The notes below the pieces were generated by a model. It worked only from the letters and a program-made list of their open reading frames with translations, had not been told where the DNA came from and made no database searches. Both the position numbers and the translations under genes were made by a program. Source: a virus. From it: a stretch of 60,130 bases of DNA. Below are positions 1-60,130 of the stretch, piece by piece (position 1 is the first letter of the stretch; each line of letters begins with the position of its first letter). The stretch lies in IMG/VR virus record IMGVR_UViG_3300006854_000005. The stretch is one strand, 5' to 3'.

Positions 1-70
1 CAATCTGGTGCGGGTGGAGTGGTGTCACTTGCGGTCTCCTTGGAACAGCGGACCGTGGTCTCGGTAGACG
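1..70. repeat. Terminal direct repeat, copy 1 (circular-assembly overlap or terminal redundancy)
   Basis: Nt 1-70 are identical to 60061-60130. Confidence 0.95.
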
Positions 71-516
71 CAGACACGCGCGAGGTGAGGGACGAGCAGC
101 TTGAGCCCTGTCCCGAACCCGGTGCACGGCTGCCCAACGCGCGCCTTGCACGCTGGGCATGCGCGGCCGTGGCGATTCGGCGCCTGCCCGGCCAGCAGCC
201 TGCGGGCGTCGTCGACGCGACCCCACTCGACCATGTCGCCCGCCACCTGGACAGCCTCGTGCTCCTCTGGACCGGCGGTCGCAGCGGCGCACGCCTCGCG
301 GAAGATCTTGCGCTCAAGCAGCCACATCTTGTACGGCAGCATCTCGCGCGAGCCGAACGGGTATGCGGCGTCGACGGCCTGCAGGAGCGCGCCTTCGTCG
401 GACAGCAGTTCCGGGTGCGCCTTGATGACGTTGCCGATCGTGGCGATCGCCGCACGACGCCAGCGCGACTCGGGTGCGCGACGGCACTGCCAAAGCCTGA
501 GCGCTTCTGGCGTCAC
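25..516 (-). CDS. hypothetical protein, 163 aa, C-terminal CPAC..C zinc-ribbon-like motif
   Basis: Track ORF 25..624 trimmed to a GTG at 516 that overlaps the upstream stop (GTGA). High-GC3 frame. Its stop overlaps the GTG start of 59783..60088 once the circle is closed. Confidence 0.5.
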   Translation of the reverse strand: MTPEALRLWQCRRAPESRWRRAAIATIGNVIKAHPELLSDEGALLQAVDAAYPFGSREMLPYKMWLLERKIFREACAAATAGPEEHEAVQVAGDMVEWGRVDDARRLLAGQAPNRHGRACPACKARVGQPCTGFGTGLKLLVPHLARVCVYRDHGPLFQGDRK

Positions 517-731
517 TGCGGCCCCGCACTGAGAAGCGCCGCCATCTGCTTCACGACCGGCTCGCAGGTCCGCGGGGCGTGCAGCTTCGTCAGCCGGCAC
601 TCCAGCTGGGCGCGGTGCGGGCACGTCGTGGCGCAGAACGGGGCCCCATCGAGCCAGATCGGCAGCGCCATGTCACTTGCGCCGAGTCCAGCCGCGAGGG
701 TCTGCGCGTCGATTCGCCAGGCGAGGGTCAT
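513..731 (-). CDS. hypothetical protein, 72 aa
   Basis: Track ORF 513..803 trimmed to the ATG at 731, which shares one base with the upstream TGA. Its stop overlaps the next GTG. Confidence 0.45.
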   Translation of the reverse strand: MTLAWRIDAQTLAAGLGASDMALPIWLDGAPFCATTCPHRAQLECRLTKLHAPRTCEPVVKQMAALLSAGPQ

Positions 732-922
732 CACCAGTCTCCGCAAACGCAGTGAGCCATCGACGCGTAGGCGATTCCGCGGTAGCCACAGCCCTTCGGG
801 CATTCACCGTCGAGCCGTGGCCATCGCTTGCGGACCTCGGACCACGGTACGTTCTCGGCCGCGTTGAGGTCGAACGCGACGCCGTGGTCGCATTCCGGTG
901 GGGTTCGATACGGATCGCTCAT
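731..922 (-). CDS. hypothetical Cys/His-rich protein, 63 aa
   Basis: Track ORF 731..1027 trimmed to MSDPYRT. That ATG lies 8 nt downstream of AGGAG. Confidence 0.5.
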   Translation of the reverse strand: MSDPYRTPPECDHGVAFDLNAAENVPWSEVRKRWPRLDGECPKGCGYRGIAYASMAHCVCGDW

Positions 923-995
923 CGTCATCGCTCCTGCTCGAAAGGTCCTCCCGGCACCATGCCGAGCGGGTGGCGCGCGGTGGTCACGCGCCGGA

Positions 996-1916
996 TCACT
1001 TCGCTGCCTCGCGGTCTGCGCGGTCAATCTCGGCGCGTTCCTCGGGCGTGGGGTCTCCGGCGGCCTGTGCCTGTGCCGCCATCTCCGCCGCGATCTGCGA
1101 CGACAGGCCGGCCCTGTGGCTTTCTCCGCCGGTCTCGACGTCGATGATGCGGCGTTGGTCGTCGGCAGTGCGCGCGTGGTCCAGCGCCTCCGCGAGGTGC
1201 CATGACTCGTCGAACTGGAGGAACTTGCCCAGGCGATGCACCGGTGCCTTGCGCATCATTTGATCGGGCCAGTCGCGCCACGCCGGGCTGTCGCTGCCCT
1301 TGCTGCGGACCGCGTCCAGGTCGGCGCGGTCCATCACCTCGAACACCGACTCACCGTTGGCCAGCTTGGCGATCGCGTACGCCGCGATGATCTCCTTGCC
1401 GCGGTTTCCGAAGTTGGGGCGATGCACGATCGAGTTCGCGGTGCCCTCGTCGACCTCGAACAGGTCGCCCTCGTAGACCACATTGGATCGAATCGAGCGG
1501 ACACCGCGCGAGCGCAGAGCCATCTTGATCACGCCCTTGTACCCGCGCTGGAAGGTCGCCTCCATCACTCCCTTGTTCTTGTATGGCACGAGGTACGCCT
1601 CGCCCTTGAGCGCTCCCGGCTCGAGACCGGTGACTGCGCACGCGATGAGACCCAGGTAGATCGACTCCTTGGTGCACTGGCGAAGCTTCTCGCCGCGCTC
1701 GTCGGCCATGTCGCGCAATGTGAACCGGAGCAGCGCCTCGGGCTTCACGCTGTTCTTGGCCCACTCGCGGAGCACGCCGACGCGCGCATCAAGGAACGCC
1801 TTGTGCTCGTTGATGGTGGCGAGCGCGGTGGTCTGCTGCGGCGCCTGCTGGATCGCCTTGCTGCTCGCGTCGTAGTTCAGGCGCGAACCGGCGCGCGGTG
1901 GCTGTGTCGTGCTCAT
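996..1916 (-). CDS. recT: RecT-family single-strand annealing recombinase
   Basis: Track ORF 996..2447 trimmed to MSTTQ (ATGA overlap with the exonuclease stop), giving 306 aa. RecT-like pattern (SIYLGLIACAVTGLEPG, GEAYLVPYKNK, QRGYKG). Paired with a YqaJ-like exonuclease. Confidence 0.8.
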   Translation of the reverse strand: MSTTQPPRAGSRLNYDASSKAIQQAPQQTTALATINEHKAFLDARVGVLREWAKNSVKPEALLRFTLRDMADERGEKLRQCTKESIYLGLIACAVTGLEPGALKGEAYLVPYKNKGVMEATFQRGYKGVIKMALRSRGVRSIRSNVVYEGDLFEVDEGTANSIVHRPNFGNRGKEIIAAYAIAKLANGESVFEVMDRADLDAVRSKGSDSPAWRDWPDQMMRKAPVHRLGKFLQFDESWHLAEALDHARTADDQRRIIDVETGGESHRAGLSSQIAAEMAAQAQAAGDPTPEERAEIDRADREAAK

Positions 1917-2860
1917 GCGTCTTCCTTCCACGACGTCGGCGTACGCAACGCCCACGTGTTCTTCGTCTTGTATGCGGTGATGTTGTCGGCGCGGTCGCCG
2001 CAGTCGATGCGCGTGGCACCGGCCGCGCTCAGGCGAAGCAGCAGCGAGTTCTTGCGCAGTTCCTCCTCCTTGGTCGCCCGCTTGCGCGCAATGCGGGCTT
2101 CGCGCCACTGCGCGATGTCCATCGTCATCTCGGAGTCCGCGGCCACGATCTGCGGCTTGACGCGATCCATCTTCTCGCTCACGTGCATGCGCCACGCGTC
2201 CGTGTGGTCGACCGTGGGCTCCTTGCCGAACTTGACCATGCCCCAGAACTCCTGCAGCGAGGTCAGAATGCGGTCCTCGATGGCCTTGTCGCGCTCGATG
2301 CGGAGCGGCCCGATCTGCTTCTGGCCGCCGCACAGGCACACGATGTCGACCCAAGGCAGGTCGGCCACGGCCATCTCGACGCGGCACTGGACCTCGTACT
2401 TGGCCGGCGGACCATCGCGCCAGTCGTCCTCGAGCCACGCCGAGCACGTCTTGACTTGGAGTCCGCCGAGTAGGCCATCAGCTATCAGCTGGCGAATGAC
2501 TGGGGCGTAACCGTCCTTCTCTGGATCGAACTCGGTGGTGCCGACCTGATGCGTACGGGCGAGCTCCTCGACCAGCCCGTCAGGCGTGGAGCGGAGCCAC
2601 CCGTCCATCACGTAGCTTCCGGTCGGGACGAACACGCGCACCTTGCGGTCGTGGGCGTACTTGCCGCGGATGACCGGCTCGAGCACCGTGCCCCAGTACG
2701 CTGCTTCCTCGGGCCCGTCGTCTCGCACGGGTAGGCCGCGATGCTTGCGCCAGATCTTCATCGGCGGGTTGTACTTGTCAAGACTGAGAACGCCTGCCGC
2801 CTCGGACGCCCCGAGGCACGACAGGTCGCGCTGCTGGTCGACTGCTACTGCGATCGTCAT
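1913..2860 (-). CDS. YqaJ / lambda-Exo-like PD-(D/E)XK exonuclease
   Basis: 315 aa. YqaJ-like N-terminus (SEAAGVLSLDKYNPPMKIW, YWGTVLEP) and a GLQVKT core. Translationally coupled to recT. Confidence 0.75.
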   Translation of the reverse strand: MTIAVAVDQQRDLSCLGASEAAGVLSLDKYNPPMKIWRKHRGLPVRDDGPEEAAYWGTVLEPVIRGKYAHDRKVRVFVPTGSYVMDGWLRSTPDGLVEELARTHQVGTTEFDPEKDGYAPVIRQLIADGLLGGLQVKTCSAWLEDDWRDGPPAKYEVQCRVEMAVADLPWVDIVCLCGGQKQIGPLRIERDKAIEDRILTSLQEFWGMVKFGKEPTVDHTDAWRMHVSEKMDRVKPQIVAADSEMTMDIAQWREARIARKRATKEEELRKNSLLLRLSAAGATRIDCGDRADNITAYKTKNTWALRTPTSWKEDA

Positions 2861-2872
2861 TGTTGCCTCATC

Positions 2873-2939
2873 AGAAAAGTGCCGACCCGTCGCTGTGGGG
2901 GGAGGTTGAACCGTCGGATGACGGGTGCGACGGGTCGGC
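2873..2939 (-). terminator. Intrinsic-terminator/attenuator-like element: 13-bp perfect inverted repeat plus U-tract
   Basis: GCCGACCCGTCGC (2881-2893) pairs with GCGACGGGTCGGC (2927-2939) across a 33-nt spacer holding an inner CCGTC/GACGG hairpin. On the minus strand it is followed by ACUUUUCU (2880-2873). It sits between a small ORF and the exonuclease start. Confidence 0.5.
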
Positions 2940-2949
2940 GTGAAGGTTG

Positions 2950-3114
2950 TCAGCGCTGGTCAGCGCGCAACGGCGGCGGCCAGCACGTGGAGTGCTCGGG
3001 CCGTGTGTCGACGTCGGTCTGCCCACCGCCGATGACGAGCTCGAGATCGAGCCCGGCGATGATCCTGATGGTCTCGCGAGGCAGTGTGATTCGCTTGTGA
3101 CTAGTGCGCTTCAT
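2950..3114 (-). CDS. small protein, 54 aa, with double-glycine-leader-like motif LDLELVIGGG
   Basis: Below the 60-aa track cutoff. The ATG at 3114 is preceded by AAGGAG, and the frame has high GC3. Sequence: MKRTSHKRITLPRETIRIIAGLDLELVIGGGQTDVDTRPEHSTCWPPPLRADQR. Confidence 0.4.
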   Translation of the reverse strand: MKRTSHKRITLPRETIRIIAGLDLELVIGGGQTDVDTRPEHSTCWPPPLRADQR

Positions 3115-3145
3115 GTCGTCTCCTTATGTTGTCGTTGTGGGCTCG

Positions 3146-3406
3146 TCACCCGAATACCGGTCCGTACTTCGCCAGCACGCGCCCGATCGCCTCGGACGTG
3201 GCTGGCCAGTCGCGGTCCGCCGACTGATCTGCCGCGAACGCGAACAGCACCAAGCGGTCGTTCTCGTCGATGCGCAGCCGCACCACCTCGTCGTGAAGCG
3301 CGATAAATGCGCGTGCAAGACGGATCGTGCCTGCGTGGTTGGGGTCGAAGCCCGCGGACAGGACGCAGTGCGCGAAGGTCAGCGCCTCGGCGACTGGCCA
3401 GGTCAT
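3146..3406 (-). CDS. hypothetical protein, 86 aa
   Basis: Track ORF 3146..3520 trimmed to MTWPVAE (ATGA overlap with the upstream stop). Confidence 0.5.
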   Translation of the reverse strand: MTWPVAEALTFAHCVLSAGFDPNHAGTIRLARAFIALHDEVVRLRIDENDRLVLFAFAADQSADRDWPATSEAIGRVLAKYGPVFG

Positions 3407-3576
3407 GACTCCTTGCCTTCCATCGCGTCCTCGATCTCCCTGACGGTGTCGGCGAAGTCGCATGCCGCTCTGCGCAGGGTCCCAAGGTTCGCCGAGTTCC
3501 TGTCCGCTCCGTACTTGCACGCGGCGGAACGTAGAGCCTGCTCAGCGGTGAACAGCTGCTCGATCTTGTCGTTCAT
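3403..3576 (-). CDS. hypothetical protein, 57 aa
   Basis: Below the track cutoff (MNDKIEQLFTAEQALRSAACKYG...). ATGA overlaps at both ends link it to its neighbours. Confidence 0.45.
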   Translation of the reverse strand: MNDKIEQLFTAEQALRSAACKYGADRNSANLGTLRRAACDFADTVREIEDAMEGKES

Positions 3577-4346
3577 TCGGTCTCCGTGCTGTCGAAGCGC
3601 GCGTCGACGTCGCCAACGTGCGTCGGCTCCTCGTCGGTGTCCACGTCTCGTAGCGTTGCCTCGGGCGCGGGCACCGGCTCGGACTGGTCGACCGAGTCGA
3701 GAACACTATCGTCGCCGTCGCACATTGACTCGCGCAGATAGTCGTCCGCGATCTCGTCGATGCGCCGGTTCGTCAGACCGCTAATCGGGTTGACCGAGTC
3801 AGGGTCGTCGATGTCATAGCGCGGAGTAGGCGACAGGCGCTCGCGCTCTCCTGGGACTTCGGTCAATCCCGCATGCCTCGCCACGCTAGCGGATACGTCG
3901 TGACGGGTCTGCTCGTCGATTGCGTCGCACTCCTCGAGGACACGTTCCTTCCAGTCGGGCGCTGGTTCCCGGTCCGGGCAGTGAGCGATCGCGGCGATGA
4001 GCGCGTCCTCGTTGATCTTCGACGGAGCGTCCTGCATGGCGATCTCGCGCTCCAGCCAGCCGGCCCACTCGGCGGCGGCCTGCATGGCGATCTCGCGTTC
4101 CAACCACCCTGCCCACTCGGCGGCGGACTTCGGGTCACCGCTGTCGGCGTGCTTCACGTATCCGGTCTCCTCGGCTGGCGTGCTGAGCGAGCTGTCAGCC
4201 GCGAGCCGCGCCGCGCGCAGTTCGACGCGGTCGGCCTTCGCGGCGCGCCCGAACGAGCGGTTGCTGGTGCAGTGGCGGCAGTCGATGCGCAGTAGCTTGC
4301 CGTCGGCGGTGCATACGCCGATCCAGTCGTGTTGATGCTTGGTCAT
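3573..4346 (-). CDS. hypothetical protein, 257 aa: N-terminal Cys cluster, internal 16-aa tandem repeat, highly acidic C-terminal half
   Basis: Track ORF with a GGGGAAGGGA upstream of the ATG. AAEWAGWLEREIAMQ occurs twice. The C-terminus is rich in D/E. Confidence 0.6.
   Translation of the reverse strand: MTKHQHDWIGVCTADGKLLRIDCRHCTSNRSFGRAAKADRVELRAARLAADSSLSTPAEETGYVKHADSGDPKSAAEWAGWLEREIAMQAAAEWAGWLEREIAMQDAPSKINEDALIAAIAHCPDREPAPDWKERVLEECDAIDEQTRHDVSASVARHAGLTEVPGERERLSPTPRYDIDDPDSVNPISGLTNRRIDEIADDYLRESMCDGDDSVLDSVDQSEPVPAPEATLRDVDTDEEPTHVGDVDARFDSTETE
4032..4127. repeat. 2 x 48-bp in-frame tandem repeat
   Basis: Copy 1 at 4032-4079 and copy 2 at 4080-4127 differ at about 6 positions. 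Five differences are silent; the last one alters only the first residue of the 16-aa unit. Confidence 0.85.
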
Positions 4347-4365
4347 GTCAGTCCCTTCCCCTTCG

Positions 4366-4432
4366 AAGTAAGTGCCGGTCCTCGTCGGACTTGGCCCTCG
4401 GATGCCCTCACGAGGTCACGACGAGGACCGGC
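4366..4432 (-). terminator. Second terminator/attenuator-like element: 14-bp perfect inverted repeat
   Basis: GCCGGTCCTCGTCG (4374-4387) pairs with CGACGAGGACCGGC (4419-4432) across a 31-nt spacer holding an inner CCTCG/CGAGG hairpin. It starts 4 nt after the stop of 4437..4712 and is followed on the minus strand by ACUUACUU. Confidence 0.45.
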
Positions 4433-4436
4433 GGAA

Positions 4437-4712
4437 TCATGGAGGCGACCAGCCGGTCCGGATCCTTGCCTCGCACTCGGCGTCTAGCTCACGAGTCCAT
4501 CCACCGGGCATCGTGCCGATAAGCGTCGCGCACACCCTGCACGCGAGCGCCAGACAGCCCGGCGCCATACCGCTGCCGAGTCGAGCGTAGATCGTGTAGT
4601 ACACGCAAGAGCGTCGGCCGAATCGCTCCTCGTACCCGACCACACCACCGCTCGCCGCGATCGCGCAGATCAGCGCCGCCTCTTCGCGCACGCGCTTGCT
4701 GTGTCGCTTCAT
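4437..4712 (-). CDS. hypothetical protein, 91 aa
   Basis: Track ORF 4437..4718 trimmed to MKRHSKR (ATGA overlap). Confidence 0.5.
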   Translation of the reverse strand: MKRHSKRVREEAALICAIAASGGVVGYEERFGRRSCVYYTIYARLGSGMAPGCLALACRVCATLIGTMPGGWTRELDAECEARIRTGWSPP

Positions 4713-5038
4713 GAGCACATCGCCTCCGCAATGACGGCTTCGATGATGAAGCGCAGCTCATGCTTGTCGACGCCTCTCGGATACCGACCGTTGCCGGCGA
4801 CGAGATCATCGAGACACCCATAGACTCTCGGGACCTCGATGCTACTCGCCAGCAGGCGCGCCGACTCGATTGCGTCTCGCTCGTCGAGCCAGTGGGCAGC
4901 GGCCAGGCCTGACTTCACGTCGGTTACCGTCCAGCCTTCCTCGACGTGACCGGGGTGCGCGGCCCACGTCCCGAACACGTGCGCCTTCACTGGCCGGCTG
5001 TGCTTGCCGCGCAGCGTGGTGATCCTGATCGTCCTCAC
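4709..5038 (-). CDS. hypothetical protein, 109 aa
   Basis: Track ORF. The GTG start overlaps the upstream stop (GTGA). Confidence 0.55.
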   Translation of the reverse strand: MRTIRITTLRGKHSRPVKAHVFGTWAAHPGHVEEGWTVTDVKSGLAAAHWLDERDAIESARLLASSIEVPRVYGCLDDLVAGNGRYPRGVDKHELRFIIEAVIAEAMCS

Positions 5039-5826
5039 GACCGCCTCCCCGTCCGCACGTCGTGCAGCGTCTGTGCGAGCTGCGCCATCGCCAGCCGTGT
5101 CGTGACGATCTCCTCGCTCAGGTTGATGTTGATGGCGCGCTGTTGCTCGGCGTCCTGTAACGCCGAGACTCGGAGCGCCTCGGTGGTCTCAAGCGCGCGC
5201 GTCAGCTTGCACGCCTCACCGGTCTGCTTGATGAGGCGGTTCATCGTCTCGTGGTGCATGTTGGCCTCGCGCTCCAACCGGGCGCGCTCGGTGGCGAACA
5301 GGGTCTGCAGCTCGACCACCTCGTTGCGCTCGGCGTAGAGTTCGTTCGTGGTCATGATCAGCGCCTGTCCGTAGCCCTGTGACTTGCGCTCGAACTCCGC
5401 CCCGATGGACTGTTGCACGGCGAGTTGCCGGGTCAGCGCCTCCACCGTGGCGCTCAGGTTGGCGATCCGCTCGTCGCGTTCGGTCAGCGCCAGTTCGGTC
5501 GCGCCGAGTTGCTGGCAGATCGCCCGGACGTGGTCCTGTGAGCCGACGAGGACCCATAGATCGTCGCGCCCGGTATCGGTCTCGAGCGCGCAGTTCGCGG
5601 CGAGATCGCTGATGTCGTCCTCGGTCGCGGTGTCGAGGTCGGGCAGCGCGATGGCCGGGCGAACATAGGGCAGGCGATCGGGCGCGGGCGGACCGACGAG
5701 CGTGGACTCGGAGGAGTCGGGACAGGGTCCGACGTCGATGAGCGGCATGGGGCGCATATCGACGGTGATCGCGGTGTGGATCGCGAGTTCGTGGAAAGCA
5801 GGGTCGTAGGAGGCGGTCATGTTCAC
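5035..5826 (-). CDS. hypothetical coiled-coil protein, 263 aa
   Basis: Track ORF with a GTGA-coupled start. The C-terminal two-thirds are heptad-like (ERDERIANLSATVEALTRQLAVQQ...). Confidence 0.6.
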   Translation of the reverse strand: MNMTASYDPAFHELAIHTAITVDMRPMPLIDVGPCPDSSESTLVGPPAPDRLPYVRPAIALPDLDTATEDDISDLAANCALETDTGRDDLWVLVGSQDHVRAICQQLGATELALTERDERIANLSATVEALTRQLAVQQSIGAEFERKSQGYGQALIMTTNELYAERNEVVELQTLFATERARLEREANMHHETMNRLIKQTGEACKLTRALETTEALRVSALQDAEQQRAININLSEEIVTTRLAMAQLAQTLHDVRTGRRS

Positions 5827-6224
5827 TTTGGCTCGTTCATCGTCCGCACGTACTGCGTGCGATGGAGGTACTTCTGCTCGGGCTTGAGCGGCATCGGCGC
5901 GCGCGAGCCCATGATTCCGGCGACCTTCAACTCGAACTCGCGCTGCTCTGGCGTGTCGAGCGCCACTGGCACACGGGCGGCGATCGCTTCGATCTTGTCC
6001 CCGAGGGCCTTGCGCGCGGCTGCGGCAGTCTTCGCGATCGACTTGCGCTGCGTTTTCTCGAGCGCAGTGGCCGCGCGCCTCATCTTCGCGACGCGCTCCT
6101 TGCGCTCCTTCCGGTAGATCGCGCCAGACGTCGGAGCATCAGCCAGCGACACCGGGCTCAGCTGGTAGACACCGGCGGCGAACACGATTACGACGTAGCG
6201 AAGGGCGTTGGCGAGGTGCTTCAC
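5823..6224 (-). CDS. hypothetical membrane protein, 133 aa
   Basis: Track ORF 5823..6404 trimmed to the GTG at 6224 (GTGA overlap). N-terminal hydrophobic helix ALRYVVIVFAAGVYQL. Confidence 0.5.
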   Translation of the reverse strand: MKHLANALRYVVIVFAAGVYQLSPVSLADAPTSGAIYRKERKERVAKMRRAATALEKTQRKSIAKTAAAARKALGDKIEAIAARVPVALDTPEQREFELKVAGIMGSRAPMPLKPEQKYLHRTQYVRTMNEPK

Positions 6225-6469
6225 GGCTTGGCTCCGTTGGTCTCGTTCCATGTGTCGGCGCATCGGGCGCGAGACTTGGCCTTCGACCCGCCCTTGCGAG
6301 CCCTGCGCAGGCCCAGTGCGACCCGCGCGTGATACAGAATCAGGCTCCGTCGCGAGTACTCGTCGTATTTCGTCCCCTCGCGAAAGCCGTTGTCGTCGAG
6401 CCAAGACGCCGCGTCGCGCCTGACTTCGGCGATCTGCTCGTCCGTGATCGTTTCTGCGGTGACCCTCAC
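6221..6469 (-). CDS. hypothetical protein, 82 aa
   Basis: Track ORF with a GTGA-coupled start. Confidence 0.5.
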   Translation of the reverse strand: MRVTAETITDEQIAEVRRDAASWLDDNGFREGTKYDEYSRRSLILYHARVALGLRRARKGGSKAKSRARCADTWNETNGAKP

Positions 6470-6552
6470 GGCTCCCTCCGTCCGCCCATCAGCGCCCAGA
6501 TGCCGAGGGTCAGCACGGCGAGCAGGAGGATGGCGGCGTGGCCGTCGGTCAT
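6466..6552 (-). CDS. possible 28-aa transmembrane peptide
   Basis: MTDGHAAILLLAVLTLGIWALMGGRREP. ATGA overlap upstream and GTGA overlap downstream fill the gap exactly. Confidence 0.3.
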   Translation of the reverse strand: MTDGHAAILLLAVLTLGIWALMGGRREP

Positions 6553-7049
6553 GGGCGGACTCCGAGCGTCCGACGCACGTGCTCCGCGGGCAGGTACTGG
6601 CACACCGGCATGTTCGGCGACTGCCAGTAGCGGGCGACGTTCTCCTCGAGCTTTGTCCACACGCGCGAGATGTCGGTGCCGTCCGGGAGGCGCTGCACGT
6701 CGAGCGGCAGGTTCGGCTTGTAGGTCATCTTGACCAGCTGGACCGGGGCGAAGCCCTCGATCTCCATGATCGCCCCGCTCGACAGGGGTCGCATCTCGCC
6801 GTCGCCGCCGATGACCATGTGCTGGCTCGCCGCGTCCACCAGCCGGTACTCGTCGGTCGGAATGACTGCATCGAAGGATGGCATCGCCGCGTTGGACACG
6901 AACCCGCGAAGCTCGAACTTCGGCGTACCGCGCTCGAAGAAGCTCTCGGTCCGGGAAATCAGAAGCGCGTGCGTGTGAGTGCGAACGCCCTGCAGCGTGA
7001 CGAACTGCAGGTTGGTGATCAGTGTGTAGCGGTCGACGATGGTGCTCAC
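6549..7049 (-). CDS. hypothetical protein, 166 aa
   Basis: Track ORF 6549..7154 trimmed to the GTG at 7049 (GGAGG upstream, GTGA overlap). Confidence 0.55.
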   Translation of the reverse strand: MSTIVDRYTLITNLQFVTLQGVRTHTHALLISRTESFFERGTPKFELRGFVSNAAMPSFDAVIPTDEYRLVDAASQHMVIGGDGEMRPLSSGAIMEIEGFAPVQLVKMTYKPNLPLDVQRLPDGTDISRVWTKLEENVARYWQSPNMPVCQYLPAEHVRRTLGVRP

Positions 7050-7228
7050 GGCCGACCTCCATGCATCGCCTCGATCCAGACCCGTGCCGCCTCGTCTGCG
7101 TGGAACTTGATCCGCTGCGTCACCGCGCGGCTCGCCGCTTCGTCGCGGGCCCACGGCATGAGTTGCTGACCGACGTCGATGACAGGCAGGGTCGGCGTCC
7201 AGTCGACGGGGAGACGCTGGGTGGTCAC
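7046..7228 (-). CDS. hypothetical protein, 60 aa
   Basis: Track ORF 7046..7345 trimmed to the GTG at 7228 (GGAGG upstream, GTGA overlap). Confidence 0.45.
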   Translation of the reverse strand: MTTQRLPVDWTPTLPVIDVGQQLMPWARDEAASRAVTQRIKFHADEAARVWIEAMHGGRP

Positions 7229-7422
7229 AGCCGACCTCCGGTGAGGAACGAGTGGGCGAAGTCGATAAACGCGAACTCGATCTCGGCTGCGACTCGCGTA
7301 CTCAGGCCGTGGTTGAGCGCCAGACCGGAGGCGTACTCGACGCACCGCTCGTACGTCGAGTGGTCCAGGTTCTTGACCTCCAGGTAGAGGCGGTCGATGC
7401 GCTCCTGTCGCTTGGCGTTCAC
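7225..7422 (-). CDS. hypothetical protein, 65 aa
   Basis: Track ORF 7225..7581 trimmed to the GTG at 7422 (GGAGG upstream, GTGA overlap). Confidence 0.45.
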   Translation of the reverse strand: MNAKRQERIDRLYLEVKNLDHSTYERCVEYASGLALNHGLSTRVAAEIEFAFIDFAHSFLTGGRL

Positions 7423-7724
7423 GAGCACACCTCCATCCGCGCCTTGTCCGCCGCGGCGCGCACGCTCGCGATGACGCGCTCGGGGCGGCCCTCGAGCGTC
7501 AGGAGCGACGAGACGCGGTCGTAGTAGTCGGCGCGCTCGGAAGCGGTAGCCTCGACGATCTGCGTCGGGTGGAGGATCCACGGGCCGCGACCGAGGACGC
7601 GGTCACCGTGGATGATGTGAGCCTCGGAGGCGGAGTGCCAGCAGAGTTCGGCGATGTGGTTGTCGGCAAGAACGCGGACGATCGTGCCGTTGGGAAGAGG
7701 GCGAGGGGGGTTCGAGAAGGGCAT
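7419..7724 (-). CDS. hypothetical protein, 101 aa; first gene of the leftward early operon
   Basis: Track ORF. There is no Shine-Dalgarno sequence, and promoter-like hexamers sit immediately upstream, suggesting a leaderless mRNA. Confidence 0.55.
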   Translation of the reverse strand: MPFSNPPRPLPNGTIVRVLADNHIAELCWHSASEAHIIHGDRVLGRGPWILHPTQIVEATASERADYYDRVSSLLTLEGRPERVIASVRAAADKARMEVCS

Positions 7725-7730
7725 GTCGAC

Positions 7731-7771
7731 ATGATGACAAGCCGCCCTTGCCGTGTCAAGTCAGACTTGGC
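7731..7771 (-). promoter_or_regulatory. PL-like promoter with overlapping operator
   Basis: Minus-strand TTGACA (7759-7754), 17-nt spacer, CATCAT (7736-7731), then 6 nt to the ATG at 7724. The perfect palindrome CAAGTC-A-GACTTG (7757-7769) overlaps the -35. A GCCAAGTC box (7771-7764) lies upstream of the -35. Confidence 0.45.
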
Positions 7772-7962
7772 GACGTCGTGTCGATTTCGCTCGCCCCCTT
7801 GCGTCATTTCGACGGTCCGCGAGCAACTCCACGACCTTCAGCACTAGGTCGACCGCTTCGTTGTCGTTCCGGATTAGCCGCACCACGATCAGAAGCCTCT
7901 CATCCGGTACGTCCAGCACCGAAGCGCCCATCAAACGGCTGTACTACAGGCGTGTCACGCGC

Positions 7963-8310
7963 TCAAGGCTTCTTCGCACCAAAGCGCCTCGCGATCTGTT
8001 CGACGAGAGCCTTGTCCGCCTCGGATAACTCAGGCCATCTACGGATGAGTTCGCGCAGCCTGTCGTCGAGCAGCGGGACAATTCCACTTGGCGGAGTTCC
8101 GCCGAGCGCAGCCACGATTGCAGGCCATTCGTACGTCCAGATTGCGGTTCCATTAAGGAGCAAGTAGAGATTCTGCCGGGTCATGCCTGCACGGCGTGCC
8201 AGCTCGGCGCGAGTCCACTTGCGATCTGCCAGCCGTCGCGCGATCCAGGCCTTGTCTTCCTTGGTCACGCGGTACGGCGTGCGTGGCGGTTGGTCCTTGG
8301 GGTCCGGCAT
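7963..8310 (-). CDS. CI-like repressor (XRE-family helix-turn-helix)
   Basis: Track ORF 7963..8391 trimmed to MPDPKDQ, with GAGGAAA 8 nt upstream. HTH segment WTRAELARRAGMTRQNLYLLLNG. Divergent from a Cro-like gene. Confidence 0.7.
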   Translation of the reverse strand: MPDPKDQPPRTPYRVTKEDKAWIARRLADRKWTRAELARRAGMTRQNLYLLLNGTAIWTYEWPAIVAALGGTPPSGIVPLLDDRLRELIRRWPELSEADKALVEQIARRFGAKKP

Positions 8311-8340
8311 GCTCGGATTTCCTCGGTAGCACAAGCAGAT

Positions 8341-8389
8341 GCCAAGTCGCCCTTGACTACTCGGACAAGTGTGCCTTACCTTCGTGGTC
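8341..8389 (+). promoter_or_regulatory. PR-like promoter with the same upstream box as PL
   Basis: GCCAAGTC (8341-8348), GCC, then CTTGACT (-35 TTGACT at 8353-8358), 18-nt spacer, TACCTT (8377-8382), then 7 nt to the cro ATG at 8390. No Shine-Dalgarno sequence. Confidence 0.45.
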
Positions 8390-8626
8390 ATGACTGATGG
8401 TCAGCGGCTGATGAAGTGGCGTCTCGCGCGTGGAATCTCACGCCAAAACCTGGCGAAGACCCTTGCGGTCTCTCGGCAGACGATCCTCGCGTGGGAGACC
8501 GGAACGTGGCAGCCGTCGGAGGAGCGATGGCCACAGATCGCGCGCGCACTCGGTCTGCCGGCCCCGAAGCAGCCCAAGCGGCTCGCACCGATTCCCGTGC
8601 CCCCTGCCACGCGGGTAGCTCAGTAG
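8390..8626 (+). CDS. Cro-like XRE-family HTH regulator
   Basis: Track ORF 8369..8626 trimmed to MTDGQRLMKW. HTH segment ISRQNLAKTLAVSRQTILAWETG. Divergent from the repressor gene. Confidence 0.7.
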   Translation: MTDGQRLMKWRLARGISRQNLAKTLAVSRQTILAWETGTWQPSEERWPQIARALGLPAPKQPKRLAPIPVPPATRVAQ

Positions 8627-8849
8627 CTCGAGGCATTCGTCGCCACCGATAGCCACGAGGTTTCAATGGCACAACGCCCGTCATTCGTTCAGCGCGCGTC
8701 CTCGGGACAGTCTGTCCGTATCCCGGACGCTCGCGCACCGATCCGTCCGTCCCATTCCGCGGCCCGCTCGTCGCTGCGTACACCGTCGAGCCTCGTCACC
8801 TCTCAGCCGATGCTCCGGTCGAGTGCTCACGCCCACATCTCCGGGCGCG

Positions 8850-8880
8850 AGTGCGGTGACGAGCGGGTCGCACTTTCTCT
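8850..8880 (+). terminator. weak hairpin plus T-rich tract (tR1-like candidate)
   Basis: AGTGCG (8850-8855) pairs with CGCACT (8869-8874) around a 13-nt loop, followed by TTCTCT. It lies in the 270-nt gap between cro and the RNA ligase gene. Confidence 0.25.
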
Positions 8881-8896
8881 CACCGTGGAGTCCTGA

Positions 8897-9982
8897 GTGG
8901 AAAACCTCGTCCAGCGTCTGATGTCGAGCCGCGCCGATTGGCTCGAGCACCTCGAGAACGACCTGCACATCTCGGTCGTGCGCGACGGCGACCTCGCCTC
9001 GCTCAAGTACAACCAGCTCGAGTCGCCGATGGCCGACCCGATGGTGCAGCAGTGCCGTGGCATGGTCGTCGACTGCGCGAAGCGGCGCGTGCTGGCGTGG
9101 CCGTACAACAAGTTCTTCAATCACGGCGAGCACCTCGCGACCCCGATCGACTGGGCGACCGCGCGTGTGCAGGAGAAGCTCGATGGGTCGCTGATGATCC
9201 TGCACGTGCGCGACTGCATCTGGTCGGTCGCGTCGAGCGGCCATCCGACAGCCGGTGGCTCCTTCGGAAGTGACGCTCGTACCTTTCGCGAGGCGTTCTG
9301 GAAGGTCATGAGCGACCAGGAGATCGACACCGACGAACTGGACGCGCGCGCCACGTACATGCTCGAGCTGTGCGACTCGCCGAACCGTGTCGTCGTCCGC
9401 CACGAGAAGCCACGCCTAGTACTGCATGGTGCCAGGTGGCTGGAGTCGGGCGAGGAGTTCCTTCCTAGCGCGCTTCACAACGCCGGCAACAGCGCGGGGC
9501 TCGAAGTCGTGAACGAATTCGGCATCGCTTCGATCGACCAGTGCCTGTCCGCCGCCGAGGCGCTCGACCCTCTCAAGCAAGAGGGGTTCGTCGTCGTCGA
9601 TGCCGAGTTCAACCGCGTCAAGATCAAGTCGCCGCGCTACGTCATCCTGCACCACCTCAAGGGTGAGGCAACCCCGCGGCGCGCGATCGAGCTGTGGCAG
9701 ACCGGCGAGACCGAGGAACTGCTCAACAGCTTCCCCGAGTTCAAGCCGGTCATCGAGCCGATTCAGGCGGACCTGGACCTGATCGCCGAGCAGTGCGTGA
9801 AGGACTTCGAGGAGAACATGCCGCGCGCGAGCCGCAAGGAGTTCGCGATGGCCGTGAAGGATCGGCCGTGGTCGTCGGTGCTGTTCAGGATGCTCGGCGA
9901 GGAGCGGCACGACGTGGAGACCGCGAAGGCGATCATGCGGCGCGGCTCGCTGCAGAGCCTGGAGAGGATGCTCGGGCGATGA
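8897..9982 (+). CDS. ATP-dependent RNA ligase (Rnl1/Trl1-like nucleotidyltransferase)
   Basis: 361 aa. Motifs: KFFNHGE, then motif I EKLDGS, motif III YMLELCDSPNRVV, motif IV EGFVVVD, motif V RVKIKSPRY. The GTG start could instead be the ATG at 8921. Confidence 0.8.
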   Translation: MENLVQRLMSSRADWLEHLENDLHISVVRDGDLASLKYNQLESPMADPMVQQCRGMVVDCAKRRVLAWPYNKFFNHGEHLATPIDWATARVQEKLDGSLMILHVRDCIWSVASSGHPTAGGSFGSDARTFREAFWKVMSDQEIDTDELDARATYMLELCDSPNRVVVRHEKPRLVLHGARWLESGEEFLPSALHNAGNSAGLEVVNEFGIASIDQCLSAAEALDPLKQEGFVVVDAEFNRVKIKSPRYVILHHLKGEATPRRAIELWQTGETEELLNSFPEFKPVIEPIQADLDLIAEQCVKDFEENMPRASRKEFAMAVKDRPWSSVLFRMLGEERHDVETAKAIMRRGSLQSLERMLGR

Positions 9983-10368
9983 AATCCGCCGCATCCCCCA
10001 AAAAGGTCCCCAATTCGGGGAGTAAATCCGGCGATCGGGCGGGAAACATCCCCAGGCGCGGTCGTCCGCTCGGCGCCGTCGATCGCCACGGGCGCGCGCA
10101 TCGAGCGCAGATTCGCCTCGGTACCACCGTGTGGCGCTCGTTCTGCGTCGCGTTCGGACGTCGACTCGATCAGCTGATGGCCGAGCGGGACATCGCCGCT
10201 ACCGAGTTGGCCGCGGCGATTGGGCAGCACGAGCAGTCGATCCATCAGCTGCGGCGCGGCATGCGGATGCCGCACATGGTCACGCTGGCTGCGATGAGCG
10301 AGGCGCTCAGCTGCGCGCTCGTGGACCTGCTGCCTGAGCAGGCGCATGGCGCGGGAGGTGGTGTGTGA
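9979..10368 (+). CDS. XRE-type HTH DNA-binding protein with basic N-terminal tail
   Basis: Track ORF 9694..10368 trimmed to MKSAASPKK (ATGA overlap). HTH segment IAATELAAAIGQHEQSIHQLRRG. Confidence 0.6.
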   Translation: MKSAASPKKVPNSGSKSGDRAGNIPRRGRPLGAVDRHGRAHRAQIRLGTTVWRSFCVAFGRRLDQLMAERDIAATELAAAIGQHEQSIHQLRRGMRMPHMVTLAAMSEALSCALVDLLPEQAHGAGGGV

Positions 10369-10733
10369 GGCGCTTCGTCTACTACATGGCGCACCCACTG
10401 GGTGGTGACGTCGACGTCAACATGAAGCGGGCTGGGCGATGGCTGTCGTGGTTGCGACGGACGTTCCCGAAGGTCACGTTCATCGCGCCGTGGATCGCTG
10501 CAGTGATGTCGGGTGAGAGCGACGACGATCCAGCGCAACGCGAAGCGGGGCTCGTCGATGCGGTAGCAGTCGTGGCCGTATGCGACGGCGTTGTCATGGT
10601 CGGTGGGCGCATCTCGTCGGGCATGGAGCGCGAGCGCCAGGCGGCGTCATGGGAGCTGGACCTGACCGACCTCGGCGATGAGCCGCCTGCCGACTTCGAG
10701 CAGTGGACACGAACCCCGGTGTGGTGGATATGA
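10365..10733 (+). CDS. DUF1937/DUF4406-like protein (nucleoside 2-deoxyribosyltransferase-like fold)
   Basis: 122 aa. Family-like pattern YYMAHPLGG..N..RA.., FIAPWI, CDGVVMVGGRISSGMERE. GTGA-coupled start. Confidence 0.5.
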   Translation: MRRFVYYMAHPLGGDVDVNMKRAGRWLSWLRRTFPKVTFIAPWIAAVMSGESDDDPAQREAGLVDAVAVVAVCDGVVMVGGRISSGMERERQAASWELDLTDLGDEPPADFEQWTRTPVWWI

Positions 10734-10984
10734 CCGCCTCCTACTTCGACCACCTGACCACGCCTCGCCACCAACACGTCCCCGACAGCGATGGCCTGTG
10801 CACGTACCTGCTGGTCGTCGACGGGGCGTTCGTGCAGTCACTGTCGCCCGTCAAGACGACGCTGTCGGATCTCGAGGCTATCGCGTTCCTGTGGCCGCAC
10901 TCGGAGGCGGAGAAGTGGTTCCGCGAACTGGTGGAGCGGTGGCCGTACCTGAGAGGCGCGCAGGCGGTGAGGGGTAGACCGTGA
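10730..10984 (+). CDS. hypothetical protein, 84 aa
   Basis: Track ORF 10703..10984 trimmed to MTASYFD (ATGA overlap). Confidence 0.5.
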   Translation: MTASYFDHLTTPRHQHVPDSDGLCTYLLVVDGAFVQSLSPVKTTLSDLEAIAFLWPHSEAEKWFRELVERWPYLRGAQAVRGRP

Positions 10985-11580
10985 TCGCGGCACTGTACGT
11001 CGAGCGGGGCGGCGTGTACTTAGGACTCGACGGCGTCGATCCGTGGGACGAGTCGCGCGATGCGAGGCTGTACGCTGGACCGTGGCCGGTCGTGGCACAT
11101 CCGCCGTGTGAGCGATGGGGGCGGTGGGCCGGCGAGATGGCGGGGCAGGACAACGGCTGTTTTGAATCCGCGCTGAGATCGGTGCGGACATGGGGGGGTG
11201 TGCTGGAGCATCCTGAGGCGTCGCTCGCCTGGCCGGTCTTCGGACTGATCCGTCCGCTTCGGGGCGGAGGGTGGTCGGCTGCCGGAGACGGCATCGGGTG
11301 GACGTGCTGCGTGGAGCAGGGGCACTACGGCCATCGAGCTCGTAAGGCTACTTGGCTGTACGCGGTCGCCAGCACTCTTCCAGCGCTAACATGGGGGCGC
11401 AGCGATCCAGCGATCAGGCCACGTCCGGGACGTGACCCGAAGCGAGAGCGCCGCATCGGAGCGGTCCAGCGGATGTGCCGCAAGGAGCGCCGGGCCACAC
11501 CGGTGCCATTCCGGGATGAGCTGCTCGCGATCGCGAGGTCCGCCGCACCACGACTTCCGCTCGCACTTGAGGCCGCATGA
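10981..11580 (+). CDS. hypothetical 199-aa protein with C5-pyrimidine-methyltransferase-like motifs (HPPC, LEHP, GHRARK)
   Basis: VVAHPPCERW resembles motif IV (PC), VLEHPEAS resembles motif VI (ENV), HYGHRARKATW resembles motif VIII (QxRxR), and RRATPVPFRDELL resembles the C-terminal motif. It is too short to hold a target-recognition domain. GTGA-coupled start. Confidence 0.3.
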   Translation: MIAALYVERGGVYLGLDGVDPWDESRDARLYAGPWPVVAHPPCERWGRWAGEMAGQDNGCFESALRSVRTWGGVLEHPEASLAWPVFGLIRPLRGGGWSAAGDGIGWTCCVEQGHYGHRARKATWLYAVASTLPALTWGRSDPAIRPRPGRDPKRERRIGAVQRMCRKERRATPVPFRDELLAIARSAAPRLPLALEAA

Positions 11581-11750
11581 CCAGCACCACCGCTCGCATC
11601 TTCTCGACCCTCCTCGTCGCGTTCGTCGTCGCCGTCTACGTCACGCTGTACGTCATCGCCGGTGCGTGGCCGATCGTGGCGCTGGCGGTATTCGGTGGGA
11701 TGTTGATCGCCGCGGCGGTTGGCGGGCTCAGATACGACGGGGCGCCGTGA
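11577..11750 (+). CDS. small two-helix membrane protein, 57 aa
   Basis: Below the track cutoff. MTSTTARIFSTLLVAFVVAVYVTLYVIAGAWPIVALAVFGGMLIAAAVGGLRYDGAP. ATGA and GTGA overlaps at its ends. Confidence 0.45.
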   Translation: MTSTTARIFSTLLVAFVVAVYVTLYVIAGAWPIVALAVFGGMLIAAAVGGLRYDGAP

Positions 11751-12511
11751 TCCACTACCACGGCGGACCCGTCACCCCGAACGACGCAGCGGTCACGCTG
11801 TGGACGCGGCGGCATGCGCTGGTCTCGTTCGAGGAGCAACGACAAGCAGCGCTCGCGTTCGAGATCGCGCAGACCGTGCTGCTCGACAACGGGGCGTTCT
11901 CGCTCTGGCAGGACGGTGGTGGTGATGTCGATGTCGCAGCCTACGGCGACTGGGTCTGCGAGTGGCACCTCCATCCGGCATTCGATGGCGCCATCATCCC
12001 AGACAAGATCGGCGGTTCGACGTTCGACAACGAGAAGCTGGTCGCGCGCTGGCTCCAGCATCCAGGTCGCCCAAAGCGTGGAATCCCAGTCTGGCACCTC
12101 GACGAGGACCTCGCGAGACTGCGTGATCTCGTGCACAGCGCTACATGTGGGATCTTCCCGGCCGTTGCGCTCGGCTCGAGCGGGCAATGGGCTACGCCAG
12201 GCACCGACTCCTGGTGGTCGCGCATGTCCGAAGCCATGGATGTCGCCTGCGATGAGCTGGGCCGCCCGAGGTGTCGACTGCACGGCCTTCGCATGCTGTC
12301 GCCGGCGATCTTCGCGCATCTCCCACTCGCGAGTGCCGACAGCTGCAACGTCGCTCGGAACATCGGGATCGACAAGAAGTGGACGGGCACATACGCTCCG
12401 CTCACGTCGGCGCAGCGAGCTCTCGTTCTGGCCGAGCGCATCGAACTTTCACCGGCCGCATCGGTCTGGTCGAAGCCCGCGCAAACCACGTTTTCCTTGG
12501 TGGCACCATGA
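11747..12511 (+). CDS. DpdA-like DNA/tRNA-guanine transglycosylase family protein
   Basis: Track ORF 11432..12511 trimmed to the GTG at 11747, giving 254 aa. LLDNGAFS resembles the TGT DSGGFQ catalytic-Asp motif, and ASADSCNVARN resembles the second Asp motif. Coupled (ATGA) to queE. Confidence 0.55.
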   Translation: MIHYHGGPVTPNDAAVTLWTRRHALVSFEEQRQAALAFEIAQTVLLDNGAFSLWQDGGGDVDVAAYGDWVCEWHLHPAFDGAIIPDKIGGSTFDNEKLVARWLQHPGRPKRGIPVWHLDEDLARLRDLVHSATCGIFPAVALGSSGQWATPGTDSWWSRMSEAMDVACDELGRPRCRLHGLRMLSPAIFAHLPLASADSCNVARNIGIDKKWTGTYAPLTSAQRALVLAERIELSPAASVWSKPAQTTFSLVAP

Positions 12512-13119
12512 CGATCTACCCACTCGCGAAGGACGGCGTGTTCTGGACCCTCCAGGGCGAGGGGCATCTTCGCGGCTTCCAGATGGCGTTCATCCGCCTC
12601 GCTGGGTGCTCGGTCGGGTGTGCTCAGTGCGATACCGACTATCGCGTTGATGACAGGGTGAGCGTCGACGGAGTCATAGAGCGACTCATCGCTGTGACGC
12701 CAACCCGATCGCGCGACCGGTGGGCATGGATCACCGGCGGTGAGCCAACCGACCATGACCTGACTCCGCTGCTGCGTGCGCTCCGGTCGGCTGGGTTCTC
12801 GACGGCGCTTGCCACGTCGGGCGTGCGCCGCATGATACCGCCCGTCGACTGGCTGTCGGTGTCACCGCACGGCAACGCGCTGGTCCAGCGCTATGGCAGC
12901 GAGATCAAACTCGTCGACGGACTCGGTGGACTCGACCTCGAGCGGTGGCACTCCGAGAACCCGGACGACTCCAACGACTTCATGTACCGCTACGTCCAGC
13001 CTCTCACGATCGGCGGGGTCGAAAGTAGGTCGTCGCTGCAGCGGTGCATTGACTTCCTGCGCACGCGCCCGAACTGGTCGCTGAGTCGCCAGGACCATCG
13101 GCACTGGAGCGTGGCATGA
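12508..13119 (+). CDS. queE: 7-carboxy-7-deazaguanine synthase (radical SAM QueE)
   Basis: Track ORF 12271..13119 trimmed to MTIYPLAKDG, giving 203 aa. Motifs FWTLQGEG, FIRLAGCSVGCAQCDTDY (CX3CX2C) and WITGGEP. Confidence 0.8.
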   Translation: MTIYPLAKDGVFWTLQGEGHLRGFQMAFIRLAGCSVGCAQCDTDYRVDDRVSVDGVIERLIAVTPTRSRDRWAWITGGEPTDHDLTPLLRALRSAGFSTALATSGVRRMIPPVDWLSVSPHGNALVQRYGSEIKLVDGLGGLDLERWHSENPDDSNDFMYRYVQPLTIGGVESRSSLQRCIDFLRTRPNWSLSRQDHRHWSVA

Positions 13120-13490
13120 CCCCCGCCTACCTCACCACCGGCGTGACGCTGGTCCACACCGAGCAACCATCGACGTGGCACGCACTCCGCGCCGCGTACC
13201 CGGGCGGACGCATCATCACGACCTGCGTGCTCGAGCTGCCGTACGCGAGGGTCAACGTGATGGTCGTGCGACCCGGTGAGCGGTTGCCGTCGAACATCTG
13301 CGGCGCCTGCAGGCGGCATGTGGAGATCGCGATGCACGGGGCGAGTGTTCCGGTCGAGGCGTCACGGGTGGCGACGGTGGATCTGAGGCGCCCGGAGCGC
13401 CCGAGGGCCAGAAGCGAGGAGTGGAGCGAGAGCGCCGTGCCGGAAGTGGTGATGGCGGAGATGACGAGCAGGGGCGCGAGGGCGGGATGA
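13116..13490 (+). CDS. hypothetical protein, 124 aa; last gene of the coupled cassette
   Basis: Track ORF with an ATGA-coupled start. Confidence 0.5.
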   Translation: MTPAYLTTGVTLVHTEQPSTWHALRAAYPGGRIITTCVLELPYARVNVMVVRPGERLPSNICGACRRHVEIAMHGASVPVEASRVATVDLRRPERPRARSEEWSESAVPEVVMAEMTSRGARAG

Positions 13491-13588
13491 TATTTTCCGC
13501 TGCAAGCGACCCTGAAGTTCTGGGTTGTCCTTCCACCCGACGACGAATCGAGATTGCCTCTCTCAGCAGAGCGTGGGACTGATACACA

Positions 13589-14530
13589 ATGGACTGGCCG
13601 AACGAGGAGTATGTGAAGGTCTATCGTCGAGAGACTGACGACGACCTCGTCCTTTCCTGGCAGGCCCGCGCGCTGTGGAAGGAGATGCTGGTCAAGTTCG
13701 ACCGGTCCGGTCTGATCGAGACACGCCGTGGCGCCCGCGGGCTCGCCGCGATGGTCCGCTGGCCGCTCGATGTGGTTGAGGTAGCACTGCCTGAGCTCGT
13801 GGAAGACGGCCGGGTGAGGCCGGTTGCTACCGGGTTTTTCGCCCCGAACTTCCTTGAGGCCCAGGAGGCGTCGAAGAGCGACAGGGCCCGACAGCGAGAA
13901 TCCAGGCAGCGACGTGCGTCGACCGCGAATCGCGCAGTTACCCCACAAATCTGTCACGACGACACGCCATCACGTGACCAGACGTCACGCGGCCCCGAAG
14001 CGCCGGACGAAACGTCACAAGTTGTCACTCTATCCTCTGCTGATCCTAACCCTCTGCTGAGCGAGCCTCGCGCGCGCGAGATCCCACCTACTGCCGTACC
14101 GAGTACCGGGTACGACGCAGAGAACCCACGTCAGCGTGGCGCCCTAGCCGAGAGCACGTTTGCTCGCGTGAGCGAGGCGAGACTCGATCTCGCCCGGGAA
14201 TTCGGGCTTCCTGAACAGCTGCCGTTTCCTACTGTCACCCCAGGGTCACAGCCACAGGCGTTCCGCGACCTATGCGACAGAGTCCGCGAAGAAGGCTCAA
14301 GCGCGCCCCTGGTGTGCAACGTAGTCGTCGAGTCACTGATCGCGGAGGCCCGTAGAACCAGAAGCGTGGAGTGGGTTTCCCTCAAGGCATTCTCTAGCGG
14401 GGCCTGGAACACAGCACGAGAGCGGGTGCCCGGCTGGAAGAAGTCTCGAGCCGGACCCGCATCGCTCCGAATCTCATCGCCGTCCGACGACCCCGACCTC
14501 AGCAACGACCCGTTCGCTCCACGCCCATGA
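13589..14530 (+). CDS. replication initiator/organiser-like protein (N-terminal winged-helix, low-complexity linker)
   Basis: 313 aa, directly upstream of and coupled to the helicase ORFs. The linker region carries iteron-like repeats. Confidence 0.45.
   Translation: MDWPNEEYVKVYRRETDDDLVLSWQARALWKEMLVKFDRSGLIETRRGARGLAAMVRWPLDVVEVALPELVEDGRVRPVATGFFAPNFLEAQEASKSDRARQRESRQRRASTANRAVTPQICHDDTPSRDQTSRGPEAPDETSQVVTLSSADPNPLLSEPRAREIPPTAVPSTGYDAENPRQRGALAESTFARVSEARLDLAREFGLPEQLPFPTVTPGSQPQAFRDLCDRVREEGSSAPLVCNVVVESLIAEARRTRSVEWVSLKAFSSGAWNTARERVPGWKKSRAGPASLRISSPSDDPDLSNDPFAPRP
13950..14060. repeat. iteron-like repeats inside the initiator gene (candidate ori)
   Basis: GTCAC at 13953, 13984, 14014 and 14024, inverted GTGAC at 13974, and the CACGTG palindrome at 13971. 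CCTCTGCTGA occurs twice (14034-14043 and 14051-14060). Local drop in GC. Confidence 0.4.
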
Positions 14531-14901
14531 TCATCTCCGACGAAATAACCGAGCATAGACTCATCGTGGCGCTCCTCACCGAGCCAGATGTGCTGCGCGC
14601 CGCCTCGATCGTCGAGACGCGCTACTTCACCGACTTCAGGTATTGGGTTGTGTTCGCGGCGATTCGTCAGCTCGAGACCGAGGGGGCCGACGTGAGCGTG
14701 CTGGATGTCGACGACGTGCTGGCGGTCCGTGATCGCACGTATCGCTCGTTCCTGCGCCCGCAATGCGGCGCCGCGTTCCTTGGCGATCTCGTGATCGACG
14801 CTGCGCCGTACAACGGCAAGCGCGTGCTGTGGGAGCACGACATGTGGTGGCTGCGCGAGCTTCGCCGGCGACGCGAGAAGTTGGAGGACGCTTGGCAGTG
14901 A
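14527..14901 (+). CDS. DnaB helicase N-terminal-domain protein (stand-alone)
   Basis: 124 aa. DnaB_N-like pattern E..L...LL.EP, F.D.R....F.AI..L...G..V. ATGA-coupled start. Confidence 0.55.
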   Translation: MIISDEITEHRLIVALLTEPDVLRAASIVETRYFTDFRYWVVFAAIRQLETEGADVSVLDVDDVLAVRDRTYRSFLRPQCGAAFLGDLVIDAAPYNGKRVLWEHDMWWLRELRRRREKLEDAWQ

Positions 14902-15914
14902 GCAACGGAATCGGCACCAGCATCGATGGTTTCGAGCCCGCACCGGCCAGGCTTGTCGGCGAGCAGTGGGAGCGCATCGAGCGTGGCAAGCAGCGGCTGT
15001 GGTATCGCGTCAGCTTCCTCGACGACTACCTGCGCGGCATCGCGCCGAACGACCTGATCCTTCTCGGGGCGCCGAGTGGCATGGGCAAGACGGATCTGGC
15101 ATTGAACATCGCAGCGTCGAATGCGATGGAGGGAAAGCGCGTGCACTACTTCGCCCTCGAGGCCGAGCCGCGCGAGCTCGAGCGGCGCACCAAGTACGCG
15201 ATCATCTCGCGCGAGGTCCACCGCTCGAAGCATCCCGAGCGCGAGCGGTTGAACTACAGCGATTGGGTATTCGGCGATCTCGAGGACATCTGCGGCCCGT
15301 TCAACCGGATCGCGGACGATCGCATGCTCGAGATGCTCTGTGGCCTGCAGACGTACTACCGCGGCGTGCGCTTCACGACGGACCACCTGCAGAAGGCGGT
15401 GCTGGCCGTGTTCGAGCGCTCGAAGCTGATCGTCGTCGACCACCTGCACTACATCGACACCGACGACGAGAACGAGCACCGCGCGCTCGGCGACACCGTG
15501 AAGACGATACGTGACATCTCACTGCGCATCGGCGTGCCGATCATTCTCGTCGCCCACCTGCGCAAGCGCGACCCGCGCGCGAAGCAACTGATCGCGTCAC
15601 TCGACGACTTCCACGGCTCGTCGAATATCGTGAAGATCGCGACGCAGGTGATCGCGATCGAGAAAGCGACGTGCGTTGAGTCCGACAAGTGGTACGTCGC
15701 GCCGACGTTCATGAGCGTGCTCAAGGATCGTCGGGGCGGGGCGTCACCGTACGTCGCGGTTGCTCAGTATGACATTCGGACGAAGGGCTACGAACCGAAG
15801 TACTCGCTCGGCAAGATCTCCGGTCAGGAGTGGACGCCGATCGAACTCCACGACAAACCGCGCTGGGCCGAGCACTACTCGCCGGGCCAGATCGCAACAG
15901 AGAGGACGAAGTGA
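14898..15914 (+). CDS. DnaB-like replicative helicase, RecA-type ATPase domain
   Basis: Track ORF 14763..15914 trimmed to the GTG at 14898 (GTGA overlap). Walker A GAPSGMGKT, Walker B LIVVDHLHYI, and ILVAHLRK. Confidence 0.75.
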   Translation: MSNGIGTSIDGFEPAPARLVGEQWERIERGKQRLWYRVSFLDDYLRGIAPNDLILLGAPSGMGKTDLALNIAASNAMEGKRVHYFALEAEPRELERRTKYAIISREVHRSKHPERERLNYSDWVFGDLEDICGPFNRIADDRMLEMLCGLQTYYRGVRFTTDHLQKAVLAVFERSKLIVVDHLHYIDTDDENEHRALGDTVKTIRDISLRIGVPIILVAHLRKRDPRAKQLIASLDDFHGSSNIVKIATQVIAIEKATCVESDKWYVAPTFMSVLKDRRGGASPYVAVAQYDIRTKGYEPKYSLGKISGQEWTPIELHDKPRWAEHYSPGQIATERTK

Positions 15915-16510
15915 CCAAGAAACACAAACAGACCCGCCGCTCGGTATCGCTCTCGAGCGAGATCTACCAGGACGGCGTCGACTTCGCTGCGACCCACGGC
16001 ATCTCGCTGGCACAGGCCGCGGCTCGAGGTCTCCGCGCCGTGATAGACGGCGAGATTCCGCTCGGCCCGGTGATGTCGTCGTTCGACGCCGGCATCGCCA
16101 CGAAGCGGCGCCGCGGGATCGTGCCGCTCATCGAGCCGAACCCAGCGCCGACCGTCGTTCTGTCTCGCGAGGAACTGGACGCCAGATGTGCTGCGCGCGA
16201 TGCCGAGCGCAAGCGTCGCGACGAGGAGCGCGTGATCGCCGCACGGGCCGCGGCTGCGCCACCCGACGCTGGCCTATCTCGCTTTGTGGCGCTTGCCGTG
16301 TCCGATCCGACTGCGTCGCTCGTTGACGACCAGCTCGAGCGCGCCGCAGCAGACGGCGTTGCTCTGACCGACGGTGAGGTGTTCGACGGGGCAATCAATC
16401 GCATGCTGGACCAGGTCGGGCTCGAAGCAGCGGCCGGTGCGCTGTGCGCGAACTGCCTCGAGTCGGACCTGTGCCGGTGCAACGGGCACCGAAGTGCGGT
16501 GGGGCGATGA
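15911..16510 (+). CDS. hypothetical protein with ribbon-helix-helix-like N-terminus, 199 aa
   Basis: Track ORF 15830..16510 trimmed to the GTG at 15911. RRSVSLSSEIYQDGVDFAATHGISLAQAAARGL. Confidence 0.45.
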   Translation: MTKKHKQTRRSVSLSSEIYQDGVDFAATHGISLAQAAARGLRAVIDGEIPLGPVMSSFDAGIATKRRRGIVPLIEPNPAPTVVLSREELDARCAARDAERKRRDEERVIAARAAAAPPDAGLSRFVALAVSDPTASLVDDQLERAAADGVALTDGEVFDGAINRMLDQVGLEAAAGALCANCLESDLCRCNGHRSAVGR

Positions 16511-16650
16511 GAGCACCCGGTTCCGACGTCATCGCCCGCCTGTTCTGCGACGGGGCGAGCGTCTCCGATCTGTCGTACAAGTTTCGAACGAGCCCGGACG
16601 TGATCGAATCGGCGATCCGGCGGCAATTGAACAAAGCGAGGAAGCGGTGA
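16507..16650 (+). CDS. small HTH-like protein, 47 aa
   Basis: ATGA-coupled start. MRAPGSDVIARLFCDGASVSDLSYKFRTSPDVIESAIRRQL. Confidence 0.4.
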   Translation: MRAPGSDVIARLFCDGASVSDLSYKFRTSPDVIESAIRRQLNKARKR

Positions 16651-16820
16651 TCGCCCGCACCGAGAACTACGGCCACGGTTGGCGCGTCCTGCTCGACCTG
16701 GGCGGCGAGGAGTGGGTGTTCCGCATTGAGTGCGCCATCAAGCTGCGTGACGCGTTGACCGCGGCGATCGACGAGGCCGCAGCGATGTCCTGCCTTGAGC
16801 AGGCGGAGGATAAGCGATGA
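16647..16820 (+). CDS. hypothetical protein, 57 aa
   Basis: GTGA-coupled start within track ORF 16374..16820. Confidence 0.4.
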   Translation: MIARTENYGHGWRVLLDLGGEEWVFRIECAIKLRDALTAAIDEAAAMSCLEQAEDKR

Positions 16821-17068
16821 GTCAGAAGTTCAAAGTCTGGCGGACCGTCGTCGGAGACGAGGCTGTGACCGTTGAGGTCGAGGCCCACGATGCCTGGAAC
16901 GCGGCGCGGCAGTTCGCCGAGCGTGAGTGGTCAGAGGATCAGGACAACACATCTATGGAACTGGAGATCGAAGACTCGTTCGGCAAGCGGTACGAGTCCG
17001 AGGTTGAAATCGAGATGGTTCCGGACTTCGATGTGTCTCTCCGGGCGAAGAGAACCGGCCCCCCATGA
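16817..17068 (+). CDS. hypothetical acidic protein, 83 aa
   Basis: Track ORF with an ATGA-coupled start. Confidence 0.5.
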   Translation: MSQKFKVWRTVVGDEAVTVEVEAHDAWNAARQFAEREWSEDQDNTSMELEIEDSFGKRYESEVEIEMVPDFDVSLRAKRTGPP

Positions 17069-17307
17069 AACCCAGCTACTCCAAGCGCACCGTCGACGAG
17101 GCGGTGCAGTTGCTCGATGTGTATGCGAGTCAGGAACGCGGCGCTGGCTGGATGCCACTGGTCAGCGTGGGTCACGCGCTCGGTGTCCAGCGATCATCGA
17201 GGACGCTGGCCTACAAGGCGCGCGGCTTGCCATGTGCCAACCTGGAGAAGACGCGCGAGGATGCCCTCGAAGCCGCCCAGCGCCTCCGCGAAGGGTGGCG
17301 GCCGTGA
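17065..17307 (+). CDS. hypothetical protein, 80 aa
   Basis: Track ORF with an ATGA-coupled start. Confidence 0.5.
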   Translation: MKPSYSKRTVDEAVQLLDVYASQERGAGWMPLVSVGHALGVQRSSRTLAYKARGLPCANLEKTREDALEAAQRLREGWRP

Positions 17308-17567
17308 GCGACGCTCCGACTCATCCAGTGCAGACCGAGTGCTGCGGCCGTGGCGGGATGTGCGCGCAGTCGGTCACGCTCGCTGCGTACGAGGTGTACT
17401 CGCACGTGTATGGACCGCAGAGTGCGTTGATTGAGGATGGGTGCCGAGGCGGCCTCGGAATCGGAGAGTTGGTCGCGTTTCTCTACGCACGGTCGTTCCC
17501 GAGGGCCGAATGGCGCGCCCGCGTCGAAGAGGCGCTCAGTGGGATGAGTCTCGGGAGGCGCCGATGA
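17304..17567 (+). CDS. hypothetical protein, 87 aa
   Basis: GTGA-coupled start within track ORF 16872..17567. Confidence 0.45.
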   Translation: MSDAPTHPVQTECCGRGGMCAQSVTLAAYEVYSHVYGPQSALIEDGCRGGLGIGELVAFLYARSFPRAEWRARVEEALSGMSLGRRR

Positions 17568-17782
17568 CCCCCGGCGAACGCTCACTCTGGCGCGCCGTGT
17601 ACGCCGCGTCGTGGCATCAGTCGACCGGCTCTCCAGCGTGGGGCGTCGTCGGTGATGGCGAACGGGCAGCGTGGTGCGCGAAGCAGGCGGGTCGAGCACT
17701 CGAAGCGCTCCGCATGTTCGCGCGGATCCCGGCCGGGCCAGACTTCCACGCTCCAGCACAAGCGGCCGAGGTGCTCGAGTGA
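17564..17782 (+). CDS. hypothetical protein, 72 aa
   Basis: ATGA-coupled start within track ORF 17441..17782. Confidence 0.45.
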   Translation: MTPGERSLWRAVYAASWHQSTGSPAWGVVGDGERAAWCAKQAGRALEALRMFARIPAGPDFHAPAQAAEVLE

Positions 17783-17979
17783 GGGTGACGTGCCCGGAGT
17801 GTCGGGGCGGGTTCGCCGTCGTTCGCGGCAAGATCGAGCGCCACACGGAGACGACGCGGACGTGGAGCCTGCCGCACGCCAACGGGTTCTGCAGCGGAGT
17901 CGACATCGAAGTTGTGTGTCCCGGGTCGGGTGCTCGCGTGCAGATCGTCGATGGACTCGATAGACGGAGGCCACGATGA
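17779..17979 (+). CDS. hypothetical zinc-ribbon protein, 66 aa
   Basis: GTGA-coupled start. CPEC...C..C.. pattern. Confidence 0.45.
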   Translation: MRVTCPECRGGFAVVRGKIERHTETTRTWSLPHANGFCSGVDIEVVCPGSGARVQIVDGLDRRRPR

Positions 17980-18413
17980 GTGGCCCATGCGTGAAGTGCG
18001 GGCACAACCCCGACGCCGAGGTCACCGCGCGCTGGGCGTTCCGGTTGGATAAGCGAATCGAGAGCGCGAACCTGTACACCGTGAACAAGGGCAACTCGAG
18101 GTGGCGCTACTCGAAGGCAAGGGACGAGTGGCAATGGCTGGTGAAGGCTGCCGTGCTTGGACTCGTCGGCAAGCTACCGTACCGGCTCGGCTATGCCCGC
18201 CCATCGAGCAAGCGCCGCGTCACGATAACGCGCCACTACGCCGGGCGGTGCAAGCTGCTCGACAAGGACAACCTCGGCGTGAAGCCGCTCGTCGATGCGT
18301 TGGTGCGCGAGGGCGTGATCCACGATGACGACGCGACGCACCTGGAGCTTCACGTCCTGCAGGTCAAGGGTGAGCGGAACGAGACGCATGTTGAAGTGGA
18401 GGAGTTGGCATGA
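17976..18413 (+). CDS. rusA: RusA-like Holliday-junction resolvase
   Basis: 145 aa. RusA-like pattern LLDKDNLGVKPLVDALVREGVIHDDD. The position after the replication genes is typical of lambdoid phages. Confidence 0.7.
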   Translation: MSGPCVKCGHNPDAEVTARWAFRLDKRIESANLYTVNKGNSRWRYSKARDEWQWLVKAAVLGLVGKLPYRLGYARPSSKRRVTITRHYAGRCKLLDKDNLGVKPLVDALVREGVIHDDDATHLELHVLQVKGERNETHVEVEELA

Positions 18414-18640
18414 AGTTCACGATCGAAGTCGAGCGAGACCCCGAGCATCCGAACCAGTGGACGTCGACATGCAAAGAGCTGGACGTGATCTCCGCGGCGA
18501 TGTCACCGGGTGGGGCGCTCGAGGCGGTCGCAGAGGCCGTTCGGATGGTGCTGACCCACGAGGTCACGCACCGCAACTCACCGAACCAGGAGTACGCGTA
18601 CGCGACGATCGCGCTCGAAGTCCTGGAGCGTCGCAGGTGA
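18410..18640 (+). CDS. hypothetical protein, 76 aa (HicB/UPF0150-like fold possible)
   Basis: Track ORF with an ATGA-coupled start. The pattern E.D.E......C.EL......G...EA...A is only suggestive. Confidence 0.3.
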   Translation: MKFTIEVERDPEHPNQWTSTCKELDVISAAMSPGGALEAVAEAVRMVLTHEVTHRNSPNQEYAYATIALEVLERRR

Positions 18641-18765
18641 CCGACTTCTCCGTCCGCTTTGGCACCGATCCGCGCTGGACGACCTGGCACGGATGGCCGC
18701 CGGCGATCGTGATGCGCGCATGGGCCGCGACCGAGCTGGCGAGGCAGATCGGGTTTGTGCCGTGA
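18637..18765 (+). CDS. hypothetical protein, 42 aa
   Basis: GTGA-coupled at both ends. Confidence 0.35.
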   Translation: MTDFSVRFGTDPRWTTWHGWPPAIVMRAWAATELARQIGFVP

Positions 18766-18977
18766 GTGACATCTACTGGCCGGTTATGTCATGGCGCGAA
18801 CGGGCGAGGTTCTACGTACTCCCGGTAGCAATCGCTAGCGCCGTCGCCGTCGCTGCGTGCCTCTTGCCGGTGCCCGGTGTGTTGGTTGGCCCCATGGTTA
18901 TCGGCGCAGGTCACGTAGCGCAGAGAGTCAACCTGAGACGGATCGCGCGAGCAGATTCCGCCAAGGAGACGCTGTGA
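18762..18977 (+). CDS. hypothetical membrane protein, 71 aa
   Basis: GTGA-coupled start. Hydrophobic stretch FYVLPVAIASAVAVAACLLPVPGVLVGPMVIGAG. Confidence 0.45.
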   Translation: MSDIYWPVMSWRERARFYVLPVAIASAVAVAACLLPVPGVLVGPMVIGAGHVAQRVNLRRIARADSAKETL

Positions 18978-19165
18978 GCAACACCCACTGCACGCACCCG
19001 AGCGTCTGCCACTACCAGGTCACGCTCAAGCCGGAGCCCGCCGACGACCTTCAGTCCGCGCTGAAGGCGCTTGTTGACGTCGTGGACCGGATCGGCGGCT
19101 ACATGTCGCCCGAGGACCAGCGCGTGCTGTGGCGGGCGCGGGTGATGGCGAGGGGTGGGAGGTGA
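18974..19165 (+). CDS. hypothetical protein, 63 aa
   Basis: GTGA-coupled start. Confidence 0.4.
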   Translation: MSNTHCTHPSVCHYQVTLKPEPADDLQSALKALVDVVDRIGGYMSPEDQRVLWRARVMARGGR

Positions 19166-19208
19166 GGACTTGGAGCGAGGCGACAGCCGAGCGTTCGGAG
19201 CCTGCGCC

Positions 19209-19379
19209 ATGACACTCGATGAGTTCGCGACGCTGGTCAGGTTGTTCGGAGACCGTGTGCGCGTTGGCCCGGAAGGTGAGGTGACGGTCGAGCGAGAAGC
19301 TCCGCCCTCTAAGGCTCCAGATGTCCTTCCGGTGACTGAGCACGGACGGCAGAAGGGCCGAGCAGACCCTGAGAGCTGA
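19209..19379 (+). CDS. hypothetical protein, 56 aa
   Basis: Track ORF 19155..19379 trimmed to MTLDEFATLV. Confidence 0.35.
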   Translation: MTLDEFATLVRLFGDRVRVGPEGEVTVEREAPPSKAPDVLPVTEHGRQKGRADPES

Positions 19380-19601
19380 ACAGGTGGGAGACGGTAGGAG
19401 CAAGTCTCTACGTACGTGATGGCCGAAAGTATCGGAGCGGCTAGTGCTGTCAGAGGGTGCCTGTTACCGCTCACAGGTGGTGGTTCTGCTATGACACAAG
19501 TGTCCGTATGGTCACGTATGGTCATTTCGTGCTAGCACTCCCCTTGCGATGACACAGGCAAAGGCCGTCGCAGCATCCAGACGCAGCAGGAGCGGCAGCT
19601 A
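19380..19601. promoter_or_regulatory. 222-bp non-coding, lower-GC, repeat-dense region at the early/late boundary (candidate late-promoter, packaging or binding-site array)
   Basis: Exact tandem CGTATGGTCA x2 (19505-19524). It is flanked by ATGACACAAG (19491-19500) and ATGACACAGG (19549-19558). Palindrome GTGCTAGCAC (19529-19538). GGAGCGGC..TAGTGC at 19434 and 19589. ACAGGTGG at 19380 and 19473. Confidence 0.5.
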
Positions 19602-20051
19602 GTGCCGGGTGGGCGCATCCGCACAGGCCTCCCTCCGGTCCCGACAATCACCCTCGAGTCGGTCACGGTCGGCCTGCACGACCTGACCAAGCAGTCGAAG
19701 ATGCTCGAGTCGATCTGCCGTCGCGTTGGGCAGCGCCTGAGTTGGTGGCTGCACCGATCGCTCGAGGACGCGAGGCGCGCAGTCCCGCCGGAGACGCCAC
19801 CGCTGCCGTCCGAGGCCTTCCTCGAGGCGTTTCGCTACTACCAGGCCGCGCTGCTTGGCCTGCTCAAAGAGCAGCGCGAGCGCGCGAAGCTGCAAGGAGA
19901 CGCGCCCACCGAGGAGCAGCTCCAGGCCCAGTTCGCCGACGAGCTCAGGCGCGCCCTCACGACCTTCACGCCCGAGGAGCGCGCGTTCGCGCTGAAGCTC
20001 TGGGAGGGCAACCAGATCCCTGCACCCGCAACCACGGAGACGCCACAGTGA
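19602..20051 (+). CDS. hypothetical protein, 149 aa; first gene after the repeat region
   Basis: Track ORF. The GTG start has GGAG 10 nt upstream, and the frame has high GC3 from the first codon. Confidence 0.5.
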   Translation: MPGGRIRTGLPPVPTITLESVTVGLHDLTKQSKMLESICRRVGQRLSWWLHRSLEDARRAVPPETPPLPSEAFLEAFRYYQAALLGLLKEQRERAKLQGDAPTEEQLQAQFADELRRALTTFTPEERAFALKLWEGNQIPAPATTETPQ

Positions 20052-20218
20052 GCACCGACGCAGACGCAGTCGCCGCACGAGCAGCGGCATGGATCGCGGC
20101 CAATCGCGAGGGCATCGAAGCGGTCGCGCGCCGCTGCGGCATGTCGATCGCGGATGTCGAGGTCGAGTACGCGAAGATGTACCGCGAGCAGATCGAGGAG
20201 CAGGCCGCCAATGCCTGA
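20048..20218 (+). CDS. hypothetical protein, 56 aa
   Basis: GTGA-coupled start. Confidence 0.4.
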   Translation: MSTDADAVAARAAAWIAANREGIEAVARRCGMSIADVEVEYAKMYREQIEEQAANA

Positions 20219-20570
20219 CCACCGCCCCCACCCGCGCCTCCGCTGGCACACCGAGGATGTCACGCGCGAGCCGATCTTCGTCGTGCCTGGCGCGTCGGTC
20301 GGCCACTCGAGCGTCGTTCCGCGCGGCAAGACCTGGGGCATCCGCGAGCGCGGCGACACGGGCAAGCTGGTGCCGCACAGCTACCGATGTCCCGAGTGCG
20401 GCCTGTTCGAGATGCGGGTTCCCGTGAGCGATGTGCCCGACGAGGTGTTCTGTCCGCTCGAGCGCCTGACCGACGATGGGTACGCGCAACGCTTCGTCTG
20501 CGGCTTCAACTCGCCCTGGGCCGGCTCGACCTGCGCGATCGGCGTGGAGTCCGGGATGGTGACGGGGTGA
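20211..20570 (+). CDS. hypothetical zinc-ribbon protein, 119 aa
   Basis: Track ORF 20154..20570 trimmed to MPDHRPH. YRCPECGLFE...FCP motif. Confidence 0.5.
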   Translation: MPDHRPHPRLRWHTEDVTREPIFVVPGASVGHSSVVPRGKTWGIRERGDTGKLVPHSYRCPECGLFEMRVPVSDVPDEVFCPLERLTDDGYAQRFVCGFNSPWAGSTCAIGVESGMVTG

Positions 20571-20764
20571 GTGAGATGAGGGGCCGCATGAAACCAGGCC
20601 GGATGTTTCTCTTCCGCTCCACTAGCGAGTGGGGACGGAGATTTGACGACGCTGAAGCGGTACTGGTGGTCGTCGATGGTAGGACCGAGGTCGATTTCTG
20701 GACCGGCGATCGGTGGCGCTGTGGCGAGGTCTGCCCGGGATCGCACTTCGAGGTGCTGGCGTGA
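20567..20764 (+). CDS. hypothetical protein, 65 aa
   Basis: GTGA-coupled start. Confidence 0.4.
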   Translation: MSEMRGRMKPGRMFLFRSTSEWGRRFDDAEAVLVVVDGRTEVDFWTGDRWRCGEVCPGSHFEVLA

Positions 20765-20919
20765 TGAAGCTGGTCATGGTCCCGGTGAAGCAGTTCGTCG
20801 AGCAGCGCTGGCGCTGGTCGTGGCGGTGGATGCGCTGGACCGTCAACACGCTCGTCGAGGACTACCGGTTCCACGGGAACGGCGCGTGCCTCGAAGGGAT
20901 GGAGCCATGGGAATCGTGA
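20761..20919 (+). CDS. hypothetical Trp/Arg-rich protein, 52 aa
   Basis: GTGA-coupled start. Confidence 0.35.
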   Translation: MMKLVMVPVKQFVEQRWRWSWRWMRWTVNTLVEDYRFHGNGACLEGMEPWES

Positions 20920-21179
20920 CCTTCGACTTCGCCAACGCACCTCGCTCGTTCTCGCAGGGCAAGCGCGTCACCCTTGATGGTGCGTTCTGGGCAGAGGGCT
21001 GCATCGGCGCCGCGCTACTCGGCCTGCCTGCGGTCCCTGTGCATCGCCTCGGGCTCGACTGGCCGCGCTGCTTCCACTCGCTGGGCGTGGCGCTCGGGCG
21101 GCATGAGGTGCGCCGACTCGAGATGCAGGTGGCGCGTGCGGGCTGGGCGACGAGCCCGCTGGCAAGGAGGCCGGCATGA
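20907..21179 (+). CDS. hypothetical protein, 90 aa
   Basis: Track ORF 20643..21179 trimmed to MGIVTFDF, with GGAG upstream. Confidence 0.45.
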   Translation: MGIVTFDFANAPRSFSQGKRVTLDGAFWAEGCIGAALLGLPAVPVHRLGLDWPRCFHSLGVALGRHEVRRLEMQVARAGWATSPLARRPA

Positions 21180-21234
21180 CCCTCCTCGAGCGCCTGCACT
21201 GGTGGCACCGTCGACTGCATCAGCGAGGTGGCAG

Positions 21235-21570
21235 GTGAAGTTCGATCGCGCATGGGCCAAGCGTCTCGTCGCATGGTCGCGGCCGTGGAACACGTTCAAG
21301 GCGGCGCCGCCGGATCCCGAGCAGCCGAGCACCGGGGCGCTCGTCCGTCTGCTCGGCGACGAGCTGGACGCCGCGATCGGCCGGCTCGACCGCGTGACGA
21401 CCGATCTGTTCCAGCTGCAGCTCGACGCCCAGCGCTGGCTGAACGAAGGCGAGGACCGCATGAATCTGCGCGCTGCCGAGTGCCGCATCGGGAAACTGGT
21501 GGCGCTGGCCCAGGATCGACCCACGCAGGACGACGAGCAGCTGCGACGCATCCGAGGGCTCAGGCCATGA
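21235..21570 (+). CDS. hypothetical protein, 111 aa
   Basis: Track ORF 20974..21570 trimmed to the GTG at 21235. Confidence 0.45.
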   Translation: MKFDRAWAKRLVAWSRPWNTFKAAPPDPEQPSTGALVRLLGDELDAAIGRLDRVTTDLFQLQLDAQRWLNEGEDRMNLRAAECRIGKLVALAQDRPTQDDEQLRRIRGLRP

Positions 21571-21866
21571 CCCACTCCCCCGATTGCGCCCTGATCCAGT
21601 ACGGCCACCTCGACCCGACCACGCTCAAGCAGCCGTTGATCTGCGACTGCAACGCGGAGGACGTCGGCGATCCGGTGCCAGGCGAGGAGCCTGTAGACGA
21701 GGCGCCCTCGAACGTGCGGCCTATCCGCTCAGGCAACGACGTCGTGCTCACGGGCGATGCGGCGCGCGCCTACCGACAGCTGCAGAAGGCCGAGCAGGCA
21801 CTGCGGGGTGCGCAGCGAAGCAAGGACGAGGCGCTCAGGGCGTTTCTCGAGGCGGTGACGAGGTGA
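21567..21866 (+). CDS. hypothetical protein, 99 aa
   Basis: ATGA-coupled start. Confidence 0.45.
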   Translation: MTHSPDCALIQYGHLDPTTLKQPLICDCNAEDVGDPVPGEEPVDEAPSNVRPIRSGNDVVLTGDAARAYRQLQKAEQALRGAQRSKDEALRAFLEAVTR

Positions 21867-22006
21867 AGGCCTCGTTCACCCGTGCAGAGATCGACGAGTC
21901 GCGCGCCCTCTGGCGCTGGTACATGTGGGTCCGCGAGTGGGGGCTCATCGGGTTCTTCGTCGCCGACACCGCCCGGCGCGAGCGCGCACTGTGGGAGCGG
22001 CCGTGA
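21863..22006 (+). CDS. hypothetical protein, 47 aa
   Basis: GTGA-coupled at both ends. Confidence 0.35.
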   Translation: MKASFTRAEIDESRALWRWYMWVREWGLIGFFVADTARRERALWERP

Positions 22007-22524
22007 TCGCCCTCTCCGAGCCCAGCCACCTGACGCCCGTCGCGCTGTCTGGCGCCCCGCTCGCCCTCCGCATCCGCCACGCGCGCCGCGACGACCCCGG
22101 CGAGATGGCCTACATCCGCTCGTCGTTCGGCGAGGGCTACAAGCAGAGCTCGAATCGCCTGTTCAAGCTGCCCTGGCCCGACTTCAAGCGCCTCGAGCGA
22201 CCCCGGCTGGACGCTGTGCTCGGTCGGGCCGACACCCAACTGCTCGTCGCGGACCTCGGCGGCGCGGTCGCGGGCTGGCTGGCGTGGTGCCCGGGCCGTC
22301 GTGTCGACACCGTGCACTGGACGCACACGCGGCTGCGCATCGGCAAGGGCGAGCTGCTGCGCAAGCGGGGCGTGATGACCGCGCTGGTGAACGCGGCGCA
22401 GCTCAAGAATCGACTGGTCTACACACATCGCGGGGCGCGTCGCTCCGACGAATGGATCGTGCCGTGGCTCGCAAGGCGCGGCGTAACCGCGGCGTATCTG
22501 CCGCTACGGGATTGGGAGGAGTGA
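22003..22524 (+). CDS. GNAT-like acetyltransferase-fold protein (tentative), 173 aa
   Basis: GTGA-coupled start. LLVADLGGAVAGWLAW followed by RKRGVMTALV resembles the GNAT beta4-alpha3 region. Confidence 0.35.
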   Translation: MIALSEPSHLTPVALSGAPLALRIRHARRDDPGEMAYIRSSFGEGYKQSSNRLFKLPWPDFKRLERPRLDAVLGRADTQLLVADLGGAVAGWLAWCPGRRVDTVHWTHTRLRIGKGELLRKRGVMTALVNAAQLKNRLVYTHRGARRSDEWIVPWLARRGVTAAYLPLRDWEE

Positions 22525-23009
22525 TGCAGTTTCTGGACGAGCGCTTGCCGCCACGCTTCTGGCGCAAGGTCGTGCCCGAGCCGATGTCGGGCTGCTGGCT
22601 ATGGACCGCAGCTGAGAGGCGTGGCGGATACGGCGGGTTCTACATCGGCCCCGGGCGGTCCATGCGAGCACACAAGATCGCCTTCGAGGAGCTTGTTGGT
22701 CCGGTCCCCGAAGGACTGGAACTTGACCATCGCTGCCGCACTCGCTGCTGCGTGAACCCAGCGCATCTCGAGCCGGTGACAAGGGTGGTGAACGTTCGCC
22801 GCGGCACTGCGCCGGCTGCGAGGCACTTCGCAAAGACCGAGTGCGTGAACGGTCACCCGTTTGACGACCGCAATACCTACCAATGGAACGGCCGGCGATT
22901 CTGCAAGGCCTGCATGAAGAAACACAGCGACGCATGGAAGTCGTCGCATCCCGACCTCGTCCGAGCGCGCGGTCGCCGGTTGCATCACGCTCGCAAGGAG
23001 ATTCAATGA
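22524..23009 (+). CDS. HNH endonuclease
   Basis: 161 aa. GYGGFYI..MRAHKIAFE..PEGLELDHRCRTRCCVNPAHLEPVT..N pattern. Confidence 0.75.
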   Translation: MQFLDERLPPRFWRKVVPEPMSGCWLWTAAERRGGYGGFYIGPGRSMRAHKIAFEELVGPVPEGLELDHRCRTRCCVNPAHLEPVTRVVNVRRGTAPAARHFAKTECVNGHPFDDRNTYQWNGRRFCKACMKKHSDAWKSSHPDLVRARGRRLHHARKEIQ

Positions 23010-23185
23010 ACGCCGAGATCGGAATCGACAAGGAGGGCCGCGCATACGTGCAGCTGACGCCGAGCAGTCAGACGGAGGCCGGAATGCTGCACCACATGCG
23101 TTCGTTCCTGCCAATCAAGACTGACGACATGTGGGAGTACCGCATCACCGGAGATCGCCTGCCCGGTTCAGGCAAGGGCGGGTGA
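23006..23185 (+). CDS. hypothetical protein, 59 aa
   Basis: ATGA-coupled start. Confidence 0.4.
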   Translation: MNAEIGIDKEGRAYVQLTPSSQTEAGMLHHMRSFLPIKTDDMWEYRITGDRLPGSGKGG

Positions 23186-23186
23186 C

Positions 23187-23567
23187 ATGAAGCTCCTCTC
23201 CATCACGCTGCCCCACATGCCGCTGTTCGGGTCCCCGTCGAACGTCAACTGCGACGCGCCGCCCGCCAACCTGAAGGGCTTCTCGATCCGAGTTCGCGGC
23301 CGCGCGGTGTTTCTCGTCTCGCCGCCCGGCTGGACGCCTGAGAAGCGACTACCAAGCCAGCGCGATGAGAAGGGTCCCCGCCGCATGTTCGGCCCATTCG
23401 AGGCTGGTGCGGAGTGCATCATGCAGTGGGACAGCGACGACATCGACGGCGCCGCGAAGTACGACGGCGAGCCGATGGGCGTGCCGGTCGAGGTGCTGAC
23501 CGACGAGGAGATGGAGCGGGCGACGGCGCCGGCCAGATCTGGAAAGCTTGGATCGGCCAGGCCATGA
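23187..23567 (+). CDS. hypothetical protein, 126 aa
   Basis: Track ORF. Confidence 0.5.
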   Translation: MKLLSITLPHMPLFGSPSNVNCDAPPANLKGFSIRVRGRAVFLVSPPGWTPEKRLPSQRDEKGPRRMFGPFEAGAECIMQWDSDDIDGAAKYDGEPMGVPVEVLTDEEMERATAPARSGKLGSARP

Positions 23568-23929
23568 AGATCAGGTGGACCGACCTGCGTGGCCAGGCAT
23601 ACGAAGCCGGTGTCCCCGACGCGAGCACCAACATCAGCGTTGGGGCTCGGTGTCCGCACTGTGCTGGACGCAATATTGACCGCATTGATCTCAACGCCCG
23701 GACGTTCTCGTGTTCGAGGTGGAGTCGCGGGCCCGGGACGCCGGTACCGATACGTGCTCAGCATCTGTGGCCAAGGCTGACAACTTACGTCGCCGGAGAT
23801 CCGGGCGTCGGATATCGGGCCTTGGTCTTCGAGGGGAGCGCTCCGCCCTTCATCGTCGAGGCCTCCCCGCGCTGCCCATTGGGCGACGATGAGAGGCGCA
23901 TCCCGATTCCGTATCCGCTCCCAACCTAA
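23564..23929 (+). CDS. hypothetical protein, 121 aa (position compatible with a small terminase subunit)
   Basis: ATGA-coupled start. Immediately upstream of the large terminase. No diagnostic motif. Confidence 0.4.
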   Translation: MKIRWTDLRGQAYEAGVPDASTNISVGARCPHCAGRNIDRIDLNARTFSCSRWSRGPGTPVPIRAQHLWPRLTTYVAGDPGVGYRALVFEGSAPPFIVEASPRCPLGDDERRIPIPYPLPT

Positions 23930-23932
23930 CCC

Positions 23933-25696
23933 ATGCACCTCGGCCCCTCCGTCCTCTCGACCCTCGGCAGACTGGCCAAGCTGCGGCCGGCGGAGGTCAA
24001 GAGCGACGAGCCTGACGCCACGACCGAGCTCTGCAAGGTCCTGCGCGAGCGCTTCGAGCAGCACCCCAAGCAACGGGCCTTCTGGCAGACCGAGGCGCTC
24101 CAGGCCGCGGCGCTGTGCACCCGGCGCGCGGGCAAGAGCGACGGCGGCGTCCACGAGTGGCTGTCGCTGGCCATCGAGGTGCCCGGCTGGCGCGGTGTGT
24201 ACGTCAACGAGACGAAGCCCGAGGCGCGCAAGATCGTGTGGCGCAACGACATGGGGCAGGGGTTCTGCGACCTCATCGCGAAGCACGGTGCGGCCACCGG
24301 CGATGGTTGGAAGCTCGGCTCGGTCATCGCGCGCACCAACGACACGACGCTCGAGATCAACTTCTCGAACGGTTCGCAGATCGCGCTGTTCGGCGCCGAC
24401 GACGAGCAGAGCATCGGCAAGCTGCGCGGTCAGGCGAAGGACGAGATCTGGGTCGACGAGGCCCAGAAGATGCGCCACCTGCGCGCTTTCATCCTGCAGG
24501 TCGCACAGGCCTGTCTCGCCGACAAGCGCAAGCACAACGACAAGCCGGGGGCCCGCAAGAGCGGCAAGCTGAAGCTGACCGGGTCGCCGAGCGAGGACTG
24601 CGCCGGCTACTTCTACGACTGCACGCCCGAGCCCGAGAGCGGCGACACCCCGCTGCCGAACTGGGAAGTGCATCGCTGGTCGGTGATCGACAACCCGTGG
24701 TTCGGTCTGACGCCTGACGAGCGGTTCGCGCGCACCGCCGGCGAGGCACTCATCGCCAACGGCTGGACCGGAGCCGAGCCCGACTACGTCCGTGAGTGGC
24801 TCGGCAAGTGGGTCAAGAGCGATGCGCGCTACGTCTACCCGGTCCACGCTGTGCCGCAGCACATCGGGCTCACGTACGCCCCGCAGCGGCTCACCGACAA
24901 TCGAATCAACCCGGCACACCCGCCGTGGGTCGACCTCAATGCGGCGCTCGCCGACCTGCCCATGCCGGGGCGTGGCCGCAAGCCCTATGACTGGCTCTAC
25001 GCGATCGGCGCCGACTTCGGGTACGCGCAGGACCCGTTCGCGATCTGCGTCTGGGCCTTCACGCACGCGCCCGACCGCCCGCAGATCTACGAGGTGTTCT
25101 CGTGGAAGGAGTTCAAGGTCGTGCCCGACGACCAGCGGGACTACCTCAAGGCGCTGTGGGAGGGCCTGGACAATGTCGTGGTGCTCGTCGGCGACCCCGC
25201 GGGCCAGGTCGCGGCGAACATGGCGGGCTGGCGCGAGCGCGTCGGATTGCCGATCGACGAGGCCGACAAGAGCAGCAAGCCGACGTGGCAGGCGCTCATG
25301 GCCGGCGACATCCGCAAGGGCATGGTGCGGTACCGCGAGAACTCGCCGCTCCTCGACGAGCACCGACACCTCGTGTACCTGCCGACGAAGCCGGGCAAGC
25401 CGTTGAAGGACGACGCGGCGCGCAGGGCAAGTGACGGGAAAATACACGGAAATCACGTGTCGGATGGGGCGCTTTACGCCTTCAGGCACCTCACGCACTA
25501 CACGAATCGCCCCGTCGCCGACAAGCCTGCACCGGGCACCCGAGCTGCCCTACTCGCGGAGGCTGAGCGCGAGGAGCGCGACCTCGATGCCCGCATGGCT
25601 CGACAGCAGCGCGCGTACGAGGAGGGCGACGAGGTTCCGGGCGAGTACAATCAGACGGAGAACACCGTGTATGGGAGTTGGGCCTATGACCAGTAA
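23933..25696 (+). CDS. terL: terminase large subunit
   Basis: 587 aa. Walker A-like CTRRAGKSDG, Walker B EIWVDEAQ, and a C-terminal RNase-H-like nuclease motif IGADFGYAQDPFAI. Confidence 0.8.
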   Translation: MHLGPSVLSTLGRLAKLRPAEVKSDEPDATTELCKVLRERFEQHPKQRAFWQTEALQAAALCTRRAGKSDGGVHEWLSLAIEVPGWRGVYVNETKPEARKIVWRNDMGQGFCDLIAKHGAATGDGWKLGSVIARTNDTTLEINFSNGSQIALFGADDEQSIGKLRGQAKDEIWVDEAQKMRHLRAFILQVAQACLADKRKHNDKPGARKSGKLKLTGSPSEDCAGYFYDCTPEPESGDTPLPNWEVHRWSVIDNPWFGLTPDERFARTAGEALIANGWTGAEPDYVREWLGKWVKSDARYVYPVHAVPQHIGLTYAPQRLTDNRINPAHPPWVDLNAALADLPMPGRGRKPYDWLYAIGADFGYAQDPFAICVWAFTHAPDRPQIYEVFSWKEFKVVPDDQRDYLKALWEGLDNVVVLVGDPAGQVAANMAGWRERVGLPIDEADKSSKPTWQALMAGDIRKGMVRYRENSPLLDEHRHLVYLPTKPGKPLKDDAARRASDGKIHGNHVSDGALYAFRHLTHYTNRPVADKPAPGTRAALLAEAEREERDLDARMARQQRAYEEGDEVPGEYNQTENTVYGSWAYDQ

Positions 25697-25928
25697 CGAG
25701 AACCACGACCCCGGCGACGAGGACAGGAGCCGATCGATGGAGGGCGACTGCCCGAGATGTGACCGCCCGATAGACATGGGCCGAGCGCAGTGGAACTGCG
25801 AAGTCTGGTGCTTCGACTGCTCGATGCACCCGCATGACGTTCGCACACGGATGAAGAAGCAGAACGGCACGTTCGTTCCGCCGCGCGGGCCGCTTCGCAT
25901 CGTCTTCACCGACAAGGGCGAGCGATGA
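25686..25928 (+). CDS. hypothetical zinc-binding protein, 80 aa
   Basis: Track ORF 25431..25928 trimmed to MTSNENH. CPRC...C..C motifs. Confidence 0.45.
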   Translation: MTSNENHDPGDEDRSRSMEGDCPRCDRPIDMGRAQWNCEVWCFDCSMHPHDVRTRMKKQNGTFVPPRGPLRIVFTDKGER

Positions 25929-26182
25929 AGCCACCCACCGGTCCCATCGACGCCGACGAGGACGGCAACGTCATCCCGGTTCCGCCCGCCGAGTCCGACC
26001 TCGCCCAGCTGATCCAGTTGCTCGAGTTCGGGCGCAAGCGCGGGTTCCGCATCGGCCCGACCGTGAAGATCGGCCAGCTCGTGACGCAGGTGCAGGACCT
26101 CAGGCAGACCGAGGGCACCGGCCAGGATCTCGAGCCGGATCCTGGACCGTGGCGCGCCGCGGGCTACGAGGGAGACGAATGA
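25925..26182 (+). CDS. hypothetical protein, 85 aa
   Basis: Track ORF with an ATGA-coupled start. Confidence 0.5.
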   Translation: MKPPTGPIDADEDGNVIPVPPAESDLAQLIQLLEFGRKRGFRIGPTVKIGQLVTQVQDLRQTEGTGQDLEPDPGPWRAAGYEGDE

Positions 26183-26499
26183 AGCCCAGCAGCGAGATCG
26201 ACACGCGCCCGATCCGCAAGCCAGCGCCGGCCATCCCCGTGATGCAGTACGTCGGCGCGCTGCGCGTCTACTTCAACCGCCTGTCCGCCGAGCCGATGAT
26301 GTGGTGCGTCAGCCCCGAGGCCGGAGAATGGGAACTGGCCGTGCGCACAGTCAAGATGGGGCCGTCCGTGACCTCGGAGACCGTGTGGCGCCGCAAGGAG
26401 ACGCCCGACGACGAGGACGGCAGGCCAAGCGCCTGGCTCGCCACGACCGGCCACCTGCGCATCTACGCTGACGGGACTGCCACCGTGACCGCCGACTGA
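26179..26499 (+). CDS. hypothetical protein, 106 aa
   Basis: ATGA-coupled start within track ORF 26149..26499. Confidence 0.5.
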   Translation: MKPSSEIDTRPIRKPAPAIPVMQYVGALRVYFNRLSAEPMMWCVSPEAGEWELAVRTVKMGPSVTSETVWRRKETPDDEDGRPSAWLATTGHLRIYADGTATVTAD

Positions 26500-26560
26500 A
26501 CGACTCTCTTGCGCGTTCGCGCGCGTTGTGTAACGCTCCCTGCAAATCAACCGGTCCACA

Positions 26561-26586
26561 GGCAAAGGGACCATCGATCCCTTGCC
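26561..26586 (+). promoter_or_regulatory. hairpin abutting the portal start codon
   Basis: GGCAA(A)GGGA pairs with TCCCTTGCC around the loop CCATCGA. The hairpin ends 1 nt before the ATG at 26587. Confidence 0.3.
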
Positions 26587-28542
26587 ATGGCCCCACGCTA
26601 CAACGCCCCCATCCGCAGCGACGCACACTGGATGCGCGCGAAGGTGGGCGAGCCGGTGCACGATCGGCTGGTCCCGTACGGCAAGGCGCTGCTCGAGCGC
26701 GAGGCGAACTTCCACGCGAAGAACCTCACGAGGGAACGCGTGTACCGCGGCGTCGACCTGCAGAACCAGCGGATCGCGCTCGCCGCGCTATCCGGCTCGG
26801 GCATGGGCATCGCGCGACTGAACGTCATCAAGGCGATCGGCGACACCTTCGCGTCGCGGCTCTCGAAGGACCGGCCGATGCCCGGGATCGTCGTCAACGA
26901 CAGCGACTTCGAGCTGAAGAAGCGGGCCAAGGACTACCGCGAATTCATCGTCGGCCAGATGCGGGACACCGAGTTCGACTCGCTGTCGGTCCGCGCGCTC
27001 CAGGACGGCGTCAAGCTGGGCCTGGGCTTCACGCGCGTCGACGACAGCGACGAGGCGGTGATCGCCGAGCGCATCCCGGTCAACGACCTGCTGTTCGACC
27101 GTCGCGAGCTCAAGTACGGCAAGCCGCGGCAGGCGATCCGGATTCAGCGCGTCGCCCGCGACCACCTGGCCGAGCTGTTCCCGAAGCACAAGGAGTGGAT
27201 CCTCGAGCGCGCGCCTGCCTCGCTGCGCCGCAAGGACGACACCGACGTGGACGGCGACGGCCCGAAGGTCGGCGACCTGGACGACTACGTTGACACGTGG
27301 GAGGCGTGGTTTCCGCCGATGGCACCCGACTCGGACATCGGCCGGCACGTGCTCTGCGTCGAGGGCCTGACGCTCGTCACCGAGCAGTGGCACGAGCCCC
27401 GGTTCCCGTGGTCGATGTTCCAGCTCGGCGATCCCGACTGGGGCATCTACCCCGAGGGCTTCGTCGACATGCTCATCGGGATCCAACACCGGATCAACCT
27501 GATCGTGCGGGATATCCAGCTGAACCTCGCCGCGACGGGCCGCGGGATCTGGATGGTCAACAAGGCTAACGACATCCCGGTCGAGATGCTGGCCGGCGCG
27601 GCGCCCTACAAGGTCAACTACAACGGCTCGCAGCCCCCGACGTACATCGCGCCGCAGAGCTTCAACATGGCGCAGATGAGCGCCCTAAAGGAGTTCATCG
27701 GTTGGGCCTTCGACCTCTCGGGCGTCTCGAAGGCCAACGCGGAGTCAAAGTCCTCGCTCGGCGCCGGAGCCTCGGGCGTCGCGCTCGACACGCAGTACGA
27801 CATCGACAGCGACCGGTTCCGCATCCCGCAGGCGAACTACGCACGGTACCGGATGCACGGCGGCCAGTGCTACCTCGACGCCAGCGCGCGCGTCGCTCGT
27901 CGTCGGCAAGAGGGCAAGGGCGCCAAGCGCTCGTGGGTCGCGACGACGTGGAAGTCCAAGGACGCGATCCAGAAGCTCGACTACTCGAAGGTGGTACTCG
28001 AGGAAGGCAGCTACCGCCTGCGCATCGAGCCAGTCGGCTTCATCCCTGACACCCGCGCGGGCAAGATCGCGGTGGTCGAGCAGCTGGCCAAGGCCGGCGT
28101 CATCCCGCAGTGGCTCGTGCCGATGTTGTTCGACGAGCCCGATCTGGCCGAGGCGAGCCGCATCATGCTCGCACCGATCAAGAACTGCTTGCGCAAGATG
28201 GATCTGCTCGCCGAGGTCGACGAGGACCTGCCGATGCCCGAGCAGTACAACGATCTGGACATCGAGCTGAAGGTCTCGGTCGCCTACTACAACTGGATCC
28301 AGTGCGAGAACGCGCCGCCCGAGATCCAGGAACGCTACCGCACGTACTGCGATCTCGTGACCGAGGCGATCAAGGTCAAGGGGCCAGCGCCCCAGCCGAT
28401 GGGCATGGCACCCGCCGAGCAGCCGCTTCCCGGTGGCGTCCCGCTGATGCCGCAAGGCCCGGTTCCGCCACCCATGCCGATCGGCGCACCGCCGATGGGT
28501 CCACCCATGATGCCGCCGGCGCAGATGCCGATGGCGGCCTGA
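26587..28542 (+). CDS. portal protein
   Basis: Track ORF 26509..28542 trimmed to MAPRYNAP, giving 651 aa. Assigned by size and its position between terminase and scaffold/capsid. Pro/Met-rich C-terminal tail. Confidence 0.65.
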   Translation: MAPRYNAPIRSDAHWMRAKVGEPVHDRLVPYGKALLEREANFHAKNLTRERVYRGVDLQNQRIALAALSGSGMGIARLNVIKAIGDTFASRLSKDRPMPGIVVNDSDFELKKRAKDYREFIVGQMRDTEFDSLSVRALQDGVKLGLGFTRVDDSDEAVIAERIPVNDLLFDRRELKYGKPRQAIRIQRVARDHLAELFPKHKEWILERAPASLRRKDDTDVDGDGPKVGDLDDYVDTWEAWFPPMAPDSDIGRHVLCVEGLTLVTEQWHEPRFPWSMFQLGDPDWGIYPEGFVDMLIGIQHRINLIVRDIQLNLAATGRGIWMVNKANDIPVEMLAGAAPYKVNYNGSQPPTYIAPQSFNMAQMSALKEFIGWAFDLSGVSKANAESKSSLGAGASGVALDTQYDIDSDRFRIPQANYARYRMHGGQCYLDASARVARRRQEGKGAKRSWVATTWKSKDAIQKLDYSKVVLEEGSYRLRIEPVGFIPDTRAGKIAVVEQLAKAGVIPQWLVPMLFDEPDLAEASRIMLAPIKNCLRKMDLLAEVDEDLPMPEQYNDLDIELKVSVAYYNWIQCENAPPEIQERYRTYCDLVTEAIKVKGPAPQPMGMAPAEQPLPGGVPLMPQGPVPPPMPIGAPPMGPPMMPPAQMPMAA

Positions 28543-28548
28543 GGAAGA

Positions 28549-28821
28549 ATGAGAATCGCTTTCGACCACCCACTCTCCGTCGAGCAGGCGCAGATCGCCG
28601 TCGACGAGTCCCGCTATTCGTACGGCATCAAGCTGCCACGCGTCGACTACCGGACCATGGAGGGCGACACGAGCGCGGCCGACGCGGCGATCATGGCGCG
28701 CGAGTGCCAGCCGTCGGACGAGTCGGACTGGAACTGGGGCGAGCAGGATTCGCTCGCGAACATTCCGCGGAAGAAGGTCCCGTCATGGGTCAAGGCGCTC
28801 AGCCTCAAGGATAACGAGTAA
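28549..28821 (+). CDS. hypothetical protein, 90 aa
   Basis: Track ORF with GAGGAAG upstream. Confidence 0.5.
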   Translation: MRIAFDHPLSVEQAQIAVDESRYSYGIKLPRVDYRTMEGDTSAADAAIMARECQPSDESDWNWGEQDSLANIPRKKVPSWVKALSLKDNE

Positions 28822-30131
28822 TGGACGTCGAGTTTCACGAGGAGATGTCACCGATCGGCGGCGCCAAGCCCGCCGCTGGCAACTCGCAACGCGCGCGCGG
28901 CCAGATCCACGAGTCGGTGACCATCGGGTCGGGATCCTCCGAGCCGGTCCGCGACGTGGCCGCCGGATCCGTAGAGCAGGAGTCGGTGACCGTCGGCAAG
29001 GGCGGCCGAGGTCTCGGCCTGAGCCCCACCGCGCGCAAGATGCTCGAGAACATCGACAAGCACGGGACGGTCTCCGACGAGCCGCCCGATGCCGCCGAGC
29101 CCGATTCGCCGACCGCTGCAGGGGTGCCGGCTGCCGCTGTCGCTCCGACTCAGGCGACGCCCCCGGAGACTTCGATATCCCCTGCAGCTGCCGCGGCGCC
29201 CCCTACTGCGCCGGCGAAGTCCACCGAGGACGCGATCGCCGAGCACAAGGCCCGCGCGGACCGGTTCGCCGAGCACAACACGAAGCTCGTGACCGAACTC
29301 GAGCAGCTGCGCGCGCGGCCCGTTCGCGGTGAGCCGACGGCGCGAGAGAAAGCCCTCGACGAGGCCGAGCGGACCATCATGGAGGACTCGATCGGCGCGC
29401 TCCGTCGGGTGTACGCCACCGCACTGGGCGTCGATGACCCGAAGCACCCCGACGTCGACAAGCACCTGACGTGGCTCTACCACGACCTCACCGAGCGCGA
29501 ACTGGGGGTGCCGCTCGACCCGAGCATCAAGGCGCAGCGCGAGTCCGAGCGCGTGCGGCATCTGCTCGCCCGCGACAAGCGAGATCGCGCGGCCGACGCC
29601 ACGAAGCCCGCGCCCGTGCAGGACCCCGACGCGGCTGAGGCGGCCACCAAAGTTCCGCTCGTCGCGCAGTTCATCGGCGCCGGCGATCACGCGACGAAGT
29701 ACCCGCTCCTGCGCACCCTGAGCACCGACTTCGACGGCATGAAGCCCGAGGAGCTGCTCTGGAAGGAGCTGCACCGCGGGTTCAAGACGGGCGAGTACAG
29801 CCGCGCCGACCAGGACACTAACTTGATCGATCTCGCATCCCGCAAGATCGAGAACCACTACCAAGCCCTTGCCGAGAAGATCGCCAAGGCAACGCAGAAG
29901 GCACCAGCAGCAAGCACCGCCACGCCAACTCAAGCAGCCGTAGCGACGGATCAAAAAGCGGAGCCACAGGGAAACGGGCCCCGGACCATCACGAACGCGA
30001 GCGCGAGTGTTGCACCCGCAACAACTCCGGCAGCAAAGCCAGCACCGACCGAGGAACCACCGAAGAAGACTTGGCGCACCGAAAAGGAGCGCATCAAGCT
30101 GCTCGCCGTCAAGCACTTCGGAGACGCCTGA
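28821..30131 (+). CDS. scaffolding protein (tentative)
   Basis: 436 aa, Ala/Pro/Glu-rich with helical segments. Lies between portal and major capsid. TAATG-coupled start. Confidence 0.5.
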   Translation: MDVEFHEEMSPIGGAKPAAGNSQRARGQIHESVTIGSGSSEPVRDVAAGSVEQESVTVGKGGRGLGLSPTARKMLENIDKHGTVSDEPPDAAEPDSPTAAGVPAAAVAPTQATPPETSISPAAAAAPPTAPAKSTEDAIAEHKARADRFAEHNTKLVTELEQLRARPVRGEPTAREKALDEAERTIMEDSIGALRRVYATALGVDDPKHPDVDKHLTWLYHDLTERELGVPLDPSIKAQRESERVRHLLARDKRDRAADATKPAPVQDPDAAEAATKVPLVAQFIGAGDHATKYPLLRTLSTDFDGMKPEELLWKELHRGFKTGEYSRADQDTNLIDLASRKIENHYQALAEKIAKATQKAPAASTATPTQAAVATDQKAEPQGNGPRTITNASASVAPATTPAAKPAPTEEPPKKTWRTEKERIKLLAVKHFGDA

Positions 30132-30148
30132 TCGATAGCTGACTCGCG

Positions 30149-30169
30149 GTGCTCCCCAACAAGGAGCAC
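30149..30169 (+). promoter_or_regulatory. hairpin containing the capsid-gene Shine-Dalgarno sequence
   Basis: GTGCTCC (30149-30155), loop CCAACAA, then GGAGCAC (30163-30169). The right arm is the AAGGAG ribosome-binding site of the GTG at 30175. Confidence 0.35.
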
Positions 30170-30174
30170 ATCAC

Positions 30175-31443
30175 GTGACCGCACATACGCTAGCGAATCA
30201 AGACGCCTTTCTGAAGGACGTCTACACCACCGAGAAGATCCTCGAGCAGAGCTACGGGGAGAACGCCCTGTTTGCCTTCATGTCGAAGGAGCAGGGCGTC
30301 ATGGCCGGCGGACGTCGATACGTCCAGCCCGTCGAGTTCGGCAACCCGAGCGGCGCGAACGGCGACTACGCCTCCGCGATGACCGACAACACAGTCAGCC
30401 AGTACGAGGACTTCCTCATCCCGAGGAAGACCCAGTACCAGCGCATCGTGGTGAACCACGAGCTGCTGTTCGCGACGGCGCGCAAGTCCGACGCCTACGT
30501 CAGCTCGATCAAGGAGTTCGACCGCGGGTTCAAGTCGCTGGGCGAGAAGATCGGGCGCCGCCTGTATCGCACCGCGGGCGGCAACATCGGCAAGCTCGCG
30601 ATCGCCTCGACGAACACGACGACGCTGACGTTCGTCGACAACGCGGCCGTCTTCAACTTCCACATCAACCAGGTCCTGCAGTTCAGCGCGACCGACGGCA
30701 CGGGCACGCTGCTCGACGGCGGTGACACCACGACCGTCACGGCGGTCGACCACGAGGCCGGTACCGTCACGATCGCCGACAACCTCGGCACCAAGATCGC
30801 CGGCGTCGCGACCTCCTCGTACGTCTTCCAGCGCGGCGACTACGGCGTCTGCCTCGCCGGCGTCGAGGACTGGCTTCCGATCGACGACCGCACCACGAAG
30901 CTGGCCGCGTCGTTCAACTCGGTCGTTCGCACGCCAGCCCCGGTCTACCTGGGCGGCATCTACTACGACGGCACCGCGGCCGGCGGCCTCGACGAGGTCA
31001 TCATCAAGGCGACCGGCAAGGCTGGCAAGTACGGCGCCAAGACGTCGCACATCTTCGCGAACCCCGAGTCGCTGTCGGACCTCGAGCTGATCTCGAACTC
31101 GAAGATGCGCATCCTGGGCGAACTGACCACGTCGATCCGCAACGAGACCGGCGACCTCATTGTCGGCTTCAGCGGCTACAAGGCGCTCGTCGGCGGCCGG
31201 GTCGTCCGCATCTACCCCGACCGCAACTGTCCCTCGAATCGCCTCACCGGCCTGCAGCTCAACACGTGGACCCTGTGGCACACGGGCGAGCTGATCAACT
31301 GGACCGGCGAGAGCTACACCGGCAACCGCCTGCAGCCCTCGCAGAACGAGGACAGCGCGGAAGCCCGCCTCGCGAACTACTCCAACGTCGGCTGCTCGGC
31401 ACCGGGATGGAACTGGAACGCGAAGATCAACCCGAGCACCTGA
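30175..31443 (+). CDS. major capsid protein
   Basis: 422 aa with a strong RBS. Assigned by its position after the scaffold and by its size and composition. Confidence 0.65.
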   Translation: MTAHTLANQDAFLKDVYTTEKILEQSYGENALFAFMSKEQGVMAGGRRYVQPVEFGNPSGANGDYASAMTDNTVSQYEDFLIPRKTQYQRIVVNHELLFATARKSDAYVSSIKEFDRGFKSLGEKIGRRLYRTAGGNIGKLAIASTNTTTLTFVDNAAVFNFHINQVLQFSATDGTGTLLDGGDTTTVTAVDHEAGTVTIADNLGTKIAGVATSSYVFQRGDYGVCLAGVEDWLPIDDRTTKLAASFNSVVRTPAPVYLGGIYYDGTAAGGLDEVIIKATGKAGKYGAKTSHIFANPESLSDLELISNSKMRILGELTTSIRNETGDLIVGFSGYKALVGGRVVRIYPDRNCPSNRLTGLQLNTWTLWHTGELINWTGESYTGNRLQPSQNEDSAEARLANYSNVGCSAPGWNWNAKINPST

Positions 31444-31452
31444 GGAGCGGCC

Positions 31453-31854
31453 ATGACGATTCAAGGAACCGCTCGATGCACTCATCCGCTGGAGACGGCG
31501 CGCACCAGCAGCGTCACGCTGTACGCGCACGTCACCGGTGGCGGCGCAGCTGCCAACTGCACGCTCGACGCGCAGAGCGCCCTCAACGGCGAGATCACCG
31601 CGCTGACGTACTCGGGATCGACCGGCATCTACACCGGGACGTTCCGCTACGTCTACCCCGCGCTCGTCGGCTCCCCGATCATCTCGTGGGGCGGCGAGGG
31701 CACCGCTGGTCTCTTCGGAAAGATCACGGCCATCGACGTCACCGCCGGGACCTTCACCGCCAAGTTCTACGTCAACAACACGCTGACGGACTTGGCGACC
31801 ACCGACATCCCCTACTTCACGTGGACGGTTCGCACGTCCTCAAGGAATCCGTAA
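31453..31854 (+). CDS. hypothetical virion protein, 133 aa (beta-rich)
   Basis: Track ORF with GAGGAG upstream. Confidence 0.5.
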   Translation: MTIQGTARCTHPLETARTSSVTLYAHVTGGGAAANCTLDAQSALNGEITALTYSGSTGIYTGTFRYVYPALVGSPIISWGGEGTAGLFGKITAIDVTAGTFTAKFYVNNTLTDLATTDIPYFTWTVRTSSRNP

Positions 31855-31855
31855 C

Positions 31856-32587
31856 ATGCTGACTGCAGCTCAACTCAAGCAGGTCGGAAACTTCGACCAG
31901 AGCACCATCGACGGGCTCTCGGACGCGATCGGCGCCGGCATCGACGCCGTCTCCGCGGCCGGCGCGCTGTCGCTCACCACGTACCTCACCGAGCTCACCG
32001 TCTCGGGCACCAAGGCGTACACGCTCGCCGCTCCGACCGTCGCTGGTCAGCGCAAGCGCATCGTGTGCGTCTCGGCTGCATCGACGCCTCTCGGAACGGT
32101 GACGATCTCCAGCCCGGACACCACGACGGGATTCGCGTGTGCCTCGGCGTTCACGTTCACCGACGTGGGCCAGGCGATCGAACTGGTCGCGACGGGCGCA
32201 ACCACGCCGCTCTGGCGCGCAACGCGTGTCCAGCGCGCAGGTGGTGCGGCCAACGCGGTCGTGGTCGGCACGACCCCGCTCACCGGGCTGAACCTGTGGA
32301 TCCGGTACTGCTGCTCGGTGACCAACACCGTGTCGTCGACCGGGGCCAACGCGCTGCCGAACGGAAGTGCGGTCGGCGAGCGGTGCATCGTCACGTGCTC
32401 TGCTGTGTCGGGAACCCCGGTCGGAAGCATCGACGGTGTGTTCACCGGGATGATCGCAGAGGCGTACACCCACCTCGGCGCGATCGGCGTGGTCGCATCG
32501 GCCACCGTGGTCGGTGACTGCGCCGTCCTCGAGTGGACCGGATCGGCCTGGTCGGTGATCTACCAGAACGGCTGCACGCTGAGCTGA
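31856..32587 (+). CDS. hypothetical structural protein, 243 aa, with internal duplication
   Basis: Track ORF. Two similar halves (..GQRKRIVCVSAASTPLGTVTI.. and ..GERCIVTCSAVSGTPVGSIDG..). Confidence 0.5.
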   Translation: MLTAAQLKQVGNFDQSTIDGLSDAIGAGIDAVSAAGALSLTTYLTELTVSGTKAYTLAAPTVAGQRKRIVCVSAASTPLGTVTISSPDTTTGFACASAFTFTDVGQAIELVATGATTPLWRATRVQRAGGAANAVVVGTTPLTGLNLWIRYCCSVTNTVSSTGANALPNGSAVGERCIVTCSAVSGTPVGSIDGVFTGMIAEAYTHLGAIGVVASATVVGDCAVLEWTGSAWSVIYQNGCTLS

Positions 32588-32590
32588 GTC

Positions 32591-33880
32591 GTGACCAACT
32601 TCGTCGACGACAACACCGCCCTGGACGCCGCGCTATACGCGGCGAAGACCGACATCAAGCCGGTCACGAACGCGACGAGGCAGATCACCGCGGCCGATCT
32701 CAATGCGATCAGGACCGCGCTCGACGACATCCGGACCGTGCTCCAGCGCGCTCCGGTGACCATCAAGGCGTTCGGTGCTGTCGGCGACGGAGTGACTGAC
32801 GATACGGCGGCGATTCAGGAGGCGCTTGACTACGCGGCGTCGCTGGGGTCGATCTCGAACGGCACGTTTCGCGGGTCCGAAGTGCTCATTCCGCGATCGA
32901 CGCGGCCGTACATGTTCAGCAACCTGCAACTCCCCGGCTACGTGTCGCTGGCCGGAGAGCAGATGGGGCACTGCGTTCTGCGGCGCATCACCGGCTCGAC
33001 GGGCAGCGCGATCCGCGAGCAGAACAGCACCGAGGACCCGAGTGGTGCCGGCGGCTCCGGGTCCTGGATTCGAAATCTCAGCCTCGATGGCAACGGCACC
33101 GCGGGCGATGGGATCAACCTCGGTGCGATCACGCAGCTCAACTTCCTGGCCGGCATCGAGAACGTGTTCGTATCCGGCTTCCCGTCGGGCTCCGGGTTCA
33201 AGCTCAACGCGAACGCGATCTCGTGCCGCTACCTGTGGGCCAACGGCAACCAGATCGGCGTCAACATCACCGGCGGTGGCGGCAATGGATGGTTCGGTAT
33301 CTGGGCCGAGAACAACACGCAGAACGACGTGGTGATCGGCAGCTCGGGGGACAACTTCTACCACATCCAGACCGAGCCTGGACCCGATGTCGAGACCACG
33401 CCGAGTATCCTCATCACCGGCGCAGACAATCACTTGTTCGGCGTGTACGTCGGGCTGCTCGCTAACCGGAACGAGATCATCCGGATCTCGACCGGCGCGA
33501 ACAGATGCGGAGTTCGCGGCGTCAGGATGGCAGCCAACGGCCACACCTTCACTCACCTCATCCTCAATGAAGCATATGCGCTCGGCACCGGGAACACCGT
33601 CACGGACGTCGACGAGTACGTGATGGGCGAGGCCACCGGCGCCGCATCCTTCTACATCAACCAGAGCACCGGGCAGGTCAACTCGACCATCGCGGATCTG
33701 GTGACGCTCGGTGGGGCGCTCAAGGGCGCGGGTACGCGCGCGGCAGCGCCGAGTACCGGGACCCATGTTGCCGGCGAAGTCGTGTTCAATGCTGACCCTA
33801 TCTCCGGTGGCTTCGCCGGATGGATCTGCGTTACCGGAGGAACCCCGGGGACATGGAAGTCGTTCGGGGCGATCTCATGA
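32591..33880 (+). CDS. tailspike / polysaccharide depolymerase with pectate-lyase-type beta-helix
   Basis: 429 aa. Hallmark IKAFGAVGDGVTDDTAAIQEALDYA followed by repetitive beta-helix-like segments. Confidence 0.65.
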   Translation: MTNFVDDNTALDAALYAAKTDIKPVTNATRQITAADLNAIRTALDDIRTVLQRAPVTIKAFGAVGDGVTDDTAAIQEALDYAASLGSISNGTFRGSEVLIPRSTRPYMFSNLQLPGYVSLAGEQMGHCVLRRITGSTGSAIREQNSTEDPSGAGGSGSWIRNLSLDGNGTAGDGINLGAITQLNFLAGIENVFVSGFPSGSGFKLNANAISCRYLWANGNQIGVNITGGGGNGWFGIWAENNTQNDVVIGSSGDNFYHIQTEPGPDVETTPSILITGADNHLFGVYVGLLANRNEIIRISTGANRCGVRGVRMAANGHTFTHLILNEAYALGTGNTVTDVDEYVMGEATGAASFYINQSTGQVNSTIADLVTLGGALKGAGTRAAAPSTGTHVAGEVVFNADPISGGFAGWICVTGGTPGTWKSFGAIS

Positions 33881-34575
33881 GCAGCCTTCCCGCATTCCTG
33901 CCTGCTCCTCTCGGAGGCGACACCATGAAGTCTCTCGCCGACATCATCTCGATCGTTCGCTTCCGGGGCGACATGCGGAGTTCCATCCGCTTCCCTGACG
34001 CGAACCTGACGACCGAGATCCAGGCGTCTTGGGCCGAGCTCTACCAGCTGATCGCGCAGACGAACCAGGGCTACTGGGACATCGTGAGCACGGTGTTCAC
34101 GATCGCCGGCGTGGACTATTCGCCGCTGCCCGACAGCACGTGGGTCGTCCGCAAGATCAGCCGGCTCGAGGGCACGTCGTACGTTCCGATGGACCAGATC
34201 GGCATCGACGAGATCGACAACTTCGCCCCGACCGGTCGACCCTACTGCTTCCGGCCCACCGAGCGCGGGGTCGACCTGTACCCGACACCGGACGCGGTCT
34301 ACACGCTGCGCTTTGTCACCACGCCGCTGGCGCCGCAGCTGAACGAGGCGCGCGAGTTCTTCAACGGATGGGAGGAGTTCGTCATCTACGGCGCGCTCAT
34401 CCGGCTCGCGGCGAACAGCGAGCGCGACATCACCGCGTGGGAGCGCCAGCTCGAGAAGGCGCGCGTCGTCATCACCGGTGGAGCGTCACAACGCAAGGCG
34501 CAGGAGCCCGACTACATCCCGATCCGCGAGACGTTCTACGACGCCCAGATCGGGCGCGACGAGAGGTGGCGCTGA
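33877..34575 (+). CDS. virion protein, 232 aa (adaptor / tail tubular A position)
   Basis: ATGA-coupled start. Function assigned by gene order only. Confidence 0.35.
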   Translation: MSSLPAFLPAPLGGDTMKSLADIISIVRFRGDMRSSIRFPDANLTTEIQASWAELYQLIAQTNQGYWDIVSTVFTIAGVDYSPLPDSTWVVRKISRLEGTSYVPMDQIGIDEIDNFAPTGRPYCFRPTERGVDLYPTPDAVYTLRFVTTPLAPQLNEAREFFNGWEEFVIYGALIRLAANSERDITAWERQLEKARVVITGGASQRKAQEPDYIPIRETFYDAQIGRDERWR

Positions 34576-34916
34576 TGGCGGGGCGTAGACCACAGCGCAT
34601 TCCGCCGGCGGCGACGCTCGGCCTGACGCAGGTCGACGATCCGCAGGTCGCGCGTGCGTTCGAGGAGACCGGCGCGGCGATCGAGAGGCTGCAGCGCGCA
34701 CGGAACCGCGAGGCCAAGGTCGTGGACCTGGTCGTCGGAACGAACAAGGTGCAGCACGGCCTGGGTCGCGACGCGCTCGGGTACACGCTGGTCGCCACGG
34801 TCGCCGACGCGACGTTCGCGCACGCGATGGACATCGCGAACCCCCGTCCGGATCTCGAGATCTGGATCACTGTCGTCGGCGTCGCGCAGCCCGATGCGCG
34901 CGTGGAGGTCTGGTAG
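34575..34916 (+). CDS. hypothetical virion protein, 113 aa
   Basis: Its ATG shares one base with the upstream TGA. Confidence 0.45.
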   Translation: MAGRRPQRIPPAATLGLTQVDDPQVARAFEETGAAIERLQRARNREAKVVDLVVGTNKVQHGLGRDALGYTLVATVADATFAHAMDIANPRPDLEIWITVVGVAQPDARVEVW

Positions 34917-35963
34917 ATGACCGTGCTGCCGAACATGGGGCTGACGCTTCCGACGCAAGGATCGTCGGGCGCAGGGACGTGGGACGACGTGCTCGACGCC
35001 AACTCGGCGCTGATCGACGCGCACGATCATTCGTCAGGCAAGGGCACGACCGTCAAGACGAACGGGATCGAGATCAACGCCGATCTGACGTTCGCGTCGC
35101 TGTACGCGCCCATCAACCTGCACCGCCTGACCTTCGCGTCGATCGTCGCGCTGACCTCGAACAATAAGAGCCTCTTTGTCAACGCCCTCAACAATGAGCT
35201 GACGTGGCGATCGAGCGCCGGCACCAACGTGCAGATAACCAACGGGGCCGCGTTGAACGTTGGTGCCTTCGCGGGCGCAATCGGCGGCGACTACGTCTCG
35301 GTCGCGGCGGCGCTGAACTTCGACGACTCAGGCGATCGCTACACGTTCAAGCAGAACAGCGGGACCGGTTGGGCACGACTCGCGAGCGGCGATGTTCGCC
35401 TGTTCGAGACCGGGACGAGTGACGCGGTGTTCGTTGGGCTCGCGGCACCCGCGGCACTCGCGGTGTCGTACACGATGACGTTCCCGACGAGCCCAGATCC
35501 GGGGAGCACTGGGGTCACCCGAGTTCTCACGGTCAGCCCCACCGGTACGATCTCGACCACACCATTCGCGGCGGCCGGGCAGGTATTCCCGATCCAGCTT
35601 GCCGCCCCGGCTTCGGGCGCGACGCTGGGCAGCACGCTCGCGCTACTGACGACCACCGGATCGAATTACCTGCCGGTAATCATGCCGACGGGCGGAGTAA
35701 TCACAGCCTGGAAGGTCTGGATCCAGAAGACCAGCGCGGCGGGGACGATCAGCGCGCAGCTGGAACTCATCAACGGTGCCAACGGCTCGGTCAGCAACAT
35801 CGGCGCGGCGGCGACGAACAGCGCGAACAACCCAGGCTACGTGCAGCTCGAGATCACCGGGCTGAGCAACGCCAACGGCGACGGCTTCTTCTTCCGCATC
35901 AACCTGACCGGCGGCGGAACCACCGGAGATGTCGTTCTCGGCTACCGGGTGGTGTGGTCGTGA
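34917..35963 (+). CDS. tail fiber-like protein
   Basis: 348 aa. N-terminus LPNMGLTLPTQGSSGAGTWDDVLDANSALIDAHDH resembles conserved tail-fiber N-termini. The rest is Gly/Ala/Thr-rich. Confidence 0.5.
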   Translation: MTVLPNMGLTLPTQGSSGAGTWDDVLDANSALIDAHDHSSGKGTTVKTNGIEINADLTFASLYAPINLHRLTFASIVALTSNNKSLFVNALNNELTWRSSAGTNVQITNGAALNVGAFAGAIGGDYVSVAAALNFDDSGDRYTFKQNSGTGWARLASGDVRLFETGTSDAVFVGLAAPAALAVSYTMTFPTSPDPGSTGVTRVLTVSPTGTISTTPFAAAGQVFPIQLAAPASGATLGSTLALLTTTGSNYLPVIMPTGGVITAWKVWIQKTSAAGTISAQLELINGANGSVSNIGAAATNSANNPGYVQLEITGLSNANGDGFFFRINLTGGGTTGDVVLGYRVVWS

Positions 35964-35973
35964 TGGCCGGGCG

Positions 35974-36318
35974 TCATGGGGCTGCGTCGCAAGCCACTCG
36001 CGCGCCGTCGTCGCGGAGCACCGCAGCGCCGACCTGCAGGTCCGGCTCGAGAGCGTTGACCAGGTTCACCAGGATGATCTCCGGGCACGCGAACCTGGCC
36101 ACGGCAACGCTCAATTCCGTTCCGCCGTCAGCGACGTGCAAGGAGAGCGTCCTGGTCTCGCCGGCGGGACAAGAACCGGTGACGCGGATCTCCGACGCGT
36201 ACTTGTACCGCCAGATGGCCACGGCACACTGGTCCGCCTCGCTCGGGACCGGCGTGGCAGCCGAACCCTCCACGCATGAGAACAGAAGGACGCTCGACAG
36301 CAGCAGGATGGTCTTCAT
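35974..36318 (-). CDS. reverse-strand lipoprotein moron, 114 aa
   Basis: Track ORF 35974..36360 trimmed to MKTILLLSSVLLFSC (signal peptide plus lipobox-like LFSC). It is the only minus-strand gene inside the 42-kb rightward arm. The mature part has four more Cys. Confidence 0.5.
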   Translation of the reverse strand: MKTILLLSSVLLFSCVEGSAATPVPSEADQCAVAIWRYKYASEIRVTGSCPAGETRTLSLHVADGGTELSVAVARFACPEIILVNLVNALEPDLQVGAAVLRDDGARVACDAAP

Positions 36319-36386
36319 TTGCTCTCGCACCATCCTGAGTCGTGCTCGTCCAGCGCGCAACCTGAACCCCCGCGCAGAGGTGCCTC

Positions 36387-39300
36387 ATGGCGCTACGCCC
36401 TGCTGAGGTTCACGTCGGGTTCCGCGGCGGCGTATCTACGCGCGCCGACAGCAAAACCGTGCCACCGACGCAGCTGCTCGTGCTTGAGAACGGCGTTTTC
36501 TCCCGTGAGACGTCCATCCGCAAGCGCAACGGCTACGAGTCGCTCGCATCGGTGATCGACGGCTCGGCGTCCGTCCTGACCGGCGCGATTCGTACAGCCA
36601 CACGCGACAACGAGCTGATCGCGTTTACGTCGAACCGCGCCTACTCGCGCCAGACCGGAGCGGACCAGTGGAGCGACACCGGAGCGGTCTACAGCGTCGT
36701 CGGCAACGATCGGCCGCTCGTCAAGACCGGGACGCAGCAGCTGCAGCCAGACCATGCCACGCTCGGCTCCGTCACCGTCGCGGCATGGGAGGACTCCGCC
36801 GGCGGCGTGTGGTGGAACGTCGTCGATGCGGTGAGCGGGCGCATCTACCGCGCGGCAACGCAGGCCGATGCGCTCGGGCGGTCTCCTCGGTGCGTCACGT
36901 GTGGCCCCAACCTGCACATCTACTACGCCGTCCCGACGACGAACAGCGTGATGGCGATCGTCGTCAACCCGGCGGCCCCGGGCGCGGCGATAACGCCCGT
37001 CGTCCTCGTCTCTGACATGGACTTCACCCAGCCGATCTACGACGCGTGCGCGACTGCGCGATCCGGGACGCCGGCGGCGATCGCATGGTTCGAGGCCGGA
37101 ACGACCGCGGTTCGAATCGGCTACGTCGATGCGTCGGGCACGCTCGGGTCGCCAATCCTCGGGCACCCATCCGTGTTCACGTTCGCCGCGGCGCGTGACG
37201 CGACCTCCCCGCTGGGTCTCGCCTTCGAGGACAATGATGACCCAGGCTCCGGTCTCTTCGGGATCGCCTACATCTCAGGCGGCGCGTCCAAAGTGGCGAT
37301 GTTCGGCGCAGGGACCGTCTCACCGGCGGACCCGATTGCGCAAGTCGGCTCAACGAAAACCGGGCCGGCGGTGGTCAGCATCGTACGAGTCACCTTGGCT
37401 CTGACCAACGTCGTCGCGATCACGGCATGGGAGGAGGACGCAGCCGACCCGTCGAACGCGTCGGTGATCATCGCCCGGGTCAGCTTGAACTCCGGTCTGG
37501 TCTCGAGCTTCACGGTCCGCTCGGTCGGGATCGTCGCCCGCGCCTTCCTGATCGGCGGCTCCTCGCTGACCAGCAGCGCCTTTGTCACGCTCGTCCACGA
37601 CACGACGTTCTTCAACGTCTACGTGACGCTCCGAATGAGCGACGGGGTCTGCGTTGCGCGACTGGCCCCGGGCGCCGCGGCTGGGCTCCCCGGACGCCAG
37701 CACCTCGCGTCGGCGCCGCTCGACGGTGACTCCGTGTCCATCTCCCTCCCTTTCCGCGAGCGCCTCGTCTCCGAAAACAACGATAAGTTCCGCGAGACCG
37801 GGATCCGGCTGTTCACGCTCGACTTCGACAGCGAGGACTCGCACCAGTACGCGCAACTCGGCCGCGGGCTCTACCTCGCCGGTGCGTGTCCGCAGCACTA
37901 CGACGGGCGCCAGTGGACCGAACAAGGCTTCCACGTCGGGCCCGAGCTGATCGCGACGGTCTCCGCCGGCGGCGGGTCGATGACGTCGGCCGTGACGTAC
38001 CTCTACCGCGCCTGGTACGAGCGAACCGACTTCCAGGGCGAGGTGCATCGCGGCCCCGTCAGCATCGGCACGCTCGTCACGATGGGCGGCGCCGACACGC
38101 AGGTCACGCTGACGCTGCCGACGCTGCGCATCACCCAGGGCACGAACACGCGGGTCTGCGTGGCCCGCTCGCTCGCGTCAGACACCGGTGACACCGCCGA
38201 ACTGTTCCGCGTTACCTCGCTCGACCCGACCACCGCGGGCACGGCGAACGGCTACGTCGCGAACGATGCGACCGTCGACACCGTGTCGTTCATCGACCGG
38301 ATGAGCGACGCCGCTCTCCGTACCCAGGAGCCGCTCTACACCAACGGCGGCCTGCTCAGCAACGACCCGTCGGCGCTCGGCGCAGTCGTGTTTCGCGGGC
38401 AGTCGCGGCTGTTCTTTACCGACCCGTCGAACGGGCTGAACCTGCGCTACTCGCAGCCGCTCGACGATGGCTACGGCGTCGAGATCCCGCCGGACCTCGT
38501 GCTCTCGGTCGACCCGTTCGGCGGCGACATCACGGCCGGCGCGTTCCAGGACGGACGCGGCGTGATCTGGAAGGCGGGTTCCATCTTCCTGTTCCAGGGC
38601 GACGGGCCCGCGCCGAACGGCGACACCTCGACGGGTGGCTTCTCGACGCCGCAGCTCATCACGTCGGACGTCGGTTGCACCGACCCATCGTCGATCGTCC
38701 TGACGCCGAACGGCCACATGTTCAAGTCGGCGAAGGGCATCTACCTGTTAGCCCGCGACGGCTCGGTTTCGTACGTGGGCGCCCCGGTCGAGGCGTACAA
38801 CGCCCAGACGGTGCGGCGCGCGACGGTGATGCCGGACCGCACGCAGATCGTGTTCCTGACCGACAGCGGCCTCTCGCTGCTGTTCGACCACTACCACACG
38901 CAGTGGTCGACTTTCACGAACCACGAGGGGCTCGACGCCGCGGTGGTCAACGGCCGGTACCACTACCTGCGCACCGACGGTCGCGTGTTCCGCGAGACGC
39001 CGGGGGTGTACCTCGACGACAACGCGCGGATTCGACTGCGGCTCGAGACGGCATGGATCCACATGCTGCCGCAGCTGCAGGGCTTCCAACGCTTCTGGCA
39101 CTTGCACCTCCTCGGCACGTGGGTCTCGCCGCACCAGCTGGGTATCCAGTACCAGACCGACTACACGCCGGGCTGGACGGACAGCTACTGGTACGACGCG
39201 ACGGGCCTCACCGACGACACCGGCTGGATCACCGGCGGCAACGCGGCGCCCATCGGCGTCGAGTCGATCGTCGGGTCGCCCTACGGTGATGGGAACTACG

Positions 39301-39506
39301 GCGACGGTCAGTACGGCGGCTCGGCGTCGGGCCCCTACCAGTGGCGGCTCCACCTCGACGAGGCGGGCCAGTCGATTCAGTTCCGCTTCGAGGACTTCGA
39401 GGCGGAGGGCCACGCGGGTGCGTCGTTCGAGCTGACTGAGATGTTGCTCACCGGCGGAGTCAAGGCGCACGCCATCAAACCATTCACCTCGTCGAGGAGC
39501 CTGTAA
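36387..39506 (+). CDS. large tail protein, 1039 aa (tail tubular B / nozzle position)
   Basis: Track ORF with GAGGTG upstream. Assigned by size and by its position before three internal-virion-protein-like genes. Confidence 0.4.
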   Translation: MALRPAEVHVGFRGGVSTRADSKTVPPTQLLVLENGVFSRETSIRKRNGYESLASVIDGSASVLTGAIRTATRDNELIAFTSNRAYSRQTGADQWSDTGAVYSVVGNDRPLVKTGTQQLQPDHATLGSVTVAAWEDSAGGVWWNVVDAVSGRIYRAATQADALGRSPRCVTCGPNLHIYYAVPTTNSVMAIVVNPAAPGAAITPVVLVSDMDFTQPIYDACATARSGTPAAIAWFEAGTTAVRIGYVDASGTLGSPILGHPSVFTFAAARDATSPLGLAFEDNDDPGSGLFGIAYISGGASKVAMFGAGTVSPADPIAQVGSTKTGPAVVSIVRVTLALTNVVAITAWEEDAADPSNASVIIARVSLNSGLVSSFTVRSVGIVARAFLIGGSSLTSSAFVTLVHDTTFFNVYVTLRMSDGVCVARLAPGAAAGLPGRQHLASAPLDGDSVSISLPFRERLVSENNDKFRETGIRLFTLDFDSEDSHQYAQLGRGLYLAGACPQHYDGRQWTEQGFHVGPELIATVSAGGGSMTSAVTYLYRAWYERTDFQGEVHRGPVSIGTLVTMGGADTQVTLTLPTLRITQGTNTRVCVARSLASDTGDTAELFRVTSLDPTTAGTANGYVANDATVDTVSFIDRMSDAALRTQEPLYTNGGLLSNDPSALGAVVFRGQSRLFFTDPSNGLNLRYSQPLDDGYGVEIPPDLVLSVDPFGGDITAGAFQDGRGVIWKAGSIFLFQGDGPAPNGDTSTGGFSTPQLITSDVGCTDPSSIVLTPNGHMFKSAKGIYLLARDGSVSYVGAPVEAYNAQTVRRATVMPDRTQIVFLTDSGLSLLFDHYHTQWSTFTNHEGLDAAVVNGRYHYLRTDGRVFRETPGVYLDDNARIRLRLETAWIHMLPQLQGFQRFWHLHLLGTWVSPHQLGIQYQTDYTPGWTDSYWYDATGLTDDTGWITGGNAAPIGVESIVGSPYGDGNYGDGQYGGSASGPYQWRLHLDEAGQSIQFRFEDFEAEGHAGASFELTEMLLTGGVKAHAIKPFTSSRSL

Positions 39507-40498
39507 TGGGATTCTGGGACATTGCAAAGCGAGTCGGTCTGGGCGTCGCGACGGGCGGCATCTCCGAGGCTGGGGGCGCACGTCCGATCATCGACGCTGC
39601 AGCAGGGTCGGACTACACGAAGAACCTCCTGTTCGGCGGCAAGGCGACCGCGGGCGTCGACGCGAAGCTCGGGCACTACGATCAGGCCACGAATCAGCTG
39701 GGCCAGATCGCCCAGAACGCCCAGGGGCGCGCGGCACCGACGGCGGCCGCGACGATGGCAGGGCGCACCCAACTCGGCGCCCCTGCACAGCTCGCGACCG
39801 GCCAGATGGACCAGTCGCGAGGCGGGATGCTCGGCGTTGCGAACAGGCTCGGTGGCATCGCGAGCGGGCAGCAGGCAGGCGCCGGCGAGCTCGCGGTGAA
39901 CCGCCAACTCGGGCAGGCGAACGCCGCGCAGCAGGCCGCCGCAAGGATGGCGCGGGGCGCAAACGCGGCGCTCGCGTACCGCAACGCTGCGCGCAACAGC
40001 GCAGACCTCGGGCTCCAGGGCGCAGGGCTTGCGGCGGGCGCGCAGATGCAGGACCAGCAGGCCGCAAACGCCCAGCTCGGCCAGCTCTACGGCGGCATGT
40101 ATGGCCAGGACGCGAACGTCGCTGCGCAAAATGCGCAGCTCGGCCAGCAGGCAATTCTCCAGCAAGGCGCAATGGACCAGCAGACGACGCTGGCCAACGC
40201 GCAGGCCGGAAACACGGTCGCGCTCGCGAACCTGCAGGCCCAGCTCGCGCAGAGCGGGATGAACGACCAGCAGCAGCTGGCGGCGCTCGGGCAGATGCTC
40301 GGCTGGGATCAGGCGACGCTTCAGGCCCAGCTGGCGAAGGCCCAGATCGCCGCGAACGACAAGGGCATCCTCCCCGGGCTGCTCCAGATGGGCGGTCAGA
40401 TTGGCGCGGCGTACGCGACCGGTGGGATGTCCGCAGCGGCGCCGCGCGCAGCAGCCCCACCGGGCGGCGCGCTCGGTGGAAGCAACTGGGGGCCGTAG
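39506..40498 (+). CDS. internal virion / ejection protein-like, Gln/Ala/Gly-rich, 330 aa
   Basis: Low-complexity QAGNA repeats. TAATG-coupled start. T7 gp14-like position. Confidence 0.4.
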   Translation: MGFWDIAKRVGLGVATGGISEAGGARPIIDAAAGSDYTKNLLFGGKATAGVDAKLGHYDQATNQLGQIAQNAQGRAAPTAAATMAGRTQLGAPAQLATGQMDQSRGGMLGVANRLGGIASGQQAGAGELAVNRQLGQANAAQQAAARMARGANAALAYRNAARNSADLGLQGAGLAAGAQMQDQQAANAQLGQLYGGMYGQDANVAAQNAQLGQQAILQQGAMDQQTTLANAQAGNTVALANLQAQLAQSGMNDQQQLAALGQMLGWDQATLQAQLAKAQIAANDKGILPGLLQMGGQIGAAYATGGMSAAAPRAAAPPGGALGGSNWGP

Positions 40499-40504
40499 CG
40501 AGCC

Positions 40505-43135
40505 ATGGCGCTCTTTGGCGACAGCATGGTCGATGTCACCACGCCCGACGGGCGGCGCATCACCGTGCCGCAGCAGCTGGCGCAGGCCTTCCCGGGTCTG
40601 CAGCCGTACGCGCCTCCGCCCGAGGTCGCGCAGCCGCCGGCGCTGCCCGTTGCGCCCCCACCGCCGACGTTCACGCCACAGGACCAGCAGGACCTCGGCA
40701 AGCTGACTGCCGCACCTCCGCCCGACGCATCCGGCGCGCCCGTGACGATGCCGAGCCAGTCGCCACCGCAGGGCCCAGGGGGACCGCGCGGACCGGTCGC
40801 GACCCCCGCGCAGGCGACCGATGCGGGACGGCCGAACACGCCGGGCCCGATGACGAACGACCAGCTGGCGAAGATCGGGACGGCAGGCGCCTACAACGCG
40901 TCGGTCACGGCGCAGCAGGGCGAGCGCGCCGCGGTCCAGCGTCAGGGCGAGGCCCTCGCAAACCAGGCGACGGCGGTCGGCAAGGTCATGGAGGCCGCGG
41001 ATCGGCATGCCGACGAGCTGCTCGCCGAGCGCGCGAGAGTCGCCCAGGAGAACGCCGCGGCGCTGCAGGCCAAGACGGAGGAGTACCAGCGCAACGCCAA
41101 GGCCGTCGCGGACACCAAGATCGATCGCAGCGTCGACCACCCGGTGCTCGCGGCTCTGAGCTCGGCGCTCATCGGCATCGGGCAGGCGATGGCTGGACAG
41201 CCGATCGACGCGATGGGCGCGGTCTACAAGGCCATCGATCGCAAGGTCGCGGCCCAGATGCAGGACCTCGATCAGAAGCGCGCCAACCTCGGACTCCAGC
41301 GGGATGCGCTTGGGATGCAGCGGGAAGCTGGGCGCGACCGACTCGCCGAGATGGATACACTGCGGCTCGGCTACATCGAGCAGGCCAAGCGGCAGGTCGA
41401 GACGATCAAGCAGCAGACCACGAGCGACGTGGTGCGCGCGAATGCGGACGTGGCGCTCGCGAATCTCGACCAGAAGGCAGCCGACACGCTCGGCACTGCG
41501 GTTCATCGCGAGCAGCAGAAGCGCGAGGCCGAGGCGAACCGCAAGCAGCAGCTTCTGATGCATCAGCAGACCGTCGGCGTGCAGATCCGCGGGCAGAACC
41601 TCGAGCAGAAGCGGTTCGAGAGTCAGTTGGAGTTCCAGAAGCAGAAGGAGATCGACGAGGTCGCGACGAAGATCGCCACGGCGAAGGGCCTGCAGAAGAG
41701 TGAGGTCGAGAAGAAGATCGCCGAACAGGGCGTCGTCGACCCTTCGACCGGCAGCCTGATCCTGACGCCCGAGGGCCAGAAGAAGTTCGCCGATGCCGAG
41801 AAGGCCGAGGCCGCGGCGCGCGCCGCGAAGGATCCAGCGCAGGCGCAGAAGCTGAACGAGTACGCCGGTCAGCTGCGGGACAGCGCGCGCATCAATGATG
41901 TCGCGTTCGGCGTCAACAAGGAGAGCGCGCAAGAGGCGATGAAGGTTCTGAAGAACACACAGAACCTTACGAACGACATCGACACCGCGAAGCAGATGCT
42001 CGAGAAGGGGCCCGACGCGTGGAACCGCGAGGAGTGGGCGCAGCTCAAGGTCGGGTTGCAGAACGTCAAGATCAACTACGCCACGACCATCGGCGAACGA
42101 CTCTCGGTGCGCGCGCTCGAGGCACTGGACGACGTGCTCAGCGTGGACACCGACAGCATCTTCTCGCGCTCCGTCGACAAGGGCAAGGCGCTCGCTGCGC
42201 TCAAGACGCTCAACGCCGAGCTGATCCAGAAGGGCAACGTGGCGCTTCGGGGCGCAGGCATCAAGACGACGTGGAGTCCAGCGACGGCCGTCAAGGCAGA
42301 GCAACTCGGCAGCGAGAAGACGGCGCAGGAACTGTCCGAGGACGCGCGTCCCGGGGCACTCACTCGGGCCGCTGAGCACATCCTGCGCCCGTTCGGTAGC
42401 GGCGCCGACGAGCGCATTCAGGCCCCACAGGACGCCGCTCTCGAGGAAGCCAACGCGCGCCGCAGTGCGCCCAGTAAGGCATTCCCGGAGGGGCGGACGT
42501 CCGACTACGGACTCGCTCCGGATACCGACGAGAAGATCCGCGCGCTCGTCTCTCAGTCCGCCAAGGTCGGGCACGAGAAGTACGCCGACATCATCGGCAA
42601 GCTGAGGGCGCCGCTGGAAGGTGACCGTCCATCACTGGCGATCGGCGTCGCCAAGCTGATCCGAGACACGGACCCAAAGCTGTTCGCCGACATCATGTCT
42701 TCGTTGCCCGAGGCGACGCGCAACGAGATTGCGCAGTCGATCGCGCCGCCGCAGCTGAGCGGGCCGTACACGCAGCGCACGACCGATAGCCTGTCGCCCG
42801 AGGAGCGCGCGCAGCTCGAGGAGCAGCGCCGGCAGCGAACGACCGAGGCGGAGCGAGCCAGGTATCGCGCCGCCTACGACGAGCGCGCCGCCAAGGGAGC
42901 GCGCGGAGTTCCAGGGTCTGCCCCAAACCCGAGGGCGGAGGGTGAGCGAAAGCAAGATAGCGATCGTTTCTGGGACTCGCAGATGCGCGCCTCCGATGCC
43001 GAGTGGAGGGCCAAGGTCCAGAACTTGATGTCCACCAAGGGCCTCTCGTTTCAAGAGGCGGTCAACGAAATCGGGAACGTCAGCGACTTCTGGGATCAGA
43101 GAGAGAGAGCCAGGCTCGCTCGGGGTGGACACTAG
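40505..43135 (+). CDS. internal virion / ejection protein-like, coiled-coil, 876 aa
   Basis: Pro-rich N-terminus followed by long coiled-coil stretches. T7 gp15-like position. Confidence 0.4.
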   Translation: MALFGDSMVDVTTPDGRRITVPQQLAQAFPGLQPYAPPPEVAQPPALPVAPPPPTFTPQDQQDLGKLTAAPPPDASGAPVTMPSQSPPQGPGGPRGPVATPAQATDAGRPNTPGPMTNDQLAKIGTAGAYNASVTAQQGERAAVQRQGEALANQATAVGKVMEAADRHADELLAERARVAQENAAALQAKTEEYQRNAKAVADTKIDRSVDHPVLAALSSALIGIGQAMAGQPIDAMGAVYKAIDRKVAAQMQDLDQKRANLGLQRDALGMQREAGRDRLAEMDTLRLGYIEQAKRQVETIKQQTTSDVVRANADVALANLDQKAADTLGTAVHREQQKREAEANRKQQLLMHQQTVGVQIRGQNLEQKRFESQLEFQKQKEIDEVATKIATAKGLQKSEVEKKIAEQGVVDPSTGSLILTPEGQKKFADAEKAEAAARAAKDPAQAQKLNEYAGQLRDSARINDVAFGVNKESAQEAMKVLKNTQNLTNDIDTAKQMLEKGPDAWNREEWAQLKVGLQNVKINYATTIGERLSVRALEALDDVLSVDTDSIFSRSVDKGKALAALKTLNAELIQKGNVALRGAGIKTTWSPATAVKAEQLGSEKTAQELSEDARPGALTRAAEHILRPFGSGADERIQAPQDAALEEANARRSAPSKAFPEGRTSDYGLAPDTDEKIRALVSQSAKVGHEKYADIIGKLRAPLEGDRPSLAIGVAKLIRDTDPKLFADIMSSLPEATRNEIAQSIAPPQLSGPYTQRTTDSLSPEERAQLEEQRRQRTTEAERARYRAAYDERAAKGARGVPGSAPNPRAEGERKQDSDRFWDSQMRASDAEWRAKVQNLMSTKGLSFQEAVNEIGNVSDFWDQRERARLARGGH

Positions 43136-46100
43136 ATGCCGCTACTTCGCTCACCCAGCGGCGCCGTCATCGACGTTCCGGCCGAGCAGGTCGGCAACTA
43201 CGTCGGGTACGAGCCGGTCGAGGGCGCTGACGCGTCACGCGCGATTGCCGCACCTGAGTCACCCGATCGCGGCGTGCTCGGTGGCATCAACGCCGCGGCG
43301 ACCGGAATCCTCAGCGGCGCCACGCTCGGCCTGTCCGACTACGCGCTCAAGGGCCTGCTCGACAAGGGCGAGTTCGAGCGCCTCGCCTCAGAGCGCGAAG
43401 GTCATCCTGTCGCGAGCGGCATCGGACAGGTCGCGGGCGCAATTCTGCCGGCCGTCGCCGCACCCGGGTCGCTGCTCGGCAGCGCACCGTCTGGTCTCGT
43501 CTCGCACGCGCTCGCGCCGATGGTTGCCGAGGGCCGCGCGATCGGCGGCGCCGCGGGCGTCGGCCGGGTGCTCGCCGCGGGCGGTATCGAGGGCGCGGTC
43601 CAGAACGCCGGAATGTACCTGTCCGACACGGCGCTCGGCGACCGCGAGCTGTCGGCGGAGGGGTTGGCCGCATCGCTCGGGCCGGGGTTCGCGTTCGGCG
43701 TTGCCGGCGGCGCTGCGGCGCTCGGGATCGAGCATGGGACGATCGCAGCGCGGCGCCTGTTCTCGCGGGTCGGTGCCGCTGACAAGGCTGCGCTCGAGGC
43801 CGAATCGGCGTGGCAGGCGGCGCATCAGTCGACGCTCGAGGCGAATGACGCCGCGGCGGATATGGCGCGTGCGCGGCTGGCCGAGACGCGCGCCGCGCGC
43901 GAGCAGGCTCAGCTGGCCAAGCAGCGCGCGAAGCTGCGGGTGGTCGAGACCGAGCAGGCCGCGCCGCAGATCGACGCGACGTACAAGGCTGCATCGGTCG
44001 AGCGCGAGCAGGTCAGGGACGCGGCCAAGGCGGCATATGAGCAGGCCGCAACCCCGCCCGCTCAGCCCATCACGCCCCGCCTGCACGAGGGCCTCCGTGG
44101 CATGGGGCTCACCGACGCCGAGATCTCCGCCATGTCGCCGGCCGACCTCGCCGAGGCAACCCGGCTCATCGAGGGCGCCGACGCGGAGCTCGCGGCGATG
44201 CAGGGTGCCCGTCCACCCCTGCCCGAGGCGAAGGCCGCCGAGCTCGAGCAGGCCGTCGCGGAGCACGACGCCGCGCGCGCCGAGCTGGACGACATGCTGC
44301 GCCACCTCGAGGCGCCCGACATCGGCCCGGGTATCGCACCGCCATCGCGCGAGGTCCCGATCGGGGAGTTCGGGGCGCCTGGGCAGCGCGGCTACGACCC
44401 GGGCAACGTCAAGGCGCCAGGCCCGCCGTCGGTCGTCGAGGCACAGACCGTCGATGTCACCGCGGTCGGCAAGAGGAAGTTCGGGCAGGGCACACCGGCC
44501 GAAGGTGCCACGTTGGGCGGTCCGGTCGAGCGTACGCAGGCGCCGAGCGGTCGGGTTCTATCAGAAGGCGAGTTCCGCGAGCGGCAGCGGGCACTCCGAG
44601 CATCGCTTTCCGAGGGCGAGATCAAGCAATCCTTGCAGTACACTCGCGAAGACTACAACGACATCAACCGGTTCCTGCGCGGCGATAAACGCGTGCCCAA
44701 ACTCGGCGATCGCGAGGCCGAGATCATCCCCGCGCTGGATGCGATCATCGATCGATCGGTCCTCGGCGAGCCGATCGTGACCTACCGTGCGGCGCACTTT
44801 GACCCGCACGAAGTCGCGTTCGGTCTGAAACCAGGAGGCGTGTTCGAGGAGCCGGCATTCATGTCGACCTCGTATCGCCAGCACAATATCGGGCGGTTCG
44901 GAAACGTGGATTTCGTGATCACGTCTCCCGTGGGTACTCGAATAGCCCCGATACCGTCGTCGGCATCCGAGGGTGAGTTTCTCCTGCCACGCGGAACACG
45001 GCTGAGAATCACCAACAGGGTAGAGCACCCCGGAGTTGACGAGTTCGGACATCGCCACGTGACGCTCCACGCGACCGTTGAGCCCACCGCCGCGAAGGTC
45101 GCCCCGGCAGCCACCGACACCCTCACCGGCCAGATGCGCGCGATGCAGTCGCGTCTCGGGGCGGGCGAAGACCTCAAGGCGATGGGTGGATCGTCGCGCG
45201 CGGAGTACGCCGCAGCGAAGGCCGAGCGTACCGCGGCGGCAGCGGAGCACTTCCGGGGCGAGGCGATCGCGCGGCATGAGGTGCCCGAGTACGGCGCCCT
45301 GAAGTCGCAACTCGACAAGGCCGGTACCGACTACGTCGAGCAGTCTATTCCGGCCAGCAAGATCGCCGAGCGGGGCTACTACGAGCCGCCCGGTGGCGGG
45401 GCCGACGAGGTCAAGGCGGGCAAGGCCAAAGCGGCAATCGCAGAGGGACAGCGCGAGCCCATCACGCTAAACGTGACGCCGAGCGGGAAGATCGTCGTCG
45501 ACGATGGACGGCATCGGCTCGCGGCAGCGATCGATGCGGACGTCCCGGTCAAGGTGAAGTGGTCGACCGGATACGAGCCGAGCGCGGACATGGTGCGCCG
45601 CACTTCACCGTCCGATCCGTTCTTCGCCGACCTCACGCGCCCAAAGACGCGCGACGCGTACGTCGCGGCGAATATCGGCAGGGCGATGCGCGAAGAGGGG
45701 TCGCACGCTGCGGCGCTGACCAAGGTCGAGCGCGAGTGGGCGGACATGGGGGGTGCGCCGTCCGCGCGGACGGCTCAGCAGGAGGCACCGCAGACGTGGC
45801 GCGAGTTCACGGCCGGCAAGATTGGCGAGTACATGAAGTCCGAGGGCGGCCACGCGGGCGCGATGAAGCGGTTGGGCCAGGAGTGGCAAGAGATCAAGGC
45901 CGGAGGATCTGCGCGCGGTGTAGTCGCCCCAGCCGCAGCACAGAACGCCGTCGAGGACGTCGCGGCAGCTGCCGAGGTCGTCACCAAGTACGAGCGCGCG
46001 TCGGCCAAGCTGACCGATGTGCTCGGCCCAGAGGCACCGCCAGCGGCGCAGGAAGCGGCCAAGGCGTTCCGCGCGGCCGAGGATCACGCCGAGCGCAAGC

Positions 46101-47482
46101 AGATGGCTCGCACGACGCGCGCGATCGATGACAGCGTCGATTCGCAAGGTCGGCCGCGGACCGTGCTCGATGAGGGCCGCAAGAAGTCCGAGGCGAAGAT
46201 GGCGGCTGGGTCGACCGAACGCGAGGCGCGAGGCGCGCAACAGGCCGCTGCAGCCCCCGCGCGTCCGTCGTGGGAGCAGCTCGAGCAGCGCTACGGCAAG
46301 TACACTGGCCAGCCCGCGCTACCTCCGACGTCAGCGGAGGCACTTGCGGCGGCGAAGTCCGAGCATGGGGCTGCCGACGTCGCGCTCCAGCGCGCCAAGA
46401 TCGCCGAGACCGAGGCGGGGATCGGGTCGCGCGGCGCCGATGAGGACGCGACACAGGCCCGGGCCGCTGCAGAGGCCGCCCGCCCGCTGCCGGCGCCGCC
46501 GCCCTCGCCCTCAACGCTCGGCTCGATCGCCACGGCCATCGGGATCGCTGGTGAGGTCGGCATTCCAGGCGTGCCGCACCCGAAGGACATCCCGGTGATC
46601 GGCCCGCTGCTATCGATGTACCTCAAGTACAAGGCGCTGAAGTACGCCACCGGCCGCATGGTCGGCCGCGTCTCGGCCACCGGCGATGCGCGCGCGGCGG
46701 CGCTGGTCACGCGGACCAAGGAGAAGATCGCCGTCGCGGTCGACCGGACGCTCGGTCTCGTGGAGGCCGGCGCGAGCAGGGGGCGAGGCGGTATCGTCGC
46801 GGCGGCCACGGTGCTCGGTCATCGGGTATTCGACGACGGTGAGCCGGACGCCCCGACGGGCGCCAACGCGCAGCAGCTGGCAGCGGTGCGGATCCGCGAG
46901 ATCGCCAACGCGTCGACGCGGCCCGATCTGGTGTCCGCGCTGGTGCGCAAGGAGATGCGCGGCGTGGTCGACCCGGACCTCATCGAGGCGGCCGAGAAGC
47001 ACCTGACGGCCCGGTTCGAGGCGCTCGCCAAGGTCATGCCCAAGGCGCCACCGCCGAACCCCTACTCGAAGCGCGAGTGGCTCCCCTCGCCGGCCGCGGC
47101 GTACGAACTGTCGCAACGCCTCGCCGTCGTCCACGACCCGGAGCAGGCGTTCATCGACCCGACGCCAGCGAAGGCGCAGACCGCCGCGGCGGTCTACCCG
47201 AAGCTGCTCCAGTACGCGCAGCAGCGGCTCATGGACCGCATCGGCGACACGAGCAAGCCGGTCCCGTACGAGCAGCGACTCCGCGGGTCCCTCGTGTTCA
47301 AGGTTCCGCTCGACGATTCGCTGCAGCCAGATCATGCCGCGATCCTGGCGACCGCGCACGCACCGTCGCCGATCACCGATCCAGCGGCGCCGCAGCCCCA
47401 AGCGCCAGCGCCGTCCATCGCAGCCAACACCAACCTGACGTCCGTCTACCAGACGGGCACTGAACGACGAGCCATGAGGTGA
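43136..47482 (+). CDS. giant internal virion (gp16-position) polyvalent protein with ADP-ribosyltransferase and ParB-like domains, 1448 aa
   Basis: Gly-rich hydrophobic N-terminal segments. ART motifs: YTREDYNDINRFLRG (aa 502-516), R551, STS (aa 577-579), EGE-FLLPRG (E612/E614). ParB/Srx motif VVDDGRHRLAAAI (aa 787-799). Confidence 0.7.
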   Translation: MPLLRSPSGAVIDVPAEQVGNYVGYEPVEGADASRAIAAPESPDRGVLGGINAAATGILSGATLGLSDYALKGLLDKGEFERLASEREGHPVASGIGQVAGAILPAVAAPGSLLGSAPSGLVSHALAPMVAEGRAIGGAAGVGRVLAAGGIEGAVQNAGMYLSDTALGDRELSAEGLAASLGPGFAFGVAGGAAALGIEHGTIAARRLFSRVGAADKAALEAESAWQAAHQSTLEANDAAADMARARLAETRAAREQAQLAKQRAKLRVVETEQAAPQIDATYKAASVEREQVRDAAKAAYEQAATPPAQPITPRLHEGLRGMGLTDAEISAMSPADLAEATRLIEGADAELAAMQGARPPLPEAKAAELEQAVAEHDAARAELDDMLRHLEAPDIGPGIAPPSREVPIGEFGAPGQRGYDPGNVKAPGPPSVVEAQTVDVTAVGKRKFGQGTPAEGATLGGPVERTQAPSGRVLSEGEFRERQRALRASLSEGEIKQSLQYTREDYNDINRFLRGDKRVPKLGDREAEIIPALDAIIDRSVLGEPIVTYRAAHFDPHEVAFGLKPGGVFEEPAFMSTSYRQHNIGRFGNVDFVITSPVGTRIAPIPSSASEGEFLLPRGTRLRITNRVEHPGVDEFGHRHVTLHATVEPTAAKVAPAATDTLTGQMRAMQSRLGAGEDLKAMGGSSRAEYAAAKAERTAAAAEHFRGEAIARHEVPEYGALKSQLDKAGTDYVEQSIPASKIAERGYYEPPGGGADEVKAGKAKAAIAEGQREPITLNVTPSGKIVVDDGRHRLAAAIDADVPVKVKWSTGYEPSADMVRRTSPSDPFFADLTRPKTRDAYVAANIGRAMREEGSHAAALTKVEREWADMGGAPSARTAQQEAPQTWREFTAGKIGEYMKSEGGHAGAMKRLGQEWQEIKAGGSARGVVAPAAAQNAVEDVAAAAEVVTKYERASAKLTDVLGPEAPPAAQEAAKAFRAAEDHAERKQMARTTRAIDDSVDSQGRPRTVLDEGRKKSEAKMAAGSTEREARGAQQAAAAPARPSWEQLEQRYGKYTGQPALPPTSAEALAAAKSEHGAADVALQRAKIAETEAGIGSRGADEDATQARAAAEAARPLPAPPPSPSTLGSIATAIGIAGEVGIPGVPHPKDIPVIGPLLSMYLKYKALKYATGRMVGRVSATGDARAAALVTRTKEKIAVAVDRTLGLVEAGASRGRGGIVAAATVLGHRVFDDGEPDAPTGANAQQLAAVRIREIANASTRPDLVSALVRKEMRGVVDPDLIEAAEKHLTARFEALAKVMPKAPPPNPYSKREWLPSPAAAYELSQRLAVVHDPEQAFIDPTPAKAQTAAAVYPKLLQYAQQRLMDRIGDTSKPVPYEQRLRGSLVFKVPLDDSLQPDHAAILATAHAPSPITDPAAPQPQAPAPSIAANTNLTSVYQTGTERRAMR

Positions 47483-47485
47483 CCT

Positions 47486-47956
47486 ATGGGACGCAAAGGA
47501 CGAGCAGGCGGACGATACGTCACGCCGATCAAGAGCGACGGTACCGAGCCGGCACAGGACGGAGGCCGCGGCGTGTTCACGCTGGCCTCGGGCTCAACGT
47601 ACTACTACATCCTGGGCGGAGGCGACGCCTCGTTCATCAGCGGAACGTTCACCGGCTATGATGCCGCGGCGATCATTACGTCGGCGACCGTCCAGGACAC
47701 CGACCACGGCGAACTCGACGTCACCAACCTCAACGCGGTCGTCGGCGACTGGATCAGTGAGGATCCATCAACCGCGTTCGTCGGTGCCGATGGCGCTGGT
47801 TGGGTGGTGACAAACGGCGTGCTCGCAGTCGCTGGAGGTGCCGTCGGGGGCGCTCGGTTCAACGTCGCGGAGACCGCGGCGGCGCGAACTCGTATTGCGG
47901 TTGCGGTCGGCGGGACAGGCGGCAAGTTCCGAATGAGCGCCAACGGGAAGGACTGA
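47486..47956 (+). CDS. hypothetical virion protein, 156 aa
   Basis: Track ORF with GAGGTG upstream. Confidence 0.5.
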   Translation: MGRKGRAGGRYVTPIKSDGTEPAQDGGRGVFTLASGSTYYYILGGGDASFISGTFTGYDAAAIITSATVQDTDHGELDVTNLNAVVGDWISEDPSTAFVGADGAGWVVTNGVLAVAGGAVGGARFNVAETAAARTRIAVAVGGTGGKFRMSANGKD

Positions 47957-49503
47957 TGTTCAAAATCAGCATAAGGCTCGGACCGCGCCTCGGCGTCGGA
48001 ATCGGAGGAACCACAGATGGATTCGCTCCGGTGGCACCCGGGCCAGGTCTCGTGTTCTTCGCCGGCAGCTCCGGGGCGCAGGGACTGGCCACCGCCACAA
48101 ACTTCACGGACTACCCTGGGATCGACGCGGCGTATGCCGGATTTCAGTTCATGCGAACCGGTGCGCTGCTCAGCGGCGCCAACGGCGGATCCTGGACCAG
48201 CGAGACCAAGCAGGACCTGCAGCCGCGCACGACGACGATCGGCGCGCCATATATCGTCGGCACGGCCGGCTACGAACTCAAGCTCGGGCGCGATCTAGAT
48301 GCGGCCAACGCAAACGCATGGGGCGGGGCGACGTTCACCACTGACGCAGCATCGCTGCACAGTACGCTGCACTTCCTGAATCCCGCGTGGCCGACCGTCG
48401 GCGATCAGTGGGTCGTGCGGCTGTGCACGGCAATTCAGGCTGCCATCGAAGCCCACGGCAAGCCGCTCAAGGTGTTCGTCTGGGATCATGGCAACGACGC
48501 GTCCGATGGGACGGCGACGGCAGCGTACTACACGAACCTCGTCTATCTATTCAACGTCGTTCGGCAACGCTTCGGCAACGTTGGTATCGTTGTCATGCGG
48601 CTGTCGAACCGCAGCACCTTCGGCGGTGGCATCAACGCCGTGCGAGACGCGATGGAGTCGTTCGCGATGCGCCCCGAGAATGGGCGCGTTGCCGTGACAT
48701 ACATCGACGAGTGCTCTCTGCGAGACACCGCCCACCTAGCCGACGACGCCGCCGGCGTGCTCGGCTACTGCGAGGCCGGCAAGCGACTCGCGGTGGCGGT
48801 GATCGCCGCAGCCAACGACACGGTGCACCCCACCACATCACCGTGGTGGGGTGTGCAGGCAGTTCCACAGGTCGCCGGTTCGACGGCGTTCGCGAATCCC
48901 ATCCCGTACCCGAACTTCTACGGCAGCGCCAATAACAAGGCAGACATCGGCGTGCTCTGGTACTCGGGCGCAGGGAACACCCCCATCACCGCGCCGACCG
49001 GCTGGACGCAGGTAACAGGGTCGCCGGTGTGGGGTGGCGCAGTAACCGACGCGCGATTGCACGTGTTCACGCGGACGCTGCAGTCCGGTGACACCCCCCC
49101 GACGATTGCGGACGTGGCAGGCGATGGTGAGAAGTCGGCCGGCATCTTCGTGATCCGCAACTCGAGCGGGCTCGACGTCAACCCGACGACGGCCACCGTT
49201 CCGATCGCCGCTCCGTCGGCCTCGGTGTCCTGGCCGGCGATCACACCGGCCAGCACGAACTGCCTGATCGTGCACATCCTGGCACACGGCATCGACGCGG
49301 CGACACCACAGCTCGGCGGGCTGACGAATGCGGGACTGACCGGGCTCATCAAGCACGTGGACTACTGTTCGGTGACGAACTCCGGTACCGGATGCGTGGT
49401 CGGTGCCGGCGTGCGCGCGTCGGCGACTGACACGGGCGCCACGACTGGCACGCTGCTGGCCGCGGACACGCAAGCGCTGATGACCCTGGCGTTCAAATTA
49501 TGA
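47956..49503 (+). CDS. tail protein with SGNH / sialate-O-acetylesterase-like carbohydrate esterase domain
   Basis: Track ORF 47800..49503 trimmed to MFKISIRL, giving 515 aa. Blocks VFFAGSSGAQG, VWDHGNDAS and DTAHLADDAAGVLGYCEAGKRLA match the pattern of that esterase family. Confidence 0.5.
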   Translation: MFKISIRLGPRLGVGIGGTTDGFAPVAPGPGLVFFAGSSGAQGLATATNFTDYPGIDAAYAGFQFMRTGALLSGANGGSWTSETKQDLQPRTTTIGAPYIVGTAGYELKLGRDLDAANANAWGGATFTTDAASLHSTLHFLNPAWPTVGDQWVVRLCTAIQAAIEAHGKPLKVFVWDHGNDASDGTATAAYYTNLVYLFNVVRQRFGNVGIVVMRLSNRSTFGGGINAVRDAMESFAMRPENGRVAVTYIDECSLRDTAHLADDAAGVLGYCEAGKRLAVAVIAAANDTVHPTTSPWWGVQAVPQVAGSTAFANPIPYPNFYGSANNKADIGVLWYSGAGNTPITAPTGWTQVTGSPVWGGAVTDARLHVFTRTLQSGDTPPTIADVAGDGEKSAGIFVIRNSSGLDVNPTTATVPIAAPSASVSWPAITPASTNCLIVHILAHGIDAATPQLGGLTNAGLTGLIKHVDYCSVTNSGTGCVVGAGVRASATDTGATTGTLLAADTQALMTLAFKL

Positions 49504-50189
49504 CCGACGACAACGGAGACGACTTCGACGACAAGGTTACCCCGGGCCATGGCACCGGGGCCGGTCGCACCCCGAAGTCCTGGCGCATGTCGGACTCCGA
49601 GCGCGAGCGGCACCGTCGATCGTGGGCCCGCGGCGTGCCCGTCGTGCGGCCCGAACCGGACGACGAGGTTACCGCACCGCTCGAGCTGCTGCTCAACGGC
49701 CAGCTCGACGTCGACGACTACGCGCAGGTCGAGGCGCTGCGGCGCTCGGCGGATGACGTTTACGTCCTGATGCTCAATCTCGCGCGGGCGATCTCGAGGC
49801 ACCGCGACAAGGAGAAGAGTGGGCAGAAGGAGATCGAGAAGCAGGTGGTCGCGGCGATCGACAAGCAGGCGAGGCAGATGGCCGATCTGAGCACGCAGGT
49901 CGCCGACATCGCCGGCCGGGTCGCACCGATCGAGAACACCGTTCGCTCCGTCAAGGGCATCGGCTGGAAGGCCGCAGTTGCCGTGGTGACCGCCCTCGTC
50001 GGCAGCGCCGCGGCCATCATCGCTACGCTGCAGGCCAAGGCAGAGCGCGACGGGATCATGATCGAGCGCGTTCTTACGATCCAGCGCGACATCGCCGAGC
50101 TCAAGGCCGCGCGGATCAGCACCGATCACCGACGGGACTACGACTACGACATCACCCCGCGGCCTGCGCCGCCAAAGAAGGACCCATGA
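49500..50189 (+). CDS. hypothetical protein, 229 aa, coiled-coil with one C-proximal transmembrane helix
   Basis: ATGA-coupled start. TM segment WKAAVAVVTALVGSAAAIIATL. Confidence 0.5.
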   Translation: MTDDNGDDFDDKVTPGHGTGAGRTPKSWRMSDSERERHRRSWARGVPVVRPEPDDEVTAPLELLLNGQLDVDDYAQVEALRRSADDVYVLMLNLARAISRHRDKEKSGQKEIEKQVVAAIDKQARQMADLSTQVADIAGRVAPIENTVRSVKGIGWKAAVAVVTALVGSAAAIIATLQAKAERDGIMIERVLTIQRDIAELKAARISTDHRRDYDYDITPRPAPPKKDP

Positions 50190-50614
50190 ACACGCACCGC
50201 AGAGTTGCACTCGTCTCCCTTACGCTCCTCGGCACGGCCATCGCGTACCTGCTTGTCACGATGCTCGCCTCGCTCATCGGCTGGGCCGTCGCGCACGCGG
50301 ACGCCGGCGCAGTCGCTGCCGACCCCGGGATCCCCGTCGGAAAATACGGCTGGTGGGGTGGAGTGCTCGTCGCCTACGTCGCGGTCCGGTGGCTGCTCAA
50401 GCGGAACGAGAGCGAAGCCTGGCTCGCGCACGGGCGCACACTGTCGCTCCTGACCGCGGTGCTGAGCGTCGTCGGCTCGGTGATCGGGTGGCGGCTCGGC
50501 ATGGCCCCCGACACGATCGGGTTCGCAGTGGCCGGCGCGGTTCCGCTCGCGATCCCGTCGACGGTGACGCCTCGCCCGGCGCCCGTCACGGCTTCCGGCG
50601 AGACGAACGGATGA
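50186..50614 (+). CDS. multi-pass membrane protein, 142 aa (holin candidate)
   Basis: ATGA-coupled start. About four hydrophobic helices. Sits at the end of the late operon. Confidence 0.4.
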   Translation: MNTHRRVALVSLTLLGTAIAYLLVTMLASLIGWAVAHADAGAVAADPGIPVGKYGWWGGVLVAYVAVRWLLKRNESEAWLAHGRTLSLLTAVLSVVGSVIGWRLGMAPDTIGFAVAGAVPLAIPSTVTPRPAPVTASGETNG

Positions 50615-50740
50615 GCGCCACCACCACGAAGATCGCGGCTGCGGCGACCGCGCCCATGCCGATGTACATCCACGCCTCGCTCGTCATGCCCGGAACGTAA
50701 TCGGGAGTGACTTCTCGCGCTACCCACTGAAAGGACCCAA

Positions 50741-51151
50741 GTGCTGCTCCGAACCGTAATCGCTGTGCTCTCCGCTACCATCTGGTGGACCCTCGCCATC
50801 TCGTGCACCAAGACCAAGCCCTACACCGACTCCGCCGGTCACGCCGTCATCGACTGCGGCAAGCAGGACCTGACCGCGATCGCCGCCCTGGCCGCGGATC
50901 TCGGTGCGCGCGCCGCGCTGGCTGGCCACGTCGACTGGGATGCGATCGAGACCGCCGCGAAGGGCGCGGGGTTGGGCGTCGGGTCGTGCGCGCTCGCCGA
51001 GTTCCTGCGCGCGATCCGCAAGCAGCCGTTGCCCCAGGTCGCAGCGATGACAGGCGGACCGGTGCCGGACCTCGTGGCACTGGGCCAGGCGGCACTCGCG
51101 CGGGTCAGCGGTGGGGCGAGCGTGAAGCTGGCGGACGGGACGACTCTCTAG
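50741..51151 (+). CDS. putative lipoprotein, 136 aa (spanin-like position)
   Basis: GTG start with AAAGGA upstream. The signal MLLRTVIAVLSATIWWTLAISC ends in a lipobox-like AISC. Confidence 0.4.
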   Translation: MLLRTVIAVLSATIWWTLAISCTKTKPYTDSAGHAVIDCGKQDLTAIAALAADLGARAALAGHVDWDAIETAAKGAGLGVGSCALAEFLRAIRKQPLPQVAAMTGGPVPDLVALGQAALARVSGGASVKLADGTTL

Positions 51152-51615
51152 AGCGGCAGCACGTTCGAATTCGGGCGCGCCTCGCGCTGCAGGATCCGGT
51201 ACGCGATCCAACGCGCCACGTTGTCGACGTCCTTGTCGGATCCACGGTCGAGGTGATCCATGTATTCGCCGATAAGACCGGAGACGTCCCCGGACACCGA
51301 GTCGTATCCCCTACACAGCACCATCGACGCACGGATCTTCACGCGCTCCACGAGCGAGGCAAACCACAGAGACGTGGCCGCCCCGTGATGTGCGATCGTG
51401 CGCCACTGGCCACGGAGCCAGCATCTACACCGACACCTGCCGTAGCCGCGCGTTCCACTCCGCGCTCGCATCGTGCACTCGGGGTCGTCTGCCCAGAGCA
51501 GATCTCCGTTGGCGCGGAACACCGGCTCCCAGTCCAGCGTCGGCGCCACGTCGCGGTCCCACATGACCACCGCGTCAGGCCAGCGCTCGCCGATCTCGGT
51601 CCAGTTGAGCGACAT
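51148..51615 (-). CDS. hypothetical protein, 155 aa
   Basis: Track ORF 51148..51678 trimmed to MSLNWTE. Its stop overlaps the stop of the convergent plus-strand gene at CTAG (51148-51151). Confidence 0.5.
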   Translation of the reverse strand: MSLNWTEIGERWPDAVVMWDRDVAPTLDWEPVFRANGDLLWADDPECTMRARSGTRGYGRCRCRCWLRGQWRTIAHHGAATSLWFASLVERVKIRASMVLCRGYDSVSGDVSGLIGEYMDHLDRGSDKDVDNVARWIAYRILQREARPNSNVLPL

Positions 51616-51767
51616 CAGTTCATCCGCACATCGTCCGGCTTCGGCACAAACCACAGGATCTTCGGCCCATCGAAGCACGGCATGCAGATGATGCCGTCAG
51701 GTTCGCGGCGGCAGTTCTGCTCCGGGTGCATGGGGCGCTTGCAGCGGGTGCAGTGGCCGCGGGTCAC
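51615..51767 (-). CDS. zinc-ribbon protein, 50 aa
   Basis: Below the track cutoff. VTRGHCTRCKRPMHPEQNCRREPDGIICMPCFDGPKILWFVPKPDDVRMN. GTGA-coupled start, and its stop shares one base with the next ATG. Confidence 0.4.
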   Translation of the reverse strand: MTRGHCTRCKRPMHPEQNCRREPDGIICMPCFDGPKILWFVPKPDDVRMN

Positions 51768-51958
51768 ACGTCAACCGACGTTGTGGAACGCTCGGAGCCG
51801 CGCTCCAGCATCGCCTCGAGGTGAACCAGTAGCTCGTCGAGCGCTGCAAAGTAGGCCTTGTGGTAGATGTCGCGCGGTTTTCGCTGCATCGCCTTGACGC
51901 GCGCGATGCTGGCCTCGATACCGGCGCGCCACCCAGGCGAGCCGTCGTGCTCGCTCAC
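51764..51958 (-). CDS. hypothetical protein, 64 aa
   Basis: Track ORF 51764..52096 trimmed to the GTG at 51958 (GTGA overlap). Confidence 0.45.
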   Translation of the reverse strand: MSEHDGSPGWRAGIEASIARVKAMQRKPRDIYHKAYFAALDELLVHLEAMLERGSERSTTSVDV

Positions 51959-53313
51959 CACGGATTCTCCTCGTTGTCCTGCAAGTCCACCACGACCCGG
52001 TTCCGCTCGGCCTGCTTCGATGCGGCGATCTTGGCGCGGAGCTGGGCGCTGTGGTGAGCCGAAATGGCGGCATGCTGAGCCGCGGTCCACGTCCACGGGT
52101 CAGTGTTGCGCCATGGGATGACGCCGATATCCTGCTCGCGTCGACGAGCCTCGTCGACTACCAGCAGGTCTCGAAGGGTCACGCCGTCGTACGGCACATC
52201 AAGCGGATCCGGCTGGCGATACACGTCCTCAAGCATGTCGCCGTGCGCGGTGCGGCGGATCTTGAAGGCCTCAGAGAACGTCGGGGCCGCGACGTCCGGC
52301 GGAACCTTCAGCCACGGCGTCACGATTCGGTGCTCGGCCGGCTTCCGCATACAGAACGAACACCACGCACCGGTGCCGACGAACGTGACGCACCCGTCGT
52401 GCTCTGGGCAACGCCAGGGCGCGGCGAACAGTCCCGCTGGCGTCGTCTCACGGCACTGCTTGCCGTAGATCATGCCAACGCAGTGGTGAGTCGCCTGGCG
52501 TGCTCCGTCGACCTTGGGCATCGGAGCTGCGAGATGATCGATGGCCCGCTTGTACATCGCGTCGCGCACGGCCAAGACTCCGGGCTGGACTGGCGGTGGT
52601 GCAGCGAAGTCCATCGTCTCCGCATTCAGCGAACTCCCCACGGTCAGCGTCGGCCGCGGATTCTCCGCCTCGAACTTCGCTTGGGCGGCGCGGACGGCGT
52701 CGCCCGCCATCCGATGCGAGTTCTCGTCGAGAGCCTTGACGCACGCCACACACCAGCCGACCGGCGATCCATCCATCGACGGCCTGACGTCGGCTATTGG
52801 GGCCCCGTCGAACATGACGTGATTGCAGCGCGCATCACGGGGCAACGTGTCAACCTTCTGCTCCGGGCGCGGGATGCGGCGGCAGTTGACCGCGACGGTT
52901 CCGCCAGTTCGTCCGACTGCCCAGCCGAGACGGTCGGCGCCGCCGTTCATTCGCTCCACGGTTAGACCGAGCGTGGATCCTTCGACCATCACTAGCGTGC
53001 CCTCTACCCACATGCCGCCTTTGTGCGGCTCCCACCTGACGCGATCGCCCACCCGGAAGCACCGCTCCTGGTGCGCGGCGAGCGCTGCGTCGAGTTCCGC
53101 GCGCTCGGCACCATTGGCAAGGAGCTGCACCTCCAGCACCATGTCGCACCGGGCGCACTTGTGCTGGACGGCCGTGGCGTCAGGCTCGGAGCCGTAGTCG
53201 ACGCCGATGACGAGCAGCGCCTCCGGGAACTCCTTGCGCATCGCCTCGCGGAACGCGCTGAAGTTGCGCATGTAGACTTCGGCCATCTCTGATGTCACTT
53301 CGTCGTCGTGCAT
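51955..53313 (-). CDS. hypothetical Cys-rich protein, 452 aa
   Basis: Track ORF 51955..53631 trimmed to MHDDEVT, with AGGAGA upstream. N-terminal LLVIGVDYGSEPD is an RNase-H/ASKHA-like first motif (only suggestive). Several CxxC clusters. Confidence 0.55.
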   Translation of the reverse strand: MHDDEVTSEMAEVYMRNFSAFREAMRKEFPEALLVIGVDYGSEPDATAVQHKCARCDMVLEVQLLANGAERAELDAALAAHQERCFRVGDRVRWEPHKGGMWVEGTLVMVEGSTLGLTVERMNGGADRLGWAVGRTGGTVAVNCRRIPRPEQKVDTLPRDARCNHVMFDGAPIADVRPSMDGSPVGWCVACVKALDENSHRMAGDAVRAAQAKFEAENPRPTLTVGSSLNAETMDFAAPPPVQPGVLAVRDAMYKRAIDHLAAPMPKVDGARQATHHCVGMIYGKQCRETTPAGLFAAPWRCPEHDGCVTFVGTGAWCSFCMRKPAEHRIVTPWLKVPPDVAAPTFSEAFKIRRTAHGDMLEDVYRQPDPLDVPYDGVTLRDLLVVDEARRREQDIGVIPWRNTDPWTWTAAQHAAISAHHSAQLRAKIAASKQAERNRVVVDLQDNEENPW

Positions 53314-53702
53314 GGTTCTCCTGTCGATGGTAGCAGTTTGCTCAGGCGTTCGCGCGTCGATGTCGTGGTGCCGTCGTCGCAGTAGGACGGATCGATGTAG
53401 CCGATGGACTCGCGCAGCCCGGCACGCATCCGCTCGAGATCCCGGTCCTGCTGCTCGATGACCAGCTTCGCCTCGCCGATCTCGGTGCGGAGCTTGGCGA
53501 TCTCCGCTGGGACGTCGTGCGTCTCGCAGCACTGGCGGACCGGGCACTCGCGCGGCAGGTTGATGCGATCGACCTTGTCCAGCGCACCCGCGAGACACGT
53601 CACGACCGTGCCGAGGTTCTTGCGGATCCACTTCTCGAGCGCGTCGCCGTACATCTTAGGGTCGTGGTACTCCGCGATGAGAGCGCGGGCGTCGGCGGTC
53701 AT
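53295..53702 (-). CDS. hypothetical coiled-coil protein, 135 aa
   Basis: Track ORF 53295..53807 trimmed to MTADARAL (ATGA overlap). Confidence 0.5.
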   Translation of the reverse strand: MTADARALIAEYHDPKMYGDALEKWIRKNLGTVVTCLAGALDKVDRINLPRECPVRQCCETHDVPAEIAKLRTEIGEAKLVIEQQDRDLERMRAGLRESIGYIDPSYCDDGTTTSTRERLSKLLPSTGEPCTTTK

Positions 53703-53983
53703 GGGGCGACCCCGAGCAGCCGCTCCAGGTCCTGTCTGCTCTCGTTGATGCAGGCATCTAGACGGCCGATTCCGACCAGCTTGGCGTCGTCTCTGGTGCG
53801 GCTCCACTCAGTGCGCAGCTTTGCGCAAGCGCGCGACGCCTCGCTCCACGCCAGCGCTGCCCGCGCGATCGCCACGAGCTGGAGCGTGACGTCGGGCGCG
53901 ACCGGTACGCAGCAACCATCTCCGGCCATCTCGCCGCGCGCGTTGCGCTCGATGACGTCGAGCTGAGAGGTGGTGATGGTCAT
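53699..53983 (-). CDS. hypothetical protein, 94 aa
   Basis: Track ORF 53699..54118 trimmed to MTITTSQ (ATGA overlap). Confidence 0.5.
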   Translation of the reverse strand: MTITTSQLDVIERNARGEMAGDGCCVPVAPDVTLQLVAIARAALAWSEASRACAKLRTEWSRTRDDAKLVGIGRLDACINESRQDLERLLGVAP

Positions 53984-54201
53984 GGCGTGACCACGATAGG
54001 CTGCAGCCCCCAGTGCACGCGCTCCTTGTTGTGCGCGTTCTCCCCTGCCTGCGCCGACAGCGCGAGCGCTATCGATCTGATGCGCTCGACTGTCGGAGCG
54101 CACAGTGAGCAATCGCAATGCTCGGCTGGATCGTAGTCCGGGCAGTGGCAGCCGTTCTCGCGTCTACATGCACATTTGCTCTCATCGCTCATCTCATCCA
54201 T
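53980..54201 (-). CDS. hypothetical Cys-rich protein, 73 aa
   Basis: Track ORF 53980..54258 trimmed to MDEMSDESKCAC. The start could instead be 54192. Confidence 0.45.
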   Translation of the reverse strand: MDEMSDESKCACRRENGCHCPDYDPAEHCDCSLCAPTVERIRSIALALSAQAGENAHNKERVHWGLQPIVVTP

Positions 54202-54475
54202 CCTTCTGCGTGGGGCTGGTGGTGGTGCGGCGCTTACGCTCGCGTTCCGCTCGGGCAATGCGCTGGTCCCAGTCGTCTACGTCGCGGCGCGCCATGGTGA
54301 CTTCGAGGTCAGCGATGTCGAGCCTTCGCTTCGCCCGATCGCGTGCAGCCTTCATATCTTCGAGGATGTCGCGTTTCTTGCTCATACAGGCGACAAGAGC
54401 CATAAGTGGATGAGGTGGCGCGAATGCCTCGTGCTGGCGCGCGATGTTGGCCTTGTGGAATTCGTTGAGCTTCAT
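54194..54475 (-). CDS. hypothetical protein, 93 aa
   Basis: Track ORF 54194..54574 trimmed to MKLNEFHK (ATGA overlap). Confidence 0.5.
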   Translation of the reverse strand: MKLNEFHKANIARQHEAFAPPHPLMALVACMSKKRDILEDMKAARDRAKRRLDIADLEVTMARRDVDDWDQRIARAERERKRRTTTSPTQKDG

Positions 54476-54684
54476 CTTCCTCGGTGTCCTTTCGAGTTCC
54501 TTCGCTGCTGGTTCGCCATGAGCTTGCTGTCGCGGAACTCCACGACGACGTTTCCGCTCGGAAGCAATTCCCACTTTTCAACATTCATTCCGCGAGACGT
54601 CAGAGCGCGTGACCAGATCCTCAGCAGATGCACCCGCTCCCATGCGTGTGCGATTGCGGTCAGCGGTTCCCGTCTGCGCTTCAT
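54472..54684 (-). CDS. hypothetical basic protein, 70 aa
   Basis: Track ORF with an ATGA-coupled start. Lower GC than the genome average. Confidence 0.5.
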   Translation of the reverse strand: MKRRREPLTAIAHAWERVHLLRIWSRALTSRGMNVEKWELLPSGNVVVEFRDSKLMANQQRRNSKGHRGR

Positions 54685-54866
54685 GGCTTCTTCGTCCCGG
54701 CGAACAGCCCTGGAACGACATCGCGCAGATCTGGTGCGTCTGGTCCGAACGACCGCAGCGCGATCGACCCGTCGCGGTTCGTCTTGATGGTTACGCCGGA
54801 CCGCAGCGGCTTGCGCTTGCTGCGCGGCTTCGGTTTTGTCTTCGTCGGTAGCATTTCGAGTTCCAT
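54681..54866 (-). CDS. hypothetical basic protein, 61 aa; first gene after the attP region
   Basis: Track ORF. Lower GC than the genome average. Confidence 0.45.
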   Translation of the reverse strand: MELEMLPTKTKPKPRSKRKPLRSGVTIKTNRDGSIALRSFGPDAPDLRDVVPGLFAGTKKP

Positions 54867-54918
54867 TTCTTTCGTGTTGGTGGCCGAACCTGAACGCTAT
54901 GTTCGTCGTCGATACCCA

Positions 54919-54973
54919 CTGGTTTCAGGTACCAGTGGGTAACACCGTGCCGGTTCGAGTCCGGCCATTCGCA
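54919..54973 (+). other. attP core candidate: 3' 55 nt of a tRNA-Leu(CAG)
   Basis: Anticodon arm CTGGT-TTCAGGT-ACCAG (anticodon CAG), long variable arm TGGGTAACACCGT, T-arm GCCGG-TTCGAGT-CCGGC, 3' acceptor CATTCGC plus A. No matching 5' acceptor or D-arm lies upstream. It sits in a 168-bp intergenic gap about 1.9 kb from the integrase gene. Confidence 0.6.
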
Positions 54974-55034
54974 CGCATAGTTACGAGATCGCAAAACGCC
55001 AGGTGAACCCCAACGAAACGAAAAGTTCCGCGGG

Positions 55035-55385
55035 TCACCGCGCCCCGACTTTCCTGAGCGCGACATCGACATCCTCAAGCGTGTGCTGCAGTTCGCCGAC
55101 TAGGCGGACGACTCGGCCCGATCCGCAGCACCACTCGCAGTGACCGTTGCGGTCGAGTCCGCTTGGTGGACACGCGCATGCGACCATGAAGGCAGCGCAC
55201 GGACCGGTTGTGTGCTCGCTGCCCTGATGGCCACCGGCCGCGGCACGTTCGCGCCACAGCTTCTCACAGAGCTGCATGACCCGGCCGAATCCGATCTGGT
55301 AGCCGATTGTCGCTACGGCGCGCTCCTCTGCTGATTCGATTGCGCGTAAGCGAGCCGAAACTTCTGGCGGTATCTCGTCCATCAT
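55035..55385 (-). CDS. hypothetical Cys-rich protein, 116 aa
   Basis: Track ORF with an ATGA-coupled start. Confidence 0.5.
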   Translation of the reverse strand: MMDEIPPEVSARLRAIESAEERAVATIGYQIGFGRVMQLCEKLWRERAAAGGHQGSEHTTGPCAAFMVACACPPSGLDRNGHCEWCCGSGRVVRLVGELQHTLEDVDVALRKVGAR

Positions 55386-55564
55386 CGCCTTCCTCCTTGC
55401 GGCACCTTCGCCGCGGTGGCATCGAGCGCATCGCTGGCACGTCGGTAGAGCGACGCTTCATGCGCGCGCCCGTCGGCCTCGAGCTGGTCGCGGATCAGAT
55501 CGCACGCGTTGCTTGCAGCCTGTGCCTGCGGCACGGTCAGGCGGACCGTCACGTAGCGGGTCAT
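55382..55564 (-). CDS. hypothetical protein, 60 aa
   Basis: Track ORF 55382..55690 trimmed to MTRYVTV (ATGA overlap). Confidence 0.45.
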   Translation of the reverse strand: MTRYVTVRLTVPQAQAASNACDLIRDQLEADGRAHEASLYRRASDALDATAAKVPQGGRR

Positions 55565-55833
55565 CGGTGACACCGGCATCCGCAGGGATCCTGCTTCGGC
55601 CTGTTCTTCACGACGTCGAAGCACAGCATGCAGTGCAATACCTTGAGGGCTTCGTGTGTCTTCTCTAGTCGGTCGCGGCAATGCCGGCACCTGCGCCGAT
55701 AGGCGTTGGTATGACCAAACGCATCCTGTTTGCGATGGATGACGTGACCACAGTCCAGGGTCTCTGTCTGAACCCCGTGCTCATTGACGCCTTCGGCAAC
55801 CACTCGCCGCAGCGGGCCAAGATCTCCCCTCAC
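55561..55833 (-). CDS. hypothetical zinc-finger protein, 90 aa
   Basis: Track ORF with a GTGA-coupled start. CGH...CRHC...C..C...CGCRC motifs. Confidence 0.5.
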   Translation of the reverse strand: MRGDLGPLRRVVAEGVNEHGVQTETLDCGHVIHRKQDAFGHTNAYRRRCRHCRDRLEKTHEALKVLHCMLCFDVVKNRPKQDPCGCRCHR

Positions 55834-56162
55834 AGCCCACCCCTCGCCCGCATCGTGCCAAGAATCTTCTGCGTCGCGCGGTCGATGATGCTGTCCAGCA
55901 CCTCGATCCGCACAGCGGTAACCGCGGTCCGTTCCACCGATAGGCAGGCGTACTTGACGGCAGCGCGAACCACGTCGGCATCAAACCTCGCCCGCATCAC
56001 CGCGGCCTCCACGATCCATGGCCCCACCGGCGCATCGTCCGGCACCGCAGCGTAGATCTCCGCACGCTCGGCCTCGGTGAGGCGCAGAGTCATACGCTCG
56101 GTCTGGGGCTGGCCGCGGGTGGGGGGCTGGCCGCGGGTGGGACGGTAGCCTCCGCGGGTCAT
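55830..56162 (-). CDS. ribbon-helix-helix-like protein, 110 aa, with PTRGQP tandem repeat
   Basis: Track ORF with an ATGA-coupled start. MTLRLTEAERAEIYAA is RHH-like. Contains an 18-bp exact tandem duplication. Confidence 0.45.
   Translation of the reverse strand: MTRGGYRPTRGQPPTRGQPQTERMTLRLTEAERAEIYAAVPDDAPVGPWIVEAAVMRARFDADVVRAAVKYACLSVERTAVTAVRIEVLDSIIDRATQKILGTMRARGGL
56105..56140. repeat. 2 x 18-bp exact in-frame tandem repeat
   Basis: GGGGCTGGCCGCGGGTGG occurs at 56105-56122 and 56123-56140. Confidence 0.85.
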
Positions 56163-56380
56163 GGCCGCCTCCGTTTGACTGGCGGGTAGTACGTTACATC
56201 GACCCCGGTGTCGCCGATCTCGGTCTCGGTTCCGGAGAATGCGACCGTCGCTCCGTTGTCGAGAGTGATGATCGGATCGTAGTGGACGCTTCGATGCGCG
56301 CGTCGGCCACCATTAAACGGCTTGGCGTCGTACGCGACGATCGTGCGTCCAACCAGAAGTCGAGCCGTCGCGCGAGTCAC
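56159..56380 (-). CDS. hypothetical protein, 73 aa
   Basis: Track ORF 56159..56422 trimmed to the GTG at 56380 (GTGA overlap). Confidence 0.45.
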   Translation of the reverse strand: MTRATARLLVGRTIVAYDAKPFNGGRRAHRSVHYDPIITLDNGATVAFSGTETEIGDTGVDVTYYPPVKRRRP

Positions 56381-56586
56381 GGGCCGCCTCCGAGCAGTTC
56401 GCGGATGCGCGCCTCCTGCCACCTGATCGCCTCGCCGGCGTTGACTGCGGTCAACGGCGCGAACTTCGCCATCATCTCGCGGTTTGCCTGTTCACCAGCC
56501 GCGCGTGCCCGCACGCGCCATTCTACCGCGCCCGGAGCGTCAGGCCGCATGGCATCGCGCACGGCGCGACCGACGTGGCGGTTCAC
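56377..56586 (-). CDS. hypothetical protein, 69 aa
   Basis: Track ORF 56377..56601 trimmed to the GTG at 56586 (GTGA overlap). Confidence 0.45.
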   Translation of the reverse strand: MNRHVGRAVRDAMRPDAPGAVEWRVRARAAGEQANREMMAKFAPLTAVNAGEAIRWQEARIRELLGGGP

Positions 56587-56855
56587 AGGCCACCTCGACA
56601 CGCCGGGCAGATGTCCGATGCCCAGTGGCCAATCTTGTCCGGGGCGACCGCCGCGCTCTTGATGAGGTGGGCGGCAGTGGCGCGATCATGGTCGTCCGGC
56701 GTGGGGTCGGCGCCGCAGATCGTGCCGTTGCGGTTGAACACGTTGCGGCTGTGCTCTCCGCGATCGCCGAACGCGAAGCGGAACCGCTTGTCCGACCTCA
56801 TGGCGCCCTTGGCTCGGATGTGCTTCATGCGATTACTGTACGTCATATATTCCAT
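56583..56855 (-). CDS. hypothetical protein, 90 aa
   Basis: Track ORF. The ATG lies 3 nt after the integrase stop, with a G-rich RBS. Confidence 0.5.
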   Translation of the reverse strand: MEYMTYSNRMKHIRAKGAMRSDKRFRFAFGDRGEHSRNVFNRNGTICGADPTPDDHDRATAAHLIKSAAVAPDKIGHWASDICPACRGGL

Positions 56856-56858
56856 CCG

Positions 56859-57917
56859 TCAACCCCCTTTCTTCGCCCCGCCTTCCAGCACCTTCCACGC
56901 TCGCCTCCTGGCCGCATCCTCCGCCTGCCGCCTGTCGATGTACGCGCCACCGTCCGTCATGCCTGTGCTGGCATGCCCGAGTGCCGCAGCAACCGTCTCG
57001 CTGTGGCTGCCCTGGACCTTGCCTATCGTGGCTGACGTCCCACGCAGACCGTGCGGTCCCACCTCGGGCACGCCGGCGAGTTTGCACAGGCGCCAGACCT
57101 GTTCCCTCGCCCAGTCCTGCGGGCGAGCTCGCGTGGCCGCGTGCGCGAACAGGGGCTCGTCCGCAGCGCGGTCAGCGGCCAGCCTGAGCAGCCCTGGACG
57201 CAGCACGGCCGGCACCTCCGCCTGGCGCCGCCCGGCCTCGGTCTTCGAGTCCGGGATCCAGAACATCCGCCCGTCGTCGTCCACGTCGCGCACACGAGCG
57301 AGTACAACCTCACCGTTGCGGCTGCCGAGCAGCAGGTAAGCAAGCGTGCAGACCGCGCCGTCATCGGTGGCGAGTCGCGCGGCGCAGACGTCGATCACCT
57401 TGCGACTCTCCTCGATCCGGAGCTGCGGCTTGCCCTTCTTACGCCGACCGCGACCCTTCACCTTGGCGAACGGGTTGACCGGCAGCCATCCGCGCTCGGT
57501 GCACCAGACGCCGAACGCCCTGCACGTCGACAGCGCGTTGCGGTGCGTGTCGACCGCGCCGGTGCGCGCGTCGTAGAGCTGCGCTGCTAGCTTCGGGGTG
57601 AGTCGCTTCAGGTCTAGCATCCCGTTCGTCTCGAGCGAGAGCAGCTGACGCAGGTGGTAGCGCTGCCGCTCCACTGTTGATGTGCGGAGCTCTCCCTCGC
57701 TCACCCGCCTCTCCTGGCTCGCGAGGAACGCGGCGACCGCGACGTCGATCGTTCGTGTCTCGGCGTTCTTGCGGAACGCGGCGATGAAGTCGTTCGCTTG
57801 GCGCTCGCTCTCAAAGTAGCGAGAGTCTCGAGAGCCATCCGCTCCGACGCAGATAACTCGCCAACTACCGGCCGAGACGTGGAATGGTCCGTGGCAGCGC
57901 TCGTGTCGTTGTCGCAT
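56859..57917 (-). CDS. int: tyrosine integrase (phage integrase family)
   Basis: 352 aa. Catalytic pattern: LLLGSRNGEV (Arg), HGLRGTSAT (H-x-x-R), LGHASTGMTDGGAYIDR (His...Tyr). Confidence 0.85.
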   Translation of the reverse strand: MRQRHERCHGPFHVSAGSWRVICVGADGSRDSRYFESERQANDFIAAFRKNAETRTIDVAVAAFLASQERRVSEGELRTSTVERQRYHLRQLLSLETNGMLDLKRLTPKLAAQLYDARTGAVDTHRNALSTCRAFGVWCTERGWLPVNPFAKVKGRGRRKKGKPQLRIEESRKVIDVCAARLATDDGAVCTLAYLLLGSRNGEVVLARVRDVDDDGRMFWIPDSKTEAGRRQAEVPAVLRPGLLRLAADRAADEPLFAHAATRARPQDWAREQVWRLCKLAGVPEVGPHGLRGTSATIGKVQGSHSETVAAALGHASTGMTDGGAYIDRRQAEDAARRRAWKVLEGGAKKGG

Positions 57918-57999
57918 TGGTCGTCCTGTAGTCCGGAGCGGAGCCGCTGCGCAATGGCATCCGCCAGTGCCGCAATATCATCGGGATGGAGACGTGTGG

Positions 58000-58296
58000 T
58001 CAGCGGGCACCCCCGTCATCTGACCATCGCGCCAGCGCTGACTCTAATTCTGAGTGGCGCGCTGCTCGATCGCGTTGCACTTGTTCGTAGGCGCCGATCG
58101 TATCGAGAATGCGTGCCACGAACCTGATGTCATCGGCCGACAGTTGCGCGATGTTCACGCGAGACAGCAAGGCAACCTCTCCACCGCTTGCGAGGCGAAC
58201 TCGCCTCCAACGATCTGGTGCACGCTTGGTCACGGACGTGGCTCCTCGCGCACAACAGCGCGGATTGCCTCGAGCAGCGCAGCGGTTGGGGGTCAC
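58000..58296 (-). CDS. hypothetical protein, 98 aa (upstream of int; excisionase role not demonstrable)
   Basis: Track ORF with a GTGA-coupled start. Confidence 0.4.
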   Translation of the reverse strand: MTPNRCAARGNPRCCARGATSVTKRAPDRWRRVRLASGGEVALLSRVNIAQLSADDIRFVARILDTIGAYEQVQRDRAARHSELESALARWSDDGGAR

Positions 58297-58478
58297 CTAC
58301 GGATCTCCTGGCACAGCCCGCACCGATGGATCACTCTGAACTGCTCGTCCCATCCGCTCCAGCAGTCCCACTCGACTTCACGCTCCCAGATGTGCGGACA
58401 CGTGTAGACCGGTCGGCGACGAGGTGGCCGTGCTCCGCCCAGATCACGGACGCCTTGCTTCGTCAGCTTCACACCCAT
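58293..58478 (-). CDS. hypothetical protein, 61 aa
   Basis: Track ORF. An alternative GTGA-coupled GTG start lies at 58472. Confidence 0.45.
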   Translation of the reverse strand: MGVKLTKQGVRDLGGARPPRRRPVYTCPHIWEREVEWDCWSGWDEQFRVIHRCGLCQEIRR

Positions 58479-58654
58479 GGCCCGCTCCTCTCCTCCAACC
58501 GTGCCACCTTGTACTCCGCGGCCCGCAGATCCCGCCCACGCCGGTCGAGGATCGGCACGAGGCGTCGGCGAGCTGCACGGTCGCCACGGCGCCAGCCCAC
58601 GCGGTACGACGCCAGGCAGGCGAGGAGCGATGCGGAGATATAGATGGCGATCAT
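58469..58654 (-). CDS. hypothetical membrane protein, 61 aa
   Basis: Track ORF 58469..58762 trimmed to MIAIYISASLLACLASY (ATGA overlap). Confidence 0.45.
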   Translation of the reverse strand: MIAIYISASLLACLASYRVGWRRGDRAARRRLVPILDRRGRDLRAAEYKVARLEERSGPWV

Positions 58655-59052
58655 GGGAGTTCCTTGGCGGCGCGACCGATTTCGTCCAGCGCAGCGTTCC
58701 ATCCGTCGACGTAATCGGAAGATTCGGTATCGCGCCCCTCGTTGGCAGCCATCATGTCCCATTCTTTGCGGTCTGGCAGCGACGCTGCGCTTATCGCATC
58801 CCGCTCGGCGGTCAGGCGAGCGACCTCGGCTCTTAGTCGATCACGGTCCCTGTGCCACTCGTTTCGCATCACCCTGAACGCTTCGTTGCCGCTCTCGATC
58901 GTGCGCTGGGATGCGGACTCGATCGCATCGCGTGCCTCGATGGCGAGCAGACAGTCCCGCAACGCCTGCGCGTACGGCCCCAGTTCGCCGTACTGCAGAC
59001 CGGACTCGACGGTGGCGATCAGGCGCTCGATGGCGGGGCGCGAAAAGGTCAT
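58651..59052 (-). CDS. hypothetical protein, 133 aa
   Basis: Track ORF 58651..59058 trimmed to MTFSRPA (ATGA overlap). Confidence 0.5.
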   Translation of the reverse strand: MTFSRPAIERLIATVESGLQYGELGPYAQALRDCLLAIEARDAIESASQRTIESGNEAFRVMRNEWHRDRDRLRAEVARLTAERDAISAASLPDRKEWDMMAANEGRDTESSDYVDGWNAALDEIGRAAKELP

Positions 59053-59264
59053 GGGCACCTCCGGGACGCGACCAGTTCGGCCAGCTGAATGACCAGATCT
59101 TGGACGATCGATTCGAGGCGCTCGACCCGCACGACGAGTTCGGCGCGCGACGAGCGGTTGTCGGTCACCACCTGCCTGAATGCAACCTTCTCGTCATGCT
59201 CGCGCAGTTCGCGAAGCTCGTCGATGGTCGACTGCCTGATGGGCGGGAATTCCTTCTCGCTCAT
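59049..59264 (-). CDS. hypothetical protein, 71 aa
   Basis: Track ORF 59049..59402 trimmed to MSEKEFPP (ATGA overlap). Confidence 0.5.
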   Translation of the reverse strand: MSEKEFPPIRQSTIDELRELREHDEKVAFRQVVTDNRSSRAELVVRVERLESIVQDLVIQLAELVASRRCP

Positions 59265-59425
59265 GCTGACCTCCGATGCGTCTCGTAGCAGGCCTGGCAC
59301 CGACAGCCGTGCGTCGCAGTCCCATGGCGAGGCGTTGTAATGCACAGGTTGTAGCCGCGTAGCCTCGCGCGCCACACGCGCTTGTCGCGGCGCACGTTCC
59401 ACGTCGTCTTGTAGCGGACCTTCAC
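59261..59425 (-). CDS. hypothetical zinc-binding protein, 54 aa
   Basis: GTGA-coupled start. HGTATHGCRCQAC motif. Confidence 0.4.
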   Translation of the reverse strand: MKVRYKTTWNVRRDKRVWRARLRGYNLCITTPRHGTATHGCRCQACYETHRRSA

Positions 59426-59577
59426 GCGCGCTCCTCCGGCCTGACGATCCCCAGCGCCGAGAGCAACTCGTCCACGTAGCACCTCGGGCTGAACCCCGCT
59501 GCCATGCTCAGCCCCGCCATGAACGACAGGACCAGGGTACGCGGCATCGGCATGCGGTTGGGCGGCTCGATGGTCAT
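59422..59577 (-). CDS. hypothetical protein, 51 aa
   Basis: ATGA-coupled start (MTIEPPN). Confidence 0.4.
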   Translation of the reverse strand: MTIEPPNRMPMPRTLVLSFMAGLSMAAGFSPRCYVDELLSALGIVRPEERA

Positions 59578-59786
59578 GGGCGCTCCGGTGTGACTCGCGC
59601 GCAGTGCCATTCCGCGCCGTCGGTTTCGAGGACGCGGCTACCTGCGCGGCGGCACTCGCGCTTGTCGGCCGACGTCTGCAGTGCCCCCGCGAGCGCAAGT
59701 GCTAATCTGGCCAGCACGATCGCGGCAAGGAGTGCCAGCCCGACGACTAGCAACCAGTTCATCGCATCTTCAGGATCTCTACTCAT
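59574..59786 (-). CDS. hypothetical membrane protein, 70 aa
   Basis: Track ORF 59574..59975 trimmed to MSRDPEDAMNWLLVVGLALLAAIVLARLALALAG (ATGA overlap). Confidence 0.5.
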   Translation of the reverse strand: MSRDPEDAMNWLLVVGLALLAAIVLARLALALAGALQTSADKRECRRAGSRVLETDGAEWHCARVTPERP

Positions 59787-60088
59787 CTCGCTCTCCTTCC
59801 TCTCGGTACCGGATCCATGTCCGGCACCGTCGGTGCTGTCACGTAGTACCCACTCGCCGGCATCAAGCTCCTCGGCACGTTCGGTGTCGTCACGTCGCCA
59901 GCCTTGCTCAGCACCTCTCGCCCCGCATCGGTCACGACCCATAGCTTGCGACCGCGATCGTCGGTGTCGCGCCACTCGGCGAGACCGTGGCGGGCGAAGA
60001 ACTTGAGCTGTGCGCGCTGGACGAGCACATGCTGACCGGCCGCGACGAGACGGAGGCCGGCAATCTGGTGCGGGTGGAGTGGTGTCAC
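59783..60088 (-). CDS. hypothetical winged-helix-like protein, 101 aa
   Basis: Track ORF. Its GTG start lies inside the terminal repeat and overlaps the stop of the 25..516 gene in the circular form. Confidence 0.5.
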   Translation of the reverse strand: MTPLHPHQIAGLRLVAAGQHVLVQRAQLKFFARHGLAEWRDTDDRGRKLWVVTDAGREVLSKAGDVTTPNVPRSLMPASGYYVTAPTVPDMDPVPRGRRAR

Positions 60089-60130
60089 TTGCGGTCTCCT
60101 TGGAACAGCGGACCGTGGTCTCGGTAGACG
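60061..60130. repeat. Terminal direct repeat, copy 2
   Basis: Identical to nt 1-70. Confidence 0.95.

Follow-up and report, generated by a model that had tools for sequence, protein, structure and literature searches.

The early region of the phage genome studied here carries nine overlapping genes directly behind a cro-like gene, and their predicted products range from an RNA ligase to enzymes of DNA modification. Whether these genes work as one system is the question addressed below, as the sequence-only reading had proposed that all nine are probably made as a unit and could constitute a composite DNA hypermodification and RNA-repair (anti-defence) module. The window, i.e., the whole analysed stretch of 60,130 nucleotides, represents the whole genome of a lambda-like temperate phage, assembled as a circle (~60 kb, 66% GC). 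Its ends have a 70-nt exact terminal repeat in common, and integrase, RecT/YqaJ, cI/cro and DnaB were all found by domain search. The long early-right operon starts from the cI-like/cro-like pair, and the nine genes (g1 to g9, 8897-13490) form its variable, promoter-proximal part (Table 1).

Table 1. Genes of the early-right operon and the adjoining immunity gene (backbone, kept among close relatives; swapped-in, acquired independently).
Feature	Position	Strand	Basis
Divergent cI-like HTH gene	7963-8391	-	HTH_26/HTH_3 matches; 90% identical in L123
cro-like HTH gene	8411-8626	+	HTH_26/HTH_3 matches; 81% identical in L123
g1, Rnl1-type (T4 RnlA-like) ATP-dependent RNA ligase, 361 aa	8897-9982	+	PF09511, phrog_562
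g2, XRE/Cro-C1 type helix-turn-helix protein with basic N-terminal tail, 129 aa	9979-10368	+	HTH_26 E=3.6e-9, HTH_3 E=6e-5
g3, DUF7768 protein, swapped-in, 122 aa	10365-10733	+	PF24963, phrog_355
g4, backbone protein, 84 aa	10730-10984	+	GC3 0.87; 87-98% identical in L122/L123
g5, compact C5-cytosine-methyltransferase-fold protein (PHROG 12600), 199 aa	10981-11580	+	phrog_12600 E=1e-58
g6, peptide with two hydrophobic helices, backbone, 57 aa	11577-11750	+	Kyte-Doolittle; 83-85% identical in L122/L123
g7, DpdA-family 7-deazaguanine DNA transglycosylase, 254 aa	11747-12511	+	phrog_887 E=4e-55
g8, QueE (7-carboxy-7-deazaguanine synthase, radical SAM), 203 aa	12508-13119	+	TIGR04508 E=9e-26, full length
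g9, protein with CGACRRH motif, backbone, 124 aa	13116-13490	+	Homologues in relatives
Replication block (313-aa protein, DnaB-like helicase, others)	13589-17307	+	DnaB_C E=3e-17

The gene boundaries of the sequence-only reading were correct: all nine frames lack internal stops, and neighbouring genes meet in an ATGA or GTGA at all eight junctions (9979, 10365, 10730, 10981, 11577, 11747, 12508, and 13116). GC3 of 0.72-0.90 vs. GC2 of 0.40-0.61 is a coding signature for a 66% GC genome, and an independent gene caller applied to the source contig returned the identical nine genes with identical lengths. Four-nucleotide NTGA overlaps are, however, found at no fewer than 39 of the 73 same-strand junctions of the window, a lower bound which misses two junctions of the cassette itself (g5 fell below the GC3 filter). 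Eight more such overlaps follow one another in the replication block immediately downstream of the cassette (14527, 14898, 15911, 16507, 16647, 16817, 17065, and 17304), and in the relative L123 the same overlaps flank different genes. They are this phage's packing habit for all early genes and not a sign of shared function. The limit set at nine genes is arbitrary, as the next gene begins only 98 nt behind g9, with no terminator-like site in between.

Comparison with related genomes divides the nine genes into two groups. In L122 and L123 alike the ligase is 81% identical to g1. L123 keeps g1, g2, g4, g6, and g9; L122 keeps the same genes except g2. Both of these closest relatives lack g3, g5, g7, and g8, and the corresponding slots are occupied by Cys-rich zinc-ribbon-like and other ORFs, again with 4-nt overlaps. 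None of the 114 DpdA-family loci includes the ligase, g3, g4, g5, g6, or g9, while among 82 g5-family loci g3 was found in two, g9 in two and DpdA in one; these counts are tblastn-based, and very divergent partners could escape them. GC3 also differs, being 0.87-0.90 in backbone genes vs. 0.72-0.81 in the swapped-in ones. The nine genes are a mosaic of a backbone (g1, g2, g4, g6, and g9) and the independently acquired g3, g5, and g7-g8. The block resembles the accessory (moron) slots known from the early operons of lambdoid phages (ea, nin-type): a variable set of small overlapping same-strand genes lies between immunity and replication genes, the content changes among close relatives, and genes for DNA modification are enriched, the relatives having Mom, Dam, and an N6_N4 methyltransferase. 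The specific content is different; here, an RNA ligase heads the operon.

Sequence comparisons point to the g7-g8 pair as the only true multi-gene unit of the cassette. In L208/L209 DpdA (66% identity) and QueE (71%) occur in the same order and with an overlapping junction within an unrelated phage backbone, with an N6_N4 methyltransferase gene on one side and one for an SNF2 helicase on the other. The pair is present in L053 and L065 as well, and other g7-family members have QueD-like, QueC, and FolE genes as neighbours. Both enzyme assignments made from the sequence alone were confirmed. The g8 product aligns end to end with Burkholderia multivorans QueE 4NJG (E=1.8e-19), sharing TLQGEG, R-x-AGC, CxxxCxxC, TGGEP, and the C-terminal Q-x-H. 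The g7 family profile matches the genetically validated DpdA of phage CAjan (hhalign, 97.5% probability, E=5e-12), pairing LDNGAFS with LDSGAFS and SADS with SCDS, and the AF2 model of g7 is a TIM barrel (pLDDT 85).

By its sequence, g7 belongs to a short, zinc-motif-free subgroup, known so far as "DpdA-only" proteins of temperate phages (Salmonella BTP1 and SPN3UB, Shigella SfI, HK106, PEAT2, and Salmonella phage 7-11; Hutinet et al., 2019, Supplementary Data 1). With the BTP1 and SPN3UB proteins g7 shares 46% identity, with that of SfI 43% (43-47% over the three) and with that of 7-11 30%; all are listed there as DpdA. In those phages, as here, DpdA is an accessory gene of a temperate early region, dependent on host precursor synthesis; the window differs by the addition of an overlapping QueE gene.

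Known DpdA proteins insert preQ0 post-replicatively and protect DNA from restriction, and in DpdA-only phages the precursor can come from the host (PMC6884629, PMC10516641). Neither Pfam nor tblastn searches found FolE, QueD, or QueC anywhere in the complete genome, and amidotransferases and the YhhQ transporter are likewise missing. We consider it likely that g7-g8 is a minimal, host-dependent 7-deazaguanine DNA-modification module amid unrelated accessory genes, probably with an anti-restriction role. Its substrate, DNA target and protective effect we infer as follows. Early in infection, host FolE and QueD would make CPH4, which the phage QueE would turn into 7-carboxy-7-deazaguanine (CDG); host QueC would most likely convert the latter into preQ0. 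DpdA could then put the 7-deazaguanine base in place of guanines in the phage DNA once it is replicated, and this exchange may blunt restriction. Several observations weigh against DNA modification. Heavy modification has been shown for no member of the DpdA subgroup of g7: the DNA of phage 7-11 has only ~50 dADG per million nucleotides, and that of the DpdA-only phage Orion has no such modification. Moreover, g7 is devoid of any Cys/His zinc motif, a Foldseek search of the PDB with its model returned only generic TIM barrels and no TGT, and g8 falls short of the NCBIfam equivalog cutoffs (91 vs. 240 bits).

The base written by the pair may be not preQ0 but a CDG derivative (dCDG, dADG, or a further product), with QueE making CDG and a DpdA of the g7 subgroup inserting this product, or the amide of it, with no QueC step in between. 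The complete genome has QueE and lacks QueC, and within the g7 family QueC-less sets (DpdA+QueE or DpdA+QueD-like+QueE) were found at eight loci vs. three loci with QueC. The only tested relative, 7-11, has dADG and not dPreQ0, QueC-less phages carry CDG-derived bases, and the DpdA2 of VH7D is able to insert CDG, though with low efficiency (PMC10516641). On the other hand, all DpdA proteins assayed to date prefer preQ0 or preQ1, CDG insertion being ~40-fold weaker, and a host with QueD normally has QueC also, so preQ0 should be available. This variant is a possibility that we hold to be clearly the less likely one.

It is unlikely that g7 is a DpdA that has decayed or been repurposed and lost its activity on nucleic acids, the fate suggested for mycobacteriophage singletons, with the QueE pairing serving another purpose such as perturbing host queuosine metabolism. 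The unmodified DNA of Orion, the trace dADG of 7-11 and the short g7 product with its missing zinc subdomain would fit such decay. Against it, both Asp residues at catalytic positions and ~45 other columns are invariant in the family of more than 3500 members, the family is repeatedly tied to Que genes, and DpdA and QueE are inherited jointly at the identities given above for L208/L209.

g1 opens the early-right operon as the first gene after cro. That it encodes an RNA ligase with every nucleotidyltransferase motif was borne out by profile matches (PF09511, E=4e-17, 63 bits with a cutoff of 28; phrog_562, E=6e-45) and by alignment with T4 Rnl1 structures 2C5U/5TT6 (EKLDGS/KEDGS, LEL/FEF, EGFVV/EGYVA, and KIKS/KIKS), in which motifs I, III, IV, and V are kept. 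T4 Rnl1 (gp63) is a tRNA-repair ligase that acts in a pathway with Pnkp. g1 is only ~20-30% similar to it, scores far under the TIGR02308 equivalog cutoff and sits after cro in a temperate phage. It is a backbone gene (63% identity in L124/L125), and its conservation in relatives does not depend on the modification genes. The complete genome encodes neither a Pnkp-type kinase/phosphatase nor another end-healing enzyme, which leaves the proposed RNA repair with no partner enzyme. A tRNA-centred counter-defence, in which the TGT-like g7 and QueE modify tRNA (G34 or G15-type exchange) and the ligase reseals tRNAs cut by host anticodon nucleases, is very improbable: the DpdA family does descend from tRNA-guanine transglycosylases and is so annotated in many records, and g1 has all the T4 Rnl1 motifs, but a Pnkp-type enzyme is lacking, g7 matches the DNA-acting CAjan DpdA, the ligase and DpdA-QueE are not found together elsewhere, and no tRNA gene was found in the genome.

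g5 is a swapped-in, stand-alone gene with at least 8000 homologues, none of which has a Pfam domain. Invariant motifs of the family are AHPPCxRWGR, GGVLEHP, GHRARKATWLY, and ATPxxFRD. A C5-pyrimidine-methyltransferase-like nature had been suspected from the HPPC motif, and structure comparisons with the AF2 model (pLDDT 91) agree: every one of the top 50 Foldseek matches in the PDB is a C5 DNA methyltransferase (E from 7e-3, TM 0.4-0.47), and the best matches in BFVD are viral cytosine methyltransferases (E 9e-6 to 1e-3, TM 0.53-0.56). This is the only family matched by the predicted fold in both databases (M.HhaI, M.HaeIII, DNMT3, and short viral "putative cytosine methyltransferases"). From a Pro-Cys loop and the helix behind it, through a strand with E-H-P at its end and an R-x-R strand, to a C-terminal helix, the order of elements mirrors the canonical motifs IV, VI, VIII, and IX/X. 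The differences are the small size with no recognisable target-recognition domain, the lack of helices of the SAM-binding half and HPPCE and EHP in place of PCQ and ENV; PF00145 is not matched, no PDB sequence match was found and hhalign against a phage C5 methyltransferase was not significant. Judging by the modelled fold, g5 would probably add a second, independent DNA mark by cytosine C5 chemistry.

The small protein g3, described earlier as having a nucleoside-deoxyribosyltransferase fold, corresponds to Pfam DUF7768 (E=7e-10, 39.5 bits, cutoff 26; its homologues carry PF24963 too) and matches phrog_355 "nucleoside 2-deoxyribosyltransferase" (E=8.5e-6), so its sequence makes it probably nucleoside-2-deoxyribosyltransferase-like. 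A homologue lies near a Mom-like gene in L210. The helix-turn-helix assignment of g2 holds, and a 66% identical homologue follows the ligase in L123. The hydropathy profile of g6 agrees with a two-helix membrane peptide (19-residue mean of 1.5-2.4 over residues ~5-55). Profile searches gave no family match for g4 and g9. The latter forms the 3′ end of the variable block and is always located just upstream of replication genes (68-72% identity in L122/L123, 35-42% in L119/L120).

The comparative data largely refute a single co-evolved hypermodification and RNA-repair system in which the ligase, g3, g5, DpdA, and QueE share a pathway, and we regard it as scarcely tenable: the genes are contiguous, overlapping and on one strand, four or five products have nucleic-acid chemistry folds, g3 and g5 homologues adjoin in L119 and deazaguanine phages were noted to have, perhaps, undetected 2'-deoxyribosyltransferases (Hutinet et al., 2019), but four of the nine genes are missing in the closest relatives, consistent co-occurrence is absent (a lack that the sequence-only reading had itself named as counting against its model), DpdA-QueE moves alone into another backbone, overlaps are generic and GC3 is uneven. 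For g5 and the g7-g8 pair, the proposed DNA-modification and anti-restriction character is plausible; its extension to one system of nine genes is not supported.

The DpdA-QueE module can be compared with the 7-deazaguanine clusters of Escherichia phage CAjan, Enterobacteria phage 9g, and Mycobacterium phage Rosebush, which combine DpdA with FolE, QueD, QueE, and QueC or Gat-QueC. The likeness extends from the homology of g7 to CAjan DpdA and of g8 to CAjan and bacterial QueE to the adjacent, co-transcribed position of the two genes and the expected role in protection from restriction (PMC6884629). Here, in contrast, QueE alone accompanies a DpdA of the short subgroup, and the carrier is temperate and not a lytic phage of the Queuovirinae type. 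A gene set of DpdA and QueE only is not present in the 2019 catalogue of 7-deazaguanine phages, and it is this combination that recurs in metagenomic phages.

The early cassette is a mosaic operon which brings together a DpdA-QueE module, a compact protein of apparent C5-methyltransferase fold and a conserved Rnl1-type ligase. The sequence-only reading had suggested that its nine genes (g1-g9 in the table) could form one composite system, and this was not borne out: only DpdA (7-deazaguanine DNA transglycosylase, g7) and QueE (g8) co-occur, while related phages swap g3, g5, g7 and g8. When 114 IMG/VR and GTDB loci encoding relatives of g7 were searched with all nine cassette proteins, QueE was found in eight loci, and the ligase, g3, g4, g5, g6 and g9 in none of the 114. 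Among the 82 loci with g5 relatives, g3 and g9 were each present in two and DpdA in one, and clustering of the neighbours of g5 homologues gave no recurrent partner family. Recurrence of the nine-gene neighbourhood was thus found neither in these two sets of loci nor in the close relatives of the phage.

Coordinates of the cassette genes and of other features of the window
Feature	Position (nt)	Strand	Description
Direct repeat	1-70; 60061-60130		exact, 70 nt, common to both window ends
Leftward early arm	7724-25; 60028-51148		includes the integrase
Tandem-repeat gene	3573-4346	-	257-aa product
HTH pair	7963-8626		divergent, cI-like/cro-like
cro-like HTH gene	8411-8626		HTH_3, E=5e-13
Hairpin	8856-8871		weak, terminator-like
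g1	8897-9982	+	Rnl1-type RNA ligase
g2	9979-10368	+	XRE-type HTH protein
g3	10365-10733	+	DUF7768 protein
g4	10730-10984	+	84-aa protein
g5	10981-11580	+	HPPC protein, 199 aa
g6	11577-11750	+	membrane peptide, 57 aa
g7	11747-12511	+	DpdA
g8	12508-13119	+	QueE
g9	13116-13490	+	124-aa protein
Replication block	14527-17307		DnaB-like helicase block
CAjan-QueC tblastn match	53439-53603		spurious

L122 and L123, the closest relatives of the phage, keep the ligase, g4, the membrane peptide and g9 in unchanged order, with the HTH gene g2 found only in L123 (66% identity). L123 is 90, 81 and 81% identical to the window in cI, cro and the ligase, respectively. Both relatives lack g3, g5, g7 and g8 and have Cys-rich zinc-ribbon-like proteins and another protein of no assigned family in those slots. 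GC3 is 0.87-0.90 in g1, g4, g6 and g9, which are conserved at high identity in these relatives, 0.78 in g2, and 0.72-0.81 in the four genes absent from them; the lower GC3 of the latter is consistent with later acquisition. In other relatives the equivalent operon contains Mom-like, Dam and N6_N4 methyltransferase genes, so the region behaves as a set of accessory-gene slots, often occupied by DNA-modification genes. Such genes turn up repeatedly in the early operons of this phage group. A related temperate phage with a RecT/YqaJ arm (L210; 8001-9923, 15981-16411) carries a g3 homologue (74%), a Mom-like gene (PF25680) two genes 3' of this DUF7768 gene, and a Dam gene further on.

The nine open frames have the expected lengths, all eight junctions between them read ATGA or GTGA, as had been described, and the same genes were called independently on the source metagenome contig. 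Their GC3 (0.72-0.90) exceeds GC2 (0.40-0.61), which is the coding signature expected at 66% GC. The overlap run had also been taken as the mark of a probable single unit, and here the description fails, since such overlaps are generic both in this genome and in L123. Four-nucleotide NTGA overlaps occur at no fewer than 39 of the 73 same-strand junctions genome-wide. Beyond a 98-nt gap after the cassette, the replication block has eight consecutive junctions of this kind (14527-17304), as many as the cassette itself, and no terminator-like site was found between the two. In L123, like overlaps surround a different gene set. Tight coupling is thus the rule for early genes in this phage lineage, and the limits of the nine-gene set are arbitrary. 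As this case shows, a functional system cannot be deduced from tight translational coupling in a phage operon.

The terminal repeat and the source contig, a 60.2-kb MEGAHIT assembly, indicate that the window is the circular assembly of an entire phage genome, about 60,060 bp in length. With the assembly being circular, the leftward arm runs on across the junction as a single arm, which encodes a tyrosine integrase, RecT and a YqaJ exonuclease. Rightwards, the HTH pair is followed by the cassette, the helicase block and the late genes. Taken together, this gene content is typical of lambda-like temperate siphophages. The cro-like gene (81% identical in L123) is absent from the gene calls of the source collection. 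The hairpin lies just 5' of the ligase start; sites like it are no commoner in the window than in shuffled sequence. The tandem-repeat product contains two perfect copies of the peptide AAEWAGWLEREIAMQ. Scans for tRNA and Rfam families gave zero matches, and PADLOC gave weak generic HTH-model matches for g2 only and none for nine further proteins, so riboswitches, tRNAs and membership of a defence system are all absent. Two short matches were all that blastn of the cassette region found in 50,697 phage records, and a close cultured relative is therefore lacking. Among named homologues, the nearest are dispersed over Kofleriaceae, Nevskia, Acidobacteriaceae and Chloroflexota MAGs and do not indicate any single host.

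The g7 product matches PHROG 887 (E=4e-55), and the genetically validated DpdA of Escherichia phage CAjan finds it in the window by tblastn (E=1e-8). Its AF2 model (pLDDT 85) is a (beta/alpha)8 TIM barrel. Since Foldseek against PDB returned generic TIM barrels, with no TGT among the best 50, the relationship to TGT was shown instead by hhalign of the g7 family profile with CAjan DpdA (97.5% probability, E=5e-12, 168 columns). An hmmsearch of PDB sequences with this profile found nothing, and the family has neither a zinc motif nor a conserved Cys. Throughout the 31-32 family members compared, D47 (LDNGAFS) and D198 (SADS) do not vary, and in CAjan DpdA they are aligned with LDSGAFS and SCDS. 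They can be assigned to the two catalytic aspartates of TGT-type enzymes, one in the TDSGG-like motif and the other the nucleophile.

The protein shares 43-47% identity with its counterparts in BTP1, SPN3UB and SfI and 30% with the one in Salmonella phage 7-11; all four phages were listed as "DpdA-only" (Hutinet et al., 2019). Deletion of dpdA in CAjan leads to the loss of dPreQ0, and phage 7-11, the only tested relative of g7, has trace dADG in virion DNA (PMC6884629). The closest homologue from a cultured phage (50%) belongs to Pseudomonas phage Epa33 (L003, 6001-8830) and is immediately followed by a 696-aa C5 cytosine methyltransferase, another case of DpdA adjoining a cytosine-modification gene.

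The g8 product has the radical-SAM cluster motif C33-x3-C37-x2-C40 and aligns end to end (residues 9-201) with Burkholderia multivorans QueE 4NJG (E=1.8e-19), keeping TLQGEG, TGGEP and the C-terminal Q-x-H. It also matches the structure 6NHL (E=7.5e-20) and the phage QueE family PHROG 2076 (E=6e-19). Its scores lie under the curated equivalog cutoffs (best TIGR04508, 91 bits vs 240) and under that of Pfam Radical_SAM (20 bits vs 29.5). The protein belongs to a divergent phage QueE clade.

The QueE start overlaps the dpdA stop codon. The same order and an overlapping junction are found in L208/L209 (9929-11328), where DpdA and QueE are 66 and 71% identical to those of the window and the pair is flanked by an N6_N4 methyltransferase and an SNF2 helicase. 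As this backbone differs from that of the window, the two-gene unit appears mobile. L053 and L065 contain further, more distant pairs of the two genes. Gene sets were tallied over 118 DpdA-family loci, one of which is the source contig of the window itself and two of which (L208/L209) are near-duplicates: DpdA stands alone in 99 of them and adjoins QueE, QueD-like, QueC and/or FolE genes in 19. The latter comprise DpdA with a QueD-like gene (8/118), with QueE (5/118), with both (3/118), with both and QueC (2/118), and a full pathway with FolE (1/118).

Neither Pfam nor tblastn with phage and bacterial queries found FolE, QueD or QueC in the complete genome. One weak tblastn match to CAjan QueC (E=0.007) was rejected, as it spans 68 residues of an unrelated 135-aa gene whose translation shows no SGGxDS-like motif. 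In the table of gene sets from 182 viruses, DpdA either stands alone or is accompanied by YhhQ, by ArcS or by the full pathway (Hutinet et al., 2019), and a set of DpdA and QueE only is absent. DpdA-QueE is the only real unit within the cassette, a minimal, host-dependent deazaguanine module in temperate phages.

In many loci of the subgroup a QueD-like gene of about 100 aa lies directly beside dpdA (L021, L024, L031-L033, L044, L045, L083). In the two such genes that were read (L026:7791-8102 and L052:9438-9767), the catalytic Cys of CxxxHGH is replaced (DGVLHGH, TGQLHGH); the full-pathway locus L101 keeps it (CGRLHGH). Judging by these motifs, the Cys-less neighbours may be CDG-processing enzymes similar to DpdL and not QueD proteins.

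The HPPC protein g5 belongs to PHROG 12600, a highly conserved family (L119, L120, L127-L206 and the window) with at least 8000 database homologues at 55-80% identity, 355 IMG/VR matches and no Pfam domain among homologues. Its invariant segments are AHPPCxRWGR, GGVLEHP, GHRARKATWLY and ATPxxFRD. With the AF2 model (pLDDT 91), the best 50 Foldseek matches in PDB are exclusively C5 cytosine DNA methyltransferases (best E=6.7e-3, probability up to 0.99), and the best named viral matches in BFVD are cytosine methyltransferases as well (E 9e-6 to 1e-3, TM about 0.55). At the sequence level, PF00145 was not found at E<=0.1, phmmer and hmmsearch against PDB sequences gave nothing usable, and hhalign with the Epa33 C5 methyltransferase gave a probability of 0.1%, so the fold assignment rests on Foldseek and motif order. 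The sequence shows neither the canonical motifs (FxGxG, PCQ, ENV, QxRxR) nor a recognisable target-recognition domain; instead, g5 carries the variants HPPCE, LEHP and HRARK, with about 45 residues between the motif VIII-like and IX-like segments. The proposed likeness to C5-methyltransferases thus holds for the fold and fails for the canonical motifs and the family HMM, and g5 is a stripped-down protein of C5-methyltransferase fold rather than a demonstrable member of the canonical family. The family, very large and unannotated, may represent an overlooked stand-alone phage DNA-modification enzyme.

The ligase matches PF09511 (63.1 bits, cutoff 28.3) and phrog_562 (E=6e-45). K94 in EKLDGS (motif I, KxDG), LEL, EGFVV and KIKS align to motifs I, III, IV and V of T4 Rnl1, and by these motifs g1 is a member of the Rnl1 (T4 RnlA) RNA ligase family. 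An RNA-repair part of the composite module had been proposed, but the complete genome offers no Pnkp-type partner: no kinase or phosphatase Pfam matches were found among the non-structural proteins, and in the search for end-healing motifs the only coding-frame Walker A was that of the DnaB-like helicase and no phosphoesterase motif was present. The ligase cannot therefore be tied to the DpdA-QueE module, and any role in RNA repair is a separate hypothesis. g3 matches Pfam DUF7768 (39.5 bits, cutoff 26), and its homologues carry PF24963. Its putative relation to NDT comes from a weaker match to phrog_355 (nucleoside 2-deoxyribosyltransferase, E=8.5e-6); it had no match among PDB sequences, and a locus search with g3 alone in IMG/VR found no relatives. 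g2 is of the XRE type, g6 has two hydrophobic helices, and g4 and g9 had no family match. Gene by gene, the initial annotations were largely right, those of the ligase, HTH protein, membrane peptide, DpdA and QueE being confirmed.

The established route leads from GTP via H2NTP, CPH4 and CDG to preQ0 and, together with published work on DpdA, underlies the steps proposed here (PMC6884629, PMC10516641). The cassette operon would be transcribed early, QueE would boost CDG output from host CPH4, and CDG would be converted to preQ0, most likely by host QueC. Once the phage DNA has been replicated, DpdA would put the 7-deazaguanine base in the place of guanine and so make the DNA less liable to cleavage by restriction enzymes. 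Modification after replication fits the lack of a phage-encoded DNA polymerase.

A serious rival, although in itself rather unlikely, is direct insertion of CDG or CDG amide into DNA without preQ0. It is favoured by the predominance of QueC-less gene sets in the DpdA subgroup of g7 (the 118-locus tally), by the dADG of phage 7-11 (PMC6884629) and by one DpdA2 which inserts CDG, albeit weakly (PMC10516641). In a more specific and quite unlikely form, DpdA-QueE would be a self-sufficient "CDG writer" that takes only CPH4 from the host, QueE converting it to CDG and the short zinc-free DpdA putting CDG or its amide into DNA. This would explain why DpdA of this subgroup so often stands by itself or next to QueE or a Cys-less QueD-like protein rather than next to QueC. 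As a weaker extension, the NDT-like g3 or the C5-methyltransferase-like g5 might process the CDG-type base further. Returning to the module as such, its existence suggests either that QueE is the flux-limiting step which the phage must boost, or that the poorly characterised "singleton" DpdA subgroup takes CDG-derived substrates. If the CDG-writing form is true, temperate phages would have a deazaguanine mark that does not depend on QueC.

Follow-up and report, generated by a model that had tools for sequence, protein, structure and literature searches.

Can a phage modify its DNA with a 7-deazaguanine when it encodes just one enzyme of the biosynthetic pathway? This question is raised by two overlapping genes, predicted to encode a DpdA-family transglycosylase and the radical-SAM enzyme QueE, in the window analyzed here (the whole 60,130-nucleotide stretch of viral DNA, IMGVR_UViG_3300006854_000005). 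The first 70 nt of the window are identical to its last 70 nt, so the assembly is circularly closed at 60,060 bp. Because it closes on itself, genes that are missing can be described as absent from the genome. An integrase gene indicates a temperate phage. Nucleotide and terminase-protein searches of INPHARED returned no relatives, and the virus appears from these searches to be a phage without cultured kin. Homologues in GTDB prophages are at most 54% identical and are scattered across Pseudomonadota and Acidobacteriota.

The pair lies in a string of overlapping genes with the following features:

8897..9982, + strand: T4 Rnl1-like RNA ligase (Pfam RNA_lig_T4_1 at 4e-17), head of the overlapping early-gene string 8897..10984
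9979..10368, + strand: HTH_26 protein of the same early-gene string, with 4-nt overlaps between gene calls
10365..10733, + strand: DUF7768 / nucleoside 2-deoxyribosyltransferase-like protein (Pfam DUF7768 at 7e-10)
10730..10984, + strand: 84-aa ORF (gene call)
10981..11580, + strand: compact C5-cytosine-methyltransferase-like protein, 199 aa (phrog_12600 at 1e-58)
11577..11750, + strand: hydrophobic 57-aa ORF between the methyltransferase-like gene and DpdA (public gene call and sequence)
11747..11750, + strand: GTGA overlap of the 57-aa ORF stop and the DpdA start (read from the sequence)
11747..12511, + strand: predicted DpdA-family DNA guanine/7-deazaguanine transglycosylase of the 'singleton-type' clade, GTG start, 254 aa
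12508..12511, + strand: ATGA overlap of the DpdA stop and the QueE start (read from the sequence)
12508..13119, + strand: predicted QueE (CDG synthase), a compact radical-SAM enzyme, ATG start, 203 aa
13116..13490, + strand: 124-aa ORF, function not assigned (gene call), final gene of the overlapping string

Identification of the two enzymes

Public gene calls, made independently, agree on both ORFs of the pair. An earlier note had described the upstream product as DpdA-like, and its coordinates and motifs were borne out. The protein matches phrog_887 ('queuine tRNA-ribosyltransferase') at 4e-55 and is 43-50% identical to the DpdA proteins of phages Epa33, BTP1, SPN3UB, and SfI. Alignment by hhalign with the DpdA1 homologue of yong3 (CAjan-like, Seuratvirus) gave a probability of 97.1% (E 5e-11), and tBLASTn with JG012 and yong3 DpdA queries gave values of 1e-5 to 1e-7. 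LLDNGAFS (residues 45-52) and ASADSCNVARN (residues 195-205) had been said to resemble the catalytic-Asp motifs of the fold. In the hhalign alignment these motifs are in register with those of DpdA1, D47...F51 (LLDNGAF) corresponding to LDSGAF and D198 (SADS) to SCDS.

Similarity to the TGT fold extends from alignment to structure. AF2 predicts a TIM barrel of alternating strand and helix elements (pLDDT 84.8, pTM 0.84), and the best Foldseek matches of this model in BFVD are phage queuine tRNA-ribosyltransferases (2.6e-11 and below, TM 0.55-0.77). Against the PDB, Z. mobilis TGT (4jbr) ranks fourth (E 2e-3, TM 0.51) among what are otherwise mostly generic TIM barrels, with bDpdA (7UI4) outside the top 50 matches; for this model, the PDB comparison supports the fold alone, its TGT-specificity being weak. 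The profile search suggested in the earlier note came back empty: no Pfam family, PF01702 included, matches the ORF even at E <= 5, and NCBIfam likewise gave none. A profile HMM of the clade returned only spurious coiled-coil matches among PDB sequences. The missing Pfam match is not counted against DpdA membership, because the PHROG, hhalign, and structure searches concur.

The active site is intact. The candidate catalytic residues are D47 (general acid/base) with F51, D86, H117, and D198 (nucleophile), to which the G143-S-S-G146 loop and H179-G-L-R-M183 can be added; all are at least 95% conserved among 107 clade members. In bDpdA, D95 acts as general acid/base with F99 at +4, D130 binds the base, and D256 is the nucleophile (PMC10164549). 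D95/F99 and D256 have counterparts here by motif and alignment. D86 is provisionally equated with D130 on order and spacing only, with a 3-position offset in hhalign. The ORF is placed by these comparisons in the phage DpdA (TGT-superfamily) family, and exchange of guanine for a 7-deazaguanine in dsDNA is its predicted activity.

The downstream product had been recognized as QueE from two motifs, and further evidence agrees. FWTLQGEG occupies residues 12-19 and FIRLAGCSVGCAQCDTDY residues 28-45, with CX3CX2C at C34/C38/C41. The ORF matches phrog_2076 (5.6e-19) and TIGR04508 (8.8e-26, 91 bits, the curated NCBIfam equivalog cut-off of 240 not being reached), and its Pfam Radical_SAM match falls under the gathering threshold. 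When searched against the PDB with phmmer, it matches three solved QueE structures alone (6NHL, 4NJG, 5TGS; 7.5e-20, 1.8e-19, 5.8e-5), and the 4NJG match spans the full ORF. The 6NHL and 4NJG alignments agree that Q16/E18/R30 correspond to Q13/E15/R27 of E. coli QueE (EcQueE), which contact the substrate CPH4, and T43 to T40, the Mg2+ residue; these roles are established for the E. coli and Bm enzymes (Mg2+ Thr Ec T40 / Bm T51; PMC11142719, PMC5347944). C34/C38/C41 align with EcQueE C31/C35/C38 of the radical-SAM [4Fe-4S] cluster, and the C-terminal His and GGE SAM motif likewise align. Q16, E18, R30, and T43 are invariant among 18 homologues. The protein represents a divergent phage subfamily, below equivalog level, that is predicted to convert CPH4 to 7-carboxy-7-deazaguanine (CDG).

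Such divergence, evident in the sub-threshold NCBIfam and Pfam scores and in a length among the shortest of QueE-like sequences, might instead reflect a radical-SAM enzyme with another substrate or product, in which case the pathway would not run through CDG. This we consider highly improbable: the PDB sequence matches are to QueE alone, one of them full length, the substrate, Mg2+, His, and SAM-binding positions all align, and the same subfamily adjoins QueC in three other loci (L174, L175, L177). A role as a cell-division inhibitor, the moonlighting function of E. coli QueE, was also judged unlikely. EcQueE residues 69-85, which adjoin the E45-W67 region required for the division effect, are unmatched in the 203-aa protein in the 6NHL alignment.

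Pathway genes and gene neighborhood

The coupling of the two genes, proposed earlier, is apparent in the 4-nt ATGA overlap, a layout typical of translational coupling and suggestive of it here. An unrelated phage contig (L167) has the same overlapping DpdA-QueE layout.

No gene for QueC, QueD, or FolE had been noticed in the 60 kb, and systematic searches of the closed genome gave the same result. tBLASTn searches seeded with the FolE, QueD, QueC, and Gat-QueC proteins of two phages yielded only E > 0.5. HMMs for QueC, QueD, and FolE, built from 3-4 seeds per family, gave best E-values of 0.23-3.9 against the six-frame ORFs of the circularized genome, compared with 2e-30 for a QueE positive control. 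The motifs SGGxDS, CxxxHGH, LxxxHRHxF, and PCxxxKPY are absent from all six frames, and precomputed Pfam annotations of all called genes include no FolE, QueD, or QueC family. DpdL, a QueD paralogue, is likewise missing by QueD-family match and by its LxxxHRHxF motif in six frames, and ArcS was not found by BLAST, small HMMs, motif scans, or precomputed Pfam. QueE is the sole one of the four preQ0/G+ pathway enzymes (FolE, QueD, QueE, QueC) encoded. The phage must therefore either rely on its host for the remaining steps or place an atypical intermediate in its DNA.

The neighboring genes were considered as hidden pathway steps and rejected: the 84-, 57-, 124-, and 199-aa ORFs and the DUF7768 gene do not co-occur with DpdA or QueE elsewhere. 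The 199-aa protein, encoded two genes upstream of DpdA within the overlapping string, is C5-methyltransferase-like by Foldseek rather than a hidden QueC or QueD. All 50 of its top 50 PDB matches are C5 DNA methyltransferases (E 2.6e-3 to 0.13; AF2 pLDDT 90.3), and P41-P42-C43, E76-H77-P78, and R121-K122 show little or no variation. The 57-aa ORF overlaps each neighbor by 4 nt and gave no significant match in family searches. The 124-aa ORF, with a 4-nt overlap between its start and the end of QueE, has no PHROG or Pfam match; its GCH_III match (E 0.27, 10.9 bits) is at chance level, and it is absent beside DpdA or QueE in every related locus examined. A match to phrog_355 (8.5e-6) falls within the 8897..10984 gene group. 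A promoter and terminator scan of 7600-14000 gave no signal beyond shuffled expectation that would divide the gene string.

Recurrence of the pairing and the predicted base

The pairing of DpdA with QueE is recurrent. Close metagenomic relatives retain the DpdA-to-QueE order, and 10 close DpdA homologues lie on contigs equal in length to those of window-type QueE homologues, which was counted as recurrent pairing. In a second DpdA subclade, another QueE lineage (~31% identical) lies directly upstream of DpdA in 7 IMG/VR loci and at least 6 JGI loci. Among the JGI metagenome matches listed, close relatives are few; type-B pairs were gained, and none of the window type was new. Window-type QueE also adjoins other candidate 'mini DpdA-like' genes, which are identified less securely. 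Singletons, with no pathway genes nearby, make up about 90% of the clade, and the remainder include DpdA-QueC-QueE (L061), QueD-DpdA (L082, L260), and a full pathway set (L131). 'DpdA + QueE only' modules arose repeatedly, and none of ~240 loci contains 'DpdA + QueC only'.

We give about an even chance to the reading that this early gene pair is a minimal module for 7-deazaguanine modification of DNA, with the host supplying the remainder and preQ0 being the more probable base. According to this model, GTP cyclohydrolase I and QueD of the host (which is assumed to carry folE, queD, and queC) would provide CPH4, from which phage QueE would form CDG. The phage would add QueE alone to raise flux at the slow radical-SAM step, and host QueC would turn the extra CDG into preQ0, the likelier inserted base. 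Once the phage DNA has replicated, DpdA would remove guanine from the duplex and put the free 7-deazaguanine base in its place; if it works as bDpdA and TGT do, D198 would be the nucleophile and D47 the acid/base. DNA modified in this way may be shielded from restriction, as in other DpdA phages. In this scheme we infer the DNA target, the inserted base, the host dependence, and the anti-restriction role.

Several observations favor host supply. The mosaic pathway content of the clade is consistent with phages supplementing a host pathway piece by piece, and a full Q pathway is generally present in the hosts that DpdA-only phages infect (PMC6884629). Every DpdA tested to date inserts preQ0 (PMC10516641). 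The three modules in which window-type QueE adjoins QueC point the same way, as does the unchanged pocket: no difference between QueE-paired and unpaired DpdAs was seen in the active-site columns or in the Gly-rich loop (G143-G146 onward), which reads the 7-substituent in TGT and DpdA (PMC10164549). Against host supply, the bias toward QueE without QueC is not what simple supplementation would produce, unless the QueE step generally limits the rate. In addition, efficient modification by a singleton-type DpdA has never been demonstrated; modification status was not predictable for singletons, and two DpdA-only phages, for which clade membership is not established, had 0.02% dADG (7-11) or none (Orion) (PMC6884629).

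The same bias gives substance to a direct route, self-contained from CPH4, in which DpdA would insert CDG itself to produce dCDG, perhaps processed further, and host QueC would be bypassed. We regard this as a possible but somewhat doubtful alternative. QueE is the final enzyme needed for CDG, the sole pathway gene retained, and translationally coupled to DpdA. Pairing with QueE alone has arisen in no fewer than two QueE lineages and in both gene orders, the mini DpdA-like proteins may be a third, divergent partner, and partners with QueC only are lacking in the ~240 loci. Moreover, dCDG occurs in the virus STSV-2 (PMC10516641), and the possibility of CDG insertion was raised by Hutinet et al. 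2019 for Bipper, which lacks QueC (PMC6884629). However, acceptance of CDG is demonstrated for no DpdA, QueC-less phages examined had dDG via DpdL with CDG undetected (phiST, PMC10516641), and the predicted 7-substituent loop is alike in paired and unpaired enzymes.

A residue that tracks the pairing hints at functional divergence, which counts against host supply and in favor of the CDG route. Lys is found at DpdA position 87, following the base-binding candidate D86, in 15/22 QueE-paired and 8/113 unpaired proteins, a count with no phylogenetic weighting. L061, which also has QueC, carries Val at this position. Most QueE-paired DpdAs are V44/K87/C200, and singletons have F/V/T at these positions. 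A tentative extension of the direct route is that DpdA-QueE is a self-sufficient 'CPH4-to-DNA' module writing dCDG or a derivative without QueC, V44/K87/C200 marking a switch from preQ0 to CDG specificity. There are nevertheless exceptions, both paired without Lys (P0010, P0045, P0078) and unpaired with it (L007, L024), and the mini-DpdA partners in QueC-less modules have Val after the equivalent Asp. Both preQ0 (via host QueC) and CDG itself are live candidates for the inserted base, and sequence alone does not discriminate between them.

It is also conceivable, but unlikely, that the phage DNA is unmodified, with QueE boosting host queuosine-tRNA and the singleton DpdA having diverged to act on RNA, to work as a glycosylase only, or to be inactive. 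For phages with pathway genes but no DpdA, Hutinet et al. 2019 suggested a boost to Q; they also remarked on possible functional divergence of singleton DpdAs and found no modification in Orion, which has DpdA only (PMC6884629); the absent Pfam TGT match would fit as well. In contrast, the overlap of QueE with DpdA in several independent arrangements argues for one pathway, the conservation of the catalytic motifs (>=95%, n=107) suggests selection as an enzyme, and the gene lies among DNA-metabolism/modification-type genes, including the C5-methyltransferase-like gene and DnaB. Furthermore, 9g DpdA does not complement tgt for tRNA.

Comparison with known systems

The locus is novel as a gene-content variant: the enzymes are known, and the clade is already catalogued as 'singleton DpdA' (PMC6884629). 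The 'DpdA-only' phages of that study (Supp Data 1) include SfI, SPN3UB, and BTP1. The window DpdA falls in the same protein clade as the singleton DpdAs (Hutinet group 3: SfI, SPN3UB, BTP1, HK106, Athena1), with 43-47% full-length identity, and is likewise a ~250-aa minimal TIM barrel encoded in the early/accessory region of temperate phages of Proteobacteria, but the window DpdA is translationally coupled to QueE. The 2019 catalogue has no 'DpdA + QueE only' entries.

Phages with a full pathway differ more strongly. The Queuovirinae (9g, CAjan, NP1/JG012; dG+ or dPreQ0) have a homologous DpdA1, for which preQ0 insertion and restriction protection were shown experimentally (PMC6884629), and their QueE would be expected to catalyze the same reaction. 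However, these virulent siphoviruses cluster FolE, QueD, QueE, and QueC or Gat-QueC, whereas the window has QueE alone in a temperate phage, and its DpdA is ~60 aa shorter than DpdA1 and only 25% identical. phiST (Cellulophaga), ACP17 (Acidovorax; both DpdL, dDG), and Bipper (Mycobacterium) lack QueC yet combine QueE with a DpdA-family enzyme, as here. The QueC-less DpdL phages nevertheless keep FolE and QueD and add DpdL, a CDG decarboxylase, whereas the window has none of these three, and phiST uses DpdA3 with 100% replacement.

Beyond phages of bacteria, the bacterial Dpd enzyme (S. Montevideo, PDB 7UI4) belongs to the same superfamily, with the same proposed double-displacement mechanism. 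It requires the DpdB ATPase and resides within a restriction-modification island, whereas the window lacks DpdB and DpdC. The DNA of Sulfolobus virus STSV-2 contains the QueE product as dCDG, already known from that study (PMC10516641), and the virus encodes DpdA with an incomplete pathway. STSV-2 is, however, an archaeal virus with DpdA and ArcS2 and no QueE, in contrast to the bacterial phage with QueE described here.

The singleton clade is the largest phage DpdA group. Its members are coupled to QueE in several independent ways, and this provides the first evidence from genomes that links the clade to 7-deazaguanine chemistry. DpdA-QueE, at two genes and ~1.4 kb, is the smallest module known. 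Were the CDG reading true, it would provide the first biosynthetic route to dCDG and reveal the substrate used by part of the large uncharacterized 'DpdA-only' clade. Since neither gene attains a Pfam threshold, Pfam-based screens for phages with modified DNA would miss such modules.

Identity of the DpdA and QueE genes

On the basis of sequence comparison and a predicted structure, we conclude that the open reading frame (ORF) at 11747-12511 encodes a true DpdA-family enzyme belonging to the ‘singleton’ clade (DpdA without other 7-deazaguanine pathway genes). The family-HMM check proposed in the earlier note was blank in Pfam, and NCBIfam likewise gave no match. The ORF matches PHROG 887 ‘queuine tRNA-ribosyltransferase’ (4e-55), and a tBLASTn search with it recovers 103 phage records (identity 39-50%), among them Pseudomonas phage Epa33, Salmonella phages BTP1 and SPN3UB, and Shigella phage SfI. 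SfI, SPN3UB and BTP1 have DpdA as their sole pathway gene in Supplementary Data 1 of Hutinet et al. 2019, where DpdA-only viruses form the third and largest group and their modification status was not predictable (PMC6884629).

An 18-member clade profile aligns by hhalign with the DpdA1 homologue of Hafnia phage yong3 (97.1% probability, E 5e-11), with the first catalytic motif VLLDNGAFS opposite VFLDSGAFS, PVWHLDED opposite PCFHYGED, GRPRCRLHGLRM opposite GRPKVKLHAFGI, and the second Asp motif LASADSCNV opposite YSCDSSSWI. Phage yong3, like CAjan, is a Seuratvirus, and the CAjan DpdA has been validated genetically (PMC6884629). In S. Montevideo DpdA, the two essential counterparts are the acid/base D95, accompanied by F99, and the nucleophile D256 (PMC10164549). 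Conservation across 107 clade sequences is at least 95% at D47, F51, D86, H117, G143-S-S-G146, H179-G-L-R-M183 and D198-S199. The AlphaFold model is a TIM barrel (pLDDT 84.8, pTM 0.84) whose best matches in a viral structure library are phage ‘queuine tRNA-ribosyltransferases’ (E down to 2.6e-11); a PDB search is dominated by generic TIM barrels, and the fourth hit is Z. mobilis TGT (E 2e-3). The earlier reading of a DpdA-like transglycosylase upstream of QueE is upheld by the PHROG match and the aligned Asp motifs; the predicted barrel supports the fold, with weak TGT-specificity in the PDB comparison.

The next ORF (12508-13119) had been read as QueE, the radical-SAM synthase of 7-carboxy-7-deazaguanine (CDG), and this identity holds. 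Among all PDB sequences it matches only three QueE structures, that of B. multivorans over its full length; it also matches PHROG 2076 (5.6e-19) and TIGR04508 (8.8e-26; 91 bits, well under the equivalog cut-off of 240). Q16, E18 and R30 lie opposite Q13, E15 and R27 of E. coli QueE, which bind substrate (PMC11142719), R27 by a salt bridge to the CPH4 carboxylate (PMC5347944). C34, C38 and C41 lie opposite the cluster cysteines and T43 opposite the Mg2+ ligand T40 (PMC11142719); none of these residues varies among 18 QueE homologues. In an alignment with 6NHL, the shorter window QueE has no counterpart to E. coli residues 69-85, which adjoin E45-W67, a region that E. coli QueE requires for its moonlighting in cell division (PMC11142719).

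Genome, gene string and missing pathway genes

The window (G+C ~66%), which derives from a metagenome, has an exact 70-nt terminal repeat (1-70 = 60061-60130) and is therefore a circularly closed, complete genome of 60,060 bp, for which genome-wide statements are legitimate. A near-identical metagenome contig (ENA ERZ27257700 k141_6198242) has a length of 60,201 (60,060 + k141), and there are related contigs in JGI 3300007076 and SRR5689908. The phage is a temperate tailed phage: besides an integrase it encodes a YqaJ exonuclease, RecT, a DnaB-type helicase, a large terminase, and structural proteins that include a P22-like portal and an SU10-type adaptor. There are no tRNA genes in the window and no cultured-phage relatives at the nucleotide or terminase level. 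In the tail/ejection region, a 1,448-aa protein (43136-47482, plus strand) contains an ADP-ribosylating exotoxin domain (PF03496, precomputed Pfam).

QueC, QueD and FolE were stated earlier to be missing, and four approaches agree. tBLASTn of the window with FolE, QueD, QueC/Gat-QueC and YhhQ-like seeds from phages JG012 and yong3 gave nothing better than E 0.5. HMMs of 3-4 seeds per family, supplemented with sequences from the related loci L061, L082 and L131, were run against all six-frame ORFs of the circularised genome; QueC, QueD and FolE reached best E-values of 0.23-3.9, compared with 2e-30 for the QueE positive control. No frame of the window contains the motifs SGGxDS, CxxxHGH, LxxxHRHxF (DpdL) or PCxxxKPY (ArcS), and precomputed Pfam annotation across the whole genome contains no FolE, QueD, QueC, DpdL or ArcS family.

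DpdA and QueE belong to a plus-strand gene string (8897-13490) in which every gene overlaps the next by 4 nt, as seen both in our own ORF list and in the public gene calls. The junctions flanking the DpdA gene, read directly from the sequence, are GTGA and ATGA.

Genes of the string, and the integrase
8897-9982, plus: T4 Rnl1-like RNA ligase (Pfam 4e-17), heading the early gene string
9979-10368, plus: HTH_26 protein
10365-10733, plus: DUF7768 protein (Pfam 7e-10), four genes upstream of DpdA
10730-10984, plus: 84-aa ORF
10981-11580, plus: 199-aa ORF (phrog_12600), two genes upstream of DpdA
11577-11750, plus: 57-aa ORF
11747-12511, plus: DpdA-like protein, 254 aa
12508-13119, plus: QueE, 203 aa
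13116-13490, plus: 124-aa ORF
56859-57917, minus: integrase

The 199-aa protein may be a compact cytosine-modifying enzyme. Its family has at least 8,000 unannotated homologues and no Pfam model. In a Foldseek search of the PDB with its AF2 model (pLDDT 90), the top 50 matches are all C5-cytosine DNA methyltransferases, at weak scores (E 2.6e-3 to 0.13, TM 0.23-0.51). The conserved P41-P42-C43, E76-H77-P78 and R121-K122 resemble the PPC, E-H-P and R-K motifs, and the protein is too short for a target-recognition domain. In phage Epa33, a full-size C5 methylase adjoins the DpdA homologue. Within 10981-13119, GC3 is 0.72 for the 199-aa gene, 0.77 for DpdA and 0.81 for QueE, lower than in the core genes (RNA ligase, DnaB, terminase, portal; 0.87-0.91), which hints that the modification genes were acquired later than the core genome.

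Two other members of the string deserve mention. The RNA ligase suggests that tRNA-repair counter-defence is encoded alongside DNA-modification genes. The DUF7768 protein also matches a PHROG ‘nucleoside 2-deoxyribosyltransferase’ (8.5e-6); Hutinet 2019 (PMC6884629) put forward, as speculation, a role for undetected 2'-deoxyribosyltransferases in the deazaguanine modification of phages.

Recurrence of the pairing

We fetched 240 DpdA-clade loci from among the matches listed, 80 each from IMG/VR, GTDB and JGI. QueE lies immediately upstream of DpdA in 7 of the 80 IMG/VR viral loci and upstream in 6 of the 80 JGI metagenome loci, again among the matches listed; this upstream QueE is a separate lineage, only ~31% identical to that of the window. 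Other arrangements are DpdA-QueC-QueE (L061, IMG/VR) and QueD upstream of DpdA (L082, IMG/VR, a true QueD with CFRLHGH; L260, JGI). The GTDB loci (DpdA <=54% identical) are prophages of Pseudomonas, Burkholderiales, Acidobacteriota and others; QueE adjoins DpdA in none of the 80, 79 are singletons, and L131 (Paraburkholderia) has QueC-FolE-QueD-QueE ~3 kb from DpdA.

The window arrangement, DpdA then QueE with overlapping genes, recurs in a different phage, L167 (DpdA 64%, QueE 77% identical). For 10 more close DpdA homologues, pairing with window-type QueE is deduced from equal-sized contigs only, and P0020, a relative with 63% identity, is a singleton. A search starting from QueE agreed with this picture: window-type QueE lies beside a 209-aa ‘mini’ protein in L169, L172, L173, L183 and L187-189, and a mini-type neighbour followed by QueE and QueC in L174, L175 and L177. 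The mini protein (L169:9400-10029; phrog_15826, function not annotated) has LDNDA, VPD, LGGS and SVDGTGW in DpdA motif order, and aligns weakly with the DpdA clade in hhalign (E 0.008, 5% probability). It is probably a divergent DpdA, judged by its motifs, and its family may represent a still smaller DpdA subfamily that has gone unrecognised. Given these upstream, downstream and mini-DpdA pairings, QueE is attached to minimal DpdA more often than any other pathway gene, and the attachment arose more than once; QueC alone is attached to DpdA in none of the 240 DpdA-clade loci examined.

The two enzyme families are known, as is the anti-restriction logic, and in outline the pair is unsurprising to specialists. 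The 182-virus catalogue of 2019 (PMC6884629) has no ‘DpdA + QueE only’ class, and we found no description of one in the literature searched, although the 2023 paper's supplementary tables may list it. The pair offers a compact, testable way into the uncharacterised singleton DpdA clade and the origin of dCDG.

Just upstream of DpdA in L061, a 296-aa protein (5107-5994) with an SGGRTS PP-loop motif, PAPS-reductase/DndC-like in look, may be a further DNA-modification enzyme linked to the clade. In L167, an IS605 OrfB/TnpB (Cas12f-like) gene (7028-8122) lies ~1 kb upstream of the pair, and the contig further encodes an MT-A70 methyltransferase and a dCTP deaminase/dUTPase.

Candidate routes and the Lys87 signature

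In the known pathway, GTP is converted to H2NTP (FolE), CPH4 (QueD), CDG (QueE) and preQ0 (QueC), and after replication DpdA swaps guanine in DNA for preQ0 (PMC6884629, PMC10516641, PMC10164549). A phage with QueE and DpdA alone must therefore obtain CPH4 from its host. The phage QueE would convert this CPH4 to CDG, host QueC would turn the extra CDG into preQ0, and DpdA would insert the preQ0, a route to which we give roughly an even chance. All DpdAs tested to date use preQ0 (PMC10516641). Two further observations were counted for preQ0 insertion: the mosaic pathway content of the clade, which looks like piecemeal supplementation of the host pathway, and the sameness of the active-site residues and Gly-rich loop in QueE-paired and unpaired DpdAs. 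This loop reads the 7-substituent in TGT and DpdA (PMC10164549).

It is possible, if rather unlikely, that DpdA inserts CDG directly. QueE, repeatedly coupled translationally to DpdA, provides the final step towards CDG, which is the sole step retained, and dCDG is present in STSV-2 (PMC10516641). The remaining probability falls to a non-DNA function or a QueE-like enzyme with different chemistry.

An unexpected signature also speaks for CDG insertion. In alignments of the 240 related loci after 95% de-duplication, Lys87 (window 12005-12007), which directly follows the conserved and presumably base-binding D86, occurs in 15 of 22 QueE-paired and 8 of 113 unpaired DpdAs (Fisher 1.7e-9, phylogeny ignored). 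Both QueE-paired lineages carry it; among unpaired DpdAs, those closest to them (L016, L008, P0020) carry V, A or D instead, and L061, with DpdA-QueC-QueE, has Val at this position. The correlation has exceptions, and as a mark of the CDG route Lys87 is a lead only. V44 and C200 show a similar bias, which is weaker and clade-linked.

Follow-up and report, generated by a model that had tools for sequence, protein, structure and literature searches.

Phages and conjugative elements carry polyvalent proteins, in which unrelated biochemical domains are combined in one polypeptide. Their genes lie among those for the virion, and the proteins are predicted to enter the host with the injected DNA (Iyer, Burroughs, Anand, de Souza, and Aravind 2017; PMC5512222). 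ADP-ribosyltransferase (ART) is their commonest protein-modifying domain; the class also includes domains of ParB/Srx, GNAT, kinase, and pyrophosphatase type. In Roseovarius Plymouth podovirus 1, an ART has already been described within the virion RNA polymerase that the phage ejects (PMC5512222). MuF, which is packaged in the head, is a known carrier of effectors (PMC5576092, PMC9503650), and the MuF polymorphic toxins of temperate phages join a conserved virion-associated carrier to a variable effector region exchanged by recombination (Jamet et al. 2017; PMC5576092). T4 Alt, a dedicated myovirus protein with an R-S-E-type ART, is targeted to the head, cut by the prohead protease, and delivered from the capsid at infection. 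The ejection genes of T7- and P22-like podoviruses (gp14/gp15/gp16 in T7, gp7/gp20/gp16 in P22) form clusters that end with the largest gene; matching them between phages relies mainly on size and synteny (PMC8954989). Those of SU10 (gp20–24) come after the nozzle and needle genes (PMC9509320). Ejection proteins swap enzymatic domains, the transglycosylase being on gp16 in T7 and on the gp15 homologue in K1E and K1-5 (PMC8954989, PMC9509320).

Here we describe a 1448-amino acid protein encoded in a viral stretch of 60,130 nucleotides (IMG/VR IMGVR_UViG_3300006854_000005), the whole of which is called the window. We consider it probably the largest of a cluster of internal, ejected virion proteins, and a conserved carrier that would deliver exchangeable enzymes into the host; we put the probability of this reading at about 55%. 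By overall kinship the protein belongs with the polyvalent or polymorphic virion-delivered effectors already known as a kind. Its conserved N- and C-terminal carrier modules are a separate family without earlier description, apparently a new vehicle for something phages are already known to do, the injection of enzymes that modify the host.

Features of the 1448-amino acid protein and its upstream neighbors, in positions of the window
Feature	Position	Strand	Evidence
Tail adaptor, SU10 type; marks a short-tailed virion	33853..34575	+	PF24175, E=1.4e-11, 45.6 bits vs cut-off 27
1039-aa structural protein, nozzle position, identity unproven	36387..39506	+	conserved position and size
330-aa Ala/Gly/Gln-rich protein, candidate small ejection or needle protein	39506..40498	+	sequence, composition
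876-aa helical charged protein, gp15-like position	40505..43135	+	one hydrophobic segment; position kept in relatives
Whole gene, carrier with cargo cassettes, 1448 aa	43136..47482	+	ORF list, translation, GC3, homologues
N module, aa 1–260; conserved, glycine-rich, hydrophobic scaffold part	43136..43915	+	in 87/88 members
Helical Ala/Glu-rich region, aa 261–470	43916..44545	+	in 57/88 members; module map
ART cassette, aa 480–645; R551, S577-T-S579, E612-x-E614	44573..45070	+	Pfam, PDB, family profile, Foldseek, conserved catalytic residues
Conserved helical linker, aa 655–714, ATDTLTGQ..AEYAAAKA..AAEHFR; scaffold	45098..45277	+	module map, model
ParB/Srx-like cassette (probable), aa 716–826; D790-G-R-H-R794 motif	45281..45613	+	weak profile matches, motif, model, cassette swap
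Two-copy helical-hairpin repeat, aa 828–930	45617..45925	+	module map, model
Helical middle region, aa 937–1125	45944..46510	+	coverage map, module map, helices in P0012 model
C module, aa 1126–1448; conserved carrier module, hydrophobic Pro/Gly-rich start	46511..47479	+	in 88/88 members

Gene Neighborhood and Phage Type

The open reading frame begins with ATG. Because its codon-position GC content is 0.84 for GC3 and 0.54 for GC2, and because 87 homologues were found, it is coding and not a high-GC artefact; most observations of the sequence-only reading made before this analysis are likewise upheld. No cultured relative was found to lean on. TerL, portal, major capsid protein, and a pectate-lyase-like tailspike were identified in the window, which also contains an integrase, YqaJ, and DnaB. 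The terminase leads the gene order, and neither an RNA nor a DNA polymerase of phage type was seen in the window. The adaptor family PF24175 occupies the same position in relatives. Judged by gene content, the uncultured phage is temperate and short-tailed with a P22/SU10-like gene order, and its host is possibly a myxobacterium. The T7-like gene order proposed earlier is at odds with the integrase, YqaJ, DnaB, leading terminase, SU10-type adaptor, and missing phage polymerase.

The three neighboring open reading frames are as first described in size; their identities are candidate and unproven. Counterparts of the 1039-amino acid protein in relatives have 1053, 979, 1041, 1039, and 1040 amino acids. 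It had been called tubular-B-like, a label for which no informative match was found; its only PHROGs match is phrog_3287 ‘virion structural protein’ (E=0.0028). The protein at the 330-amino acid position in contig L003 carries Peptidase_S74, and the 876-amino acid protein had no family or PDB match. The order of adaptor, ~1000, ~330, and ~800 amino acids, 1448-amino acid-type gene, ~150 amino acids, and fibers is conserved in L003, L005, L007, L009, and L011.

As in podovirus ejection clusters, the 1448-amino acid gene is the last and largest after the adaptor- and nozzle-position genes, and its product is largely helical with hydrophobic segments. In sequence, profile, and fold, however, it resembles no solved ejection protein. 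Nor did profile and fold comparison link it to T7 gp16 or to any other viral structure, whether solved or predicted. Since the carrier modules match no family, profile, or fold, a relationship to gp16-type proteins is unproven, and it is conserved synteny, together with size and composition, that supports the status of ejection protein.

Carrier Modules

The hydrophobic 19-mers of the N module, which has no Pfam match, lie between amino acids 46 and 198, which bears out the Gly-rich hydrophobic N-terminal segments of the sequence-only reading; one further such segment is at 1128–1146. The long Ala/Glu coiled coils of that reading agree with a long helix predicted over the Ala/Glu-rich region in the model of a 55%-identical homologue (P0012). 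The linker, present as 87 copies over 72 of the 88 family members, is modeled by AlphaFold as a helix, a turn, and a long helix. The tandem helical repeat is likewise recovered, with copies at amino acids ~836–872 and ~885–925 that are each modeled as a helix hairpin (pLDDT >90); it occurs in 28–30 of the 88 members and has no Pfam match. The C module has invariant Pro/Gly columns across the family, and its equivalent in the P0012 model (pLDDT >90) gave no fold match in the PDB or BFVD. Taken together, the carrier modules belong to no Pfam, PHROG, or NCBIfam family, and they gave no PDB sequence-profile match and no Foldseek match in the PDB or BFVD.

A muralytic domain, already reported as undetectable, was found neither in the protein by Pfam, PHROGs, and NCBIfam nor in 68 scanned homologues by Pfam. 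Unlike podovirus ejection proteins, the protein lacks a peptidoglycan hydrolase, and its cargo consists of predicted cytoplasm-acting enzymes instead of a wall-degrading domain. The zincin-like peptidase, RNA polymerase, and ‘large polyvalent-protein-associated’ domains of polyvalent proteins were also undetected in it.

ADP-Ribosyltransferase Cassette

The middle of the protein contains an arginine-type (R-S-ExE) mono-ADP-ribosyltransferase domain, solid in identity by profile and model. Amino acids 487–639 match PF03496 (E=4.4e-12; 46 bits vs a cut-off of 23.4), PDB sequence matches to the region include Lmo0066 and Tre1, and the family profile matches VIP2 (2e-16). An AlphaFold model of amino acids 470–940 (mean pLDDT 87) retrieved C3, VIP2, CDTa, Plx2a, and Lmo0066 by Foldseek (E ~1e-11 to 1e-12); for single-domain targets, the target TM-scores are 0.6–0.8. 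The R, S-T-S, and E-x-E catalytic residues are intact in the protein and retained in 38–42 of 43 family copies. The ART domain of the sequence-only reading is thereby borne out by both profile and structure comparison.

The R-S-ExE type (C3/VIP2/Alt-like) sets this domain apart from the ART of polyvalent proteins, which is reported to be of H-Y-D type (PMC5512222). It resembles the ART of T4 Alt, and phrog_802 ‘Alt-like’ matches the protein (E=6e-4). Capsid delivery at infection, as in Alt, would apply here as well. In contrast to Alt, which is a dedicated protein, the ART here is a cassette that the 1448-amino acid carrier can do without, and the phage is short-tailed and temperate.

ParB/Srx-like Cassette

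Amino acids 716–826 probably form a ParB/Srx-like domain, as judged from convergent weak profile matches and a D-G-[RN]-H-R motif that is nearly invariant across family copies. The sole PHROGs support is phrog_1033 (E=1e-3), further weak matches are to DndB and DUF1015, and family profiles against the PDB retrieved SbnI (E=0.0065), ParB (0.1), and Noc (0.27); every one of these ParB assignment scores falls under curated thresholds. The region has no Pfam ParBc match, so the ParB-like domain proposed earlier is probable by motif and convergent matches but not backed by a curated family. The cassette is modeled as an alpha/beta domain (pLDDT mostly 88–96) within the model of amino acids 470–940, in which it was searched together with the ART, and the Foldseek list is dominated by the latter.

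The module does not resemble P1 DdrB, a further difference from polyvalent proteins. The very same module is fused to MuF in other phages; its neighbor in 8 of the 10 proteins sampled is a MuF domain, to which it is mostly C-terminal.

Family Architecture and Cassette Exchange

At least 88 metagenomic proteins, this one included, make up a family in which conserved N- and C-terminal modules enclose a mosaic middle. The ART (37 of 88) and the ParB-like module (39 of 88) are optional, exchangeable cassettes in this conserved carrier family, a feature missed by the sequence-only reading. Further cargo includes NUDIX, weakly matched GNAT and kinase-like domains, and modules of no known type. Over 11.4 kb of DNA, the window and contig L011 share 93% identity. 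L011 has 534 bp inserted at ~44537, the 3’ boundary of the Ala/Glu-rich region, and its counterpart of the ParB cassette (45271–45618) is cleanly replaced by 654 bp. At the level of sequence, cassettes are shown to move by recombination between related phages, like tail-fiber genes. The earlier remark that the domain combination is unusual was overstated, as ART and ParB are known in injected polyvalent proteins (PMC5512222); it is the carrier family itself that is undescribed.

This architecture resembles that of MuF toxins, but the protein has no MuF domain by Pfam. Cargo in MuF toxins is C-terminal, whereas here it lies between the conserved ends, with several modules in series. Carriage through the tail has a point against it: folded enzymes in the middle of a channel-forming protein would need to unfold to traverse the tail.

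Proposed Role

We suggest that the carrier (N module, linker, helical middle, and C module) is packaged in the head, and that at infection it would exit via the tail and engage the cell envelope. The ART and ParB-like cargo would enter the cytoplasm along with the leading DNA. Once inside, the ART may use NAD+ to modify a host protein, for takeover of the cell or blunting of its defenses, and the ParB-like domain may serve as a nucleotide-dependent DNA-binding or nicking module. The view of a multi-domain, probably virion-delivered protein with these two domains, put forward from the start, fits the conserved virion block, the ART residues, and the MuF-fused ParB-like module.

The protein might instead be passive head cargo, like T4 Alt or MuF-fused effectors, that is injected without being part of a trans-envelope channel, its N and C modules doing no more than target it to the capsid or associate with the portal. 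The cargo types and the ParB-like module shared with MuF proteins fit head-packaged effectors (PMC9503650, PMC5576092), as does the carrier's lack of similarity to any solved ejectosome protein. We regard this as unlikely, given that the gene follows the tail-hub genes and a ~1000-amino acid tail protein and does not sit beside the portal like usual MuF genes. The several hydrophobic glycine-rich segments of the carrier and its cargo-free versions (826–1030 amino acids) also count against it, and suggest that the carrier does something essential in its own right.

It is distinctly less probable that the protein is a phage-borne polymorphic toxin for bacterial competition, as proposed for MuF toxins; its ART would then kill non-immune recipients and give no help in infection. 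Such a toxin would agree with the polymorphic architecture and cassette exchange, the temperate phage, and an ART closest to the antibacterial or toxin ARTs Lmo0066, Tre1, C3, and VIP2. However, the cargo is internal, many family members have no recognizable toxin, and no candidate immunity gene is evident or covaries with the cargo; the downstream ~150-amino acid gene occurs in relatives with and without the ART.

A tape-measure protein of a long-tailed phage, which is also long, helical, glycine-rich and hydrophobic, and sometimes enzymatic, would suit the composition, the all-helical model, and non-significant BFVD neighbors that include tape-measure proteins (E=0.4–5), but is very improbable beside an SU10-type podovirus adaptor, in a structural block that yielded no gene for a tail tube, a sheath, or a tail-assembly chaperone and where the genes just upstream encode the 876- and 330-amino acid proteins and not chaperones. 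Equally implausible is a non-structural late protein that works inside the producing cell and stays out of the virion, for which nothing specific speaks. Against it, the gene is embedded and co-oriented in the virion block in all six contigs examined, and is tightly spaced, beginning right after the previous stop, with the next start 4 bases past its own stop.

Carrier and Cargo of the 1448-Amino Acid Protein

The 1448-amino acid protein combines a conserved carrier, exchangeable internal cassettes, and an intact ADP-ribosyltransferase (ART) domain, and is encoded in a virion-gene context. We use carrier for the N module, the helical parts, and the C module, and cargo for the exchangeable enzymes in the middle. 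The window has a G+C content of 65-70%, and DNA of this composition yields long spurious ORFs. We consider this ORF a real gene because its composition is of coding type (GC3 0.84, GC2 0.54), 87 homologues occur in metagenomes, and it encodes a curated Pfam domain. It begins with ATG, and the ORFs of 1039, 330, and 876 amino acids lie upstream of it exactly in the order described in the sequence-only reading. A 1065-amino acid ORF antisense to the 330- and 876-amino acid genes is almost surely an artefact of high G+C content and cautions against trusting ORF length alone in the window.

Several other features proposed from the sequence were also borne out. Gly-rich hydrophobic stretches occur in both the N and C modules, and a tandem helical repeat has two copies (TRDAYVAANIGRAMREEGSHAAALTKVEREW and TWREFTAGKIGEYMKSEGGHAGAMKRLGQEW), each modeled as a helix hairpin. 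No muralytic domain was detected in the protein with Pfam, PHROGs, and NCBIfam or in 68 homologues with Pfam. Pfam searches with single segments found no family for the repeat and nothing meaningful in the non-cargo segments, and the carrier modules have no family match in Pfam, PHROGs, or NCBIfam. An N-terminal motif suspected to be shared by the 876- and 1448-amino acid proteins found no support in BLASTP and was dropped.

Table. Positions of the features discussed (aa, residues of the 1448-amino acid protein; L003, L005, L007, and L011 are related contigs, and L008 is the record holding phage P1 DdrB)
Feature	Sequence	Position	Strand	Remark
RNA ligase, T4 Rnl1 type	window	8897-9982	+	PF09511, E=4e-17
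HNH endonuclease	window	21882-23009	+	phrog_826, E=7e-47
Adaptor, SU10 family	window	33853-34575	+	PF24175, E=1.4e-11
1039-aa protein	window	36387-39506	+
1065-aa antisense ORF	window	39377-42574	-
330-aa protein	window	39506-40498	+
876-aa protein	window	40505-43135	+
1448-aa protein	window	43136-47482	+
Insertion in L011	window	~44537		534 bp
ParB cassette replaced in L011	window	45271-45618		unrelated 654 bp in L011
Tail-fibre/spike region	window	47924-49499
Tail-fibre/spike region	L011	15656-17665		CLIPPER- and SASA-type genes
Region considered for a lysis gene	window	49500-51200
Integrase	window	56859-57917	-
349-aa protein	L003	6737-7786		Peptidase_S74
Endolysin	L003	19044-19763		GH25 or Amidase_2
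Endolysin	L007	20785-21633		GH25 or Amidase_2
GNAT acetyltransferase	L005	6506-6865		119 aa
P1 DdrB	L008	24542-27529
N module	1448-aa protein	aa 1-260
Hydrophobic stretches	1448-aa protein	aa 46-198, 1128-1146		Gly-rich
ART	1448-aa protein	aa 487-639
ParB-like module	1448-aa protein	aa 716-826
C module	1448-aa protein	aa 1126-1448

Constant Ends and a Mosaic Middle

About 80 of the 87 homologues extend over residues 1-250 and 1126-1448 of the query, and only 21-40 over its middle. An iterative module map over 88 proteins (the query and its homologues; 45 of these were used for multiple alignment of full-length proteins) located the C module in 88 proteins (88 copies), the N module in 87 (87 copies), and a helical linker in 72 (87 copies). 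The ART occurs in 37 proteins (43 copies), the ParB-like module in 39 (44 copies), and the helical repeat in about 28-30. The order of modules differs among family members, and those with no recognizable cargo are 826-1030 amino acids in length. Further cargo in relatives comprises a solid NUDIX match and weak GNAT and kinase-like matches, along with cassette segments of at least eight recurring types and about 30 singletons that have no family assignment. Two ARTs or two ParB-like modules occur in tandem in several members (P0003, P0013, P0025, P0035, P0036, P0046; P0047, P0054, P0072); the first of the two ParB-like copies in P0047 and P0054 no longer has the D-G-R-H-R motif. The large protein of L005, a distant relative, has no recognizable cargo, and a free-standing GNAT acetyltransferase gene lies within the same cluster; cargo may also have small genes of its own.

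The contig L011 is about 93% identical to the window over 11.4 kb. It has a clean insertion inside the 1448-amino acid gene, and its ParB cassette is replaced by unrelated sequence between flanks that are 87-95% identical. This insertion and this replacement between conserved flanks show the middle of the protein to be a recombinational cassette site. The tail-fibre region, with flanks about 94% identical, is the only other replaced segment nearby.

The ADP-Ribosyltransferase Domain

The ART proposed from the sequence is upheld by profile, fold model, and catalytic motifs. The match to PF03496 (ADPrib_exo_Tox; E=4.4e-12, 46.2 bits against a gathering cut-off of 23.4) places it by match in the R-S-E clade (C3/VIP2/iota-like). 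The closest solved sequences are the Listeria toxin Lmo0066 and the Serratia type VI effector Tre1, and a family profile matches VIP2 in the PDB (E=2e-16). An AlphaFold model of residues 470-940, built from 54 homologous segments, has a mean pLDDT of 87, with about 90-97 in the ART region. Among the Foldseek matches listed for this model are Plx2a, VIP2, Lmo0066, C3, and CDTa (E about 1e-11 to 1e-12; target TM-scores 0.6-0.8, for single-domain targets). The catalytic motifs R551, S577-T578-S579, and E612-G-E614 are present, and the R551, S577-T578-S579, and E612-x-E614 positions are kept in 42, 42, 38, and 41 of the 43 family copies. An E-x-E motif in the R-S-E clade denotes arginine-directed mono-ADP-ribosylation, and this is the target chemistry predicted for the protein.

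The ParB-Like Module

For the ParB-like domain the sequence-only reading held in part: a near-invariant Gly/Arg motif and weak matches that converge on ParB/Srx favor it, but no curated profile matches above threshold. The Pfam ParBc domain (PF02195) is absent from the protein, from 15 module copies, and from ten sampled short proteins that bear the module. The phrog_1033 profile ('ParB-like partition protein') matches at E=1e-3. Weak Pfam matches are to DndB and DUF1015 (both at about 0.09 in the 15 copies; DUF1015 at E=0.0026 among the ten short proteins), which we take to be members of the ParB clan. Against the PDB, a narrow profile (A4) found only SbnI (E=0.3) plus spurious NHL-repeat matches. 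Once widened to 53 sequences (A7), the profile matched SbnI at E=0.0065, Caulobacter ParB at 0.1, Noc at 0.27, and H. pylori ParB at 0.9, with spurious NHL-repeat matches ranking above; all four alignments cover the expected region of the module. An hhalign comparison with Spo0J, for which an approximate sequence was used, gave the expected register at negligible probability. P1 DdrB is the prototype of 'polyvalent' ParB domains (PMC5512222), and the module has no sequence similarity to DdrB (hhalign of the module profile, probability 0.06, E=0.75).

The Gly-x-x-Arg (arginine-box) segment VVDDGRHRLAAA retains G791 in 42 of 44 copies and R794 in 42 of 44, and it is modeled confidently as a strand-loop-helix in a small α/β domain. 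The model with this domain also spans the ART, whose matches fill the Foldseek listing. The module probably belongs to the ParB/Srx superfamily. It is not a partition ParB, because it is only ~110 amino acids in length and lacks a helix-turn-helix or dimerization region.

Among 1.84 billion representative proteins searched by profile, 394 have the module. Eight of the ten sampled short ones have a MuF domain, to which the module is C-terminal in most, and one sampled MuF protein with the module also has an inorganic pyrophosphatase domain. MuF is documented as a carrier that is associated with the head and bears polymorphic phage effectors (PMC5576092, PMC9503650). Finding the ParB-like module as cargo on two unrelated carriers gives good, if circumstantial, grounds to regard it as a delivered effector. 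Such ties to two unrelated virion carriers would mark this small module as a genuine mobile effector that merits biochemical work.

Gene Order and the gp16 Position

The window encodes a large terminase, portal, major capsid protein, and pectate-lyase-type tailspike, besides the SU10-family adaptor, and its other arm encodes an integrase, YqaJ recombinase, DnaB helicase, and RNA ligase. The T7-like gene order proposed earlier is rejected on the strength of the integrase, YqaJ, DnaB, and terminase-first arrangement, which resembles P22 and SU10. This gene content and order, with no T7-type polymerases, indicate a temperate, terminase-first phage.

SU10 encodes its five ejection proteins after the nozzle and needle (PMC9509320). 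Ejection genes of T7- and P22-like phages are clustered, with the largest last, and are matched across phages mainly by size and synteny (PMC8954989). A conserved block in five related contigs consists of the adaptor, proteins of ~1000, ~330, and ~800 amino acids, the 1448-amino acid-type protein, a protein of ~150 amino acids, and fibres. The positional part of the gp16 claim therefore stands: in the window and these contigs, the protein is the largest and is encoded last in a cluster that follows the adaptor and nozzle-position genes, and it has hydrophobic segments. This synteny, which constitutes the whole case, suggests that it is an ejection protein.

Similarity to the gp16 family was not found. 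The protein has no Pfam or PHROG internal-virion-protein match and no T7 gp16-type profile match, and the N-terminal lytic transglycosylase domain of gp16 was not detected in it or in 68 homologues. Family profiles A1 and A3 matched only ART or coiled-coil proteins among all PDB chains. A 55%-identical homologue without ART or ParB (P0012) was modeled as all-helical with a mean pLDDT of only 70, and Foldseek found no match to this model at E<=0.001 in the PDB or BFVD. The 'tubular-B-like' nozzle identity given to the 1039-amino acid protein is unproven, PDB sequence searches with the 1039-, 876-, and 240-amino acid neighbors being uninformative.

The 330-amino acid protein is 24% Ala and 16% Gly, Gln-rich, and without a strongly hydrophobic segment. 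In L003 the same position is occupied by a 349-amino acid protein with a Peptidase_S74 fibre/needle chaperone domain, which is typical of fibres and needles. The 330-amino acid protein may be needle-type rather than a gp14 analogue, and because of this domain in a relative we do not press a three-protein gp14/15/16 analogy.

Proposed Delivery and Alternatives

In the reading we favor, which we hold to be somewhat more likely than not, the protein would be packaged in the virion and leave via the tail, its hydrophobic N and C modules engaging the envelope while the ART and ParB-like domain enter the cytoplasm with the first DNA. Once there, the ART would modify a host target protein, and nucleotide-dependent binding or nicking of DNA would fall to the ParB-like domain. 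The purpose may be takeover, anti-defence, or killing of competitors.

To a more novel reading we give a probability of roughly 0.35. In it the family is a third class of carrier for polymorphic effectors delivered by phages, one not described before, beside MuF and N4-type virion polymerases. The largest ejection protein of a short-tailed lineage would carry exchangeable cytoplasm-acting enzymes (ADP-ribosyltransferase, ParB-like, NUDIX, GNAT, kinase-like) between membrane-engaging ends. If this reading is true, the channel that delivers the genome would also serve as a programmable device for injecting effectors, and the enzymes would have to unfold, cross the tail, and refold in the host.

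That the protein is instead a passive cargo of the head is unlikely, although this alternative fares best. A toxin used in competition is less probable still: the downstream 156-amino acid gene, considered as its immunity gene, was ruled out since relatives keep it whatever the cargo. A tape-measure protein is highly improbable, because the preceding genes encode the 1039-, 330-, and 876-amino acid proteins rather than a tail tube and frameshifted chaperone, no tube or chaperone family was detected, and a podovirus-type adaptor is present; that the protein, encoded among virion genes, is not packaged is equally hard to credit.

Relation to Known Systems

Injected multi-domain effectors that include ADP-ribosyltransferases are already established, with T4 Alt a known example, so a delivered carrier would extend this principle and not change it. 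Injected 'polyvalent' proteins in which ART and ParB-type domains abound have been described, and so has a podovirus virion polymerase that contains an ART (PMC5512222). The present protein likewise unites ART and ParB-like domains and is encoded among virion genes; NUDIX, GNAT, or kinase-like modules occur in its relatives. Domain swapping among ejection proteins is also known (PMC8954989). The described MuF polymorphic toxins (PMC5576092) have a MuF (PF04233) carrier domain, whereas Pfam detects none in the 1448-amino acid protein and finds it only elsewhere, in proteins that have the ParB-like module in common with it; moreover, the cargo site of the present family is internal, not terminal. 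Full-text literature searches found no described case joining an ejection protein or ejectosome to ADP-ribosylation. Apparently new are the carrier family, the placement of its cargo site inside the protein and not at an end, its ejection-protein position in a short-tailed temperate phage lineage, and the link of the ParB-like module to two carriers.

If the carrier is truly ejected, the family offers a natural series in which one delivery scaffold is combined with dozens of payloads and with payload-free controls. Such a series could show how folded enzymes thread through a podovirus tail and which host processes are attacked in the first seconds of infection, and could help assign functions to many cassettes.

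Origin, Host, and Other Genes of the Window

No cultured relative was found among 50,697 GenBank phage records by tblastn of the 1448-amino acid protein, portal, and 1039-amino acid protein or by megablast of 24.5 kb. The only matches among 185,579 species-representative genomes were contigs binned to one Kofleriaceae and one Myxococcales metagenome-assembled genome. These bins, along with a fitting high G+C content, hint at a myxobacterial host. The lineage may thus infect myxobacteria, a group with poorly known phage biology. The window encodes an integrase, but ARAGORN found no tRNA gene in it, so the attachment site was not located.

In relatives, an endolysin (GH25 or Amidase_2) follows the fibre genes; no lysis enzyme was detected among the scanned genes of the window. 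The RNA ligase, found here in a temperate phage, is of the T4 Rnl1 type and could mend tRNA after cleavage by anticodon nucleases of the host. The HNH endonuclease gene sits immediately before the terminase genes, as is usual for HNH-assisted DNA packaging.
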